Shown in pieces: positions 1 through 64,000 of a stretch of 64,000 bases of DNA (position 1 is the stretch's first letter; every line of letters begins with the position of its first letter). The notes under the pieces are model-generated. The model was given only the letters and a program-made list of their open reading frames with translations, was not told the origin of the DNA and did not search any database. Where the stretch lies: positions 86,824-150,823 of the forward strand of contig CAKPSF010000001.1 of the NCBI GenBank assembly GCA_934183305.1, in the 5' to 3' direction. This DNA comes from an uncultured Clostridia bacterium. GTDB taxonomy: Bacteria > Bacillota > Clostridia > TANB77 > CAG-508. A program made the position numbers and the translations under genes.

Positions 1-72
1 TAGGAATTTCCAATAAACTATCAAGTTTTGTATATTTTCTTGGCTTATTTTTTTTCATTATGCCTCCTTTAA

Positions 73-885
73 TTATTTAGCAAATTCATCTAAAGATTTA
101 AACTCATATCCCATTTCTTTTATTTGTTTTATTACACTATCCAAAATCTTCATATTAGTTTTCGATGTAGCATGTAAAAGCATTATTTCTCCGTTATGTG
201 TATTGTTAATTATTTTATTTATTCCCTCTTGTTCTGATGGTTGTTTTGCTTCATCCCAATCTGCATACGCAAAACTCCACATTACCGGTATGTAGCCTAG
301 TTTTCTTGTTGTATCTAGTGACCTTTCGCTATACTCGCCTTTAGGTGGTCTCATATATTTCATCTCATAACCAAATTTTTCATATATTGCTGTATGTAAA
401 TTCATTATTTCATTTGTTAGTTGTTCTTGTGCTAAGCTTGGCATACTTTTGTGATTAACTGTATGATTTCCTATAATATGTCCTTCATTTATCATTCTTT
501 GAACTATGTCAGAGGCAGTATTTACATAGTGCGCTGTTATAAAAAAAGTAGCTGAAACATTATTATTCTTTAGTGTATCCAATATATTCTCTGTATAACC
601 TGCTTCATACCCCAAATCAAATGTCATATATACATATTTATCATTTTCATTTCCCATTGCATAGCCATTATACTTTTCTATTAGTTCTCTATTTTTTTTA
701 CCTAAGTCTGGTTGTTTATGATTGTCTTCTCTTTTTATTCCCCATTCAATTTTTAAATTTGAAGGTTGTATATTTCCACTTGTTGCAACAATATCTTTGC
801 TTTGGTTAAATTCTAAAATTATACTTAAAATAATTAATATTAAAGCCAGTAGTATACAAGCCCAAATTTTAATTTTTGATTTCAT
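73..885 (-). CDS. polysaccharide deacetylase, NodB domain (PdaA-like delta-lactam-biosynthetic de-N-acetylase family)
   Basis: ORF 73..900; NodB motifs (TFDLGYEAG, HTVNHKS, MWSFAYADWD); N-terminal signal anchor; probable start ATG at 885 (MKSKIKIW, preceded by GGAGATG) rather than 900. Confidence 0.7.
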   Translation of the reverse strand: MKSKIKIWACILLALILIILSIILEFNQSKDIVATSGNIQPSNLKIEWGIKREDNHKQPDLGKKNRELIEKYNGYAMGNENDKYVYMTFDLGYEAGYTENILDTLKNNNVSATFFITAHYVNTASDIVQRMINEGHIIGNHTVNHKSMPSLAQEQLTNEIMNLHTAIYEKFGYEMKYMRPPKGEYSERSLDTTRKLGYIPVMWSFAYADWDEAKQPSEQEGINKIINNTHNGEIMLLHATSKTNMKILDSVIKQIKEMGYEFKSLDEFAK

Positions 886-1188
886 AGCATCATCTCCCAT
901 TTACATTCTATTAGTACTAGGTTTTCATTATGCAATAATTTATTTATAAAGTTCCAACCTACCACTGGTTGATTTGGAACTTTATGGATATTTAGTTTCA
1001 AAGAAACATTAATTTTCTGTTAATATTAATTAGTGATTTTTTTAAAATAATTTTACTAATAGTTAAAATTTAATGCATTATTATCTTGACAATATCTTAA
1101 AATTGGTATATTTTTAGAAATGGAAAAAATAGGTAATTTTCAAATTGTCTATTTTTCTAAAAACACACTAAAGAAAAAATAAACTACC

Positions 1189-1198
1189 TTGATATAAT
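1189..1198 (+). promoter_or_regulatory. extended -10 element (TTGATATAAT) upstream of LytTR regulator gene
   Basis: TGnTATAAT match about 28 nt upstream of GGAGG RBS and ATG at 1226; no clear -35. Confidence 0.35.
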
Positions 1199-1225
1199 GT
1201 TTTTATTATATGGAGGAATTTAAGA

Positions 1226-1966
1226 ATGATAAACTTTGTTATCTGCGATGATAATTTAAACATCGCAAAAAAACTAAAAGAAATGTTTGAGATTTTATTT
1301 GTCAAAAATGATATTGAAGCAGAAATAAAATTTGTAACAGATAACCCAAATGAAGTTTTGGAATATGAAGAAAATAACACAGTTGATGTGTTAATATTAG
1401 ATATAAATTTAAATTCTAATATTTCAGGTATAGATGTGGCCAAAAAAATTAGAAAAAAAAATAAAAAAATTTATATAATTTTTTCAACTGGTCATCTAGA
1501 GTATTCTCTTGTTGCTTATTCTGTAAAAACATTTGACTATCTTCCTAAACCTGTAACTTTAGAAAGGTTAGAAGTAACATTAAATAGATTATTAGAAGAT
1601 TTAAATAATAATCCCTCTAACACTTTTATAAAAATTAATAATAAAACTATTATTAACCAAAAAGAAATCTATTTTATAAAAAAGGATGGAATGAAGCTTG
1701 TATTTTGTACTAATTCTGGAGAATTTGAGACATATAATTCATTAGAAAAAATACAAAACACATTACCAACTAATTTTGTACGTTGTCATAAATCATACAT
1801 AGCAAATACACAGCAAATATTAAATATTAATAAAAAGGATAATTCAATTATCTTTACTAACAACCAAACATGCGATATTGGTGAAAAATATAAAGATAAT
1901 ATAATGGGGGTTTTTAATTATGGAAATTTTACAAATAATTTGGACAGCTTTAACAACAGAAAATGA
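1226..1966 (+). CDS. agrA: LytTR-family response regulator (AgrA-like)
   Basis: N-terminal receiver domain (VICDDN..., D in ILDINL) plus C-terminal LytTR DNA-binding domain; RBS GGAGGAATTTAAGA-ATG; adjacent to agrC-like kinase and convergent agrBD. Confidence 0.8.
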   Translation: MINFVICDDNLNIAKKLKEMFEILFVKNDIEAEIKFVTDNPNEVLEYEENNTVDVLILDINLNSNISGIDVAKKIRKKNKKIYIIFSTGHLEYSLVAYSVKTFDYLPKPVTLERLEVTLNRLLEDLNNNPSNTFIKINNKTIINQKEIYFIKKDGMKLVFCTNSGEFETYNSLEKIQNTLPTNFVRCHKSYIANTQQILNINKKDNSIIFTNNQTCDIGEKYKDNIMGVFNYGNFTNNLDSFNNRK

Positions 1967-3269
1967 ACTGTTAACAAAAATACTTTTTATACCTGAAACT
2001 TTTTTAGAAACATTTATTGGAATGCTACTTTTTACAAGCATACTAAATATTACTGTTTCTAAGAAAACAAAAATAAAATATATAATATATTTTTCAATAT
2101 TAGCTAATATAATTAGTTTTGTGATTCCAAATCCATACCGTTCATTTATAAACTTAGCATTAATGTTAATATTTATTAAAATATTATTTAAAACCAATAT
2201 TATAAAAACTATTTTAGCAGTAATACTTCCAATACTAGTAACTGTACTATGTGAATCAGTAATCACAAGATTATTCTCATTCGCTTTAGATTTTAACAGT
2301 TTAACTTTACGAACTATTCCAATATATAGATTATTAGTTGCTTTAAGCATACAATTTTTAGCATTTATTATTTATATTTTTATTAAATACTTTAAGATAC
2401 AAATATCAATACTCGAAAATATTTCTAAAAAAAGTAAGATTTTAATTATTATAAACTTAATTTTTGCAATATTAGCTTTATCCATTCAATTTTTTATTAC
2501 AGGTTTTTATTTAAATAAATTACCAGTATACATTGTGTTATTTAGTAATTTAAGCTTAATATTATATTTCATTCTTAGTTTATATAGTCTTACTAAAACT
2601 ACTCAACTTGAACTCACATCATTAAACTTAGAACAAGAAAAAGAAAGTAATAAGATATTAAAAGATTTACAAGATGACTTACATGGCTTTAGACACGATT
2701 TTACAAATATAATGTGTACAATTGGTGGTTATGTACAAGTTAAAGATATGAATGGATTAAGCAAATATTATTCTCAAATTCAAAAAGATATAAATAAAGT
2801 AAATAATTTAGGTGCATTAAACCCAGAAACAATAAACAATCCGGCTGTTTTTGTTTTAATTTCTTCAAAATATAGTAAAGCTTTAGAACTTGGAATTGAA
2901 ATGAATATAAATATTTTTATAGATCTAAATAAACTTAATATGAAAATTTATGAATTCACAAGAATTTTAGGAATATTATTAGATAATGCAATTGAAGCAT
3001 CAAAAGAATGCAATGAAAAAATAATAAATATTGAAATGAGAAAAGATTCTAATCGTAACAGACAATTATTAATAATTGAAAATACTTTTAACAATAAAGA
3101 TGTCAATACAGAACAAATATATGAAAAGAATTATTCTACAAAATCCGGAAATAGTGGACTTGGTTTATGGGAAGTTAGAAAAATATTAAATAGAAATAAT
3201 AATTTAAACCTCTTCACTACAAAAAACGAAAAGTTCTTTAAACAACAACTTGAAATATATAATAATTAA
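1920..3269 (+). CDS. agrC: HPK10-type sensor histidine kinase (AgrC-like), 6 TM helices + GHKL ATPase
   Basis: Polytopic N-terminus, H-box (LHGFRHDFTN), N/G boxes (LDNAIEAS, SGNSGLGLWEVRKIL); start at 1920 overlaps regulator by 47 nt; a later Met start is possible. Confidence 0.75.
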   Translation: MEILQIIWTALTTENELLTKILFIPETFLETFIGMLLFTSILNITVSKKTKIKYIIYFSILANIISFVIPNPYRSFINLALMLIFIKILFKTNIIKTILAVILPILVTVLCESVITRLFSFALDFNSLTLRTIPIYRLLVALSIQFLAFIIYIFIKYFKIQISILENISKKSKILIIINLIFAILALSIQFFITGFYLNKLPVYIVLFSNLSLILYFILSLYSLTKTTQLELTSLNLEQEKESNKILKDLQDDLHGFRHDFTNIMCTIGGYVQVKDMNGLSKYYSQIQKDINKVNNLGALNPETINNPAVFVLISSKYSKALELGIEMNINIFIDLNKLNMKIYEFTRILGILLDNAIEASKECNEKIINIEMRKDSNRNRQLLIIENTFNNKDVNTEQIYEKNYSTKSGNSGLGLWEVRKILNRNNNLNLFTTKNEKFFKQQLEIYNN

Positions 3270-3276
3270 CAAGATT

Positions 3277-3327
3277 AAAGGATAGAAATTTAAGATTACA
3301 CAATTATTTCTATCCTTTATTTTTTTA
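3277..3327 (+). terminator. rho-independent terminator after agrC (stem AAAGGATAGAAAT/ATTTCTATCCTTT + T7)
   Basis: 13-bp perfect stem followed by ATTTTTTT immediately 3' of agrC stop. Confidence 0.7.
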
Positions 3328-3447
3328 CTAGTCTTTCTTTATTAAAGAAGCTGGCATTTTTGGTTGATGCCACCACCCAAATATATTGCAAGCTGTATTT
3401 GTAGATTTAGCATATTTTTCTGCTACTTTAGCTAATAATTTTAACAT
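3328..3447 (-). CDS. agrD: AgrD autoinducing-peptide precursor, 39 aa (MLKLLAKVAEKYAKSTNTACNIFGWWHQPKMPASLIKKD)
   Basis: Hand-translated small ORF missed by the 60-aa ORF track. GGAGG RBS 8 nt upstream. Amphipathic N-terminal helix, single Cys, and an HQP motif, as recalled for clostridial AgrD. Lies immediately downstream of agrB. Confidence 0.75.
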   Translation of the reverse strand: MLKLLAKVAEKYAKSTNTACNIFGWWHQPKMPASLIKKD

Positions 3448-3503
3448 AACAAAATCCTCCTTAGTTAATTTCTTTATAATAAATCGTGCCGGCCACAATT
3501 TTA

Positions 3504-4127
3504 TTAACTTAAATTATTTTCATTTGCATAGACTTCATATCCATATTTGCAGTTAGCTACTTTATATGCAACCTTAGTTATCATTAAGCTTTGCATAAAT
3601 ATTCCTAGTATTATTATGTTTGATATAACATTGTTATTTATAAATATCCCTATTGCCAAAGTTATGCTAAGTACTATATATGATAAGATTTGTTTTATCC
3701 TTCTATCTTTTTTTCTTAATATTGGTACATTTTCAGTATCTGCTGGTGAATATAACTTGCACATTATCATTCCAAATATCCATGTTAAAACAATGCAAAT
3801 AATCTTAGTTTGTATATCTAATTCAAATGTTTTACTAATATATGGAATTCCACAGTAAAATGTACTTGTTCCTATAATACATCCCAAATGCGTTTTTAAG
3901 TGAAAACCACCTGAGAATGCTCTATAAGGGAAAATAACTAACACACACAAGAAAAACTCTTTTAAAACTCCTAATATAATGGCAATTGCAATAAATATAA
4001 ATGTTTTAGGCACTTCCCCTACTATTAAATGTATGCCATAATTTATTACTTCTGCTCTTTCCTCACTTATTTCTGGCATTTTCTGTTTTATTTTACTGGT
4101 TAAATAATCACAGATTTTATCTACCAT
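3504..4127 (-). CDS. agrB: AgrB accessory gene regulator B (AgrD-processing membrane endopeptidase)
   Basis: about 200-aa polytopic membrane protein with conserved His/Cys pair (FHLKTHLGCII); AGAGGAG RBS; immediately upstream of agrD. Confidence 0.8.
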   Translation of the reverse strand: MVDKICDYLTSKIKQKMPEISEERAEVINYGIHLIVGEVPKTFIFIAIAIILGVLKEFFLCVLVIFPYRAFSGGFHLKTHLGCIIGTSTFYCGIPYISKTFELDIQTKIICIVLTWIFGMIMCKLYSPADTENVPILRKKDRRIKQILSYIVLSITLAIGIFINNNVISNIIILGIFMQSLMITKVAYKVANCKYGYEVYANENNLS

Positions 4128-4212
4128 AATTGTCTCCTCTTTTGTTTTCTTATGAGGCTATTTTATATTAATTTTTTCTATATAATTTATTTTGAATATA
4201 AAAGGTGTTTTT

Positions 4213-4262
4213 TAATATATAAAAAGGTTATAAATCATTTTCATAAACAATTTATAACCTTT
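4213..4262 (-). terminator. rho-independent terminator downstream of rluA-family gene (14-bp stem)
   Basis: Perfect inverted repeat AAAAGGTTATAAAT...ATTTATAACCTTTT with flanking A/T runs, just 3' of stop at 4271 on minus strand. Confidence 0.6.
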
Positions 4263-4270
4263 TATAAAAT

Positions 4271-4957
4271 TCACATAATGTCAAAATCTTTTATCATTAC
4301 CCACGGACCAATTGGTTCTGGAATATCTGTGAAAGTCATGCTTTCTTTAGTTATTGGGTGTTCTATTGTAAGTTTATACGCCCATAATGAAATTTGTTTT
4401 CCTCTTCCGCGAGTTCCGTATTTTTGGTCGCCACATATGCTATGTCCCATTCCTGCTAATTGAACTCTAATTTGATGATGTCTACCTGTATGTAGTAAAA
4501 TTTTTAGCAAAGATAAGTCTATTTCCTCATTATATTTTAAAACTTCATATTCTAACTTAGCATATTTTGAACCAGGTGTATTTTCTTTAACAATTTTGCT
4601 TGTGTTTGTTTTTTCATTTTTTAATAAATAATCTTCTAATATTCCTTTGTTTCTTTCAGGCTTTCCATCAACTATTGCTAGATACTCTTTTTTGAAAATC
4701 TTTTCTCTAACTTGATTACTAAGCCTTGAAGCTGCTTTAGATGTTTTTGCGAATACCATAATTCCACCAACCGGTCTATCCAATCTATGTACTAAACCTA
4801 AATATACATTTCCCGGTTTGTTATACTTTTCTTTTAAGTATTCTTTTATTAAAGTTAACATATTTACGTCTTCTGTTTTATCTCCTTGTGAGGGAATATT
4901 TGGTGGTTTTTCCACAACGATTATATGATTATCTTCGTATATTATTTTAAGATTCAT
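4271..4957 (-). CDS. RluA-family pseudouridine synthase
   Basis: HRLDRPVGGIMVFAKT catalytic motif; probable start at 4957 (MNLKIIYEDNHIIVVEKP) with GGGAGAAAT RBS; ORF track extends to 4987. Confidence 0.75.
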   Translation of the reverse strand: MNLKIIYEDNHIIVVEKPPNIPSQGDKTEDVNMLTLIKEYLKEKYNKPGNVYLGLVHRLDRPVGGIMVFAKTSKAASRLSNQVREKIFKKEYLAIVDGKPERNKGILEDYLLKNEKTNTSKIVKENTPGSKYAKLEYEVLKYNEEIDLSLLKILLHTGRHHQIRVQLAGMGHSICGDQKYGTRGRGKQISLWAYKLTIEHPITKESMTFTDIPEPIGPWVMIKDFDIM

Positions 4958-4958
4958 T

Positions 4959-5822
4959 TTATTTCTCCCATTTTGCAAAGATTCCACATGGCAATGTTAA
5001 ATTTGAATTAGTCATCGGAAGTCCTATTTCACTTGCAGAAAATTTCCCTTTGTGCTTTTCATTCATATTCATTTTTAATACATTTTCTAACACCGTAGAA
5101 GAAATGCCTGTTGTATATGAATTAATTAAAAAGAATAAAGGATTATCTGACAAAACTTCCATACATAATTTTATTAAATCATATATGTTTTCTTCAAACT
5201 TCCAAACCTCTCCATTTGCGCCTCTACCATATGATGGTGGATCCATAATTATAGCATCATATTTATTGCCTCTTCTTATTTCTCTATTTACAAATTTAAC
5301 AACATCATCAACGATATATCTAACTTTAGCTTTTTCTAAACCAGAAGAAATTACATTTTCTTTAGCCCAAGCTGTCATTCCTTTTGAACTATCAACATGG
5401 CATACACTAGCACCAGCAGATAAACAAGCAACTGTTGCTCCTCCTGTATATGCAAATAAATTCAATACTTTTATTTCTCTTTTTTCGTTTTGTATTTTAT
5501 TAATCATCCAATCCCAATTAACAGCTTGTTCTGGAAAAAGCCCAGTATGTTTAAATCCCATTGGTTTTATATTAAACGTTAGATTTTTATAATTAATTTG
5601 CCACGCTTTAGGTAGTTTGCTAGTATTTTCCCAACTACCTCCACCAGTTTTGCTTCTATTATATTTAGCATCTGCTTTTTTCCATTTTTCTGGAAAAGTT
5701 TTCTCTTTCCAAATTATTTGTGGATCCGGTCTTATTAAAACAATATCTCCCCATCTTTCAAGTTTTTCACCATTTGCCATATCTAAAATTTCATAATCTT
5801 TCCAATTATTTGCTAAATTCAT
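4959..5822 (-). CDS. class I SAM-dependent RNA methyltransferase (RlmI/YwbD-like catalytic domain)
   Basis: Rossmann SAM motif LFAYTGGATVACLSAGA, DPPSYGRG; adjacent to rluA-family gene. Confidence 0.6.
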   Translation of the reverse strand: MNLANNWKDYEILDMANGEKLERWGDIVLIRPDPQIIWKEKTFPEKWKKADAKYNRSKTGGGSWENTSKLPKAWQINYKNLTFNIKPMGFKHTGLFPEQAVNWDWMINKIQNEKREIKVLNLFAYTGGATVACLSAGASVCHVDSSKGMTAWAKENVISSGLEKAKVRYIVDDVVKFVNREIRRGNKYDAIIMDPPSYGRGANGEVWKFEENIYDLIKLCMEVLSDNPLFFLINSYTTGISSTVLENVLKMNMNEKHKGKFSASEIGLPMTNSNLTLPCGIFAKWEK

Positions 5823-5936
5823 TAATATTTTTGCACACCAAAATAAAGGTATTGCACTCCCTTCTTTTCATATACCCTATATTTTAACATATTTTTAATT
5901 ATTTTTCTATCTTTTAGGAATAAATAAGAATAAAAA

Positions 5937-6119
5937 TTATAATGTAATTAATAAATTTATAAAAGTATTAATTAGCACAATATATGTTGCTAATACTCCT
6001 AAACTCGCACTTCCTATTACAAGTGCTAATTTATTTTTTTTAATAAATTCTATTGTTCGTGATGTTTTATAACTTACTCCTCTCGCTTGTCCTTGTGGTA
6101 TATATCTGATATTTTCCAT
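5937..6119 (-). CDS. small membrane protein (60 aa), unknown function
   Basis: Strong RBS (AGGAGG + 7 nt + ATG); single C-terminal TM helix. Confidence 0.45.
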   Translation of the reverse strand: MENIRYIPQGQARGVSYKTSRTIEFIKKNKLALVIGSASLGVLATYIVLINTFINLLITL

Positions 6120-6262
6120 AAAAAAACCTCCTAAAGAATATCTCTTTTAAAATTATATTCCTTAGAAGTTTTTTTATTACAATAATCGTATGTTCATTTT
6201 TTACATTTTTTTGTTTATATTCTAAACACTTTACGGTAATTCTTTTTCTTTGACATTTTACA

Positions 6263-8047
6263 TTATAATTCGTTTTTTAGTTTTTCTGCCAAACTTTTTG
6301 TTATTCCTTTTGTTTGCATTAATTCTTCCATTGTTGCATTTTTAATTTTATCTACACTACCAACTTTCTTTAAAAGTTCTTTTTTCTTTGCTTCTCCAAT
6401 TCCTTCAATTTCATCTAATTTAGATTTTGTTATCTCACTATCTCTTAATTTTCTATGATATTCAATTGCTGTATCATGTACAGTATCTTGAAATCTAGTA
6501 ACTAAATTCATTAGATCCTCTGTTAATTCTATTTCTTGTTTTTTGTCATCAATTAGGGCTCTAGTCCTATGTTTATCATTTTTAACCATACCATAAATTG
6601 GAATATTTAAGTTCAACTCATTTATAGCTTCTTTGGCTGCACGTATTTGAGTTATTCCACCATCTACAAATATTACATCAGGTAATTTTCCAAAACCACT
6701 GTTTGAGCTATTTATTGAATGCTTTAATCTTCTTGTTATTACTTCTCTCATACAAGCAGGATCGTCTTGATCAAATAGAGTTTTTATTTTAAATCTTCTT
6801 GATAACTTTTTATCTATAACGCCATCTTTTAATACGCACATGCCTGCAACAATATTAGTTCCAGACAAGTTAGAGATATCATAACATTCAATTTTTCTTG
6901 GAAGATTTTCTAAATTCAATATTTCTTTTAATTCATTTAAGATATTAAATTTATCATTAACTTTATTTTCTAATGTAACTTTAGCATTGTTTTCTGCCAT
7001 TTCCACAAATTTAAGTTTCTCACCTTTTTGTGGATGTCTTATTTCCACTTTCCTATTTGCTTTCTTAGATAAAATTTCTTCTATCAATTCTTTATCTTCT
7101 ATTTCTTTGCTTATCATTATTTTACTAGGTAAGTTTTCATTATTCAAATAATATTGTTTAACAAATTGAGATAATAATTCTTCATCTTTTAACTCATTTA
7201 AATCATTAAAAAAATAATTCTCTCTTCCAATCATTTTGCTTTGTCTTACAAAGAATAGTTCTATACATGCAGTTAGTTCATTTCTTGCAATTCCTATTAC
7301 ATCTATTGCATTTTCATTAATATTTGATACTTTTTGTTTTTGTGATATATTTTCTATTGCTATAACTTTATCTCTTAAATATGCTGCTTTTTCATATTCT
7401 TGTTTGCTTGCCGCTTCCATTATTTCATCTTTTAGTTTTTTTATAAGTTTTACAGACTTTCCATCTAGCAACTCAATTATTTCCTCAATTTGCTTTTTAT
7501 AATCTTCTTTTGATACCATATTAACACATGGTCCTAGACACCTACCAATATGATAATTTAGGCAAACTCTTTTATTAGATTTAAAACTCTTGCATTGTCT
7601 TATTTTAAATTTTTGTTTAATAAAATCCACCATTTCTTTGGCACTTCCTGGATTTGCATATGGTCCAAAATATTTCGCACCATCATTTAAAATTTTTCTA
7701 GTAGTATAAATGGTTGGATATTCCTCATTTAAAGTTATTTTTATATATGGATATGTTTTATCATCTTTTAATAAAACATTAAATTTAGGTTTATTTTTCT
7801 TAATTAAGTTACACTCTAAAATTAACGCCTCAGCTTCATTATCTACAATAATATATTCAAAATGATCAATTAAACTAACCATCTTTTCAATTCTAGTAGT
7901 TTTATTATTTTTTCTAAAATATTGTCTTACTCTATTTTTTAAAGAAACTGCCTTTCCAACATAAATAATGTTATCATCTTTATCGTGCATTATATAAACG
8001 CCTGGCTTCGAAGGAAGTTTCTTAAGTTCTGCTTCTATATTAAACAT
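6263..8047 (-). CDS. uvrC: excinuclease ABC subunit C
   Basis: N-terminal GIY-YIG (PGVYIMHDKDDNIIYVGKA...NRVRQYF), UvrBC-interaction and C-terminal HhH regions; 594 aa. Confidence 0.92.
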   Translation of the reverse strand: MFNIEAELKKLPSKPGVYIMHDKDDNIIYVGKAVSLKNRVRQYFRKNNKTTRIEKMVSLIDHFEYIIVDNEAEALILECNLIKKNKPKFNVLLKDDKTYPYIKITLNEEYPTIYTTRKILNDGAKYFGPYANPGSAKEMVDFIKQKFKIRQCKSFKSNKRVCLNYHIGRCLGPCVNMVSKEDYKKQIEEIIELLDGKSVKLIKKLKDEIMEAASKQEYEKAAYLRDKVIAIENISQKQKVSNINENAIDVIGIARNELTACIELFFVRQSKMIGRENYFFNDLNELKDEELLSQFVKQYYLNNENLPSKIMISKEIEDKELIEEILSKKANRKVEIRHPQKGEKLKFVEMAENNAKVTLENKVNDKFNILNELKEILNLENLPRKIECYDISNLSGTNIVAGMCVLKDGVIDKKLSRRFKIKTLFDQDDPACMREVITRRLKHSINSSNSGFGKLPDVIFVDGGITQIRAAKEAINELNLNIPIYGMVKNDKHRTRALIDDKKQEIELTEDLMNLVTRFQDTVHDTAIEYHRKLRDSEITKSKLDEIEGIGEAKKKELLKKVGSVDKIKNATMEELMQTKGITKSLAEKLKNEL

Positions 8048-10226
8048 CTAAAATGCTCCACCTCCTCCGGCCGCTTCCACCGCCACCAGAAAATCCGCCT
8101 CCTCCGGAGAATCCGCCTCCGCTTCCTCCAGAGAAACTATCTGATCCTCCGCCACCAGTTCCAATTGAACTAATAACACTATCAGCTAAATTTTTTATTG
8201 ATTCTAATCCAGCATTTCTCATATGCATATCAAAGTAACTATAGTCATTATTAATATAGTCAAGTATTTCAGAATTGTATAAGAATTGAGTAAATTTATC
8301 AGCATCAAGCATTGGTTGTATTAAATATACAATTTTACTTGCAATTCCAAAAGATACCGCATACGCTAAATATTTCTCCCACAAAACAATTTCTTTTATT
8401 TCTTTACTATCAATCATAGAATATTCTTCTATTTTGTACTTTAATGCATTTAATCTACTATAATCTTCTATGGCTTTGGGGTTGTTTTTAAGCATTAGAT
8501 TATCTGTAAGCATTATTAAAGTTCCAACACAAATTAATATTTCATTTACAAGTAAATATTTATTTTTTGTTAATATTGCTGTAATTACAAATATAATTAA
8601 AAATCCAAGCACTATACTAATTGATTTCATTACTATTTTTTGTCCAGAAACTTTTTGCACTAATTTATTAATTCCTTTTTTGGCTACATTTATTAATTTT
8701 AAAGGAATATATATAATATATAATAATACTGGGAAAAACATTAATGCACAAAGTAATATAGGTGAAATAATAGAAAAACTTTTTGAAGTGCTAATACTTA
8801 ATTGTGAAGACAACATATTATTAAAATTATATATTGATAATATTAATATAATAATAAATAGGAACACATTAAATGCCTTTAAAAACCATGGTACGCAAAC
8901 TTTATTAGCCCCTAAATTATTTAGTCTTTTCATTGCCAATTCATCAAGCTTTTCTAACTTTTCTTTAGCATGTTTTTCTTCAGGAAGTTCTTTTAATCTA
9001 TCTTCTAAATTTACTTTTGAAGTATTTAATACCCATTTAGCCACAAATTCTTCAATTTCATCTGGCTCATATTTACTTTTTTCGTTCTTACTTATGTAAT
9101 ACAAATAATCAGAATTGTTGCCAGTTATATAATTTTTTATTTTATCTTTTACACTTATATCTTCATTTGGATTTCGGTTTATAATATCTATTTCTAGATA
9201 TTTTTTATTTACTAAGTCTAAAATAACAGCAATTATATCTCTTGATAATACATTTCTGCTTCCTTGTATGCAACCTGCTAGCAATGGATTATATTTTTCA
9301 AACATTTCTTCATCATTGCTTACAACATTATATTTTTTATCTTTTTCAAATATTAAAATTAATATCAACCAGTATACTAATAAACATCCAGCTAAAATTA
9401 ACAAACTATTATTAAATTTATCTTTTTCTTTAACTTTGTTATATATATTTCTTTCTTCTTGCATAATTCTATCTAAAGCAAATTTATTAGATGCTTTATT
9501 TGTTTTCTCTATATTGCTTAAATTAAATAAAACTCTTCCTGCCACATATTCTCCTGGTTTAATATTTTCCACATATAAATTTATGGTATTTTCATCAATA
9601 ATTTCAACTTTTCCATTCTCCGGCCCATGTGCGAAAGCGTACAAATTCTCCTTAGTTGTGTTGTTAGGCAGTTTAATATTTATATTTAATTGTTTTATTG
9701 TTTTGTCCCAAGCCCCACCAATAAAGTTATAATATATTTCTCCAATATCATTATGTTTTACTGCAACATCTTTTAAAGTGTAACTTATATTAAAATTTTT
9801 TGTTTGATTACTAGATGGTGAATATACTTTTATTTTCTTTATATTATTTTCATCTTGTACAGTATAAACTCCAGTTTTTCCATTTGATGCATAATTAGTT
9901 TGAGTATACTCTACTCCTGCTACTTCTATATTATTTATTATTACAGAACTAGCATTATAAAAACTATCATTAATTAATGAGGTTTGCTTTCTTATTTGAT
10001 CGTATTTACTATCATTTACGCCATATGGTAAAGTTATATAAATTCCATTATAGCTACCATCAAATCTATATGTTAATTTTTCATTTATTGATAAATCTCC
10101 ATTTTCATTTAATGTAACTTCCATATTTATAGAATCTATTGAATAATTTGATGCTTCTACTTTATTGCAAACTAGCAAGCATAATACAAATAATAAAAAA
10201 ACAATAAAAAACTTTAATCTTTTCAT
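8040..10226 (-). CDS. DUF2207-family membrane protein with Gly-rich C-terminal tail
   Basis: Signal peptide, large extracytoplasmic domain, several TM helices, C-terminal GGGGSDSFSGGSGGGFSGGGGFSGGGGSGRRRW; start overlaps uvrC 3' end by 8 nt. Confidence 0.6.
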   Translation of the reverse strand: MKRLKFFIVFLLFVLCLLVCNKVEASNYSIDSINMEVTLNENGDLSINEKLTYRFDGSYNGIYITLPYGVNDSKYDQIRKQTSLINDSFYNASSVIINNIEVAGVEYTQTNYASNGKTGVYTVQDENNIKKIKVYSPSSNQTKNFNISYTLKDVAVKHNDIGEIYYNFIGGAWDKTIKQLNINIKLPNNTTKENLYAFAHGPENGKVEIIDENTINLYVENIKPGEYVAGRVLFNLSNIEKTNKASNKFALDRIMQEERNIYNKVKEKDKFNNSLLILAGCLLVYWLILILIFEKDKKYNVVSNDEEMFEKYNPLLAGCIQGSRNVLSRDIIAVILDLVNKKYLEIDIINRNPNEDISVKDKIKNYITGNNSDYLYYISKNEKSKYEPDEIEEFVAKWVLNTSKVNLEDRLKELPEEKHAKEKLEKLDELAMKRLNNLGANKVCVPWFLKAFNVFLFIIILILSIYNFNNMLSSQLSISTSKSFSIISPILLCALMFFPVLLYIIYIPLKLINVAKKGINKLVQKVSGQKIVMKSISIVLGFLIIFVITAILTKNKYLLVNEILICVGTLIMLTDNLMLKNNPKAIEDYSRLNALKYKIEEYSMIDSKEIKEIVLWEKYLAYAVSFGIASKIVYLIQPMLDADKFTQFLYNSEILDYINNDYSYFDMHMRNAGLESIKNLADSVISSIGTGGGGSDSFSGGSGGGFSGGGGFSGGGGSGRRRWSILDV

Positions 10227-10444
10227 TTGTAATTTCTCCCTTTATTTTTCTTAATTATTTTATATCATATATTTTCGTAAAAATAAACATATATTGAAAC
10301 AATTTAGGCTTTTGTATAATATATTTATATAAAAGGCAATATATTAAAAAAGATATTTGCTTCAAAATCCAGTTTTAACTTTATTAGAGCAAAAAATTAT
10401 TTTTGTAAGTTACTTTTAGTTTATATTACATGGATGTATTTATA

Positions 10445-10705
10445 ATGTGTGGAATAGTGGGATATATAGGTAATAGAGATGCTATACCTATATTAATTGA
10501 TGGCTTAAAAAAATTAGAATATAGAGGTTACGATTCATCCGGAATTTCTATATTAGAAAAAAATAAACTGATAGTTATTAAAGATAAAGGAATAGTTAAT
10601 AATTTAGAACTGTTACTAAAAAATAATAATTTAAATTCTCAAATTGGTATTGCTCATGCAAGATGGGCAACTCATGGCAAGCCAAGCAAAATCAGTTACA
10701 GTTGA
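10445..10705 (+). pseudogene. glmS: 5' fragment of glmS (glutamine--fructose-6-phosphate aminotransferase), first ~86 codons only
   Basis: MCGIVGYIG...IGIAHARWATHGKPS matches the GlmS class-II amidotransferase N-terminus, then terminates; runs directly into a terminator at 10715-10748. Confidence 0.6.
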
Positions 10706-10714
10706 ATAATTATG

Positions 10715-10748
10715 AAAAGAGACACTTAAAAAAGTGTCCCTTTTTCGC
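10715..10748. terminator. bidirectional rho-independent terminator (GACACTT/AAGTGTC stem) shared by glmS fragment and PhoH-like gene
   Basis: 7-bp stem, AAAA loop, T-run on + strand and T-rich run on - strand. Confidence 0.55.
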
Positions 10749-10750
10749 TT

Positions 10751-12085
10751 TTACAAAATTTTTGCTGCTTCTCGTGCCAGTTTACTTCTTACTGATTCTG
10801 AATCATCCAGAGCTACCTGCATACATAACGGATTCCCTTTCATTTTTTCAGAAAGATAAACCAATCCATTGTACCTTTCTGTAAGGCTTGGATTATCAAT
10901 CTGAGTTGGGTCACCCAAGAAAACAAACTTTGAGCCTTCACTAGCTCTAGTAACAATTGATTTAATAGTATCTGGTTCAATGTTTTGCGTTTCATCAATA
11001 ATGAAATACGTGTCAACAATTGACCTTCCTCTTAAAAAACCAATTGCTTGAATTTGTACTATTCCTTTTTCAAAGTAATAGTCACCTTCTTCATAAGTCT
11101 CATCGTTCATTTTGTTTTTCTTGTGTTTTCCGTTTATTAATATGGCTAGGTTATCCTTTACACCAGCAAGATAAGGCGAAAGCTTTTTCTCAATATCACC
11201 TGGTAAATAGCCATATTTTTCTGTTGAAGTAACAGATCTGGTAACAAGTATTCTGGAGAACGTACTGTTTCTTTCTGTTTGTTCAAGAGCAGCAGCCAGT
11301 GCACAAAAAGTTTTTCCTGTGCCAGCGCTTCCCTTAATCACAACCAGCGGGCAATCACTTTGCAATGCCTCAAGCATAAACTTCTGTCCAACATTCTTCG
11401 GAGTAATACCATACGGAGAACTATTTGAATAATTAAGTTTAACAATCCTTCCGTTCTTAAATACTCCAAGTGCTGATTTGCTTTCTGAATTTAAAACAAA
11501 GAATTCATTTTCAACAAATTCAATTTTCTTATAATCGAAAATTTCTTCTTTGTTTATCATTCCTTTTCCATAAAACAAATCAATAGTGTCATCTGAAGTG
11601 TATGCAATCTGCCTTCCGGTATACTGGTCAGATAGTTTTGGGAATATTTCATCCTTAAAACTTTCCGCTTTAATACCAAAAAGCTTTGCTTTAAGTTGCA
11701 AACTCAAATTGTTTGTTACTAGAATAACTTCCATCCCTATATTTTCCCTTTTAAGTCCTTTACAAACTTGAAGTGTTCTCAATTCAGGAATAGTTAAACC
11801 TTCAACTTCAATGTTAATGTCATTAAAGTTTTGGGCAACCATTAAGGTGCTTCCGTTTTTTTGTACAACACCCTTCTTCTCCATAAGTTCAGAAACAGGA
11901 AAAGAATTTAGATATTCCAGTATTCCTTTTGCAATCCGTTCTTTTTCGGCTGATTCATGTCTCATTTTTCGCAGTTCATCTACTACGGCTAATGGTATAA
12001 CAATTATATTGTCATCACCAAACTTTAAAGTACTTTCCCGAGAAGACAAAAGTGCAGATGTGCGCAGCACAAAAATTTTAGACAT
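10751..12085 (-). CDS. PhoH-family ATPase with N-terminal PIN domain (YlaK-like)
   Basis: Walker A GSAGTGKTFCALAAAL, PhoH C-terminal region; N-terminal PIN-like domain; 444 aa. Confidence 0.8.
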   Translation of the reverse strand: MSKIFVLRTSALLSSRESTLKFGDDNIIVIPLAVVDELRKMRHESAEKERIAKGILEYLNSFPVSELMEKKGVVQKNGSTLMVAQNFNDINIEVEGLTIPELRTLQVCKGLKRENIGMEVILVTNNLSLQLKAKLFGIKAESFKDEIFPKLSDQYTGRQIAYTSDDTIDLFYGKGMINKEEIFDYKKIEFVENEFFVLNSESKSALGVFKNGRIVKLNYSNSSPYGITPKNVGQKFMLEALQSDCPLVVIKGSAGTGKTFCALAAALEQTERNSTFSRILVTRSVTSTEKYGYLPGDIEKKLSPYLAGVKDNLAILINGKHKKNKMNDETYEEGDYYFEKGIVQIQAIGFLRGRSIVDTYFIIDETQNIEPDTIKSIVTRASEGSKFVFLGDPTQIDNPSLTERYNGLVYLSEKMKGNPLCMQVALDDSESVRSKLAREAAKIL

Positions 12086-12235
12086 AGAAATTTCCTCCTA
12101 TATTTTTTGTAAAAGCTATTAAGAACAGTAATACTGTTCTTAACGTAAACTGTTTACGTTAAGAATTATACTATACTTTGTTCCTTTTTTCAACATTATT
12201 CGTTCTTTTTTTAATATTTTTGTATCTCTTTTAAA

Positions 12236-12502
12236 TCATAAGAAAATTTTAAATATTATTAAAATTACCGCACCAGGTATTCCTAGTATTCCAACAAATA
12301 TGGCAGTTATAATATTTAATCCAATATGAAAATTAAATGCACTTCCAATTAAATTTATTATATATATAATGCCTCCACCTAAAAGTGAATTTAGTATTAA
12401 TTTCAATATAGTTTTTATTGGTATTATAAAAATTTTTCCAAAAATAAATAAGAAAAAAATACAAGCTATATATGCAATAACATTATTAAATTCAAAATTC
12501 AT
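12236..12502 (-). CDS. bofA: BofA-family pro-sigma-K processing inhibitor (small integral membrane protein)
   Basis: 88 aa, two TM segments, LGIPGAVILI motif near C-terminus; a YaaL-like gene lies nearby, as in the B. subtilis yaaL-bofA region. Confidence 0.5.
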   Translation of the reverse strand: MNFEFNNVIAYIACIFFLFIFGKIFIIPIKTILKLILNSLLGGGIIYIINLIGSAFNFHIGLNIITAIFVGILGIPGAVILIIFKIFL

Positions 12503-12700
12503 TATAATACCACCTGTCCTTTTTTAATAATATTAATTAAATTTCTTATTTATGACAAAAACACCATAAAATATAACTCTACTTTTCCATAAAGATATAT
12601 TTATATAAAATCGTTGTATTTAAAATCTTCATATGATAAAATTTAAATAATGAACAAATGATATGTTCTTAAATTTTTATTAAAATAAAAGGAGGACAAT

Positions 12701-14683
12701 ATGAAAAAAGCAAAAATAATAATTACGCTATTAATACTACTTATTATTGCATTTTGCATAACAATATGCGTTTTTAATTCAAAAACAGAGCTAAAAACAG
12801 TATCTTCTAAAAATGAATTAAAAAGATTTTATAATAATGGAACAGATTATCCAATACAAGAAAGGCTAATTTCAATTTTCACTATGCCATGGAGTTTATT
12901 AAGTAATAATGCAAAATATATTACTGCTGACATTTCACAAGCTAATACTTCAGGTATGAATGGTATTGATATTGCCGAATCAGCTTCAAAAAGTGATGGT
13001 ATTAGAAGCGATTCTACCACTTCATCTTCAAAGGATTATTCAACTACAAATATTCAAGTCGAAAACGTTGATGAAGCAGATATAAACAAAACAGATGGAG
13101 ATTACATTTACTCAATATCAGAAAATAATGTAGTAATTACAAATGTTCAAAATCCATCTGAAATAAAAATAGCTTCAAAAATTTCTCCAAGTGGTATTCC
13201 ACAAGATTTAATATTGTATAATAATAAACTTGTTGTAATATCTGCAGAAAGTTCTACAAGCCGTTATAATAACAACACCATTGTTGATATATACAATATT
13301 GAAAACAAAGAACTTCCTATTAAAGTAAAAAATTACAAACTATATGAACCATATTATACATCTAGATGTATTAATAATAGATTATATATTATTTCTTCTG
13401 GAAAATTAAGAAAAGAAGGTTCTGATATTGTAACATATTACAACGAAAATAATAATGCAAAAAATATTGATTTAAAAGATATACACTACTTAAAAAATGT
13501 AAAATCTAAAGTTCAAACATTAATATCAACAATGGACTTAAATAATGTGGAAGAAGATGTATCTGTTAAATCTTATCTAATAGATATTAGTAACGCCTAC
13601 ATTACAGAAAATAATATTTATTTATTAGATCAAAACTATGAATACAGTTACTCATACTTACCTATTTCATCTTTGTTTACTTGGAAAGGTATATTTGGGC
13701 CATTCGTATATGAAAGTAATACTACAAAAAGTAATTATTCAACTCATATTTATAAATTTAATATTAACAATGATGGTTCAATTAAGTTTGATTCAAAAAC
13801 AAAAACCGAAGGAAGAACAATTAACCAATTTTCGTTAGATGAGTTTAACAATAATTTAAGAGTTGCAATATATGATAACAATGGTTCAAAAATAGTTATA
13901 TTTAATAATAAACTAGAAAAAATTGGTGAAACAGACTACTTAGCTAAAGGTGAAAAAATGTATTCATCTAGATTTATTGGAAATAAGGCTTATTTAGTAA
14001 CATATAAAACTATAGATCCATTATATGTTATAGATTTAAGTAAACCGGAAAATCCAACCGTATTAGGAGAATTAAAGATTCCTGGATATAGTACATATCT
14101 TCATTCATATGATGAAAATCATATTATAGGAATTGGTATGGAAACAAAAGAGAATATACGTAGAGACAGTTCTGGAAAAATAACCTCAACAACTGCTAGT
14201 ATTGTTGGAATGAAAATGGCATTATTTGATGTTTCAAATGTAAGTAATCCTGTACAAATATCAAGCACTGTAATTGGAGATAGTAGAACAACTTCTTCAA
14301 TATTAACAAACCATAAAGCTTTACTATTTTCTAAAGAAAAAGAACTTATTGCAATACCAGTAAACAATTATGCAGAAGATTTTGAAATAACATCTTCTTC
14401 AAATAATACATATTCATCAGCAATAAACTCTTATAAAAACTATAACAAGCCATATATTTCTGAAGGTTATTTAGTATATAAAATCAATTTAGAGGACGGC
14501 TTTAAACTTAAAGGAACAATTACTCATAATGCTGAAAAATCTAGTTATCAATATTATACAAATTCACGTCTTCTAAGAGGATTATATATAGAAAATAATT
14601 TATATACAATTTCAGAAGATGCAATACAAGTAAATAACTTAGACAATATGGAATTTATAACAAAACTAAATTTAAGGGGGTAA
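12701..14683 (+). CDS. secreted beta-propeller-domain protein (Beta_propel family)
   Basis: N-terminal signal anchor, KTDGDYIY-type blade motifs, 660 aa; AAAGGAGGA RBS. Confidence 0.55.
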   Translation: MKKAKIIITLLILLIIAFCITICVFNSKTELKTVSSKNELKRFYNNGTDYPIQERLISIFTMPWSLLSNNAKYITADISQANTSGMNGIDIAESASKSDGIRSDSTTSSSKDYSTTNIQVENVDEADINKTDGDYIYSISENNVVITNVQNPSEIKIASKISPSGIPQDLILYNNKLVVISAESSTSRYNNNTIVDIYNIENKELPIKVKNYKLYEPYYTSRCINNRLYIISSGKLRKEGSDIVTYYNENNNAKNIDLKDIHYLKNVKSKVQTLISTMDLNNVEEDVSVKSYLIDISNAYITENNIYLLDQNYEYSYSYLPISSLFTWKGIFGPFVYESNTTKSNYSTHIYKFNINNDGSIKFDSKTKTEGRTINQFSLDEFNNNLRVAIYDNNGSKIVIFNNKLEKIGETDYLAKGEKMYSSRFIGNKAYLVTYKTIDPLYVIDLSKPENPTVLGELKIPGYSTYLHSYDENHIIGIGMETKENIRRDSSGKITSTTASIVGMKMALFDVSNVSNPVQISSTVIGDSRTTSSILTNHKALLFSKEKELIAIPVNNYAEDFEITSSSNNTYSSAINSYKNYNKPYISEGYLVYKINLEDGFKLKGTITHNAEKSSYQYYTNSRLLRGLYIENNLYTISEDAIQVNNLDNMEFITKLNLRG

Positions 14684-14689
14684 TTTAAT

Positions 14690-14956
14690 ATGGACGAAAA
14701 AAATGAATTAAAAAACAAATCATCTATGGGAGTAGCTGCATTAACATTAGGTATAATATCTGTGGTATTCGCAATATTTTGGTATATATCACTTCCAACA
14801 GGAATTTTAGCTATAATATTTGGAAAAAAAGCTATTAATAAAGTAGGTAGTAAAATTGGAAAAGCAGGTTTAATTTTAGGAATTGTTGGTCTTTCACTAT
14901 TTGCATTTATATATTTATCATTTATAGCAGGAATATTAATAAACAACTATCTATAA
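14690..14956 (+). CDS. DUF4190-family small membrane protein
   Basis: Two TM helices with GIISVVFAI...ILAIIFGKKA...GLILGIVG pattern. Confidence 0.45.
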   Translation: MDEKNELKNKSSMGVAALTLGIISVVFAIFWYISLPTGILAIIFGKKAINKVGSKIGKAGLILGIVGLSLFAFIYLSFIAGILINNYL

Positions 14957-14997
14957 AAATGACACGTTTGGGGACGGGGCAAAAACAAGTCATTTTT
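14955..14997. repeat. 43-bp palindromic repeat unit, copy A (AAAAATGACACGTTTGGGGACGGGGCAAAAACAAGTCATTTTT)
   Basis: Near-identical copies at 17024-17068 (direct) and 17098-17141 (inverted); termini AAAAATGAC/GTCATTTTT form a 9-bp stem. Confidence 0.85.
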
Positions 14998-15016
14998 CCA
15001 AACATAGAACAAAAAA

Positions 15017-15047
15017 GGTAAGTTTGCACTTGCCTTTTTTTCTTTTA
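15017..15047. terminator. bidirectional terminator hairpin (AAGGTAAGT/ACTTGCCTT) between DUF4190 gene and yaaL-like gene
   Basis: 9-bp stem with one G-U pair, TTGC loop, T7 run on + strand and A6 on the other side. Confidence 0.55.
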
Positions 15048-15368
15048 CCCAACTTGATTTTCCTCTAAGTTCATTATTTGAATTTTTTCAATTCTATCTA
15101 GCTCTATTCCATTTCTTTTGGATTGCTTTAACAAATAATTAAGTTTTGCTTGGTTTGCTTTCATTTCATACAAATAATAATCAATTAAATCGTCTTCTGC
15201 AAATTCATAATTTTTTCTTGCAACTTCCAGACTATTATAAGTATTTATTATACTTTGAATTAATATTGTATTAAGCTCTTTATCATTTTTAATAATTATT
15301 TTCTTTTCCTCTTTTAAAAATTCTTCTTGCATATCTTTCCTCCTGTTTTTTATTATATGCTCGTCCAA
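15045..15368 (-). CDS. YaaL-like protein (DUF2508)
   Basis: 107 aa, pattern EVARKNYEFAEDDLIDYYLYEMKANQAKLNYLLKQSK resembles DUF2508; GGAGG RBS. Confidence 0.4.
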   Translation of the reverse strand: MDEHIIKNRRKDMQEEFLKEEKKIIIKNDKELNTILIQSIINTYNSLEVARKNYEFAEDDLIDYYLYEMKANQAKLNYLLKQSKRNGIELDRIEKIQIMNLEENQVG

Positions 15369-15461
15369 TAGATTTATGCGATTTTTCTACGTGTTTGTAT
15401 TGATTTTCAGACTGATAAATGATAAAATTATGTAGATATTTATAATTAAGGAGGGTATTAT

Positions 15462-15722
15462 ATGGAGAGTATTAAAATCGGAAAAGTTTACAGACATTTT
15501 AAAGGAAATTACTATTTTGTAGAAAATGTTGGTAAAGACTCGGAATCGCAAGAAGATGTTGTTATTTATAAACCTTTATACCCTAGAGAAGATAACTGTT
15601 ACATTTGGGTTAGACCTTTAAAAATGTTTTTAGAGGAAATACCTGAAAGATCAGATAATATAACTGGTCAAAAGCACAGATTTGAATTAGTAGAAGATTT
15701 AAGTAAAAATTATTTAGTTTAG
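15462..15722 (+). CDS. DUF1653-domain protein
   Basis: 86 aa, KVYRHFKGNYYFV...VIYKPLY motif; AAGGAGGG RBS; directly upstream of serS with a 9-nt gap. Confidence 0.5.
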   Translation: MESIKIGKVYRHFKGNYYFVENVGKDSESQEDVVIYKPLYPREDNCYIWVRPLKMFLEEIPERSDNITGQKHRFELVEDLSKNYLV

Positions 15723-15731
15723 GAGATTATT

Positions 15732-17018
15732 ATGATAGATATAAAATTTTTAAGAGAAAATCCTGATATTGTTAAGGAAAATATAAAGAAAAAATTTCAA
15801 GACCATAAATTAATATTGGTTGATGAAGTAATTGATTTAGATAAAAAAAATAGAGAAGCTATGATGCACGGTGACGAATTAAGAAATGAAAGAAAAACAT
15901 TAAGTAATCAAATAGGAAGCTTAATGAAAGAAGGAAAAAAAGAAGAAGCTGAAAGCATTAAAGCTAAAGTTCAAGAAATAAATAATGAACTTATAGAAAA
16001 TGAAAAAAAAGAAGAAAAATATGCTGAAGAAATCAAAACTAGAATGATGAAAATTCCTAACATTATGCACGAATCTGTTCCTATTGGAAAAGATGATAGC
16101 CAAAATGTCGAAGTGCAAAAGTTTGGAGAACCTGTTGTACCAAGTTATGAAATACCATATCATGCAGATATAATGGAAAGCTTTAACGGATTGGACTTAG
16201 ACTCTGCTAGACGTGTTGCTGGAAATGGTTTTTATTACTTAGTTGGCGACATTGCAAGATTACACTCTGCAATATTATCTTATGCAAGAGATTTTATGAT
16301 TAATAAAGGATTTACTTATTGCATACCACCATACATGATTAGAAGTGATGTTGTAGATGGTGTTATGAGCTTTGAAGAAATGGATGCTATGATGTACAAA
16401 ATAGAAGGTGAAGACCTATACTTAATTGGTACAAGTGAACATTCAATGATAGGTAAATTTAAAGGTCAAATCTTAAATAAAGAAAATATGCCATATACTA
16501 TGACATCATATTCTCCATGTTTCAGAAAAGAAAAAGGCGCTCATGGTATAGAAGAACGTGGTGTTTATAGAATCCATCAATTTGAAAAACAAGAAATGAT
16601 AGTTGTATGTGAACCAGAAGATAGCTACAAATGGTATGACAAATTATGGTCATACACAGTTGAATTATTTAGAAGCATGGATATTCCAGTTCGTACATTA
16701 GAATGTTGTAGTGGAGATTTAGCAGATTTAAAAGCAAAAAGTGTTGATGTAGAAGCTTGGAGTCCAAGACAACAAAAATACTTTGAAGTTGGAAGTTGTT
16801 CTAACTTAACAGATGCACAAAGTAGAAGACTAGGAATACGTATAAAAGGCGAAAAAGGTAACTACCTAGCACATACATTAAATAACACAGTAGTTGCCCC
16901 ACCTCGTATGTTAATTGCATTTTTAGAAAATAATTATAACGAAGATGGAAGTGTAAATATTCCAGAAGTGTTAAGACCTTACATGGGTGGTACAGAAAAA
17001 TTAATACCTAAGAAATAA
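15732..17018 (+). CDS. serS: seryl-tRNA synthetase
   Basis: 428 aa; N-terminal coiled-coil arm, class II motifs (FRKEKGAHGIEERGVYRIHQFEK, GSCSN...RRLGIR). Confidence 0.93.
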   Translation: MIDIKFLRENPDIVKENIKKKFQDHKLILVDEVIDLDKKNREAMMHGDELRNERKTLSNQIGSLMKEGKKEEAESIKAKVQEINNELIENEKKEEKYAEEIKTRMMKIPNIMHESVPIGKDDSQNVEVQKFGEPVVPSYEIPYHADIMESFNGLDLDSARRVAGNGFYYLVGDIARLHSAILSYARDFMINKGFTYCIPPYMIRSDVVDGVMSFEEMDAMMYKIEGEDLYLIGTSEHSMIGKFKGQILNKENMPYTMTSYSPCFRKEKGAHGIEERGVYRIHQFEKQEMIVVCEPEDSYKWYDKLWSYTVELFRSMDIPVRTLECCSGDLADLKAKSVDVEAWSPRQQKYFEVGSCSNLTDAQSRRLGIRIKGEKGNYLAHTLNNTVVAPPRMLIAFLENNYNEDGSVNIPEVLRPYMGGTEKLIPKK

Positions 17019-17023
17019 CTAAT

Positions 17024-17068
17024 AAAAAAATGACGATTTTGGGGACGGGGCAAAAACAAGTCATTTTT
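17024..17068. repeat. 43-bp palindromic repeat unit, copy B (direct)
   Basis: AAAAAAATGACGATTTTGGGGACGGGGCAAAAACAAGTCATTTTT; 3' of serS stop. Confidence 0.85.
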
Positions 17069-17097
17069 GATTGTTACATTTAACATTAAATAAATTT

Positions 17098-17141
17098 AAA
17101 AAATGACTTGTTTTTGCCCCGTCCCCAATCGTGTCATTTTT
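17098..17141. repeat. 43-bp palindromic repeat unit, copy C (inverted); with copy B forms an ~118-bp composite palindrome
   Basis: AAAAAATGACTTGTTTTTGCCCCGTCCCCAATCGTGTCATTTTT = reverse complement of copies A and B; ends 13 nt before engB start codon. Confidence 0.85.
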
Positions 17142-17154
17142 GAAAGGATATGAG

Positions 17155-17742
17155 ATGATAATAAAGAATCCTAAATTTGAGATTTCTGCTGTTGGTTCTA
17201 AGCAATACCCTAAGAATGATTTGCCTGAAATTGTTTTGGCTGGTAAATCTAATGTTGGTAAATCTTCTTTTATTAACACTATGTTAAATAGAAAAAGCTT
17301 AGCTAGGACAAGTAGTCAGCCAGGGAAAACTAGACAAATTAATTTTTATAATATAGATTCTAAATTTTATTTTGTTGATTTGCCTGGATTTGGATATAGC
17401 AAAATGTCACATACACAGCAAGAACAAGTTGGCAAATTTATTGAAGAATATTTATTTACTAGAAAAAAAATTGCTTTAATCATTCTTTTAATTGATATTC
17501 GTCATAAACCAAGTGAAAATGATATTCTTATGTTTAACTATATAAGAAGCATAGGTACACCATATATTGTTTTAGCAAATAAAGCTGACAAAATTGCACC
17601 TACAAAAGTTAATTCTTATGTAGAAGATTTGAAAGAAAATTTACAGGCAAATGAAACAGATATAATTCTTCCTTTCTCTTCTGAGAAAAAGATTTATACC
17701 GAGTCAGTTTGGGATAAACTAGAAAAATATATAAATGTATAG
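17155..17742 (+). CDS. engB: ribosome-biogenesis GTPase EngB/YsxC/YihA
   Basis: G1 GKSNVGKSS, DLPGFGY, NKADK; probable start ATG 17155 (MIIKNPKF, RBS AAAGGA) rather than GTG 17131, which lies inside the repeat. Confidence 0.85.
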   Translation: MIIKNPKFEISAVGSKQYPKNDLPEIVLAGKSNVGKSSFINTMLNRKSLARTSSQPGKTRQINFYNIDSKFYFVDLPGFGYSKMSHTQQEQVGKFIEEYLFTRKKIALIILLIDIRHKPSENDILMFNYIRSIGTPYIVLANKADKIAPTKVNSYVEDLKENLQANETDIILPFSSEKKIYTESVWDKLEKYINV

Positions 17743-17765
17743 AAATAAAAGATTGGAGACAAACA

Positions 17766-18308
17766 ATGAAACTAACATCTGACAATGAAACTTTAGCAGA
17801 AAACAAAGTATTAATTTTATATATTTTAAACAAGATAGATACTCCTATTAGTAATAACGAATTATTGCAGCTTGTTCTATCTATTGAAGATATGAATTAT
17901 TTTTATTTTCAACAATTCATTTTAGATTTACTAGAAAACAAATATATTGAAGAATACAGACAAGAAGAAAATTCCGAGCCAATATATAGACTTACAAATG
18001 CAGGGAAATCCACTTTAGAATTAACAAAGGATTTAATTCCTGGTATTGTAAAATTAAAAATTGATAGCACAATAAAGGGTGAATTAGATAATATTGAAGA
18101 AGAAGTTTCTATTGTTTCAGAGTTTATGCCTGAAGATGATAATCTTTTTAATGTTACTTGTAAAATCGTAGAAAAAAACAAAACTATATTCGAAGTTTCA
18201 ACTTTTGCCGGTTCCCGTGAACAAGCAAAAGCAATCTCTGATAATTGGAAAGAAAATGCAATAAACATTTATCCAAAAATAATTAATTTATTAACAAATA
18301 AAGAATAA
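17766..18308 (+). CDS. DUF4364-family protein
   Basis: 180 aa; resembles the clostridial DUF4364 family. Confidence 0.4.
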   Translation: MKLTSDNETLAENKVLILYILNKIDTPISNNELLQLVLSIEDMNYFYFQQFILDLLENKYIEEYRQEENSEPIYRLTNAGKSTLELTKDLIPGIVKLKIDSTIKGELDNIEEEVSIVSEFMPEDDNLFNVTCKIVEKNKTIFEVSTFAGSREQAKAISDNWKENAINIYPKIINLLTNKE

Positions 18309-18328
18309 AGCACTGAAAAATCAGTGCT

Positions 18329-19120
18329 TTATTCTTTTATTTTTCTTCTTACATATTCGTATAAAATTATTGAAGTTGCAACTGATGCATTCAAGCTTTC
18401 TGTTCTTCCAAGCATTGGTATTTTTATTTTTTCATCTGCAAAATCCTGAATTTCTTTTGATACACCATTTGCTTCGTTTCCTATAACAATAACCTTTTTA
18501 TTGTAATCTACATCATATATGTTATTATTTGTTTCTAAAGATGTTGCCATTACTTTATATTTATGTTTTTTTAAGTTTTTTAAAGTTTCTATTAAATTAT
18601 CACTTTCAATTATATTTACCCTAAATATTGCTCCCATTGTAGAACGTACAACTTTTGGATTATATGCATCTGCTGTTTCTTTAGATACAATAACTTGTTT
18701 TAGTCCTACACTATCTATTGTTCTTAAGATAGTTCCTAAGTTGCCCGGATCTTGTATTCCATCTAATACAACAATTACCTCTTCTTTGTAATCTATGTTA
18801 TCTTCCGAATTTTGTTTCTCAATAACAGCCATTATTCCTTGTGGATTTTGAACATCACTTATTAAAGAAAATATCTTTTTAGTAACATATATACACTCAT
18901 ATTTGGCAATTTCATATAAAAGCTTTTGATTTATTCCTCCATTGTTAATATCTTCCTCGCACACAACAATTTGTTTTATTTGTTTGTTTTCTGAGATTGC
19001 TTCTTTAATTAACTTTATTCCTTCAATAATATATGAATTGTTTAAGTCTCTATATTTTTTTTCTTTTAATTTTCTAATGTTTTTTATTATTTCGTTATCT
19101 TTACTAGTAATAATTTGCAT
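18329..19120 (-). CDS. TrmH/SpoU-family RNA 2'-O-methyltransferase (RlmB-like)
   Basis: SPOUT motifs VLDGIQDPGNLGTILRT, GNEANGVS, SLNASVATSIILYE; terminator hairpin AAAGCACTGA...TCAGTGCTTT at 18309-18335. Confidence 0.75.
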   Translation of the reverse strand: MQIITSKDNEIIKNIRKLKEKKYRDLNNSYIIEGIKLIKEAISENKQIKQIVVCEEDINNGGINQKLLYEIAKYECIYVTKKIFSLISDVQNPQGIMAVIEKQNSEDNIDYKEEVIVVLDGIQDPGNLGTILRTIDSVGLKQVIVSKETADAYNPKVVRSTMGAIFRVNIIESDNLIETLKNLKKHKYKVMATSLETNNNIYDVDYNKKVIVIGNEANGVSKEIQDFADEKIKIPMLGRTESLNASVATSIILYEYVRRKIKE

Positions 19121-19295
19121 AACAAATCTCCTTAATATTTCATATTACTTATTATACCCATTTTAATAATATGTTTCAATAAAATTTAACCAAAATATAA
19201 AATATAATTTTTTTCTTGTGTTTTTTTGCGGGTTATGGTAATATAATGTTGCATTTATAAATTTTTTGTAAAAATTTACGAAAGGAGATGTTGTT

Positions 19296-19562
19296 ATGGA
19301 TACAAAAACAACAAGTATTGTTGGATATATTACATGGATTGGTTTAATAGTTGCTTTTTGTGCTGGAGATAAAGAAGGTGCAAAATTCCACTTAAATCAA
19401 GCATTAGTAATCTTCCTATTTTCTTTATTATCAGTCATACCTTGTGTAGGATGGATTTGGGGAATATTTATGTTAATTTGTTGGGTAATGGGATTAATAG
19501 CAGCTATAAATCAAGAAGAAAAAGAAGTTCCATTAATTGGAAAAATAAGAATTTTAAAATAA
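19296..19562 (+). CDS. DUF4870-family membrane protein
   Basis: 88 aa, 2-3 TM helices, KFHLNQALVIFLF and C-terminal PLIG motifs. Confidence 0.45.
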   Translation: MDTKTTSIVGYITWIGLIVAFCAGDKEGAKFHLNQALVIFLFSLLSVIPCVGWIWGIFMLICWVMGLIAAINQEEKEVPLIGKIRILK

Positions 19563-19623
19563 TTCTTATACAAGCTGCTAATAATTAAATTGGCAGCTTG
19601 TATTTTATATTAAAGAGGTACTT

Positions 19624-20022
19624 ATGAAAAAAAGAAGTTTAGATGATTATGTTTATTTTTCACTAATAATAACTTGTACTGTACTATTTATTTTAGGAAT
19701 TATATATAAATGTTTTTTTAGCAAATTTAAAATTGGCTATTGTGTTATATATGATAAATTAGGAATATATTGTCCTGGTTGTGGTTGCACAAGAGCATTT
19801 GAGGCTTTATTAAAATTCGATATAAAATCTTCAATTATTTATAATCCTGCAGTTTTTTATTCTGTAATTATTTTAATTAGTTTCCTTACAACGCAAACTA
19901 TTGAAAGAATTACAAAATCTACTCAACACATAATGCCATATTCTAATTTCTATTTATATATAGGAATTTTTATTATGCTTTCAAATTGTATAATAAGAAA
20001 TATAATTAAAACTCCTATATAA
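19624..20022 (+). CDS. DUF2752-domain membrane protein
   Basis: CPGCGCTRAF motif characteristic of DUF2752; 132 aa, TM helices. Confidence 0.55.
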   Translation: MKKRSLDDYVYFSLIITCTVLFILGIIYKCFFSKFKIGYCVIYDKLGIYCPGCGCTRAFEALLKFDIKSSIIYNPAVFYSVIILISFLTTQTIERITKSTQHIMPYSNFYLYIGIFIMLSNCIIRNIIKTPI

Positions 20023-23000
20023 TGCCTAAAAATCTTTTAACTTCTGTTAATATTGTTTTACTATTGTTATCTCTTAACTTTAATGTTATATATGGTTCTG
20101 TTCCTGCTGAAAATCTTAGATTATCTTTATATTCTTTTACTAATGTATCTACTACATCCATATTAAATAACTTAGGGTCAAAATAAAATACTATATTATT
20201 CATTTTTTGTGTTACTTTAAATATATTTTTCTCTTTACATAGCATTTTTATTCTTGCTATTTCAATTAAGTTTTCAACTTCTTTTGGCATTGTTCCATAT
20301 CTATCTGTTGATTCATCTATTACATCTGCTATATCATCTTCTGTTTTTGCTAGTGCAATATTTTGATACATCTCTATTTTTTGTGCTGTTACTTCTATAT
20401 ATGTATCTGGTATATAACAAGAAACATTTAAGTCTATTTGTATATCTCTTTCTTCTTCTACTTCTATACCCTGCATATTTTTTACGACTTCATCTAGTAA
20501 ATTGCAATATGTGTCATACCCTACTTGTTCCATATGTCCATGTTGTATTTCTCCAAGTAGACTTCCAGCACCACGAATTTCTAGGTCTCTCATAGCAATT
20601 TTAAATCCAGAACCAAACTCGGTAAATTCTTTTATTGTTTTTAATCTCTTATCTGCTACTTCTGATAACATTTTATCTTTTCTATATGTTATATATGCAT
20701 ATGCTTGAGCATTACTTCTTCCAACTCTTCCACGAATTTGATACAGTTGTGCCAAGCCTAATCTATCTGCATTTTCAACAATAATTGTATTTGCATTTGG
20801 TATATCTATTCCAGATTCTAATATTGTAGTACATACAAGAACATTAATTTCTCCAGCAACAAATCTTTCCATTATTTCTTCTAGTTCTTTACCGCTCATT
20901 TGGCCATGTGCGTATTCAACCTTTGCTTCTGGAACTAAATCTGCAATTTGTTCTGCTTTTGCTACTATCTTTTCAACATTATTAAATAAATAAAATACTT
21001 GGCCACCTTTTTCTAATTCTTTTGTTATTGCCTCTTTTATAACCTCTTCATCATATTCTAATACATATGTTTGAACTGGTTTTCTATTTTGTGGTGGTTC
21101 ATATATAACAGACATATCTCTTATTCCAACAATAGACATATGTAAAGTTCTCGGTATTGGAGTTGCAGTCATTGTTAAAACATCTACATTTGTTTTTATT
21201 TCTTTAATCTTTTCTTTATCTTTTACACCAAATCTATGTTCTTCATCAATTATTAATAATCCTAAATCTTTAAATATCACATCTTTACTTAGGATTCTGT
21301 GAGTTCCTATTACAACATCAATTTCTCCAAGCTCTAGTTTTTTTACTATTTCTTTTTGCTCCTTTTGAGTTTTAAATCTGTTTAATAATTCAACTCTTAT
21401 TGGGAAATCTTTCATTCTTTCTTTAAATGTTTCATATTGTTGGTTTGCAAGTACAGTTGTTGGAACTAAATAAGCTACTTGTTTTTGATCCATTACGGCT
21501 TTAAATGCTGCTCTTATTGCAACTTCTGTTTTACCATATCCAACATCTCCACAAAGCAATCTATCCATTGGCATTGAAGTTTCCATGTCTTTTTTAACTT
21601 CTTCAATACATCTTAATTGATCTTCTGTTTCTGTATATGGAAAGCTATCTTCAAATTGTTTTTGCCATGCTGTATCAGCAGAAAATGCATATCCTTTTGC
21701 CTTTTTTCTTTTTGCATATAATTCTATTAATTCTTTTGCAACTTCTCTTAAATTAGCCTTAACCTTTGCCTTTGTGTGTTCCCATTCTTTGCTTCCTAAT
21801 CTATTTAGTTTAGGAGCCACTTCTCCCCCACCAATATATTTTCTAACATTATCTAATGAGTTTGTTGGAACATATAATATATCTTCGCCTTTATATTTTA
21901 TTTTTATATAATCTTTTGTAACGTCACCTGTTTTTATAGTATTTACTCCTATAAATTGACCTATACCATTAGTTCTATGAACAACATAATCTCCTATTTC
22001 TAGGTCTGCAAACACTACTTTTTCTGCTTGTTTAAAAACAGAAGAAGATTTCCTTTTTTTCTTTTCTGTACTAAATAACTCTTGACTTGTTATTACAATT
22101 AAATTATTATCAAAGCATTCAAATCCAGAAGATAATGTTCCTTTAGAAACTATTACTATTCCAGTATTAATTGGAATATTTAAGTTTTCTACATATTTAT
22201 GTGGTATTTCTTTTTCACCTAATAATGCAATTAATTTCTTACTATTATCTTCATTTCCTGTTAATATTATTACTTTTTTATTGTCAGATAAACTCTCAAT
22301 TGTTTTATTTACAAGTAAATCAATTGAAGATTTATAAAAGTTAAGTTCTTTAAAAGTAAATCTATACATGTTAGGTCTATTAAAAGCTATATCTTGTTTT
22401 TCTAAAAATATATTTTGATACTTAGTTATTTTTTGTTCTACTGCTTCATAGCTTTCTAGGTATCGTAAAATCTCTGGAACGCTCTTTTCTTTTTCTGTTA
22501 AAGTTTGAATTAGCATTTGGGTATCTTTACTAATATTTTCAGCCCTTGTTTTTATTTTTCCTATTTCATCTAAAAATATTATTGTATTACTTTTTAAATA
22601 ATCTAATACATTTGCAGTTTTATTATAAAAACAAGTTAAATATTTATCAATTTTAGAAATATAGTTTTCCTCTTTTATTTGTTCTATATCCTCTTGAACA
22701 TATTCACCTATATATTTATCTTTTATATTATTCACTATGTTTTCTATGTTATTTGTTACTATATATTCGTGTGCTGGATATATAACTATTTCATTTAGCT
22801 CTTCTATTGACCTTTGTGAAAAAATATTAAAGTATCTTATTGAATCTATTTCATCTCCCCAAAATTCAACCCTAACACCTTTATTGCTGGTAATTGCAAT
22901 ATCTATAATGTCTCCTCTAACACTAAATTGACCTTTTCCTTCAATAAGTTCAGCTCTTTCATAACCTAATTTAACTAATTTTTCTTTTATTTCTTCAAAT

Positions 23001-23440
23001 TTATATTCTTTGTTAAACTCAAATTTAATTACATTTGAATATAACTCTTTAGGGCTTATCATTTTTTGCATACATGCTTCAATTGTAGTAATGACAATAT
23101 CTGCACTACCATTATATATTCTATTTAAAGCCTCTATTCTTTCATATGGCAAATCTTTACTTTCTGCAATATAATCGTAAGTTACTATATCTTTTTTAGG
23201 AAAATATACTACTTTTGAATTAAAATATTTAATATCTTCTAAAAGCTTTTTAGCCTGTATTTCATTATATGTTATTAAACATATTGGTCTTTTACAGGTT
23301 TCTTTTGCCACAGTTAAACTTAGAACTTTTGCAACGTCAGTTAAGCCCAATATATTTATTGGACTTATTTTTTTATTTATATTATCTAGGCAATCTTTAA
23401 ATTTCTCATTGTCTACAATTTCTTTTATTATAGCATTCAT
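20015..23440 (-). CDS. mfd: transcription-repair coupling factor
   Basis: 1141 aa; UvrB-homology N-terminus, RNAP-interacting domain, superfamily-2 translocase motifs (LLCGDVGYGKTEVA, DEEHRFGV), TRG motif. Confidence 0.93.
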   Translation of the reverse strand: MNAIIKEIVDNEKFKDCLDNINKKISPINILGLTDVAKVLSLTVAKETCKRPICLITYNEIQAKKLLEDIKYFNSKVVYFPKKDIVTYDYIAESKDLPYERIEALNRIYNGSADIVITTIEACMQKMISPKELYSNVIKFEFNKEYKFEEIKEKLVKLGYERAELIEGKGQFSVRGDIIDIAITSNKGVRVEFWGDEIDSIRYFNIFSQRSIEELNEIVIYPAHEYIVTNNIENIVNNIKDKYIGEYVQEDIEQIKEENYISKIDKYLTCFYNKTANVLDYLKSNTIIFLDEIGKIKTRAENISKDTQMLIQTLTEKEKSVPEILRYLESYEAVEQKITKYQNIFLEKQDIAFNRPNMYRFTFKELNFYKSSIDLLVNKTIESLSDNKKVIILTGNEDNSKKLIALLGEKEIPHKYVENLNIPINTGIVIVSKGTLSSGFECFDNNLIVITSQELFSTEKKKRKSSSVFKQAEKVVFADLEIGDYVVHRTNGIGQFIGVNTIKTGDVTKDYIKIKYKGEDILYVPTNSLDNVRKYIGGGEVAPKLNRLGSKEWEHTKAKVKANLREVAKELIELYAKRKKAKGYAFSADTAWQKQFEDSFPYTETEDQLRCIEEVKKDMETSMPMDRLLCGDVGYGKTEVAIRAAFKAVMDQKQVAYLVPTTVLANQQYETFKERMKDFPIRVELLNRFKTQKEQKEIVKKLELGEIDVVIGTHRILSKDVIFKDLGLLIIDEEHRFGVKDKEKIKEIKTNVDVLTMTATPIPRTLHMSIVGIRDMSVIYEPPQNRKPVQTYVLEYDEEVIKEAITKELEKGGQVFYLFNNVEKIVAKAEQIADLVPEAKVEYAHGQMSGKELEEIMERFVAGEINVLVCTTILESGIDIPNANTIIVENADRLGLAQLYQIRGRVGRSNAQAYAYITYRKDKMLSEVADKRLKTIKEFTEFGSGFKIAMRDLEIRGAGSLLGEIQHGHMEQVGYDTYCNLLDEVVKNMQGIEVEEERDIQIDLNVSCYIPDTYIEVTAQKIEMYQNIALAKTEDDIADVIDESTDRYGTMPKEVENLIEIARIKMLCKEKNIFKVTQKMNNIVFYFDPKLFNMDVVDTLVKEYKDNLRFSAGTEPYITLKLRDNNSKTILTEVKRFLGII

Positions 23441-23712
23441 AATTGCTCCTTAAACACAAATTATATTATACAACTTTTCCAGCTATTTGTCTACAATACA
23501 AATTATCAAATTTTTACTTTTTCAAGCGCTTTTATACATTTTTTACAATTGTGCTATTCTCGAATATTTTTATAAATCCTTAATTTTTTGCGAAAATTTG
23601 TTCTTTTTGTATTGATTTATCATAAATTTCATGTTATCTTTAACATTAAACGTTGCCTTGGCAACAGTTCTATATAAGAACTGGGTTGATAAGCAACTAC
23701 ATAAATAAAAAA

Positions 23713-23756
23713 AGACTCACATCTGTAAATTTGACGATTTAGATGTGAGTTTTTAT
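23713..23756 (+). terminator. rho-independent terminator (ACTCACATCT/AGATGTGAGT + T5) ending a structured intergenic transcript
   Basis: 10-bp perfect stem followed by TTTTT; no annotated + strand gene upstream. Confidence 0.5.
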
Positions 23757-23935
23757 ATCTATTTGGCCAAAACCACATTTGTGGAATTGTCATTTCCTAT
23801 ATTTATTATAACTGAAGTTTTTATAAATGTCAATGAAATTAGAACAAATCACTACATTACTATAAATCATATAATATTTGACTTATTTGTTTTTTTGTCG
23901 TATTATGTATATATAATTATATATGGAGGTTTTTT

Positions 23936-24433
23936 ATGTTTAAAGAATTTAAAGAGTTTGCTCTTAAGGGTAATATTGTCGATTTAGCTATAGGTATTAT
24001 AATTGGTGGTGCTTTTCAAAGCATTGTTAATTCATTAGTTAAAGATATTATAATGCCTCTTATAAATATTTTTACTGGTAGCATGGATTTTTCTTCATTG
24101 GTCTTAAAGATTGGAAATTCTTCTATAAAATATGGTTCTTTCATAACTGCTGTTGTTAATTTCTTAATTATAGCTTTTTCTTTATTCTTGTTTGTGAAAT
24201 ATATTAATAAAGTAAATAAAAAATTAGAAGAGGCTAAAATTCAAGAATCTGAAAAGTTTGCAAAATTAAAAAACAAAAGCAAGTTATTACAAAAACTTAC
24301 TAAGAAATCAAAATCAACAACTAATCCTGAAGTTAAAATTGAAGCAACAACAAAAATTTGTCCTTATTGTTTAAGTGAAATTAATATTAAGGCTTCAAGA
24401 TGTCCACATTGCACTTCAAAATTAGAAGATTAA
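23936..24433 (+). CDS. mscL: large-conductance mechanosensitive channel MscL with C-terminal zinc-ribbon extension
   Basis: [31 protein letters not shown] canonical MscL N-terminus and 2 TM; extra ~40 aa tail with CPYC...CPHC. Confidence 0.85.
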
Positions 24434-24468
24434 GAAAATAAAGAGCACTTAATGTGCTCTTTGTTCTG

Positions 24469-25638
24469 TTATTCATATAATTTTTCCTGATTAAATTCTT
24501 TAAAATTATATTCGCATTCTCTTAGGAAAAAGCTATCTGTTTGTCCTGCCATATAATCAATTATCATTCTTTTGGTTGATGTTTTTTGTTTGTATTCTTT
24601 GCTTTTTTCATTTATAAATTTTACTAAGTTAATTTTACTTATATTGTCATTCTCACTGCCTTCACTTAGGAATTCCAAGTACCTATCATACAATTTATAA
24701 AAATATTTTTCTATAATGTCATTATTTTTGCATGCCTCTTTTGAAGTATATATGTGCTTATAATTCCATTCTTTTAATTTCATTAGTGCATCAAAAACTT
24801 CTTTTGAAAATGAAATATAATCTTTTCCATAACTATTTTTAACTATATCTTTTATTAAGCTATTTACTATCATTGAATTATTATTTTTTAGTACTTTTGT
24901 AATTTCTATTGGTAAATCTTCTCTTTTTATACTTCCAACCACAATTGCATCTTCAATATCTCTACCTATATATGCAATAATATCAGATATTCTTACAACA
25001 CAGCCTTCTAATGTCATTGGAACAATTAAGTCTGAATAACTTTCTTCTGTAAATGATTTATCTAATTCATTTATAAACTCTTTTACAGTTTTTTTACGTG
25101 GTTTATATTTATCTTGCAAAATCTCTCCATTATGCGCTAAAATACCATCTAATGTTTGAAGACTTATATTCAACCCTTCTATGTCTTTTAAAGCTCTAAC
25201 GCTTTGAGCATTATGCTTAAAATATCCAATTTTTTCTCTTTTACATATATTATCTAAAAAATATTCTCCAGTATGTCCAAATGGTGCATGTCCTACATCA
25301 TGTCCAAGTGCTATTGCCTCTATTAAATCCAAATTAAGATTTAATACACTTCCTATCGCTCTCGCTATTTTAGAAACCAATTGAACATGTAAAACCCTAT
25401 GTGTTATATGGTCATTTTTAATTAATGAATATACTTGCGTCTTATCTATATATCTAGTATAACTTAGCGAATGTATAATTCTATCTGCATCTTTTGAAAA
25501 TACTGGTCTAAATTCATTTTCTTTTACATTGGTATCTTCCTTTAATAAAATAGCATCTTTGCTTTTACATGCATATGGTGATAAAATGTCTTCTCTATTT
25601 AGTAATTCTAATCTTATTGTATCAAATATGTTTTCCAT
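24469..25638 (-). CDS. dGTPase-like HD-domain phosphohydrolase
   Basis: HD motif (HRVLHVQLVS...ALGHDVGHAPFGH); 389 aa. Confidence 0.75.
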   Translation of the reverse strand: MENIFDTIRLELLNREDILSPYACKSKDAILLKEDTNVKENEFRPVFSKDADRIIHSLSYTRYIDKTQVYSLIKNDHITHRVLHVQLVSKIARAIGSVLNLNLDLIEAIALGHDVGHAPFGHTGEYFLDNICKREKIGYFKHNAQSVRALKDIEGLNISLQTLDGILAHNGEILQDKYKPRKKTVKEFINELDKSFTEESYSDLIVPMTLEGCVVRISDIIAYIGRDIEDAIVVGSIKREDLPIEITKVLKNNNSMIVNSLIKDIVKNSYGKDYISFSKEVFDALMKLKEWNYKHIYTSKEACKNNDIIEKYFYKLYDRYLEFLSEGSENDNISKINLVKFINEKSKEYKQKTSTKRMIIDYMAGQTDSFFLRECEYNFKEFNQEKLYE

Positions 25639-25720
25639 CTATTTCTCCTTTTCTTTATACTATATTATACCTTCAAATTAGTATTTTTTCAATTATTTAG
25701 GATTATTTAATAAATTAGAC

Positions 25721-25749
25721 TTGCAATATTTGCTCTTTTGTGTTAAAAT
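25721..25749 (+). promoter_or_regulatory. sigma-A-type promoter for rpsT (TTGCAA-17 nt-TAAAAT)
   Basis: -35/-10 hexamers with 17-nt spacer, ~45 nt upstream of AGGAGG RBS. Confidence 0.45.
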
Positions 25750-25794
25750 AATATACGTTATAGTTTAGACTCATATAAGAGGAGGTGCTTATAA

Positions 25795-26061
25795 ATGCCA
25801 AATATTAAATCAGCAATTAAAAGAGTTAATGTTATTGAGAAAAAAACATTAAGAAATAATATGATAAAATCAGCTTATAAAACAGCTGTTAAAAGTTTCG
25901 AAGACGCTGTAGCTGAAGGTGATGTTAAAAAAGCTGAAGCATTATTTTCAGAGGCTACAAAGAAAATAGATGGAGCTTGTTCAAAAGGTGTTATAGTTAA
26001 AAACACTGCTGCAAGAAAAAAATCTGCTTTAGCAAAAAAATTAAATTCAATGAGTAAATAA
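25795..26061 (+). CDS. rpsT: 30S ribosomal protein S20
   Basis: [13 protein letters not shown]...; 88 aa basic protein; strong RBS; terminator AAAAGATTTCT...AGAAATCTTTT at 26068-26095. Confidence 0.93.
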
Positions 26062-26152
26062 TAATAAAAAGATTTCTAAAAGAAATCTTTTTTCTTTTAC
26101 CAAAAATTACATTTGTTTTTGATGAATAATCATGGTATCATTATAAATAGGA

Positions 26153-26410
26153 GTGATACATATGATAAAAATGATTATAGATAAATTTAAAAACTTAGAT
26201 GAAAAAGTAAAAAAGATTATGAATAATGGCATTAAGTTTTCTTTTTTATTTTGTATCTTTTCGTCAATTATTTTATTGGTATATTTATTTTATAAATTAC
26301 CAATTATATATTATTCTGGTTTAATTCTTCTTAAAACATCTTTTATGTTTTTTGCATATTTTATAATATTAGGTATTGGATTTGATACAATAAAAAAACA
26401 AATGGCCTAA
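26153..26410 (+). CDS. hypothetical small membrane protein
   Basis: 85 aa, 2 TM helices, RBS AGGAG; followed by terminator AGCGGAGCAT...ATGCTCCGCT at 26428-26453. Confidence 0.4.
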   Translation: MIHMIKMIIDKFKNLDEKVKKIMNNGIKFSFLFCIFSSIILLVYLFYKLPIIYYSGLILLKTSFMFFAYFIILGIGFDTIKKQMA

Positions 26411-26436
26411 AAACATCAAAAAAGTAGCGGAGCATA

Positions 26437-26838
26437 TTAATGCTCCGCTTTTTTACTTGGGATTTTTTTTACTTTATATTCTAAAACAACTTCATCTTCC
26501 GAACATTCACATTCTTCTTCACTCAAAGGACATAATATCGAAAAATTCTCATTATTTAAGAAAATTGGCATTCCAGTAAAAAAATCTGTAACTGAACATT
26601 CTCTATTTTCTTCATATTCAATGCAGTATAAACTATTAATTATAAAGCTTTTTCCTGCATTATTTGTTATTTTATACAAAGCTTTATCACATATTTGAAT
26701 TGGAGGATGTTGAATTCTAAAAATTTTACGAAAGATTTCTCTTTCTTTAATTTCCCTACAAATTGCTACATTTTGAAATTTACACCGTTTCATTTTAGCT
26801 ACCCTTTCAAAAAATTTTTTATATTTATATTTTATCAC
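26437..26838 (-). CDS. hypothetical Cys-rich protein (133 aa)
   Basis: Eleven cysteines including CxxxxxxxC, CIEYEENRECS and CPLSEEECECS clusters; no recognisable family. Confidence 0.35.
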   Translation of the reverse strand: MIKYKYKKFFERVAKMKRCKFQNVAICREIKEREIFRKIFRIQHPPIQICDKALYKITNNAGKSFIINSLYCIEYEENRECSVTDFFTGMPIFLNNENFSILCPLSEEECECSEDEVVLEYKVKKIPSKKAEH

Positions 26839-26885
26839 TTTTATTACTTTATGTCAATTACTAGATATTATTTTATATCTATTCC

Positions 26886-28331
26886 TTACATTTTATTAAT
26901 TTGTTCTATAAACATTTGATTTAGCATTTGTGGGTTTGCTTTTCCTTTTGTTGCTTTCATTGCTTGCCCTACCAAGAATCCCAATGCTCTATCTTTTCCA
27001 GCTTTATAATCTATTACAGATTGATTGTTTTCTGCTAATATTTTTAACACTACTTCTTTTATAGCATTTTCATCTGAAATCTGAACCCATCCTTTTTCTT
27101 CTATTATTTTAGATGGTTTTTTATCTGCATTTTCAAACATTTCTTCTAGAACTTTTTTAGCTATTGCTGTACTTATTGTTCCTTTGTCTATTAGCATTAT
27201 AAGTTCTGCAAAATTTTCAGAGCTAAATGGAATGTTTTCTGCTTCTAATTCTTTTTCATTTAATATTCTAGATACATCAGACAATAACCAATTTGCTACT
27301 GCTTTAATATTTCCAGATATTTTTGAAGCTTCTTCAAAAATATTAGATATATATTTAGACGCTGTTAAAAGTTTTGCTTCTTTTTCTGTTAATTTGTAGT
27401 CTTCTATATATCTTTTCTTTCTGCTTTCTGGTAACTCTGGAAGATTATTTTTTATATTATTTATATATTCATCTGAAAGCTTTATTGCAACTAAGTCAGG
27501 ATCTGGAAAATATCTATAATCTTCTGAGTTTTCTTTGTCTCTCATTGGAAATGTTTTTCCAGATACATCATCCCATCTCAAAGTTTGTTGAATAACTTTT
27601 CCACCATTTTCAAGAACTTGTACTTGCCTTTCAGCCTCATATTCAATTTCTCTTACTATACTTCTAAAAGAGCTCATGTTCTTTGTTTCTGTTCTTGTTC
27701 CAAATTTTGTATCTCCCTTTTTACGTACAGACACATTAACATCTGCTCTAAAAGAACCTTCTTGCATTTTACAATCCGATACTTCTATATATTCAAGTAT
27801 TGATTTTAATTTTCTTAAATATGCCTCTACTTCCTCTGTATTTCTAAAATCTGGACCTGATACGATTTCTATTAACGGAACTCCTGCTCTATTTAAATCC
27901 ACTAATGTTCCGCCACCATAAGGATCATGATTTAGTTTTCCAGCATCTTCTTCTATATGGATTCTTACTAATTTTATTTTTTTAGTTCCTTGTGAAGTTT
28001 CTATTTCTACATATCCATTTTCACAAAGTGGTTTATCGAATTGAGAAATTTGATAAGACTTTGGTAAATCTGGATAAAAGTAATTTTTTCTATCATTTTT
28101 GCTATCTTTAGCAATTGTACAATTAGTTGCAAGTCCTGCTTTAACTGCATATTCAACAACTTTTTCATTAAGTACTGGTAAACTTCCTGGCATTGCCATA
28201 CAAACTGGACACACATGTGTATTAGGTGCACCACCAAATTCTGTTGGACAAGAACAAAATATCTTTGTTTTAGTTGAAAGCTCGCTATGTACTTCTAGAC
28301 CTATAACCATTTCGTAATCTTCTCTTAGCAT
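26886..28331 (-). CDS. gatB: Asp-tRNA(Asn)/Glu-tRNA(Gln) amidotransferase subunit B
   Basis: Start ATG at 28331 (MLREDYEMVIGLEVH) with AAGGAGG RBS; ORF track over-extends to 28412; GatB/YqeY C-terminal domain. Confidence 0.92.
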   Translation of the reverse strand: MLREDYEMVIGLEVHSELSTKTKIFCSCPTEFGGAPNTHVCPVCMAMPGSLPVLNEKVVEYAVKAGLATNCTIAKDSKNDRKNYFYPDLPKSYQISQFDKPLCENGYVEIETSQGTKKIKLVRIHIEEDAGKLNHDPYGGGTLVDLNRAGVPLIEIVSGPDFRNTEEVEAYLRKLKSILEYIEVSDCKMQEGSFRADVNVSVRKKGDTKFGTRTETKNMSSFRSIVREIEYEAERQVQVLENGGKVIQQTLRWDDVSGKTFPMRDKENSEDYRYFPDPDLVAIKLSDEYINNIKNNLPELPESRKKRYIEDYKLTEKEAKLLTASKYISNIFEEASKISGNIKAVANWLLSDVSRILNEKELEAENIPFSSENFAELIMLIDKGTISTAIAKKVLEEMFENADKKPSKIIEEKGWVQISDENAIKEVVLKILAENNQSVIDYKAGKDRALGFLVGQAMKATKGKANPQMLNQMFIEQINKM

Positions 28332-28344
28332 AATTTCCTCCTTA

Positions 28345-29817
28345 TTATTTTTTAAATGTTGGTTTGTTATGTTCTCTAAACTTAGTTTGTTGTTCATAAG
28401 CATATGCCGCATTTAAAATTGTTTCTTCTGCAAAATGTTTTCCTATTATTTGCATTCCTATTGGCATTCCTTGTTTATCTAAATCACAAGGAATAGATAT
28501 TGCTGGTAAACCTGCTACATTTATTGGAACAGTACAAATATCTGCCATATACATCTCTAAAGGATTGTTTGATTTTTCTCCTATATCGAATGTTGCTACT
28601 GGTGATGTTGGAGTAATTAAAACATCATATTTTTCAAATAATTTATTAAATTCATTTTTTATTAATGTTCTAACCTTTTGAGCTTTTTTATAATATGCAT
28701 CATAATATCCAGAAGATAATACATATGTTCCAAGTATTATTCTTCTTTTTACTTCAGACCCAAAACCTTCTGTTCTTGAATTAACAAATATATCTTCTAA
28801 ACTCTCATAGTTTGGTGTTCTGTATCCATATCTTATTCCATCAAATCTTCCTAAGTTTGAACTTGCTTCTGCACAAGATATAATATAGTAAGTTGCCAAG
28901 GTGTAATCTGCTATTGATAGGCTACATTCTTCAACAGTTGCTCCCATAGCTTTATATTCTTCTATCGCTTCTTTAATTGCATTTTTAACTTCTGGATTTA
29001 CTCCTTCTCCAAAATATTCTTTTGGCACACCAACTTTTAAACCTTTTATATCTTTTTTCAATGAAGTTGTATAATCTTTTTTATCAGTTTCAACAGATGT
29101 AGTGTCTTTTTCATCTTTTCCTGCGATTACATTTAAAAGCAATGCACAATCTTCTACATCTTTTGTAAGTGTTCCAATTTGGTCCAAAGATGATGCATAT
29201 GCAACTAATCCATATCTTGAAATTAACCCATATGTTGGTTTTAAGCCAACTATTCCACATAGACTTGCTGGTTGTCGCACAGATCCACCAGTATCTGAAC
29301 CTAATGCCCAAGGTAACATACCTGCCGCAACAGCTGCTGCACTTCCTCCTGATGAACCTCCTGGTACTTTATTTAGATTCCATGGATTTCTAGTTTTCTT
29401 AAATGCTGAATTTTCTGTTGATGACCCCATAGCAAACTCGTCCATATTTAATTTTCCTAAATTAATCATTTTTTCTGCATTTATTTTATCCATTACTGTT
29501 GCATCATATGGAGCAACAAAGTTTTCTAACATTTTTGAACTACATGTTGTTTTTATTCCTTTTGTACAAATATTATCTTTTATCCCAATAGGAATACCTG
29601 CTAAACCTCTTGATGAAACTTTGCCATTATTTATTTCATTCTCTATTTCTTGTGCTTTTGTCATTGCATCTTCTGTTAATGTAGTTACAAAAGCATTTAT
29701 ATCTTTTTCCTTTTCATTAATTCTATCTGTATATGCCTTAGTTATTTGAGTTACTGTTAATTCATTTTTGTTTAACTTATCTTTTAATTCATGTACTGTT
29801 AAATCGGTAATTTCCAT
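28345..29817 (-). CDS. gatA: Glu-tRNA(Gln) amidotransferase subunit A (amidase signature)
   Basis: Amidase signature [14 protein letters not shown]...[13 protein letters not shown]; 490 aa. Confidence 0.93.
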
Positions 29818-29829
29818 TGTGTTCCCTCC

Positions 29830-30114
29830 CTATATAACCTTAGGTATTTTAAACATATTTTCTTCTTGTTCTGGAGCATTTTGAAGTAAAGATTTGTTAT
29901 CTTCAAATACTTTTATCTCATCTTTTCTAAATACATTATAATTTTCTAATGCTCCTATTGATGTATCTAGCCCCTCTATTGGTGCATTATCAACTATATT
30001 AGCATAGTTTAAAATATCTTGTAAATTTTTTATATATTCAGGTATTTCTTCCTCTTTTAACTTTAAATTTGCAAGTTTTGCTATATGCAAAATCTCTTCT
30101 TTACTTACATTCAT
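29830..30114 (-). CDS. gatC: Glu-tRNA(Gln) amidotransferase subunit C
   Basis: 94 aa, MNVSKEEILHIAKLANLKL typical GatC; first gene of gatCAB operon. Confidence 0.9.
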   Translation of the reverse strand: MNVSKEEILHIAKLANLKLKEEEIPEYIKNLQDILNYANIVDNAPIEGLDTSIGALENYNVFRKDEIKVFEDNKSLLQNAPEQEENMFKIPKVI

Positions 30115-30243
30115 TAATTATCATCTCCTAATCACATATAGAACACATTATATATCAATTTGCTCAAAATTTCAATACTTTCGCATTGCTTTCTAACTAA
30201 AAAATACACCATTAAAACCTATTAGATTTTATGGTGTACTTTG

Positions 30244-31029
30244 TTAATATATATATTTTTGTGGATTTACAACTTTTCCATTTAAATGAACTTCAAAATG
30301 TAAATGATATCCTGTTGCAGCCCCTGTTTTTCCAACAGCTGCTATATTGTCTCCTGCATTTACGCTATCTCCTGCTGAAACATTTAATTTACTACAATGT
30401 CCATAATATGTTTGAACTCCATTTCCATGGTCTATTATTACTAGCTTTCCTAAAGAACCTTTGCTTCCAGCAAAAGTTACTTTTCCAGATGCTGTAGCTC
30501 TTATTGTTGTACCTTGCTTTGCAGCTATATCTAACCCTTTGTGGTTTGTACTTCCTACTCCTCCACCTGGTGATGAACGTCTACCATATCTTGAAGTTAT
30601 TGTTCCAGATAAAGGTTTAACAGATAATTTTATTCCATTTATACTATCTGATTTTTTTACTGTGCTACTTTTAGTTGTAGTTTTTTTGGTAGATGCAACT
30701 TTAACTGTCGCATTTGATTTTTTCATATTACTTAACTCGCTAGAAATATTTTCTTTGGCTTTTTCATTGCTTACAGCTAATATCTCTGCATCGTTTTCTG
30801 AATAAACCTGCAAAATACCTAACTTATCTGTATATTTTTCATCATATTCTTTTTTCAATTCATCTACTATATTTTGTGCCTCTTCTTGTGTTGATACATA
30901 AGTTTTATTTTCTCCATTTATCGAAATTGCAAATGTTGTGTATTGAATATTTAACTGGTCTTTTAATTCAGATTTTATTAATTCTTCTTGCTCATCAATA
31001 TTTCTATTTACTAATTTCAATTTTAACAA
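30244..31029 (-). CDS. M23-family peptidoglycan metalloendopeptidase (C-terminal LytM domain)
   Basis: HxxxD (HKGLDIA) and HxH (HLHFEVH) motifs; only canonical start is TTG at 31029, but the in-frame upstream region to 31278 encodes a TM helix. Confidence 0.65.
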   Translation of the reverse strand: MLKLKLVNRNIDEQEELIKSELKDQLNIQYTTFAISINGENKTYVSTQEEAQNIVDELKKEYDEKYTDKLGILQVYSENDAEILAVSNEKAKENISSELSNMKKSNATVKVASTKKTTTKSSTVKKSDSINGIKLSVKPLSGTITSRYGRRSSPGGGVGSTNHKGLDIAAKQGTTIRATASGKVTFAGSKGSLGKLVIIDHGNGVQTYYGHCSKLNVSAGDSVNAGDNIAAVGKTGAATGYHLHFEVHLNGKVVNPQKYIY

Positions 31030-31419
31030 TGGTGAATTTTCTAATGTTACAAATGCTATGTTATTTTTCTCTAAAGAAGCAATATTTTCATCTATATATT
31101 TATTTATATCATTCTTTGAAGTTACATATCCTATTTTTTCATTATTTATAGAAACTTCATATTGTGGTTTGTATTTAATTAATATTATTGCAGTTATAAT
31201 TAAAAATGCAACAAATGCTATTTTTAATAATTTTATAAACTCTTTTGTGTAGTATTTAATATTGTTGTTTAAAATAAATTAACACTCTCCTTTTTTGCAT
31301 CTTTTAGTGCAACAAATATTATTATACTACATATTGTTCCAAATGTCAAATTATGTATACCTTTATCAATAAATAAAGGTTTTGTTAAAATTTAACAAAA
31401 CCTTTGTATCTCATATTTT

Positions 31420-31929
31420 CTAAGCAAAATACTGGCTAATCTGTTGTAATCCCTCAAAGTTTTTTTGTCTTAAAACTTCATAAACTACAATTGCCACTGA
31501 GTTAGATAAATTAAGTGACCTTAGTCCTTCTCTCATTGGAATCCTTATAGCATTATTTATATTTTCTTTTAATAGAGTTTCTGGCAATCCTTTTGTTTCT
31601 TTTCCAAACAATAAAAATATCTCATCGTATTTATTATACTCAATTTCAGAATAAATATGTTTTGATTTTGTACTAACTAAAAAAACATTGTTTTTTAATT
31701 TTCCATTTTCATATGCATATTTATTTAAAAACGCTTCTAAATTTTCGTGTTCTTCTATATCTAACTTGTCCCAATAATCAAGTCCTGCTCTTTTTAAATA
31801 TTTATCATTTATTTCAAATCCAAGTGGTTTAACCAAATGTAATTTTGCTCCAGTTGCAGCACATGTTCTTGCAACATTTCCTGTATTTTGTGGTATTTCT
31901 GGTTCTACCATTACTATATTTATTTTCAT
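31420..31929 (-). CDS. trmL: tRNA (cytidine/uridine-2'-O)-methyltransferase TrmL (SpoU family)
   Basis: 169 aa; SPOUT knot motifs (VEPEIPQNTGNVARTCAATG, LFGKETKGLPE, LNLSNSVAIVVYE). Confidence 0.8.
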   Translation of the reverse strand: MKINIVMVEPEIPQNTGNVARTCAATGAKLHLVKPLGFEINDKYLKRAGLDYWDKLDIEEHENLEAFLNKYAYENGKLKNNVFLVSTKSKHIYSEIEYNKYDEIFLLFGKETKGLPETLLKENINNAIRIPMREGLRSLNLSNSVAIVVYEVLRQKNFEGLQQISQYFA

Positions 31930-31933
31930 AATA

Positions 31934-32518
31934 TTACTCTGCCTTATATTTTATTTTTATATTTTGAATATCAACTTTAAATTTGCTAGGAGGATCTGTT
32001 CTAGCAAGTCTAAGACTTAAATATATTTTCTTATCTTTATTTTTTATATAATTTCTATAAAGGTTTGGTTTAAGTTTAAAAGTAAAAGTATTTTTTGTTC
32101 CAATATTCTGACTAGGATATCTAACTTGATATACAAAATCTTTTTTATATTGATTAGGCGTATCTATACCCATGCCTATTCCGCAACAAATAATAGTATC
32201 TGGCTTTTTTTCTTTTATTATATAATCAAATGAAATTATATAGGTATTTTTTTCATTTATTTCTATTCCAGTAAAATAATCTATATAATATCCATTGTAT
32301 GGATCATTAACTGCTGTATCCGAATACCTTTTTACCAAGTAACCAGCAATAATATCTGATGCATCGTCTGTTTTTGATGTTATTTCTTGTCCAACAACAT
32401 AAGCAGCATCATCTACATTATTAGATGATGTACCCAATATTCGTATTCCAAATGTTATTAATAATATTACAATTAATACTGCTGCTGCTATTAATAACGC
32501 TTTTGATGCATTTTCCAT
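31934..32518 (-). CDS. membrane-anchored protein with one copy of a jelly-roll/CBM-like module shared with the downstream 633-aa protein
   Basis: N-terminal hydrophobic anchor MENASKALLIAAAVLIVILLI; C-terminal CCGIGMGIDTPNQYKK...RLARTDPPSKFKVDIQNIKIKY parallels the CGIGYGT...FVRTNSKASVNVDISSMQLEYG repeats. Confidence 0.5.
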   Translation of the reverse strand: MENASKALLIAAAVLIVILLITFGIRILGTSSNNVDDAAYVVGQEITSKTDDASDIIAGYLVKRYSDTAVNDPYNGYYIDYFTGIEINEKNTYIISFDYIIKEKKPDTIICCGIGMGIDTPNQYKKDFVYQVRYPSQNIGTKNTFTFKLKPNLYRNYIKNKDKKIYLSLRLARTDPPSKFKVDIQNIKIKYKAE

Positions 32519-32540
32519 TTTATTACCTCTATTTATATAG

Positions 32541-34394
32541 TTAATCTAATGTATATCCATCATATTCAATTTCTATTTTTGATGGTGCAACTTCTGTTAC
32601 AATTTCAATTTTAGTATAATCTTCATATGCTGGTAATTCTGGTAATGCAATACTTTCATATACAGTTTCACTTAAAGAATATAAATTTCCATTTGAATCT
32701 ACTCCTGTATTTCTTGCTATGCATTGTTTTCTAAAATCTATATAATCAGCATAATTTCCAGTTTTTCTTAATGGTTCATCTAAATATATATTTACTACTG
32801 AACTTACTTGTTCTTTATAAGGTACATAGTCTGTTGCAGTTTCTCCATATTCAAGTTGTACAGAACTAATATCTACATTTACGTTAGCTTTTGAATTTGT
32901 TCTTGCAAATCTTATAAATAGAAAATTGTTATTACCTATATCAGATGGTGTAGTAAATGTAACAACATGTCTTCCATTTGTTTTATTTGGGTATTTCTTG
33001 GTATAGATTATGTCACTGCTATAAGATTTTGTTCCATATCCAATGCCACACCCAATGTCATCAGTTGTCAAATTCACTTTATAATCAAATGATAATGTGT
33101 ATGTGCAGTCAGGTTGTAAAAAGAAATCTGTGGTTGTATTTATAAAATAATTATTCTCATATGACAAATTAAAGTCCGACACATTTATTAAGTTAACTGC
33201 ATTTTTTACATTTTCGCTCTTTATTTGTATTCTGTATTTGCCATAAGGTGTGTACGCTGTTGCTATTGTTCCATATTCAAGTTGCATAGAACTAATATCT
33301 ACATTTACACTAGCTTTTGAATTTGTTCTTACAAATCTTACAAATAAATACTTCTCATCCCCTATGTCGGTTGGCGTAGTGAATGTAACAACATGTCTTC
33401 CATTTACTTGATTTGGATATTTTAATTCTCTCATATCACTTGAATAAGCACTTGTACCATATCCAATACCACAATAAAGAGTACCTGATGTCGAATTTAC
33501 TTTATAGTCAAATGATAATGTATATGTGCAATTAGGTTTCAAAAGAAATCCTGTTGCTGTATCCCTATAATAGAAATCTTCATATGCTACATTAAAATCT
33601 GGTATATTTATTAAATTTACTGCATCTCCAACACTCTGCATTTCGCAAGGTACATAATCTGTGGCTGTTGATCCTTTTTCTAGCTGTATATTTTTAAATT
33701 TTACATTAAGATTAGTATTTGCTCCATTATTTCCTTGCAAGTTAAACCCAAATACTTCTAAATCACTTTCTATTGTGAATTTTATTGATTTTCTTTCCCA
33801 TTGTTTTGGTGTTATATTTACATATTCTCTATATGAGCTATTGTCTTTAAATAATACTCCTACTCTAACTTGTTTGGTTCCCGCATCATCATCTGCCATT
33901 ACATCAAATGAAAACGTATATGTTCCTGCTTTAAGAACACTAACATTAGATTTCATAAAACAATAGCTTACTCCACTACTAACTGTATTTGTAATTACTC
34001 CATCTGAAATAGTAGAAATGTTAGTTTTAGAACCATTTGAGTAATAAAAATCAGTTACTGAATTTATATTAAATAAATTAACACTTTGGGTCGTGTTTCC
34101 GTATATTCTATAGTTAACTAATTTACTTTCAAATGTTTTTTCCAATTCTAAGGTATTAGAATTATCAACATACGCAGTTAAATTTTGTCTATTCTTTTTT
34201 CTTAAATCGGTATATACATCTGTATAAGATGAACTATCATTTGACTTATAATAGATTTCTTTGATTAAACTAAATTGTTCTTTTAATGATTTAGAATTAT
34301 TTATAACATTGGCATATGATATTATTAAAAAGCCTATCATAAATAATAAAGTTACCAATGTAAATATTGAAATTGAACCTTTTGCTTCTTTCAT
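32541..34394 (-). CDS. membrane-anchored surface protein with three tandem ~150-aa jelly-roll/carbohydrate-binding-like repeats each ending QLEKG/QLEYG-xxATDYVP
   Basis: Probable start ATG 34394 (MKEAKGSISIFTLVTLLF, AAAGGAG RBS); three internal repeats (NCTYTLSFDYKVN...CGIGYGT...RHVVTFTTP...NVDISS.QLEYG.TATDYVPY). Confidence 0.55.
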   Translation of the reverse strand: MKEAKGSISIFTLVTLLFMIGFLIISYANVINNSKSLKEQFSLIKEIYYKSNDSSSYTDVYTDLRKKNRQNLTAYVDNSNTLELEKTFESKLVNYRIYGNTTQSVNLFNINSVTDFYYSNGSKTNISTISDGVITNTVSSGVSYCFMKSNVSVLKAGTYTFSFDVMADDDAGTKQVRVGVLFKDNSSYREYVNITPKQWERKSIKFTIESDLEVFGFNLQGNNGANTNLNVKFKNIQLEKGSTATDYVPCEMQSVGDAVNLINIPDFNVAYEDFYYRDTATGFLLKPNCTYTLSFDYKVNSTSGTLYCGIGYGTSAYSSDMRELKYPNQVNGRHVVTFTTPTDIGDEKYLFVRFVRTNSKASVNVDISSMQLEYGTIATAYTPYGKYRIQIKSENVKNAVNLINVSDFNLSYENNYFINTTTDFFLQPDCTYTLSFDYKVNLTTDDIGCGIGYGTKSYSSDIIYTKKYPNKTNGRHVVTFTTPSDIGNNNFLFIRFARTNSKANVNVDISSVQLEYGETATDYVPYKEQVSSVVNIYLDEPLRKTGNYADYIDFRKQCIARNTGVDSNGNLYSLSETVYESIALPELPAYEDYTKIEIVTEVAPSKIEIEYDGYTLD

Positions 34395-34572
34395 TATTTT
34401 TTCTCCTTTGCGTATATTTATAGTCTTCCCATTTTGCCACATTTATAATATTATAAAATTTTAAAAAATTCAATAGTTTAACTATATAAATTATAGTTTA
34501 TCTAATAGAAATATATATATTTCTATTTTTATTATTGCTAACTTCCAAATTAATATTTCTTACTTATTCCAA

Positions 34573-34601
34573 TTGACTTATTTATATTTTAATTATATAC
34601 T
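34573..34601 (+). promoter_or_regulatory. sigma-A-type promoter for the 2-oxoacid:ferredoxin oxidoreductase operon (TTGACT-17 nt-TATACT)
   Basis: Near-consensus hexamers, 17-nt spacer, ~40 nt upstream of AAGGAGG RBS. Confidence 0.5.
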
Positions 34602-34638
34602 TAATGTGTTGATTTTTATTAAAAAAGGAGGAATCTTT

Positions 34639-35217
34639 GTGAACGATTTAATTGAAATTAGATGGCACGGTAGAGGCGGTCAAGGTGCTAAAACAGCTTC
34701 CTTATTATTAGCAGATGCTGCTTTTAATACTGGCAAATATATTCAAGGTTTCCCTGAATATGGTCCAGAAAGAATGGGAGCTCCTATTACAGCATATAAC
34801 CGTATTAGTAACAAACCAATAACTATCCATTCTAATATTTATGAACCTGACTATGTCGTTGTAGTTGATGATTCATTATTAGATTGCGTTGATGTAACTT
34901 CTGGTTTAAAACAAGATGGTGCGATAGTTATAAATACAACTAAGGATGCAGATGAAGTTAAAACAAAATTAAAAAATTATTCTGGAAAGATTTTTACAGT
35001 TGATGCAAGAGAAATATCTATTGAGGCTTTGGGTAAATATTTTCCTAATACACCTATGCTTGCAGCAATAGTTAAGGTTTCTGGGGTTATGACAGATGAA
35101 GAACTTTTAGAAGATATGAAATCATCTTTTAAACATAAATTTGCTAAAAAACCTGAAGTTATTGATGGCAATATGAAAGCTTTAGAGCTTGCTTTAAAAG
35201 CTGTTAAACAAATATAA
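34639..35217 (+). CDS. porC: 2-oxoacid:ferredoxin oxidoreductase gamma subunit (PorC/VorC-type)
   Basis: GTG start 34639 after AAGGAGG (ORF track starts earlier); IEIRWHGRGGQGAKTAS motif. Confidence 0.8.
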   Translation: MNDLIEIRWHGRGGQGAKTASLLLADAAFNTGKYIQGFPEYGPERMGAPITAYNRISNKPITIHSNIYEPDYVVVVDDSLLDCVDVTSGLKQDGAIVINTTKDADEVKTKLKNYSGKIFTVDAREISIEALGKYFPNTPMLAAIVKVSGVMTDEELLEDMKSSFKHKFAKKPEVIDGNMKALELALKAVKQI

Positions 35218-35234
35218 ATTGGAGGTTAAGTTTT

Positions 35235-35516
35235 ATGGAAATAACACCAAATACACCTGCTGAAGAATTAACAGTTGGTGGAAATATATATGAAGCTGGT
35301 AATGCAAGAAATTTTAAAACTGGAGATTGGCGTTCTTCTAAGCCTATTTTCTTAAGTGAAAAATGTAAACAATGTGGTTTATGTTTTCCAGTTTGTCCAG
35401 ATGATGCTATACCAGTAAACAAAGAACAAAAAAGAGAAGATTTTGATTATGATTATTGTAAGGGTTGCGGTGTTTGTGCAAAAGTTTGTCCATTCGGTGC
35501 AATCACAATGGAATAA
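35235..35516 (+). CDS. porD: 2-oxoacid:ferredoxin oxidoreductase delta subunit (2x[4Fe-4S] ferredoxin-type)
   Basis: Two CxxCxxCxxxCP motifs (CKQCGLCFPVCP, CKGCGVCAKVCP); 93 aa. Confidence 0.8.
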   Translation: MEITPNTPAEELTVGGNIYEAGNARNFKTGDWRSSKPIFLSEKCKQCGLCFPVCPDDAIPVNKEQKREDFDYDYCKGCGVCAKVCPFGAITME

Positions 35517-35532
35517 GAAAGGAAAATAAATT

Positions 35533-36726
35533 ATGAGTATAAGAGAACGTTTAAGTGGAAATGAAGCTGTCGCTACAGCTATGAAACAAATAAATCCAGA
35601 TGTTGTTGCCGCTTTCCCTATTACTCCTTCTACTGAAATACCTCAGTATTTCTCAACTTTTGTTAGTAATGGGCAAGTTGATACAGAATTTGTTGCAGTA
35701 GAAAGTGAACACAGTGCAATGAGTGCTTGTATAGGTGCCGAAGCAGCAGGTGCAAGAGCTATGACTGCAACTTCTGCAAATGGTTTATCTTTAATGTGGG
35801 AAATGATTTATATTGCATCTAGCTTACGTTTACCTATTGTTTTATCTTTGGTAAACAGAGCTGTATCTGGACCTTTAAATATACACAATGACCATTCAGA
35901 CGCAATGGGAGTTAGAGATGCTGGATGGGTAATGCTATTTAGCGAAAACAACCAAGAAGCTTATGATAACACAATAATGGCTCATAGAATTGCTGAACAT
36001 AAGGATGTACAATTACCATTAATGGTATGCCAAGATGGATTTATAACATCTCATTCTATAGAAAATATTGAACTTATAGAAGATGATAAAGTTAAAGAAT
36101 TCGTTGGAGAATATCATCCAGAACATTACTTATTAAATAAAAAAGAACCTATTGCTGTTGGTCCTTTAGATTTACAAGCTTATTTATTTGAACATAAATT
36201 CCAACAGGCTGAAGCTATGAGAAATGCAAAAAAAGTTATTTTAGAAGTTTCAAAAGATTTCGAAAAAATGACCGGAAGACATTACTCTTTATTTGAAGAA
36301 TATAATATGGAAGATGCTGAAATTGCAATAGTTTGTATGAACTCCACAGCTGGAACCACAAAATTTGTTGTAGACAAATTAAGAGCGCAAGGAATTAAAG
36401 CTGGACTATTAAAAATAAGAGTTTATAGACCATTCCCAGGCGAAGAAGTTGCAAAAGCATTAGAACACGTTAAAGCTGTTGCAGTTTTAGACAAAGCTGA
36501 TTCATTAAATGCTATTGGTGGTGCATTATTTGAAGATGTTGTATCTAGCTTATATGTTAATAAAAAAGATGTACCAGTTGTAAATTATGTTTATGGTATT
36601 GGTGGTAGAGATACAAAATCAAATGATATAGAAGAAGTATTTAATGATTTACAAAAAATTGTTAAAGACAATGGAAAAATTGATAATCCATATAGATATT
36701 TAGGACTTAGAAGGGAGGAAAAATAA
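35533..36726 (+). CDS. porA: 2-oxoacid:ferredoxin oxidoreductase alpha subunit
   Basis: 397 aa; PorA-type transketolase-like domain. Confidence 0.8.
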   Translation: MSIRERLSGNEAVATAMKQINPDVVAAFPITPSTEIPQYFSTFVSNGQVDTEFVAVESEHSAMSACIGAEAAGARAMTATSANGLSLMWEMIYIASSLRLPIVLSLVNRAVSGPLNIHNDHSDAMGVRDAGWVMLFSENNQEAYDNTIMAHRIAEHKDVQLPLMVCQDGFITSHSIENIELIEDDKVKEFVGEYHPEHYLLNKKEPIAVGPLDLQAYLFEHKFQQAEAMRNAKKVILEVSKDFEKMTGRHYSLFEEYNMEDAEIAIVCMNSTAGTTKFVVDKLRAQGIKAGLLKIRVYRPFPGEEVAKALEHVKAVAVLDKADSLNAIGGALFEDVVSSLYVNKKDVPVVNYVYGIGGRDTKSNDIEEVFNDLQKIVKDNGKIDNPYRYLGLRREEK

Positions 36727-37680
36727 ATGGGATATAATTTAAAAGAAGTTATAGCAAATAAACCTTCTAGATTCACAGCAGGTCATAGAATGTGTGCTGG
36801 TTGTGGTGCTCCAGTTGTTGGAAGAATGGTATTAAGAGCTTTAAAACCTGAAGATCACGCAGTAATTTGTAATGCAACTGGTTGTATGGAGGTTTCAACT
36901 TTCATATATCCATATACAGCTTGGACAGATTCGTTTATACATACAGCTTTTGAATGTGCTGGTGCAACATTATCTGGTGCTGAAGCTGCATATGTTTCTA
37001 TGAAAAAGCAGGGAAAATTACCACAGAATGAAGACACTAAATTTATAGCCTTTGGTGGAGACGGTGGAACTTACGATATAGGTCTTCAAAGTTTATCTGG
37101 TGCTATGGAAAGAGGACATGATATGGTATATGTATGCTATGATAATGGTGCATATATGAATACTGGTATTCAACGTTCTTCTGCAACACCAAAATTTGCA
37201 GACACAACAACCTCTCCTGCTGGTAGCGTTATTCCTGGAAAAATGCAAACAAGAAAAGACTTAGCAAAAGTTATGGTAGGTCACCATTTACCATATGTTG
37301 CTCAAACTGCTGCTTATGGAAATTTCAAAGATTTATATGAAAAATCTGAAAAAGCAATATATACAAAAGGAGCTTGCTTCTTAAATGTACTTGCTCCATG
37401 TCCTAGAGGATGGGGATATTCTACTGATGATTTAATGAAATTAAATAAATTAGCTGTTGAAACTTGTTATTGGCCATTATACGAAGTTATAGATGGTAAA
37501 TACACAATAAATTATAAGCCAGCAAAAAAACTTCCAGTAGAAGAATTTTTAAGACCACAAAAGAGATTTAAACATATGTTTAAACCTGGAAATGAGTGGA
37601 TGATAGAAGAATTCCAAAAAGAAGTAGATGCTAGATGGCAAGAGCTTCTAGATTTAGAAGAAATGACAAACAAAGAGTAA
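36727..37680 (+). CDS. porB: 2-oxoacid:ferredoxin oxidoreductase beta subunit (TPP-binding)
   Basis: TPP motif GDGGTYDIGLQSL...NGAYMNTG, Cys ligands for a [4Fe-4S] cluster near the N-terminus (CAGCGAP, CNATGC). Confidence 0.8.
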   Translation: MGYNLKEVIANKPSRFTAGHRMCAGCGAPVVGRMVLRALKPEDHAVICNATGCMEVSTFIYPYTAWTDSFIHTAFECAGATLSGAEAAYVSMKKQGKLPQNEDTKFIAFGGDGGTYDIGLQSLSGAMERGHDMVYVCYDNGAYMNTGIQRSSATPKFADTTTSPAGSVIPGKMQTRKDLAKVMVGHHLPYVAQTAAYGNFKDLYEKSEKAIYTKGACFLNVLAPCPRGWGYSTDDLMKLNKLAVETCYWPLYEVIDGKYTINYKPAKKLPVEEFLRPQKRFKHMFKPGNEWMIEEFQKEVDARWQELLDLEEMTNKE

Positions 37681-37685
37681 AAAAC

Positions 37686-37720
37686 AAAAAGGAGATAATT
37701 AAAAAATTATCTCCTTTTTA
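37686..37720. terminator. bidirectional terminator (AAAAAGGAGATAATT/AATTATCTCCTTTTT) between porB and ferredoxin gene
   Basis: 15-bp perfect stem, 5-nt loop, A/T runs on both sides. Confidence 0.7.
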
Positions 37721-37736
37721 CTTTATTTAACAAACA

Positions 37737-37907
37737 TTATTCTTCAACTGGAGCTTCTACTGGGCAAACTCCTGCACATGTTCCACAAGATATACATGCT
37801 TCTTGATTTATTTCATATTTGTTATCTCCTTGCTTTATGCATTCTACTGGACATGCTCCTGCACATGCTCCACAAGATATGCAAGCATCTGTAATTTTGT
37901 ATGCCAT
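37737..37907 (-). CDS. fdx: clostridial-type 2[4Fe-4S] ferredoxin, 56 aa (MAYKITDACISCGACAGACPVECIKQGDNKYEINQEACISCGTCAGVCPVEAPVEE)
   Basis: Hand-translated, below ORF-track threshold; two CxxCxxCxxxCP motifs; RBS AGGAAGGTG; convergent with por operon. Confidence 0.85.
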   Translation of the reverse strand: MAYKITDACISCGACAGACPVECIKQGDNKYEINQEACISCGTCAGVCPVEAPVEE

Positions 37908-37924
37908 ATTTTTCACCTTCCTTT

Positions 37925-38818
37925 CTACTCTTGTTCTATCTTTCTTAATTCTTCTTCTTCATCAATTTCTTCTTCTTTAACTTCTATATCTTTTGTTACT
38001 TTTACATCTTTTACATCATATTTTTTATAAAAGAATCCATCTCCATCTTTTAATTTAACTTTAACTTTTTCTTTTAATGTTTCTATTCCTTCAACTGTTC
38101 CTTCTCCATCTGCTGTTTTTACTGTTGCTCCAACTTTAGGTAATCTTGATAACTTTTCTTGATATACATCATGCTCGTATCTTAGACAACACATTAATCT
38201 TCCACAGTTTCCAGAAATCTTAGAAGATCCTAATGCTATATTTTGTTCTTTAGCCATTTTTATAGAAACACTGTCAAAATTATCTAAAAATGTACAACAG
38301 CATAATTCTCTACCGCAAATTCCATTTCCACCAATTTTTCTAACTTCGTCTCTTACACCTATTTGCCTTAATTCTATTCTTGTTTTAAAAATACTTGCAA
38401 GTTCTTTTACTAAATCTCTAAAATCAATTCTTCCATCTGCAGTAAAGTAAAATAATAATTTGCTATTATCAAAAGTATATTTAACTTCTGTTAAATTCAT
38501 ATCTAATTTATATTTTTTTATTAATTTATTTGCAGTTTTTAAAGCCTCTTTTTCTTTTCTTATATTATCTTCATAATGTTTTTTATCTTTAAAATTAGCT
38601 TTTCTAATTATTGGTTTTAATGGTGTTTTTAATTTATCTGCTGAAACTTCTTTATTTGGCACAACAACTTCTGTGTATTCTTCTCCTATTGCTGTTTCAA
38701 CTATTACATAGTCTCCTTTTTTTAGTTTTTCTCCTTTAGGATCAAAGAAATATATTTTTCCAGCTTCTTTAAATTTAATTCCTATTATTGTTTTATTCAA
38801 TTTTTCACTCTCCTCCAA
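37925..38818 (-). CDS. ricT: PSP1-domain protein RicT/YaaT
   Basis: 297 aa; PSP1 C-terminal domain with conserved Cys cluster (CGRELCCCTF...CGRLMCC); downstream of holB as in the B. subtilis holB-yaaT arrangement. Confidence 0.75.
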   Translation of the reverse strand: MEESEKLNKTIIGIKFKEAGKIYFFDPKGEKLKKGDYVIVETAIGEEYTEVVVPNKEVSADKLKTPLKPIIRKANFKDKKHYEDNIRKEKEALKTANKLIKKYKLDMNLTEVKYTFDNSKLLFYFTADGRIDFRDLVKELASIFKTRIELRQIGVRDEVRKIGGNGICGRELCCCTFLDNFDSVSIKMAKEQNIALGSSKISGNCGRLMCCLRYEHDVYQEKLSRLPKVGATVKTADGEGTVEGIETLKEKVKVKLKDGDGFFYKKYDVKDVKVTKDIEVKEEEIDEEEELRKIEQE

Positions 38819-39701
38819 AAATCTTAAATAATAAATTATCTATACACATATCATAATTACAATTTTGTTTTATATCTCTTTTAGCCTCTTCAACATATTT
38901 TATATATTCAATATATTTAAAATCTTTTTTTGCCTTTTCTATAAAAATTGTATTTATATATTCTAATATTTCCTTTATATGTTCTTTGTTTTTATACAAT
39001 ACTTCTAGCTTAGAGATTACATCTATTAATGTATATTTTTCTATATTATCAAATATTTTATCTACCTCTAAATATGTATTAGCATTAGAATATATATCCT
39101 GAGCTTTTCCTATGCTTCCTTCACATGCCTTTAACATATTTGGTGTAAATGTGTTTAAATCAAGTTTTTGTTTTATATAATTCATTAGTTCATTATTAGG
39201 TATTCCACAAAAATATAGTTTTAAACACCTAGATTTTATTGTGTTTAGAATCATATTTTCATTTGCCACAATTAATATTAATGTAACAAAACTTGGTGGT
39301 TCTTCTAATGTTTTTAACAAACAGTTTTGAGCATCTTTTGTCATGTATTCGCTATCATTTATTATATATACTTTTTTGTTTGAAACTATTGGCAACTCCT
39401 GTATTTTCTTTTGTAATTCTCTAATTGTATCTATTTTTATGCTATTTTCGTCATCTGCAAGGTTTATTTCATAATAATCTGGATTATTATTATCTACAAA
39501 ACTAATACAAGATTTGCACTTATTACATGGTTTGTTATTTTCATTTAGGCATAATATTCCTTTTGCGAACTCTTTTGCAAATTCTTTTTTTCCTATTCCT
39601 GATGGACCAATGAACATATAGCTATGTGATACATTATTGGCATTCAAAACTTTCTCTAGATTTTCTTTAATTTTATCATTTCCTATTAACTTTTCAAACA
39701 T
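38805..39701 (-). CDS. holB: DNA polymerase III subunit delta'
   Basis: AAA+ Walker A FIGPSGIGKKEFA, zinc module CNKCKSC, sensor motifs; 298 aa. Confidence 0.8.
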   Translation of the reverse strand: MFEKLIGNDKIKENLEKVLNANNVSHSYMFIGPSGIGKKEFAKEFAKGILCLNENNKPCNKCKSCISFVDNNNPDYYEINLADDENSIKIDTIRELQKKIQELPIVSNKKVYIINDSEYMTKDAQNCLLKTLEEPPSFVTLILIVANENMILNTIKSRCLKLYFCGIPNNELMNYIKQKLDLNTFTPNMLKACEGSIGKAQDIYSNANTYLEVDKIFDNIEKYTLIDVISKLEVLYKNKEHIKEILEYINTIFIEKAKKDFKYIEYIKYVEEAKRDIKQNCNYDMCIDNLLFKIFGGE

Positions 39702-39711
39702 TATTATTTCC

Positions 39712-40365
39712 TTAATTTATTTTTCCAAATACATTTAATGGCCAAAATCTAAATACAATTTTTCCTTCTATTTTGCTATATGGTATACATCCTAATCTTC
39801 TGGAATCCATGCTATGACTTCTGTTATCACCCATTACAAAAACTGTATTTTCTGGAACAATTACATCTAAGAATTGTCCACCTTGTACGTCGTCTGTTAT
39901 AACATCATCTGATAAATATTCTTCTTTTAATTGTTCCCCATTTATATATACTTTTCCGTCTTTTATTTGCACATGTTCACCTGGAAGTCCCACTACTCTT
40001 TTTATATAACTTGTTTTGTTAATTTCTACAACATTATAAAAAAACTTTCCTATTAAGCTTTTAGGTTCATTATTATATATTGCTGTTGGATGTTCTAAAT
40101 CCGCTTTTTCTCCGTTTAAGTATGATACACTTGGTGCTTCGAAGGTAATAATATCTCCTCTTTTAGGTGTTGTTTTGCATGTTCTATATAATCTATTTAA
40201 TATAAGTCTATCTTTATTATTAAATGTTGGATACATAGATGTTTGCTTTACTATTGTTGGAGTCCCAACATAATATCTAACCAATAGCGCTAATACAACT
40301 GCTATTATAATGCAATATATCCATTCTATAATATCTTTTATTTGTGCTTTTTTCTCTTCGCTCAT
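39712..40365 (-). CDS. lepB: signal peptidase I (S26 family)
   Basis: N-terminal TM, catalytic Ser region (TSMYPTF) and Lys box; GDNRSHSMDSR motif; 217 aa. Confidence 0.85.
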   Translation of the reverse strand: MSEEKKAQIKDIIEWIYCIIIAVVLALLVRYYVGTPTIVKQTSMYPTFNNKDRLILNRLYRTCKTTPKRGDIITFEAPSVSYLNGEKADLEHPTAIYNNEPKSLIGKFFYNVVEINKTSYIKRVVGLPGEHVQIKDGKVYINGEQLKEEYLSDDVITDDVQGGQFLDVIVPENTVFVMGDNRSHSMDSRRLGCIPYSKIEGKIVFRFWPLNVFGKIN

Positions 40366-40501
40366 TTATAATGCCTCCTTATAAATAACATATTTATTAT
40401 ATATTAATTTGCTATATTTATCAATATTTACGCTTAAATTTTATTATATCAAATGCAAAAATAAAATGGCGATTATAAAATTCGCCATTTTATTTCTTTA
40501 A

Positions 40502-43500
40502 TTAATCTATTACATATTTTTTAATTGTCCATACACCTGCTGCTAATATTGTTACTGATATAAATGTTAACCATATATATGTTTTCGCTCCTGCTGTTTT
40601 TATTGATAATATTACTTTTGCATCGTCTATATCGTCTTCGTCTTTTTTAAAGTTGTCTGGTGTTGAGTCTATATCATCTCCTGAGTCATCACTTATTTCA
40701 GCATAGTTTGTTTTTACTCCTAAGTTTGTTGCAGAGTTTTTCCATGTTAATACTATTTCTACTGTTGCACTTTCTCCTGGATTTAATAATGTATCTTTTA
40801 GTTTGTCTGTTACTACTTGACCATCTTTTAATTGTTTCCAATCTTTGTTATCTTCTTGTCTGAATTCTAGTCCATTAGGAATATAGTCTTTTACTTCGTA
40901 TGCATATCCAGCTGTTTCTCCTTCATTTATAACTTTTATGCTATATACAAATTTTACAGTTGTTTTATTTAAATTCTTAGCTACTATATCAACTTTTGCT
41001 ATATCGTCTGTATCTTCAGTAAATCCTGTTTTTGTAGTAGTTGTTTTTCCGTTAACAGTTACTCTTATTTCTGTTACCCATTTTTTAAGTGCTAAATCGA
41101 AGTATTTTACTTTAATATATTCTTTATCTAAATCGTCTTCTGTTTCAACATTATTATCTGGTACTGAGTCTATATCGTCTCCATTATCTTTTGATATTTC
41201 AGCTGTATTTACTATTATACTATTTGTTTTTCCTTCTGCTACAACTTTAAATGCAACTTTAACATCTTTATAGCTTAATACTTTTTGTCCATTTTCTTGA
41301 ACAAAGCCTTCTATAACTTCATCTTTTAATGCGTCAGAAACAATATATTTTGCTTTTGTAACATCTGTTACTTCATTTCCATTTTCATCAAGTGCTTTCC
41401 AATTATATTGTTTATTCATTTCGTTATCTGGTAAGAATTCTAATCCTTCTGGAATGTTATCTTTAATTTCTGTTGCAGTTCCTGCTTTTTGGCCTTCATT
41501 ATATACTCTTATTGTATAAATAATTACATCATTTGTTGTAACTATTACTGGGTCTTTTGTATGTTTATATGTTATGCTTCCATCTTCGTTAAATATAACT
41601 TCTGGATATCTATTGTTATAGTCTTCTTTGTTAACTTTTGTAATAAATTTTCTTAATGCTAAGTCAAAGTATTGTAGCTTTATTGGTTCGTAATCAATAT
41701 CGTCTTCGTTGTTTCCTGTTTCATAGTCATATTTTTCATCCCTGTTTGGAATTGAGTCTATATCTCTATCACTATCTGCTGATATTTGAGCTACGTTTTT
41801 AATTATATTGTCTTCTAATTTTTTAGCTGTTGCAACTACTTTAAATTGTACTTGTACATCTTTATAAGCTAAAACTTTATTTCCGTTTTCGTCTAATGAT
41901 ACAGCATTTATTTTATTTGCAACATCAACGTCTGATAAATAATCTGTAGTTATCATAACTGCTTCATCCAAGTTAGTTGTTTCGTTACCATCTTTATCTA
42001 GCATTTTCCATTTGTATGAAACATTTATTGAACTGTTTGGTAAGAATTCTAATCCCTCTGGCATGTCATCTGTTATTTCATTTGCAAAACCTGCTAAAGT
42101 TCCTTCATTATATATTCTTATTGTATAAGTTACTATGTCTCCAGTATTAACTATAACTGTTTCTTTTGAATGATTATATGTAGCTGTTGTTATTGTTTTA
42201 CCATTTAGTCCTTGTGTTCCTAATTTACTTGTATCTACAATTGGCTCTCTTGAATATGTTGTATCGTTAACTTTTGTAATGAATTTTCTTAATGCTAAGT
42301 CAAATTCTTTTACTATTAACTTTTCAAAGTCATCATCATCTTCTTGTCCTGGAATATATGTATTTTTGTCTGATGATAAAGCTTCTTCATTTTTATAATC
42401 TGATAAATTGCTATAATCTACATTTGCTAAACTTGAGTCTTTTCCATCTCCAATGTTTCCATTTATATCTTCTGCATTTGTGATTTCAGCTATATTTGTT
42501 AAATATTCATCTCCAACAACACTATCTGTTACTAAACATTTTATTTGAACTTCAATATAATCTAGTGTATCAGATCCTGGAACATATGCTTCAAGTTTTG
42601 TATCTTCAACAGTTTCATATCCTTCAATTAGTGAATATGTATCACTACTATCTTTTGAAGTTTTAGTTGTTTTTACTGTTTTTCCATTGTCTGTATATGT
42701 CCATCCCCAATCAAGGTTAAATTTAATTTCGTTTTGATATTTTGTAGCATCTATTCCATCTATTCCTTCTATAATAGGTAATAAGTTTTCTGGTAGATGA
42801 TCTGTTATTTCATTTACATATCCAGCAATTTCACCTTCGTTATATACTCTAATTTTATATGTTACAACATCACCTTTTTGTACTGCAATTGGTTGTTTGC
42901 TATGTTTATATGTTGCTGTTCCTGTAGTTTCAATTGTTGAAGTATCAACTATTGGTTCTCTTGAATATTTGGTTCCACTTATTTCTGTTATAAATTTTCT
43001 TAATGCTAAGTCAAAGCTTTTATGTGTATTTGTAATTGTAAATGTATCTTCGCTATATGTTGTTGTATATTCTGAGTTATATTTTTGATTGTTTTCTACT
43101 ACATTTCCGTTTTCATCTAATTCTTTTACAGTATATTCAATTTCTACACCATTTTCTTTTAATGGTAAATCTGTCCATGTGTATGTTAATTCATTTTCTT
43201 GCCAAATATTATCTTCACCAGCAGTTAATGTAATAGGTTCGCCATATGGTTCACCATTTTTATATAATTGGATTTTTATTACATTTGGTCTATTTACATA
43301 GTCTCCATCATTCCATTTTTTCACTACTGTTTTCGAAGTTTTATTTGGTTCATGTATATTGGTAATTTTAGTTGTATTTCCATCTACATCATATCTTATA
43401 TGATATCCTGCTGCTCCTTCTTCATTTGATACAACTGTGTCTCCAATTTTTATCTCTTTTACTGTATAGTTGATAGTTACACCATTTTCTTTTTCTGGTA

Positions 43501-45490
43501 ATCCTGTCCATGTATATGTCCAGCTATTTTCCATGTTTAAAACAACATCTTCTCCAACAGCTAAACCATTTGCATATAATCTAACTGTTATACTATCTGG
43601 TCTTATTCCATCAGAATTGTTATTATCGTCCCATGCTTTGGTTACTGTTTTATTTACTGTACCTGGTGTGTATTTGTTTGTTATTGTAAATGTATCGTCT
43701 GAATATGATACTGTATAATTATTCGGAACTGTTTCTTCAGTTGTATATTTTATTAGATTACCATTTTCATATTTAGGTAGATTATTCCATGTATATGTCC
43801 AACCATTTGAGGCATTTAATATAACATCACCATTAATTTGTTGTTTTATATTATTTACAGTTTTAAATAATTTAACTACTATTTCATTCGGTCTTGTTCC
43901 ATCTTGGTTGTTAGCATCATCCCATTTTTTCACTACTGTTTTTGATACTACTTCTGGAATATGTGTATTTGTTATTGTAGTTTTATCTCCAGATATAACA
44001 TATGTTGCTTTGTAGTTTGCATTTAAGCTTTCATTGTTTTCTACTGCTGTATTGTTTGAATTTAATTCTTTCACAGTGTATGTATATCCGCTTAATAATT
44101 TATCCCAAGTATACTTCCAATTATTTGAAGAATTTAAAGTTACACTTTCTCTATAAGCAATTCCATCTCTATATAATTGTACTTTTACTGAAGTAGGCCT
44201 TACACCATCTTGGTTATTAGCATCTTCCCATTTTTTCTCCACTTCAATTTTAGTTATATTAATTGGTATTTCAATTTTTAATGGAACTTCATGTTCTGTA
44301 TTTCTAATTATAATAACTGGTTGAACAGATTCTGGATCTGATGTATTAGTAGAGAATATTAAATCTCTTGTATCATATAAGTATGTTGCTTCAATAGTTA
44401 CAACTGTACTTGTTGTTATTTCACTCTTATCAATTCTTAAATAAAAATTATTATTCATTACTTTTGAGAAGTCATTTTCTGATACTACATTTCCTGAAGC
44501 ATCAAGTAATGTATAATTTTTATTAACACTAAATTCTATTGATTTTGCATATTCTGCATTTTCTGCTGATAAATAATATGGACCAACAGTATAGTCATTT
44601 TCATTTTCTTTAACTACACTATTAGCTCCAGTTATTTTAATCACTGGTGTTTTTCTTGTGTAATCTGCATTCTCATTTGCATTTGTTATAAAATAATTAT
44701 ATAAATCTCTTGCTTTTGAAGCCCTTTTAGCACCGGTTATTGCTCTACCATATTTATCCGTTCCTACTGTTACTGATGACATCTCATGGCCATTTAAATA
44801 AAGGTTTGGTAAATTTTCGTTATGATATATACTATCATCTTCATTGGTAAAATACCATATTGCCATTTGTTGAACTACTTCTATATCGTCTTCTGTTAAA
44901 TTGTATAATACTTCATTGTCAATAGTTATACCTGTTTTTTTCATAAAAGCCTTATATGCATCTGATGTTTGATAATTTTCATTTCCTGTTGCTATATAAG
45001 AATTATCGGCAATCCACATAATCTTGTTATAATTTTTTATTAAATCTCCGCTTGCATAGCTTTCAATTCTTGATTTATTTGTTTCTTCCGCCATATCAAG
45101 TTCAATGTTGTAAATGCCATTTTTTTCTCTCATTTCACCATTAAATTGGAATCCTCTTCTAGCATTTAAACAATACATTCCATCTTTTATATTCCAATTT
45201 GGCGTTGTTGCAGTTAAAGAAGAATATTGTGCAACTTTCCACACATTGCTTCCTTCACCAACTGTTGGAACATTCCATTGATAGAAATTTCCAGAAGCCC
45301 TGTTCTTTACTATTCCTATTACTTTTGATGTGGTTGTATTATTGCTTGAAGCTCTAACAACATTGGCTCTATTCAATGTTAAATTACTAAATGCTGATGT
45401 TATTTCAATTGCTTTTGTTTCTTTAAATCCAAAACACATCAATGTTACTAGTATAATTGCAAATAATCTTAATAATTTACTCTTCTTCAT
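40502..45490 (-). CDS. 1662-aa cell-surface adhesin-like protein: signal peptide, N-terminal domain, 4-5 Cna-B-type repeats, 4 DUF11-type repeats, C-terminal hydrophobic anchor + KKYVID tail
   Basis: Repeats VVKKWDDANNQDGTRPNEIVVKLF (Cna B) and FDLALRKFITKV...YSREPIVD (DUF11-like); no canonical LPXTG but IKTAGAKT precedes the C-terminal TM segment. Confidence 0.7.
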   Translation of the reverse strand: MKKSKLLRLFAIILVTLMCFGFKETKAIEITSAFSNLTLNRANVVRASSNNTTTSKVIGIVKNRASGNFYQWNVPTVGEGSNVWKVAQYSSLTATTPNWNIKDGMYCLNARRGFQFNGEMREKNGIYNIELDMAEETNKSRIESYASGDLIKNYNKIMWIADNSYIATGNENYQTSDAYKAFMKKTGITIDNEVLYNLTEDDIEVVQQMAIWYFTNEDDSIYHNENLPNLYLNGHEMSSVTVGTDKYGRAITGAKRASKARDLYNYFITNANENADYTRKTPVIKITGANSVVKENENDYTVGPYYLSAENAEYAKSIEFSVNKNYTLLDASGNVVSENDFSKVMNNNFYLRIDKSEITTSTVVTIEATYLYDTRDLIFSTNTSDPESVQPVIIIRNTEHEVPLKIEIPINITKIEVEKKWEDANNQDGVRPTSVKVQLYRDGIAYRESVTLNSSNNWKYTWDKLLSGYTYTVKELNSNNTAVENNESLNANYKATYVISGDKTTITNTHIPEVVSKTVVKKWDDANNQDGTRPNEIVVKLFKTVNNIKQQINGDVILNASNGWTYTWNNLPKYENGNLIKYTTEETVPNNYTVSYSDDTFTITNKYTPGTVNKTVTKAWDDNNNSDGIRPDSITVRLYANGLAVGEDVVLNMENSWTYTWTGLPEKENGVTINYTVKEIKIGDTVVSNEEGAAGYHIRYDVDGNTTKITNIHEPNKTSKTVVKKWNDGDYVNRPNVIKIQLYKNGEPYGEPITLTAGEDNIWQENELTYTWTDLPLKENGVEIEYTVKELDENGNVVENNQKYNSEYTTTYSEDTFTITNTHKSFDLALRKFITEISGTKYSREPIVDTSTIETTGTATYKHSKQPIAVQKGDVVTYKIRVYNEGEIAGYVNEITDHLPENLLPIIEGIDGIDATKYQNEIKFNLDWGWTYTDNGKTVKTTKTSKDSSDTYSLIEGYETVEDTKLEAYVPGSDTLDYIEVQIKCLVTDSVVGDEYLTNIAEITNAEDINGNIGDGKDSSLANVDYSNLSDYKNEEALSSDKNTYIPGQEDDDDFEKLIVKEFDLALRKFITKVNDTTYSREPIVDTSKLGTQGLNGKTITTATYNHSKETVIVNTGDIVTYTIRIYNEGTLAGFANEITDDMPEGLEFLPNSSINVSYKWKMLDKDGNETTNLDEAVMITTDYLSDVDVANKINAVSLDENGNKVLAYKDVQVQFKVVATAKKLEDNIIKNVAQISADSDRDIDSIPNRDEKYDYETGNNEDDIDYEPIKLQYFDLALRKFITKVNKEDYNNRYPEVIFNEDGSITYKHTKDPVIVTTNDVIIYTIRVYNEGQKAGTATEIKDNIPEGLEFLPDNEMNKQYNWKALDENGNEVTDVTKAKYIVSDALKDEVIEGFVQENGQKVLSYKDVKVAFKVVAEGKTNSIIVNTAEISKDNGDDIDSVPDNNVETEDDLDKEYIKVKYFDLALKKWVTEIRVTVNGKTTTTKTGFTEDTDDIAKVDIVAKNLNKTTVKFVYSIKVINEGETAGYAYEVKDYIPNGLEFRQEDNKDWKQLKDGQVVTDKLKDTLLNPGESATVEIVLTWKNSATNLGVKTNYAEISDDSGDDIDSTPDNFKKDEDDIDDAKVILSIKTAGAKTYIWLTFISVTILAAGVWTIKKYVID

Positions 45491-45804
45491 TTTTTACCTC
45501 TCTTGGAATTATATTTTAATATATTATATATAATATATTAATGTTTTTTAAAATATAAGTCAATAGGCTATTTTTCCATATTTCAAGAGCTTTACAAAAC
45601 TCTTTTATAAAGCTCTACGGAAGCTATTTTTCACAGATTAGCATACTCAAAATAGCCATATATTACAATTATATAACATTTTAAATTATTTTTCAACAGA
45701 TTATGTAAAAAAGATTTGGAAAAATCAAGCTTGCGTAAGGCTTTGAGGATTTTTTATGGAAAAAATTACATTTTTATTCCTTCATTGTAGATTTGTTTCA
45801 ACAA

Positions 45805-45833
45805 AAAAGCAACCCAAAAGGGTTGCTTTTTGT
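45805..45833. terminator. terminator hairpin (AAAAAAGCAACCC/GGGTTGCTTTTT) 3' of the tRNA pair
   Basis: 9-bp GC-containing stem, loop AAAAG, flanking A/T runs. Confidence 0.65.
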
Positions 45834-45908
45834 TGGAGGCGAGTATCGGAATCGAACCGATGAATCAGAGTTTTGCAGACTCGTGCCTTACCGCTTGGCT
45901 AACTCGCC
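45834..45908 (-). tRNA. tRNA-Cys (anticodon GCA)
   Basis: Hand-folded cloverleaf: acceptor GGCGAGT/ACTCGCC, D-arm GCC-AAGCGGTAA-GGC, anticodon loop CU-GCA-AA, T-arm ATCGG-TTCGATT-CCGAT, discriminator U73 (Cys identity), encoded CCA; one C-U mismatch at pair 27-43. Confidence 0.8.
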
Positions 45909-45922
45909 ATATAAAGATAAAA

Positions 45923-45998
45923 TGGAGCGGGAAACGGGGCTCAAACCCGCGACCTCTGCCTTGGCAAGGCAGCGCTCTATCAACTGAGCTATTCCCGC
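45923..45998 (-). tRNA. tRNA-Gly (anticodon GCC)
   Basis: GCGGGAATAGCTCAGTTGATAGAGCG-CTGCC-TTGCCAA-GGCAG-AGGTC-GCGGGTTTGAGCCCCGT-TTCCCGC-T-CCA; canonical cloverleaf, encoded CCA. Confidence 0.88.
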
Positions 45999-46080
45999 AT
46001 TAAATATAACATTAATATAATAGCAGATTTTTCCCTTTTCGTCAAGTAAAAGTTTATATAATTTGCAATTAAAATTAATC

Positions 46081-47325
46081 TTATATTGTTTTCTCTAAAT
46101 AATCTTTATAATTTTTAAATATTTCATATATGTAATTTTCTATCCCTTTTTTCTTTATTTCTTCTTTTATAATTATATTAATTTCTAATATACACTTCTT
46201 CTCATAACTAACTGTTAATTTTCCTATTATAGCTCCATTTTTTACTGGTGCTTCTAAATTTCTGTTTACATCTATTTGTACATTTATCTTTTGACTTGTA
46301 TTGTTTTTTATAGGATAGTTTTTTATATTATATTCTTCTAATCCTATTTTTATGTCTGTCTTTATTCCTTTATTTATATTAATTCTGTTTTCATTTATCC
46401 TCTTCCATTTGCCAAACTCTTCTTCAATACTTTTGCTTATATCTTCACTTGTATAGTTTTTAAAAGTATACTCTATAAGCTTGACACTGTCAGCAGTTCT
46501 TATTTTTTTAGTATCTGCACCCAAAACAACACATATTACATCTAAATTATCACGTTTAATAGAAGTAACTAAGCATCTACCAGCACCATTAGTAAATCCT
46601 GTTTTTACACCATATACACCATTTAAATTTCCTAGTAATTCATTTGTATTTGATATTATTCTTGGAACACCATTTATATTTATAGTACAACTTTTAGTTC
46701 CAACAATATTTCTAAATGTTTTATTACCTAAAGCATAATTAGCTAACTTTGCAAGTTCATATGGCGTTGTATAATGATTATCTGAATCTAGTCCATGTGG
46801 AGTTTCAAAATGTGTATTTTCTAATCCTAATTCATTTGCTTTTTTATTCATAAAAGTTGCAAAGCCTTCCACACTGCCTCCAACATATTCAGCAAGTGCT
46901 ACTGCCGCATCATTTCCTGACCTTAACATTAATCCATATAATAAATCATTTACACTTATTTTATCACCTTTTTTAAACTTTAATTTAGAACCTCCTGTAC
47001 CAGCAGCTTTTGCAGACATTTCAACAATATTGCTCAAGTTTGTGTTTTCGAGCACAACAATACACGTCATAATTTTAGTTGTTGATGCCATTTTTGTTTT
47101 GCTATATTCATTCTTTCCATAAATTACTGCACCACTATTTCTATCTAAAACAACAGCAAATCTCGAATTGATTTTAGGTAACTCATCAATTTTTGACACT
47201 GTCTCAATAACTTTATTAATTCCTTTAACGTCCACCGTATCTATCTCATCATCTGCGTAACTTACTGTTACATAACTCAAACACAATATTAATGCAATGC
47301 CTATACTTATTATTCTTTTAAACAC
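46081..47325 (-). CDS. D-alanyl-D-alanine carboxypeptidase (S11, PBP5/DacF-like)
   Basis: Signal peptide; SxxK (ASTTKIMT), SGN (RSGND), KTG (KTGFT) motifs; C-terminal PBP5 domain; 414 aa. Confidence 0.8.
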   Translation of the reverse strand: MFKRIISIGIALILCLSYVTVSYADDEIDTVDVKGINKVIETVSKIDELPKINSRFAVVLDRNSGAVIYGKNEYSKTKMASTTKIMTCIVVLENTNLSNIVEMSAKAAGTGGSKLKFKKGDKISVNDLLYGLMLRSGNDAAVALAEYVGGSVEGFATFMNKKANELGLENTHFETPHGLDSDNHYTTPYELAKLANYALGNKTFRNIVGTKSCTININGVPRIISNTNELLGNLNGVYGVKTGFTNGAGRCLVTSIKRDNLDVICVVLGADTKKIRTADSVKLIEYTFKNYTSEDISKSIEEEFGKWKRINENRININKGIKTDIKIGLEEYNIKNYPIKNNTSQKINVQIDVNRNLEAPVKNGAIIGKLTVSYEKKCILEINIIIKEEIKKKGIENYIYEIFKNYKDYLEKTI

Positions 47326-47374
47326 AAAAACTCACCTATACGAATTGTATTCGTAAAAGGTAAGTTTATGATAA

Positions 47375-48379
47375 TTACACAATATATTTAATTTCGTTAT
47401 TAGGAAAATACTTATGCATAAGTTCCTCCATATACTTTTGCGCTTCTGCTTTTACACTTGGTTTATATGCATACTTTCCCTTGCCTCTACCCGTCATAAT
47501 TTCCTTGTTATATAATTCAATTGCATTTGGAAACGCATCGTGATTTATTGCATTATGCACAAAACTATACGTCATAAATATCAATTCAAAAAACACTTCT
47601 TTTTTAGCTTTTTCAGATAATTTTTCACTTAACTGTTGTAGTAATTTTTCATATAATTCTTGCCAGTTTTCAACCAGAATTATTGGTGCAATTAAAATAC
47701 CAACAATATATCCCGCTTCCACTAATTTATTTATTGCATCAAGCCTTCCACTTAATCTTGACGTTCCAAATTCAATTTTATTAATTATATCTTCTGGATT
47801 AACACTCATTCTAACTATTATTTTTCTATTATGGTTTAGATTTAAAATAGGATCAACCATATCAAATTTTGTTGGAAATGTAAGCATTCCTTTATTTTGA
47901 TTTTTAAAATTTTCTATTGTCCACTCTAAATTACCCGTAATTGTATTTTCTAGAATTAAATCGCTATTACTTCCTATTTCAAATACTAGATTTTTCTCTG
48001 CTTTATCTGCAGTCTTTTTTATTTTATCTAACATATATTCTCTGTTTACAAATAGTCTTAAATATGCACATTTATTATAATTACAAACTAGATAACAATA
48101 CATACACATTGCAATACATCCAGAAGAAGTATATGGCACAAGAAAATCTGAAACTTTATGATTTGGAACATATTTATGTGTTTTTCTTGTTGCAATAACT
48201 AAGTTTCTTTTCATATATGGAAATTCTTTATTTTGTTTTTTTCTCATCTGTTCTATATTATTATGATTTTCAATTTCAATCATTGGGATATTTTGTTTTT
48301 TATAGTTATCTAGTAACCTCTTTCCAAATTCATATTCATATGATTTGGGTTCAAAAAAAATAGCATCCGGTATAAACAT
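47375..48379 (-). CDS. splB: spore photoproduct lyase (radical SAM)
   Basis: 334 aa; CxxxCxxC radical-SAM motif (CIAMCMYC); SplB-like length and organisation. Confidence 0.75.
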   Translation of the reverse strand: MFIPDAIFFEPKSYEYEFGKRLLDNYKKQNIPMIEIENHNNIEQMRKKQNKEFPYMKRNLVIATRKTHKYVPNHKVSDFLVPYTSSGCIAMCMYCYLVCNYNKCAYLRLFVNREYMLDKIKKTADKAEKNLVFEIGSNSDLILENTITGNLEWTIENFKNQNKGMLTFPTKFDMVDPILNLNHNRKIIVRMSVNPEDIINKIEFGTSRLSGRLDAINKLVEAGYIVGILIAPIILVENWQELYEKLLQQLSEKLSEKAKKEVFFELIFMTYSFVHNAINHDAFPNAIELYNKEIMTGRGKGKYAYKPSVKAEAQKYMEELMHKYFPNNEIKYIV

Positions 48380-48434
48380 ATATTTTTTCTCCTTTTAATA
48401 TATGTTTACCAAATGCTATCAAAATATTAACAAA

Positions 48435-49823
48435 TTATTCAAAACTAAATGACATTGTGTAATTCATTCCATCTTTTATGCTTACTACAACTGTAAGCTC
48501 TTTGCTTTCATTATTATTTCTTAAATTAATTATTTCACATTTAAACAAATTGTAATTTTCTTCTTGGTATATATCTATTATGCTTAAATCATTCAAATAA
48601 TAGAAGTTTTTATTTATATATGTTTTTAAAGCTTCAATGGTTTTAAAGTTATTATTTTTAAAAGTACTATCTAGGTTATTGTATATTGATTTATAATCTT
48701 TTGCATTTATTTTTTGTATTAAAGCTTCAACTTGATATTTAGATTTACTTAATTCTGTAGCATCTTGGTATTCTTTCTTTGTTGATTCTGGCAATATTGT
48801 ATAATTATCTAAAAAGAATGAATATCTCATTATTCCATTTTGTTCTCTAAAGATATAAGTATTATTATATCTATCTACACATTTATAATCTATATAATTA
48901 TTATTTGTCTCAATTCCATATTTAGATAACTGCATTAATTGTATAGTTTCCTTGTTATCTATTAAATAACTCTCAAATTCATTTTTGCTACCAAATCTTT
49001 TACTGCTATATTCCGAATCCAACTTATTATATGCATCATCTTTATAATATAATAACAATTCTTTTAAATTTTCAAAATACTTATTTACCATTTCATCATC
49101 TTCAACTTTTATGTAAGAAAATGTGTTATTATTTCTATTATTAATATCTTCTTTATTGTAGTTTGAGACTACCTCACCAATTTTAATTTTATCAATTCCA
49201 TTGTCCTGTATATATTGATAAGGATATAAATTATATAATTTATTAACTGAATCAACTTCAATCATTGCTTTAATACTAAATATTATATTTTTTCCAACTA
49301 TTCTACATTTACCATTTACTATGTATAAAGATGTAGAACTATCTAATTGAACTGTTGTCATATCAGTAACTGTATATTTATAATATTGATAGTTATTATC
49401 CTTTTCAGGAACTGTTAATTTATCAAAAATATTATTTTTAGTTATGTTATATTTATTTATATACTCTGGTGATAAAATTGACATTAATTTATTTTCATTT
49501 TTATTTTCAAGTATGCTAATATAATTATCAACTATTGATACCATTGTAAAATAATCTGATCTATTATTAACATATTCTAGTTTATTATTTATTTCGTTTG
49601 AATATGGTATATTACTATAATCCCCATCTTTAGGCATTTGTTCAGATGTTTGTGTATTGTTATAATCCACATTTGTATTATTAGATATATTATTTCCACT
49701 AATAATATTGTCAGGATTTTTCTTATTTAATAATAAAATCATTCCTAAAAGTATAATAATTAGTATCATAATAATTATCATACACAATATAATTTTATTT
49801 TTTTTGTCCATATAACCCTCCAC
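48435..49823 (-). CDS. T4SS-cluster bitopic membrane protein (462 aa, N/Y-rich extracytoplasmic domain), unknown function
   Basis: N-terminal TM anchor; last gene of the operon, 0-nt gap to the hydrolase gene. Confidence 0.45.
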   Translation of the reverse strand: MEGYMDKKNKIILCMIIIMILIIILLGMILLLNKKNPDNIISGNNISNNTNVDYNNTQTSEQMPKDGDYSNIPYSNEINNKLEYVNNRSDYFTMVSIVDNYISILENKNENKLMSILSPEYINKYNITKNNIFDKLTVPEKDNNYQYYKYTVTDMTTVQLDSSTSLYIVNGKCRIVGKNIIFSIKAMIEVDSVNKLYNLYPYQYIQDNGIDKIKIGEVVSNYNKEDINNRNNNTFSYIKVEDDEMVNKYFENLKELLLYYKDDAYNKLDSEYSSKRFGSKNEFESYLIDNKETIQLMQLSKYGIETNNNYIDYKCVDRYNNTYIFREQNGIMRYSFFLDNYTILPESTKKEYQDATELSKSKYQVEALIQKINAKDYKSIYNNLDSTFKNNNFKTIEALKTYINKNFYYLNDLSIIDIYQEENYNLFKCEIINLRNNNESKELTVVVSIKDGMNYTMSFSFE

Positions 49824-51251
49824 TTATTTAGGTTCACCTAAATATACAAAACCACTTAATGTATATCCACTCCATGGGCCTCCTCCACTAGTAGGTGCAT
49901 ATCCACTTGCTTTTGTTACTTTAGAAATTCCAAACCAGCTTTCGCCACTACCAGCATGAGATACCCAAATATCTCCATTAACATCAACAGCCTCTACATA
50001 TGCGACATGTCCATATTCTCCATCTTTCCAAGAAACAATTGAATTCTTCTTTGGAGTTATTCCACAATTGAAATATCCACTAGCTTGAATATTATCATAA
50101 TAGTATCCACCGTTCACTAGATCCCCAGGATAACTTTTGTATTTTGTTCCATTCAACTCAAGGAATTGATTTGCTCTACCAATTGCCCACCATGTACATT
50201 GAAAAGCTTGCAATCTGTTATTTGATGAGTTCCACCATTGTGCAAAAGGTCCACTTTGATCAGCCGAATTCGCATAGTGATGACTAGTATTTAAAACATT
50301 TCTTGTAAGATAATCATCTAATTCTTTTATTCTATCTTCATTTACACTTCCATCTGAATTATAAATCTCGATTTCACCATAAAAATCAGAGTTATATCCT
50401 CCATCTATTATATCATCACCAAATATTTGTCTTGCAATTTTTAATAAATTGTTATCTATATAATTTACAACGTACGCTGCTTGTTCTTCAAGAGTTGTTT
50501 CTTCATCTTCTGAATGTGAGCATGGAAAATTCATATATTCAGTCAAATACATCTTTACATTTATATCTCCAGAAATATGTCCATTATGATATCTTCCCAA
50601 AAACATATATGCTGAAAATATATCATAAATAGAATTCATTTTTCCTGTTATTTTTTCATTGTATGGTGCATATAATGTAGCTTTTGTATATGCTATACTC
50701 CCCTCTTGTTGATATCCTAAAATTATATCACAGTAAAAAGAAATTGCATCATCAATACTTTCAAATTCCTTTCCAGTTGATTGGTCATTATATACTGCAA
50801 GCCCCCAATAGTTCCATTTTGAATTTGCTGGAACTTTTTCTCCAAAACTACTTTCTTGTCCGGCTTGAGCTGCACAAATAATTGGATTTATATTTTTTTC
50901 TTTACATATATCATATATCTTATCCGCATATTGAGCAAATCTTTCTTGATACCCTTCATCAGTTTTAAAGTTTTTTATACACTCAACAAATTTTTCTTTG
51001 CTTATATTTGTACCATTTACACTTATTCCACTGCCATAATAATATTCATCATCTCCTAATGCTGTTACTCCTATACTTCCGGCATCAATAAATAAACATA
51101 GAATCAAAGATGCTATTAATAATATTCCTACTCCCATTGCTATATATGGTATAAGAAATTTTAGTTTATTTAGCATTGCTTTTCCTACATTTTTACTTGC
51201 TGATTTGAACTTATTTTTTATTATATCTCCTATGTTTTGTCCGTCTCCCAT
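49824..51251 (-). CDS. TM-anchored bifunctional peptidoglycan hydrolase: lysozyme-like (glucosaminidase/FlgJ-type) domain + C-terminal CHAP amidase/peptidase (CwlT/TcpG/Orf14 analogue)
   Basis: N-terminal TM; NPIICAAQAGQESSFGE glycosidase-like motif; CHAP Cys (FQCTWWAIGRA) and His (EYGHVAYVEAV). Confidence 0.7.
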   Translation of the reverse strand: MGDGQNIGDIIKNKFKSASKNVGKAMLNKLKFLIPYIAMGVGILLIASLILCLFIDAGSIGVTALGDDEYYYGSGISVNGTNISKEKFVECIKNFKTDEGYQERFAQYADKIYDICKEKNINPIICAAQAGQESSFGEKVPANSKWNYWGLAVYNDQSTGKEFESIDDAISFYCDIILGYQQEGSIAYTKATLYAPYNEKITGKMNSIYDIFSAYMFLGRYHNGHISGDINVKMYLTEYMNFPCSHSEDEETTLEEQAAYVVNYIDNNLLKIARQIFGDDIIDGGYNSDFYGEIEIYNSDGSVNEDRIKELDDYLTRNVLNTSHHYANSADQSGPFAQWWNSSNNRLQAFQCTWWAIGRANQFLELNGTKYKSYPGDLVNGGYYYDNIQASGYFNCGITPKKNSIVSWKDGEYGHVAYVEAVDVNGDIWVSHAGSGESWFGISKVTKASGYAPTSGGGPWSGYTLSGFVYLGEPK

Positions 51252-51266
51252 AAATTTCTCCTATTA

Positions 51267-51776
51267 TCAATCATAAACATATATCTTGCTATCTAGTATT
51301 TCATTTTCTATGCTAAACTTAAGCTCTTTTGTTAAGTCTTGTTTTCCAGTTGATATTGCACTTTCTTTAAGAACAACTATATAGTTTTCTTTTGAGGTAT
51401 AGATTCTATATTCTTCAATATCCACATTAAAATATTTCTGTACATAATTTTCATTAAATAAATCTATTGAATTATATCTTGCCTTTTTACAATTGTCAGA
51501 CACCATTGAATATGCATCCTGTAATCGTTTATTTTTGCAGTACTCTATAAATATTTCAATATTTTTTTTGTCTATTTTACTTTCGTTAATATTATTTTTT
51601 TCAGTATTATTTTGGTCTTCAATATTTACTATCGCTGTATTTGATTGTTTTTGTTCTACCGCTTTATTATTCAACCATTGAAGAACTAATATTGCCAACA
51701 CTATAACAAATAAAATTTCAAAAAGAAGTTTACCATATGATACAAAAAACAATCTTATATTTCTTTTTATATCCAT
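51267..51776 (-). CDS. T4SS-cluster small bitopic membrane protein (169 aa; possible VirB8/NTF2-like or Orf13-like)
   Basis: Single N-terminal TM plus ~130-aa extracytoplasmic domain; sits between the VirB6-like and hydrolase genes. Confidence 0.35.
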   Translation of the reverse strand: MDIKRNIRLFFVSYGKLLFEILFVIVLAILVLQWLNNKAVEQKQSNTAIVNIEDQNNTEKNNINESKIDKKNIEIFIEYCKNKRLQDAYSMVSDNCKKARYNSIDLFNENYVQKYFNVDIEEYRIYTSKENYIVVLKESAISTGKQDLTKELKFSIENEILDSKIYVYD

Positions 51777-51796
51777 AGTAAACCTCCTTTTTATTA

Positions 51797-54745
51797 TTAA
51801 AATGTATCTATATAAAGTTCAGCTAATGCTACTGCACCTTCATCGTTTGATAATTTATCTTTAGCAGATAGTTTTCCTCCATTTGCTATTGCTTTTCTTC
51901 CTAACTCTCTTGCTTTTTCTAGTTTCTTAGTATCACCTTTTGAATATTCTAATTCTAGCATTCTAGCATCAGTAATTCTTTCATTGCTTACTCCCATTTT
52001 TTCTAGCTTAACTTGTTCAATTATTTCAGTATTTGCCTCGTCTCTACTTGCATTTTTTCCCACTATTTTATTAACATTAGCATTTTTTCCTTTTTGCCAC
52101 TCTGCATGCATTTTTAATGTTGTATTTGCTCTTACAATATAATCATCATTTCCACTTGATATATCATTTAATTCTTTTATTTGACTATCTGTAAATCCAT
52201 TATCAACCAAACTTCTATTCAAATCAATTTCTTGATTTACTTCAACTTCTGTTGGTTTATTTATTCCTCTAGAGTTTAGCCTTCCTATTGCATTATTTCT
52301 TTCAACTACTTCTGGTGGCAAATTAATTTGTTTAGGTGGTAATGCAACTTCTGCCACATCAACCCCTTTCATTTTAGCAGCATTTGTTAGATATCTTCTT
52401 GCAGCGTCTTCAGAACCTAATCCTTTAGTTAATTGTGTCAATGCTCCATTCATTGTTTTGCTATCTCTAAAATCTTTTAAACTGTAAGCCTTAGCCAATT
52501 TTGAAGTATATTTTGCTTGATCTCCTGCTATTTTTCTTGACTCATCCTCCGTTTTTCCCTTACCCATAAGTTCTTGCACTTTGTCTTGATATTCAGGTAA
52601 TATATCATCAATTTCATCATCAGACAAACCATATCTTGAAAGATTAAATCTATCTTCTATTTCTTTTTGTAACTCATTTTCTTTTATTCCTACTTTTGGA
52701 TCTCTTCCATTTCTCTTTCTAAAACTATTTACAGCATTATCAATTTGTTTCTTATTTGCTCCAAATTCAGAAAGTGCCTGTTTTTCTTTTCCTTTATCAC
52801 CTTTCAATGCACTTGCATAGTCTTTTCCAACTTCTACTGCATTTCCAACTGCTCCTTCGCCTTTTTTATATAAGGTATTTCCAATGGCTCCTCCTGTTAA
52901 TGCTCCCTTACTAAATCCTTTTCCTGCCATAAAGCTCAATGTTCCACCAGCTAAAGCTCCCGCTCCAGTTGCTACAGTTTTTAATGTTCCCTTTAAAAGA
53001 CCTTTTCCGTATTTTTTTCCTCTATTTTTCCATCTTTTTAATTTATTCGTTGATCCCCATTTTTTAGTCATTCTTTGATTATGTATGCTTCGTGCTTGTG
53101 AAATTTTCCTTCTTATCAAACTTTGTTCTTTATTAGAATTATCAGTATTTGCGTTTCCTCCATTATTTATTTGATTATTATTTTCATTTCCCGCTGAATT
53201 TTCACCATCTTCAAGTTCGCCAGTTGCACCACTTGTATCACTAATATTGGATGTACCATCTTCTCCAGTTGCCAAATTATTTTGCTCAGTTTCAACATTT
53301 GTCTCATTAATATTAGCCGTGCTACCTTCTTCCGAAGCTGGTAAACTTTCTCCATTTTCTCCATTTGTTAAATTGGCATTATCAACAGTTCTTGGTGGCA
53401 ATTGATTAGGTGTACTATTATTTTCTTCTTCTTTTCCACCCTTGCCAGAAGACCCTCCTCCTTTCATTTTGTTAAATAATTGACTAGCTATAGCTCCTCC
53501 TGTAAATCCGCCAAGAGGTGAACCTAATTTATCTCTAAATCCAAACATCTCTTTTATAAATTTCTCTGCTGGTATCATAACAGCAAAGCATATAATTGAA
53601 TATAATATATTGTCATCTGCTAATTGGGTAGCAGAACCAACTAATACAATATATATTAACAAATGAAATGGTTGTATTATAACATTATATAAAAATTCAT
53701 AAAACCATTTATTAAATGCTTGTGCTTTTCCGTCTGAGATTTTATCTATTGGATATGTTACAGCAGAAATTGGCGCTAATAGTATTAAAAATATTATTGT
53801 AAATTCCCTTTTTAAATACTTAACTGCAAATAATCCAGTATAGAATATTATAACTAATAATAATAGCATAAATGCTAATGCATTTCCTATATCGTAAAAT
53901 TCTAGTTTTCCATCATTATCAACCATAATTGCTCTAATATCATCATGTGCTTTTCCGTCATAAGTTACAGTATATGATTTATCAGCTTCTGTAATAGTTC
54001 CTATTTTTTGCATTAATACTGCTGTCTGTGAACTTGCTGATCCTCCTGGACCTGCAATTGCATCAGTTATCATACTAGATAAATTTAATATTGTTATCAT
54101 TATATAGTGCATAACTACTACTAAACACAAGGCTACAAGCCAATCTTTAAGCATCACTTTATATTTTGCTTTATCTTGCGATATTGTTGATGTTATCATT
54201 CTTATTCCAACATAAACTAATACAGATAAAAGAGCCACTATTGCGAAATTTCTTAAAGCATAATACCATCCAGCAACAGTGTTCCTTAATTCCATTTTTC
54301 CATTTACTGTGCCTGTTTTACCAGCATCAAAATACTTAGAAGTATCTGTTATATTTTTAAATATATCTGCATCAAATAAAACAAAACTTCCTTTTATTAT
54401 ATTTTCTGGTGTTAAGTTAAGATTTTTAACAACTATATCTTGACCTTGTATTCCATATAAAAATTTGTTTCCATCATCGCAAAAAATATCATTTAATAAT
54501 CCTATGATTGCTCTTTCTCCAAGAAATAGTAATTTTGTGAAGTTTGTTCCTATATCAAAAAATCCACCTTCTTTACTTTGATTACTAGTTTCATAACTAT
54601 ATGTGCCAGCCGAATCTTTAATAGTAGTGCCTCCAAAAATCTCATCAGCTTTTACGTTAAGTGGCAACATAAATTTAAATAATATAAGCAACACTAATAC
54701 TAATATGAACTTTTTGGTTATTTGTTTTTTTGAAAACACATTCAT
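51797..54745 (-). CDS. VirB6-like polytopic channel protein (TcpH/ConG/Orf15 analogue) with long hydrophilic C-terminal tail
   Basis: Signal peptide, >=6 TM helices in residues ~150-420, then ~550-aa G/N/E/K-rich low-complexity and coiled-coil tail; 982 aa. Confidence 0.65.
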   Translation of the reverse strand: MNVFSKKQITKKFILVLVLLILFKFMLPLNVKADEIFGGTTIKDSAGTYSYETSNQSKEGGFFDIGTNFTKLLFLGERAIIGLLNDIFCDDGNKFLYGIQGQDIVVKNLNLTPENIIKGSFVLFDADIFKNITDTSKYFDAGKTGTVNGKMELRNTVAGWYYALRNFAIVALLSVLVYVGIRMITSTISQDKAKYKVMLKDWLVALCLVVVMHYIMITILNLSSMITDAIAGPGGSASSQTAVLMQKIGTITEADKSYTVTYDGKAHDDIRAIMVDNDGKLEFYDIGNALAFMLLLLVIIFYTGLFAVKYLKREFTIIFLILLAPISAVTYPIDKISDGKAQAFNKWFYEFLYNVIIQPFHLLIYIVLVGSATQLADDNILYSIICFAVMIPAEKFIKEMFGFRDKLGSPLGGFTGGAIASQLFNKMKGGGSSGKGGKEEENNSTPNQLPPRTVDNANLTNGENGESLPASEEGSTANINETNVETEQNNLATGEDGTSNISDTSGATGELEDGENSAGNENNNQINNGGNANTDNSNKEQSLIRRKISQARSIHNQRMTKKWGSTNKLKRWKNRGKKYGKGLLKGTLKTVATGAGALAGGTLSFMAGKGFSKGALTGGAIGNTLYKKGEGAVGNAVEVGKDYASALKGDKGKEKQALSEFGANKKQIDNAVNSFRKRNGRDPKVGIKENELQKEIEDRFNLSRYGLSDDEIDDILPEYQDKVQELMGKGKTEDESRKIAGDQAKYTSKLAKAYSLKDFRDSKTMNGALTQLTKGLGSEDAARRYLTNAAKMKGVDVAEVALPPKQINLPPEVVERNNAIGRLNSRGINKPTEVEVNQEIDLNRSLVDNGFTDSQIKELNDISSGNDDYIVRANTTLKMHAEWQKGKNANVNKIVGKNASRDEANTEIIEQVKLEKMGVSNERITDARMLELEYSKGDTKKLEKARELGRKAIANGGKLSAKDKLSNDEGAVALAELYIDTF

Positions 54746-54762
54746 TTAAATGTTCTCCTTTT

Positions 54763-56709
54763 CTATCTATTGGCTAATTTATTTAAGTTTGTTTCAACAA
54801 ATTCAAATTCTTTCTTTGTTGGTGTAATCTTTAGTATTGCAGTATCATTTCCTACTTTTAATAAACCTTCACCTTTTTGAGCAGTTATTAAATAACTTGC
54901 TTCTCCTTCTGATAATTTGAATACTTCTTTTAAATATTGTATTTCAGATTTATCTTGTGCTAAGAATAATTTTGTATCTGATGATGTAAGAACAGCTTGT
55001 GCTTCTGGTTTTTCATAAAAATCCTGAAATCTTTGTGAAATAATTGCTAAAGATACATTTCTTTTTCTTGCACGACGTGCCATTTTATTTAAGAAATCTA
55101 CAGCTTCTGGATATGGAAGTAACATCCACGCCTCATCAACTATAACTCTTTTTTGTTTTGCTCTTTTTCTATCTTCACTGTTTTTCTTAACAAATTTTTC
55201 CCAAATCCAAGAAAGTAATATTTGTTGTGCAAGTGGTCTTGCAAATCTTTCTTCTAATTGAGAAATATCAAGATTTATAAATGGTGCTCCATCTAACAAT
55301 TCAAATGTAGATTGTCCATCAAAGTATGCCATTTGTCCATCAAATTCTCTTATGTATTGTTTCATAACTTTTATTAAATAGCTATAATGTTTTGTATAAT
55401 CTGGGTTTGTATTTTCTTTTGACATTTTTACTATTCTTTTGTACCAAGAACCAATTGTTGGCATCTCTTTCTTTTCTTTTTCTATTTGTCCTTCGTTTAT
55501 TAAAGTTACATCACTCTTGTATAAACTGTTTATATTGTTGTTTATTCCATAAGCTTCATATTCATCTGCAACCGCTTCCGCTATAATTTGTTTTGTTACT
55601 TCGTTTACTTCTGTACTTCTCGTACTTCCTTTTGCCATTGTAAGTAATGCTTGAGTAACATCTTCTACTTTATTAGGTACGTTTAGTACTGCTCTTTCTC
55701 TTCCTGTTATTTCGTCTTTTATTAATTCTGGTTCTATATCAAATACATTTATTATAGTTGGAGATGTTGGACTTAATATAACATTTATTCCTCCAAGACT
55801 TTCTGCAACTATTGTATACTCGCCTTCTGCATCAAGTGCCAAGCTTTCTATTCCCATAAGCACGCTAGAACGTGATATTAATGTTTTCATTGTAACAGAT
55901 TTACCAGCACCAGACTTAGCAAATATAACCATATTGTAATTTGTAAGCGATGAATGGAAATTATCGAAAAGTATTGGTGTTCCAGTTTGTTTGTTATACC
56001 CTATTGGAACTCCAGTAGGATGTCCTACTTCAGAAGATGTAAATGGAAATACTGTTCCCATTGAATTTCTATCAAATGTATGTTTTTTATTTGCAAGTAA
56101 GTTATTACATAATGGGACATTACTTTTAAATGCTTCTTCTTGCATAGCCCACGCAGTTTTTAATCCTATTTGTGTTTTTCCCATTTCAGTAGATAACAAT
56201 TTTGTATATCTTTCTAAATCTTCCATATTATATGCAAATAAAGTTGATATAATGGAAGCTTCAAACATTTTATTAAATCCTGCTGCTATTTCGTCTCTTA
56301 ATTGTTCTGTTTCGTATTTTTTTTGTGCAAGCACAGCTTCTCTGTTTATATTTCCTTTACCAGCTGCAACTAATCTTTCAGTTTCAAGTTCATTTATTGT
56401 TCTATTTAATTCTTGTTGCGAAGTTGCTTCTTGTACTGGATTTATATATACAGAAACATTTATATCTCCAAAATCATACATTTCTCTTAACAATTCTGGA
56501 AATGTTCCCATACGAGGAAGAGTTGATACAAAAAAGCTTCTTGCTAATCTATTTGTATGTGATATTATTTCTAGATGATTTAGGTTTGAGGCATCTATTC
56601 CAGAAGGAGCTATTATATCTTTTATATTTTTTGCCTCAAACATATTAAGTTCTTTTTTATTATCTTCAATTAAGTCATCTCTTTCAATTTCTTTAGTTTT
56701 TTTACTCAT
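54763..56709 (-). CDS. VirB4-family type IV secretion ATPase (TcpF/ConE/Orf16 analogue)
   Basis: Walker A FAKSGAGKSVTMKTL, Walker B VIVDEAWMLL, AIISQRFQDF motif; 648 aa. Confidence 0.8.
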   Translation of the reverse strand: MSKKTKEIERDDLIEDNKKELNMFEAKNIKDIIAPSGIDASNLNHLEIISHTNRLARSFFVSTLPRMGTFPELLREMYDFGDINVSVYINPVQEATSQQELNRTINELETERLVAAGKGNINREAVLAQKKYETEQLRDEIAAGFNKMFEASIISTLFAYNMEDLERYTKLLSTEMGKTQIGLKTAWAMQEEAFKSNVPLCNNLLANKKHTFDRNSMGTVFPFTSSEVGHPTGVPIGYNKQTGTPILFDNFHSSLTNYNMVIFAKSGAGKSVTMKTLISRSSVLMGIESLALDAEGEYTIVAESLGGINVILSPTSPTIINVFDIEPELIKDEITGRERAVLNVPNKVEDVTQALLTMAKGSTRSTEVNEVTKQIIAEAVADEYEAYGINNNINSLYKSDVTLINEGQIEKEKKEMPTIGSWYKRIVKMSKENTNPDYTKHYSYLIKVMKQYIREFDGQMAYFDGQSTFELLDGAPFINLDISQLEERFARPLAQQILLSWIWEKFVKKNSEDRKRAKQKRVIVDEAWMLLPYPEAVDFLNKMARRARKRNVSLAIISQRFQDFYEKPEAQAVLTSSDTKLFLAQDKSEIQYLKEVFKLSEGEASYLITAQKGEGLLKVGNDTAILKITPTKKEFEFVETNLNKLANR

Positions 56710-56714
56710 ATTAT

Positions 56715-57917
56715 TTAAGCTCCTTTCCTAGTTCTTCTTTTCTTTGTCTCTTTCTCTTCATGATTTTTATCTATTTCTTTTATAGATTCTTCAGCTATTT
56801 CCTTAGGTATATATCCTTCATTTTCTTCTATAAGGTTTTTAGCCATTTCTTTTATTAAAGAATCTAGGTTTTGTTCTTTCATTTCTAATTCTTTTTGCCT
56901 TCTGTTTTTTATAACAACTCTATCTACCGTTTCATTTGCCAAGTTTAATGCTCTTTCATTTATTATTTTATCTAATTCTTCTATCTTTCTATTTATCACA
57001 TCAGGCGCTGTAGTATATAAAGAATCATATCCGGCTTTTATAGCTTTGTCAACGCCATAAATTTCAGAAGCATCTCTGTTATACGCAACATATAACAAAT
57101 CAGCTAATTCTGTTGAATTTAAAACTTTTCCCGTAACACCACAAACAGATAATGTTCTTAGTATTGCTTGGGCATTTGTATATAATTCTGAAAAAGCCAT
57201 ATCTAGTATTTCATCTTTTTTAAATAAATCTTCACTATTATCTGGGTAGTATGATATTGCTATATAATAATTTTTAGTTAATATATTTTTATTTAAACTC
57301 ATTTTTTCAGTATTAGAGATTATGTCTTTTGTGTATTCGTATAAATTCTTTTGCCTTATATATTCCATTTTTATTTCTTTAAACTTTGCATCACTAATAC
57401 TTGTATCTTTTTGTGCTTGCTCATATTGCATTCTTATTTTATTGTAATTCATTTCAATAACTTTTAATCTTTTATTATAGTTAGAAACACTATCTTCAAG
57501 ATTAACTTTTCTTGCTTGTACATATAACTGAATTGGTCTTGTTAACGTATTTAAAAATTGTATAAATCCTTGTTCAACCCCAACTTTTTCAATAGAACTC
57601 ATCAAATCGTAATTAACACCCTGACATTTAATTACCATTACAAGTCTTTTTCCATCCTTTTGAACAATCATATTATCTTTTATATCATCAAAGTCCATAA
57701 ATTTTTTTATATTTTCAGATGTATACATTTTAGTCTGAATAATATTAGTATTCTGTTTAGTATTTGTGTCTGTTTTTATGCTATTATTTTTTGGAGCTTG
57801 TTCATTTTGTTTTTTCTTTATTGAAAGTATTACAAACACCACTATTAAAACAAACAATATTATAACGCTTAATGCTAAAAATATCATCAATAAATTAGTT
57901 AAGTCTTGACCACTCAT
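56715..57917 (-). CDS. T4SS-cluster bitopic membrane protein with coiled-coil domain (possible VirB8/TcpC/ConB analogue)
   Basis: Single N-terminal TM, 400 aa, coiled-coil rich; position immediately upstream of VirB4 gene; start overlaps the upstream gene (ATGA). Confidence 0.45.
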   Translation of the reverse strand: MSGQDLTNLLMIFLALSVIILFVLIVVFVILSIKKKQNEQAPKNNSIKTDTNTKQNTNIIQTKMYTSENIKKFMDFDDIKDNMIVQKDGKRLVMVIKCQGVNYDLMSSIEKVGVEQGFIQFLNTLTRPIQLYVQARKVNLEDSVSNYNKRLKVIEMNYNKIRMQYEQAQKDTSISDAKFKEIKMEYIRQKNLYEYTKDIISNTEKMSLNKNILTKNYYIAISYYPDNSEDLFKKDEILDMAFSELYTNAQAILRTLSVCGVTGKVLNSTELADLLYVAYNRDASEIYGVDKAIKAGYDSLYTTAPDVINRKIEELDKIINERALNLANETVDRVVIKNRRQKELEMKEQNLDSLIKEMAKNLIEENEGYIPKEIAEESIKEIDKNHEEKETKKRRTRKGA

Positions 57918-57918
57918 T

Positions 57919-58257
57919 TTATACTTCCTCCTCTTTTGTAATGTAGATTTTGTTCTTTCTCTTCTTGAATTTTATATATCTTAATATTACATCATCAATG
58001 TTTTCTCCGCCAACTAATCTGGTTACTTTAAATGCGTTTGAATTTGGTATTTTAAAAGTTCCTATACAAAATCCAACTAATGCCAACAATGCCATTATGA
58101 TTATTCCAACAATTGATAAACTCATTGATTTTAAAAGCCAGTAAATAGGTAATCCTATTCCTCCACCAATCACTGTATATATTAAAGCTTTAGTTGAGAA
58201 TATAAACAATATTCTTCCTTCGCCTTTTGTGTTTCTAGGTATCATATATGTTCCCAT
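57919..58257 (-). CDS. VirB3/TcpE/ConD/Orf17-like small two-TM T4SS protein
   Basis: 112 aa; two adjacent TM helices (LIYTVIGGGIGLPIYWLL, LSIVGIIIMALLALVGFCIG); immediately upstream of the 400-aa and VirB4 genes. Confidence 0.55.
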   Translation of the reverse strand: MGTYMIPRNTKGEGRILFIFSTKALIYTVIGGGIGLPIYWLLKSMSLSIVGIIIMALLALVGFCIGTFKIPNSNAFKVTRLVGGENIDDVILRYIKFKKRKNKIYITKEEEV

Positions 58258-58385
58258 ATTTTTCCTCCCAATAATAGCATTATATATCTTATTATATTAT
58301 AACAAAAAACCTTACAAATTGTAAGGTTTTTGTCTAAAAATATTAAATTTTTAATATATTTGTAACATTATTGTAACAATATATA

Positions 58386-58742
58386 TTATACAATTGTTTT
58401 TCCGAATTGTATTACAGCTTTACCAATTGCAGAAGCACCAAATACTAATACAGCACCTACTAAATAAGGTATCATTGATTTTTTGTATTCGGCTTTTTCT
58501 TCTGTACTTCCCATCATGTATTTAATACCTAGAATAGCAATTAAAACTATTGCAAGTACTATACCAACACTTGTTATAATACTTAATATAGAGTTACCTA
58601 TATTTGTTATAGTTTTATCAGCTTGTGTACCTGTATTCCCTGTTATTTCATCAGGATTAACAGCTGCAAATATGCTTGTACAAACACATGCTAACATAAG
58701 TACTATCATAACTATACTTAAAACTTTATCTAGTTTTTTCAT
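58386..58742 (-). CDS. VirB2/TrbC-like pilin-topology protein, paralog 3 (118 aa)
   Basis: Signal peptide (MKKLDKVLSIVMIVLMLACVCTSIFAA) + TM1 (ILSIITSVGIVLAIVLIAILGI) + loop KYMMGSTEEKAEYKKSM + TM2; own RBS GGAGGAAATTAT. Confidence 0.55.
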   Translation of the reverse strand: MKKLDKVLSIVMIVLMLACVCTSIFAAVNPDEITGNTGTQADKTITNIGNSILSIITSVGIVLAIVLIAILGIKYMMGSTEEKAEYKKSMIPYLVGAVLVFGASAIGKAVIQFGKTIV

Positions 58743-58807
58743 ATAATTTCCTCCTTTTCTTTTTTATAATTTATTTTAAATATCTTAATTTTAAATTTAA
58801 GATAACA

Positions 58808-59182
58808 TTAAAAACTACTCATAATCTTTACTACTAACTTCCATATTCCCAATGATCCAAATACAACTATACAGCTTATTAAATATGGAAATAAAGATTC
58901 TTTTACTTGGACTTTTTGATCTATTCCTGCTGTCATAAATTTAATTCCTAATATTGCTCCAACAACAACTGCAACTACAGTTGCTACTGCAAGTAGCAAA
59001 TTATATAAATCACTTGATACTTGCTTTATTTGGTTTGTATCCATTGTTTGTGCAGTGTGTTGTGAACCAGTTCCAGTCCAATCTTCTCCTTTACTTAAAA
59101 TATTTCCTATCGCAAATGTATTGGGGATAAAAAACATAACAATTAATAATGTCAAAATCAAAATTTTAATTGTATTCTTCAT
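58808..59182 (-). CDS. VirB2/TrbC-like pilin-topology protein, paralog 2 (124 aa)
   Basis: Signal peptide + TM1 (LLAVATVVAVVVGAILGI) + loop KFMTAGIDQKVQVKESL + TM2; RBS AAGGAGGG. Confidence 0.55.
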   Translation of the reverse strand: MKNTIKILILTLLIVMFFIPNTFAIGNILSKGEDWTGTGSQHTAQTMDTNQIKQVSSDLYNLLLAVATVVAVVVGAILGIKFMTAGIDQKVQVKESLFPYLISCIVVFGSLGIWKLVVKIMSSF

Positions 59183-59251
59183 TTATAATCCCCTCCTTTA
59201 TTATTAGTTTAACATAATTATACAATATTTAACAACATTTTGCAAATTTTT

Positions 59252-64000: not shown

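Follow-up and report, generated by a model that had tools for sequence, protein, structure and literature searches.

What does a compact cluster of convergent genes in an uncultured gut clostridium encode, and which peptide would it release? Research on agr-type signaling has so far been almost confined to pathogens and a few industrial clostridia. The window analyzed here, which is the whole stretch of 64,000 nucleotides, carries a complete agr-type quorum-sensing system, as the first-pass annotation had proposed, with four intact genes coding for a regulator with REC and LytTR domains, an AgrC-like kinase, a 39-aa AgrD, and AgrB, each backed by curated models (Table 1). The system is of a known, ordinary kind but is probably a variant in ring size without prior characterization. 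As an explanation of the locus as a whole, we consider it likely that this is a functional AIP system with a predicted [CNIFGWW] signal and a specificity that couples the peptide core to the sensor. The data set consists entirely of metagenome assemblies; the host belongs to the uncultured spore-forming gut Clostridia, with a chromosomal locus and a G+C content of 27%.

Table 1. Features of the agr-type locus, in window coordinates
Feature	Position	Strand	Evidence
Predicted agrA-agrC promoter (TTGACA, 17 nt, TATTTT)	1086..1114	+	Consensus scan, 10/12
AgrA-like response regulator, 246 aa	1226..1966	+	Pfam Response_reg 5.9e-16, LytTR 3.1e-18
AgrC-like sensor histidine kinase, 449 aa	1920..3269	+	HATPase_c_5 1.4e-15; NCBIfam AgrC 2.7e-33
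Hairpin between the convergent stop codons, 14-bp stem, 16-nt loop	~3277..3319		Folding
AgrD, 39 aa (leader M1-A19, Cys20, core N21-W26, follower H27-D39)	3328..3447	-	TIGR04223
Codons of the predicted macrocycle Cys20-Trp26, CNIFGWW	3370..3390	-	Entropy profile; predicted ring size
AgrB membrane peptidase/cyclase, 207 aa	3504..4127	-	PF04647 7e-39, profile positions 2-185 of 185
Candidate LytTR site: TTTTATATA, 12 nt, TTTTATATT	4195..4224	-	Two 9-bp direct repeats, 21-bp period

The assignments of the three larger genes hold on closer analysis. AgrB matches its family profile end to end, and in an alignment with S. aureus AgrB, its Arg69, Gly74, His76, and Cys83 are in register with R70, G75, H77, and C84, residues whose catalytic roles have been described (PMC10196373). 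A search of solved structures with the AgrB sequence retrieved no relative. The kinase covers positions 5 to 413 of the 414 in the NCBIfam AgrC model, scoring 115.8 bits against an equivalog cutoff of 500, and among solved structures it is closest to the kinase module of S. aureus AgrC (6e52, 3e-23), whose FRHDY aligns with its FRHDF motif. It displays the HPK10-type features of a polytopic sensor (about six to seven hydrophobic segments within residues 20 to 221), an H-box histidine (His259 in FRHDF), and a GHKL ATPase domain with an N-box at 355 and a G-box at 413. The regulator gives full-length matches to the AgrA, LytR, and BtsR models, all under their equivalog cutoffs (66.7 bits against 400 for AgrA), and its LytTR domain matches the AgrA domains of solved structure. 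It shares the REC plus LytTR architecture of AgrA but is not an AgrA equivalog; Asp59 is its probable phospho-acceptor.

Gene coordinates bear out the convergent arrangement of agrA-agrC on the plus strand and agrB-agrD on the minus strand, with one hairpin in between. The 47-nt overlap of the regulator and kinase reading frames is exact, and 32 to 47 nt of overlap are retained in orthologues, which suggests translational coupling. The layout does differ from the staphylococcal agrBDCA operon, as had been noted earlier, but it is not new, as agrBD and agrCA have previously been described as separate units in clostridia (PMC12312760). The gene order, consisting of MT-RluA-agrB-agrD, convergent agrC-agrA, and then PDA-yabP-yqfD, recurs in gut MAGs of humans, rabbits, and chickens.

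The peptide gene is short enough that its reality has to be established separately. The 39-aa product passes the curated AgrD model (30.2 bits, cutoff 19; E value, 3.5e-7) and begins 56 nt 3' of the agrB stop, with its own ribosome-binding site, GGAGGA, 8 nt before the ATG. A comparison of 14 orthologous genes gave 57 synonymous and 314 nonsynonymous codon differences within the six core codons, as against 624 synonymous and 204 nonsynonymous ones in the remainder of the gene. Outside the core, agrD is thus under purifying selection; i.e., the small open reading frame is selected as a protein. The family-wide pattern has the features expected of an AgrD, namely, an amphipathic leader, a central Cys/Ser, a hydrophobic core, and a charged follower with conserved Pro. 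It cannot, however, be called unannotated, since an identical 39-aa gene, one that passes TIGR04223, has already been called in NCBI, ENA, and Logan, and a close relative bears the JGI name "cyclic lactone autoinducer peptide." Public data hold 2028 homologues of this peptide, which belongs to a very abundant and sharply bounded AgrD family of uncultured gut Clostridia. The earlier noted likeness of the Cys...HQP motif to clostridial AgrDs is likewise borne out, as C. difficile AgrD1 reads ...ANSTCPWIIHQPK (PMC8534292). A full-text literature search by leader and follower motifs did not retrieve a paper on the present AgrD family. We also considered a 56-aa TTG-started open reading frame (3328-3498) as the AgrD and rejected it, because conservation starts at the ATG; the upstream "KED/EE" residues of homologues are the translated ribosome-binding site.

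What ring, then, does this propeptide encode? An entropy profile of 162 distinct family members revealed an almost invariant leader, MLKLLAKVAEKYAKSTNTA, and an almost invariant follower, HQPKMPASLIKKD (H27-D39), flanking a hypervariable block of exactly six positions after Cys/Ser20, with 149 distinct cores among the 162 sequences. Positions 21 to 26 have entropies of 1.6 to 3.6 bits, Cys/Ser20 has 0.40 (Ser replaces Cys in 13 of the 162), His27 has 0.00, and positions elsewhere mostly have less than 1 bit. The follower carries Pro-x-x-Pro, a proposed AgrB recognition motif (PMC8748961), and in C. difficile the ring ANST[CPWII] is directly followed by HQP (CPWII|HQPK; PMC12312760, PMC8534292). 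In 162/162 members, the stretch between Cys20 and His27, where the HQPxxP follower starts, is six residues long, as against four in C. difficile. On the basis of the six hypervariable positions, the invariant His27, and the placement of HQPxxP at the clostridial cut point, the signal is probably a seven-residue macrocycle, [CNIFGWW]. Relatives with the same follower have four, five, six, or more residues from the Cys/Ser to HQP or YQP, so that the spacing of the follower from the Cys/Ser appears to determine ring length. The AIP rings described in a 2025 primer have 5, 6, and 9 residues, with seven absent (PMC12312760), and a literature search on seven-membered AIPs found nothing relevant. The invariant STNTA ahead of Cys20 offers no indication of the N-terminal cut.

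The first-pass annotation had favored a CNIFG ring and mentioned the Trp pair as a possible extension; of these, the extended form is the better reading. A canonical five-residue thiolactone, with or without a tail, would have AgrB cut after Gly24 and leave Trp25-Trp26 as a loosely constrained spacer opening the follower. Rings of this size, the canonical one in staphylococci, Listeria, C. difficile, and C. perfringens, greatly outnumber all others among characterized AIPs (Table 1 of PMC12312760); the most conserved core positions are Phe23 and Gly24, Gly24 being the least variable; and in the distant relative P0209, CIVFG abuts YQPKVP, which would fit a CxxFG five-residue ring with a two-residue spacer. 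However, such a ring calls for a four-residue gap from the Cys to the follower, whereas here the Cys lies seven, not five, residues before HQP and all six intervening positions are hypervariable, although the cleavage site is itself predicted. At 2.4 bits, positions 25 and 26 match the other core positions in variability, but they accept only bulky hydrophobic residues, a restriction also seen at the C termini of the AIPs in Table 1 of the primer (PMC12312760). The conservation boundary is sharp at His27 and not behind Gly24, the C. difficile cut point is directly before HQP, and Gly is atypical as a C-terminal AIP residue. Furthermore, position 26, the seventh of the ring, shifts with the sensor domain between same-species alleles whose AgrBs are 98 to 99% identical. 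Taking these points together, we regard the five-residue ring as unlikely. The two readings predict different products, with calculated [M+H]+ values of 907.392 for [CNIFGWW] and 535.233 for the CNIFG-based ring, and follower fragments of 1491.82 Da (HQPKMPASLIKKD) and 1863.98 Da (WWHQPKMPASLIKKD), respectively.

An intermediate outcome, with an active signal other than the 5-mer and the 7-mer, be it six-residue [CNIFGW] (calculated [M+H]+, 721.313) or a product modified or trimmed after AgrB, has precedent in the clostridial six-residue macrocycles CVLVTL of C. acetobutylicum and CWFWSY of R. cellulolyticum (PMC8251862, PMC12312760), and the AgrD family has close relatives with C-x5-HQP, one of them likewise in the convergent context. 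In those relatives, however, the follower lies one residue nearer the Cys, which favors a cut before HQP over a fixed ring size, and the boundary between positions 25 and 26 bears no mark in the entropy profile; this possibility appears quite improbable.

Further evidence for the seven-residue reading, and for a working receptor, comes from allelic variation. In same-species allele pairs, the flanks, AgrB, the regulator, and the kinase domain are 98 to 100% identical (AgrB, 98 to 99%), the AgrC sensor is 67 to 87% identical, and the AgrD cores differ. Cores found in one species are CSLFGWF, CTLFGWW, and CTMFGWW, and those in another are CILFGVW and CFVFGVW. Between the window and the locus L001, core positions 2 and 7 differ, and the sensor is 70% and the kinase half 92% identical. 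The sensor half of the kinase evolves far faster than the kinase half, and the nucleotide profile has two separate dips, the first over the core of agrD and the second over the sensor region of agrC. The AgrD core and AgrC sensor covary as specificity groups. We propose that specificity evolves via these two nonadjacent segments, the six agrD core codons and the agrC sensor half, which would generate many pherotypes. In its widest form, the claim would be that this AgrD family encodes seven-residue AIPs diversified into well over 100 pherotypes in uncultured Clostridia of human and animal guts, through coupled change of core and sensor with AgrB fixed, and we think this about equally likely to be right or wrong. 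As AgrB and its recognition elements are fixed, one AgrB would need to cyclize almost any hydrophobic hexapeptide after Cys.

A further possibility is that the locus is a decaying or nonsignaling remnant or makes a peptide mainly for interference or some role other than as autoinducer of the adjoining two-component system. In some relatives, agrC is broken just past the H-box (Q267* in L016 and a common 1-nt insertion in L006 and L007), and L017 has agrBD without adjacent agrCA. Against this, neither the window nor most orthologues have a disrupted gene among the four, synteny persists between species despite flanking proteins only ~78 to 80% identical, purifying selection acts strongly on the leader and follower of AgrD, and its core covaries with the AgrC sensor, as is typical of a ligand and receptor that work together. 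We therefore hold a remnant or a noncognate peptide to be extremely unlikely.

A scheme for the functional seven-residue system can be conceived in which agrB and agrD are cotranscribed from the minus strand and AgrB, with His76 and Cys83 as catalytic residues, would cut AgrD immediately before the follower and join the new C terminus at Trp26 to Cys20, yielding the thiolactone [CNIFGWW]. The almost invariant leader would then be removed; if an exocyclic tail is absent, as in other clostridial AIPs, the thiolactone might rearrange into a homodetic cyclic heptapeptide. The polytopic N-terminal domain of the kinase would sense the peptide, and autophosphorylation at His259 would be followed by transfer of the phosphate to Asp59 of the regulator. 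Via the repeat pair ahead of agrB, the latter may in turn activate agrBD and so complete an autoinduction loop, although this last step is tentative. The agrA-agrC unit would be driven from a separate, conserved, near-consensus promoter, with the overlap coupling translation of the two genes.

Comparison with known agr systems places the locus among the clostridial types. The C. acetobutylicum follower, YEPKMPEEL, is in the same register as HQPKMPASL. C. difficile Agr1/Agr2 and C. perfringens AgrBD (VirSR) share with the window a leader ending in T/S-x-Cys, a hydrophobic core, HQP, a Pro-x-x-Pro follower, and an AgrB in PF04647. They differ in their five-residue rings (CPWII and CLWFT; PMC12312760), as against seven residues from Cys to HQP here; in the lack of adjacent agrCA at the C. 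difficile agr1 and C. perfringens loci, whereas the window locus has a cognate kinase and regulator; and in the nearly invariant AgrD of C. perfringens (PMC6534674), in contrast to the hypervariable family described here. Closer in layout are C. acetobutylicum, with agrBD plus agrCA, and Ruminiclostridium cellulolyticum (Rc-AIP1), which also have separate units and macrocycles that, like the ring predicted here, exceed five residues. Their AIPs lack a tail and undergo rearrangement into homodetic cyclopeptides (PMC8251862, PMC12312760). Unlike in these species, the predicted ring is one of seven residues, the regulator gene precedes and overlaps the kinase gene, the units converge on one hairpin, and there is large allelic diversity.

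The S. aureus agrBDCA system (groups I to IV) has the same four components and the same catalytic residues, and there too conservation of the kinase domain and regulator contrasts with joint divergence of the AgrD core and AgrC sensor within the species (PMC12312760). It is, however, a single operon with a divergent RNAIII, and its hypervariable region is a single unbroken stretch reaching into agrB, whereas the window locus, which is not of this operon type, has convergent units, an AgrB constant between alleles, an invariant AIP tail region, and two variable segments set apart by conserved kinase-domain DNA and the terminator; its family has at least 149 core variants versus four groups in S. 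aureus. An RNAIII-type effector is not known in clostridia (PMC12312760), and an Rfam search of the locus matched zero families. The E. faecalis Fsr signal GBAP, QN[SPNIFGQWM], also has a macrocycle of more than five residues, with Ser in the place of Cys as in some members here, and its NIFGQW resembles the core NIFG-WW in having a mid-ring Phe-Gly followed by aromatic or hydrophobic C-terminal residues (PMC12312760). GBAP, however, is encoded by fsrBDCA and is a lactone of nine residues that carries a tail of two, and the window has a clostridial HQP-type leader and follower. The resemblance of the cores may be a coincidence.

If the prediction is true, the seven-residue macrocycle would be a ring size without earlier description for agr signals, and the ~150 observed cores with unchanged leader and follower predict a substrate-tolerant AgrB. 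The matched peptide and sensor-domain pairs would form a natural library for studying the evolution of AIP-receptor specificity and a possible source of orthogonal peptide signaling parts, and pherotype diversity bears on strain-level interference among gut commensals. Were the ring the ordinary one of five residues, the locus would merely be one more clostridial agr system.

Noncoding elements complete the picture. The TTGACA upstream of agrA-agrC is identical in 12/12 orthologues and probably belongs to the unit's own promoter. The hairpin folds with -16.3 kcal/mol on the plus strand (z = -5.1) and -14.8 kcal/mol on the minus strand (z = -4.3), and it occurs at the same place, with differing sequence, in every orthologue. 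A terminator pattern scan of 900-4400 found nothing, since the 16-nt loop exceeds 8 nt. The hairpin is followed by TTTATTTTTTT on the plus strand and just AATCTTGTT on the minus strand; hence, of the shared terminator region suggested earlier, the single hairpin between both units stands, but a good U-tract is present on the plus strand only. Upstream of agrB, the second box of the candidate LytTR site ends 67 nt ahead of the ATG and ~26 nt upstream of a TAATAT/TATAAAAT -10-like element, and its first box shares sequence with the tail end of the rluA terminator. The period and position of the repeat pair are kept in 12/15 orthologous upstream regions, including loci with AgrB only 53 to 60% identical. 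The pattern has four matches in the window versus 0.51 expected, with a post hoc consensus derived from the same data and in AT-rich DNA, for which reason we grade the regulator site as tentative. S. aureus AgrA boxes have a GTT core, which the candidate boxes lack. The matches at 19254-19283 (minus strand) and 55369-55398 (plus strand) we judged to be due to chance, one abutting a small membrane-protein open reading frame that precedes a SpoU methylase, the other being intragenic, and that at 4239-4268 (plus strand) is the palindrome of the rluA terminator.

The four genes of the agr locus lie where the first-pass annotation had placed them, as the ORF map and the sequence bear out (see the table), and the observation as such is confirmed, with its interpretation partly supported. 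The locus belongs with the clostridial agr systems; it is ordinary in kind, and standard models recognize it. Alignment of the peptide with the AgrD family, as had been proposed, gave a score above the cut-off of 19 of TIGR04223, the curated AgrD model. The alignment of the kinase to the NCBIfam AgrC model runs from end to end (2.7e-33; 115.8 bits, with the equivalog cut-off of 500 lying far above this), and among solved structures its closest relative is the AgrC kinase module of S. aureus (6e52; 3e-23), in which the H-box FRHDY stands opposite FRHDF. Simple hydropathy analysis points to about six to seven membrane segments in residues 20 to 221, and the kinase further carries His259, an N-box (355) and a G-box (413), with Asp59 present in the regulator. 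Arg69, Gly74, His76 and Cys83 of AgrB align with R70, G75, H77 and C84 of the S. aureus enzyme. These four S. aureus residues are required to cleave AgrD (PMC10196373). The overlap of 47 nt between the regulator and the kinase start was given exactly by the earlier annotation and is kept at 32 to 47 nt in all orthologues. The two stop codons flank a hairpin whose U-tract is good on the plus strand and poor on the minus strand; since every orthologue has one at the same site with a different sequence, it is the structure that is conserved.

Features of the agr locus and other features of the window
Feature	Position	Strand	Remarks
TTGACA hexamer	1086-1091		upstream of agrA
TGGAAAAAATAGGTAATTT element	~1119-1139	+	just past the agrA promoter
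Imperfect palindrome	1125-1156		takes in part of the TGGAAAAAATAGGTAATTT element
AgrA-like regulator, 246 aa	1226-1966	+	receiver domain 5.9e-16; LytTR DNA-binding domain 3.1e-18
AgrC-like kinase, 449 aa	1920-3269	+	AgrC/ComD-type HATPase_c_5, 1.4e-15
Hairpin, 14-bp stem	~3277-3319		z = -5.1 (+), -4.3 (-)
AgrD ORF, 39 aa	3328-3447	-	TIGR04223, 30.2 bits
AgrB, 207 aa	3504-4127	-	PF04647, 7e-39, full profile
Paired 9-bp direct repeats, 21-bp period	4195-4224	-	TTTTATATA, 12 nt, TTTTATATT; upstream of agrB, past the rluA terminator
Two adjacent ORFs, 194 and 633 aa	31934-34442	-	no Pfam match at E <= 1e-4
S26 signal peptidase	39712-40365	-	adjoins the surface protein
Surface protein, 1662 aa	40502-45490	-	thioester domain, four Cna_B repeats, DUF11
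tRNA genes (two)	45837-45998
Stretch resembling a conjugative/integrative element	48435-64000
Large protein, 462 aa	48435-49823		no Pfam match
Cell-wall hydrolase	49824-51251		CHAP + glucosaminidase
Large protein, 982 aa	51797-54745		no Pfam match
VirB4/TraG-like ATPase	54763-56709

The AgrD ORF starts at the ATG at 3447, 8 nt downstream of GGAGGA; in homologues called as longer ORFs, the residues right before this Met are merely the translated ribosome-binding site. Among 14 distinct orthologous genes, we counted 624 synonymous versus 204 nonsynonymous codon differences in the 33 noncore codons and 57 versus 314 in the six core codons, from which we conclude that the small ORF is translated and under selection. 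The description of this AgrD as unannotated did not hold: the exact 39-aa sequence is already called as a gene in NCBI, ENA and Logan sources, and a close relative has been named "cyclic lactone autoinducer peptide" by JGI.

The AgrD family is tight, sharply delimited and very abundant, with 2028 homologues recovered by a word-seeded search and only 69 when a profile was run against 1.84 billion representatives. The leader MLKLLAKVAEKYAKSTNTA and the follower HQPKMPASLIKKD hardly vary across 162 distinct 39-aa sequences: their entropy stays mostly below 1 bit, and His27 is present in all 162. Hypervariability (1.6 to 3.6 bits) is confined to exactly positions 21 to 26, where we found 149 distinct cores with no variation in length. 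Positions 25 and 26 vary too, but only W, F, L, I, V, M or Y occurs there, much as the AIPs tabulated in a recent primer end in hydrophobic residues (PMC12312760). Position 20 is Cys in 149 and Ser in 13 of the 162 sequences, suggesting that lactone and thiolactone forms may coexist within one close family. Ser-bearing examples are ASPMFGWW and ASYILGWL.

In characterized AgrDs, the variable part is the signal, and AgrB cuts directly before the conserved follower. A common register holds across other species, with Pro six and Leu or Ile nine residues past the cut (slash), as in S. aureus (...CDFIM/DEVEVPKEL), C. perfringens (CLWFT/HQPEEPKSL), C. acetobutylicum (CVLVTL/YEPKMPEEL) and E. faecalis (...GQWM/GQTEKPKKNI). 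The accepted C. difficile AIP is ANST[CPWII] (PMC12312760) and its propeptide reads ...ANSTCPWIIHQPK (PMC8534292), so that the cut falls directly before HQP; Pro-x-x-Pro is taken to be the motif that AgrB recognizes (PMC8748961). When this cut-before-follower register is applied to the AgrD of the window, AgrB is predicted to cut between Trp26 and His27, which would yield a seven-residue macrocycle, [CNIFGWW]. Macrocycles of 5, 6 or 9 residues have been described (PMC12312760), and our literature search found no report of a seven-residue AIP macrocycle. The same follower comes after 4, 5, 6 or more residues in relatives further removed, among them P0209 (CIVFG/YQP), the C-x5 forms (P0169, P0177, P0200-P0203 and P0208) and the longer cores of P0171 and P0188. 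Because of these varying distances, and since the same convergent locus beside yabP-yqfD holds a C-x5 form in one relative, indels in the core seem to determine ring length in this lineage.

Comparison of orthologous loci gene by gene, with the sensor half of AgrC taken as residues 1 to 230, gave the agr signature. In three loci of one species (L002, L012 and L018), the flanks, AgrB, the regulator and the kinase half are 97.7 to 100% identical and the sensor 67 to 87%, with the cores CSLFGWF, CTLFGWW and CTMFGWW; in two loci of another (L015 and L016), the values are 98.5 to 99.6% and 79%, with CILFGVW and CFVFGVW. Between the window and L001, the kinase half is 92% and the sensor 70% identical, and the cores differ at positions 2 and 7. 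CMIFGWF is a further natural allele. These data bear on the five-residue ring [CNIFG], which the first-pass annotation had favored, possibly extended by the Trp pair. Within the core, variation is lowest at Phe23 and Gly24, and the five-residue core of P0209 ends in FG, as such a ring would have it. The last core position varies together with the receptor while AgrB stays constant, which is further evidence that this position belongs to the signal, and the shorter ring is the less likely one. The two readings predict distinct products: the computed [M+H]+ is 907.392 for cyclic CNIFGWW (978.429, 1079.477 and 1193.520 with the tails A-, TA- and NTA-), with a follower (HQPKMPASLIKKD) of 1491.823 Da, versus 535.233 for cyclic CNIFG, with a follower (WWHQPKMPASLIKKD) of 1863.982 Da; cyclic CNIFGW would give 721.313.

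At the nucleotide level, there are two separate dips in conservation, one at the agrD core and one at the agrC sensor region, with conserved kinase-domain DNA and the terminator between them. S. aureus, in contrast, has a single contiguous hypervariable region running from the end of agrB through agrD into the first part of agrC (PMC12312760). Here AgrB lies outside the variable region, which fits the invariant leader and follower and implies that AgrB may accept almost any hydrophobic core. Clostridia are already known to have agrBD and agrCA as separate units, AIPs without a tail and rings of six residues (PMC12312760; PMC8251862). The present locus differs from those described in its predicted seven-residue ring, in the regulator preceding and overlapping the kinase, in the convergence of both units on one hairpin, in the restriction of variability to the AgrD core and AgrC sensor, and in its very many core variants. 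Its interest lies in what the comparisons point to: a ring size not described before, and an unusually large range of pherotypes in uncultured gut bacteria. The core NIFG-WW is also like the E. faecalis GBAP ring SPNIFGQWM (PMC12312760), which may be coincidence.

In three relatives, agrC is broken just past the H-box. L016 has Q267* (~5836-5838; CAA to TAA relative to the near-identical allele L015), and L006 (~6419-6435) and L007 (~6435-6439), from two different species, have a common 1-nt insertion (GGA-C-GG) near codon 271, downstream of which the frame is open and conserved. These interruptions could represent agr-null variants, a split kinase or a shared ancestral lesion. In another locus (L017, 4388-5195), an AgrD of the same family (core CAVWAVL) and its agrB adjoin infC-rpmI-rplT and a PMT_2 glycosyltransferase with no adjacent kinase or regulator, forming an orphan agrBD pair.

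The TTGACA hexamer upstream of agrA, 17 nt ahead of a -10-like element, does not vary in any of the orthologues. The TGGAAAAAATAGGTAATTT element is kept in every orthologous locus, even the distant ones, and could act as an operator or as part of the 5' UTR. Upstream of agrB, the repeat pair keeps its spacing and its distance from the start codon (57 to 70 nt) in 12 of 15 orthologous regions, some with AgrB only 53 to 60% identical. LytTR sites usually consist of two 9-bp repeats 12 bp apart, making the pair a candidate autoinduction site. The pattern has four matches in the window versus 0.51 expected by chance, and since the DNA is AT rich and the consensus derives from the same sequences, we hold this assignment with low confidence. 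A search of the agr locus for Rfam families found none and hence no RNAIII-like element.

The window is identical to part of a metagenome scaffold of 507 kb with a G+C content of 27%, and the closest species-level genomes are all uncultured Clostridia/Clostridiaceae MAGs from the guts of humans (Hadza), rabbits and chickens. The agr locus is not on a mobile element; its chromosomal setting is fixed, with uvrC, a methyltransferase and rluA on the agrB side and a polysaccharide deacetylase and the sporulation genes yabP and yqfD on the agrA side. In L009, a strain whose examined flanking genes are identical to those of the window, a DUF7387/HicA toxin-antitoxin-like pair (2087-2511) lies between uvrC and the methyltransferase; the window lacks this pair. 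Elsewhere in the window, two tRNA genes lie about 2.4 kb from the stretch resembling a conjugative or integrative element, and the 1662-aa surface protein is probably a covalent adhesin or pilin-like protein.
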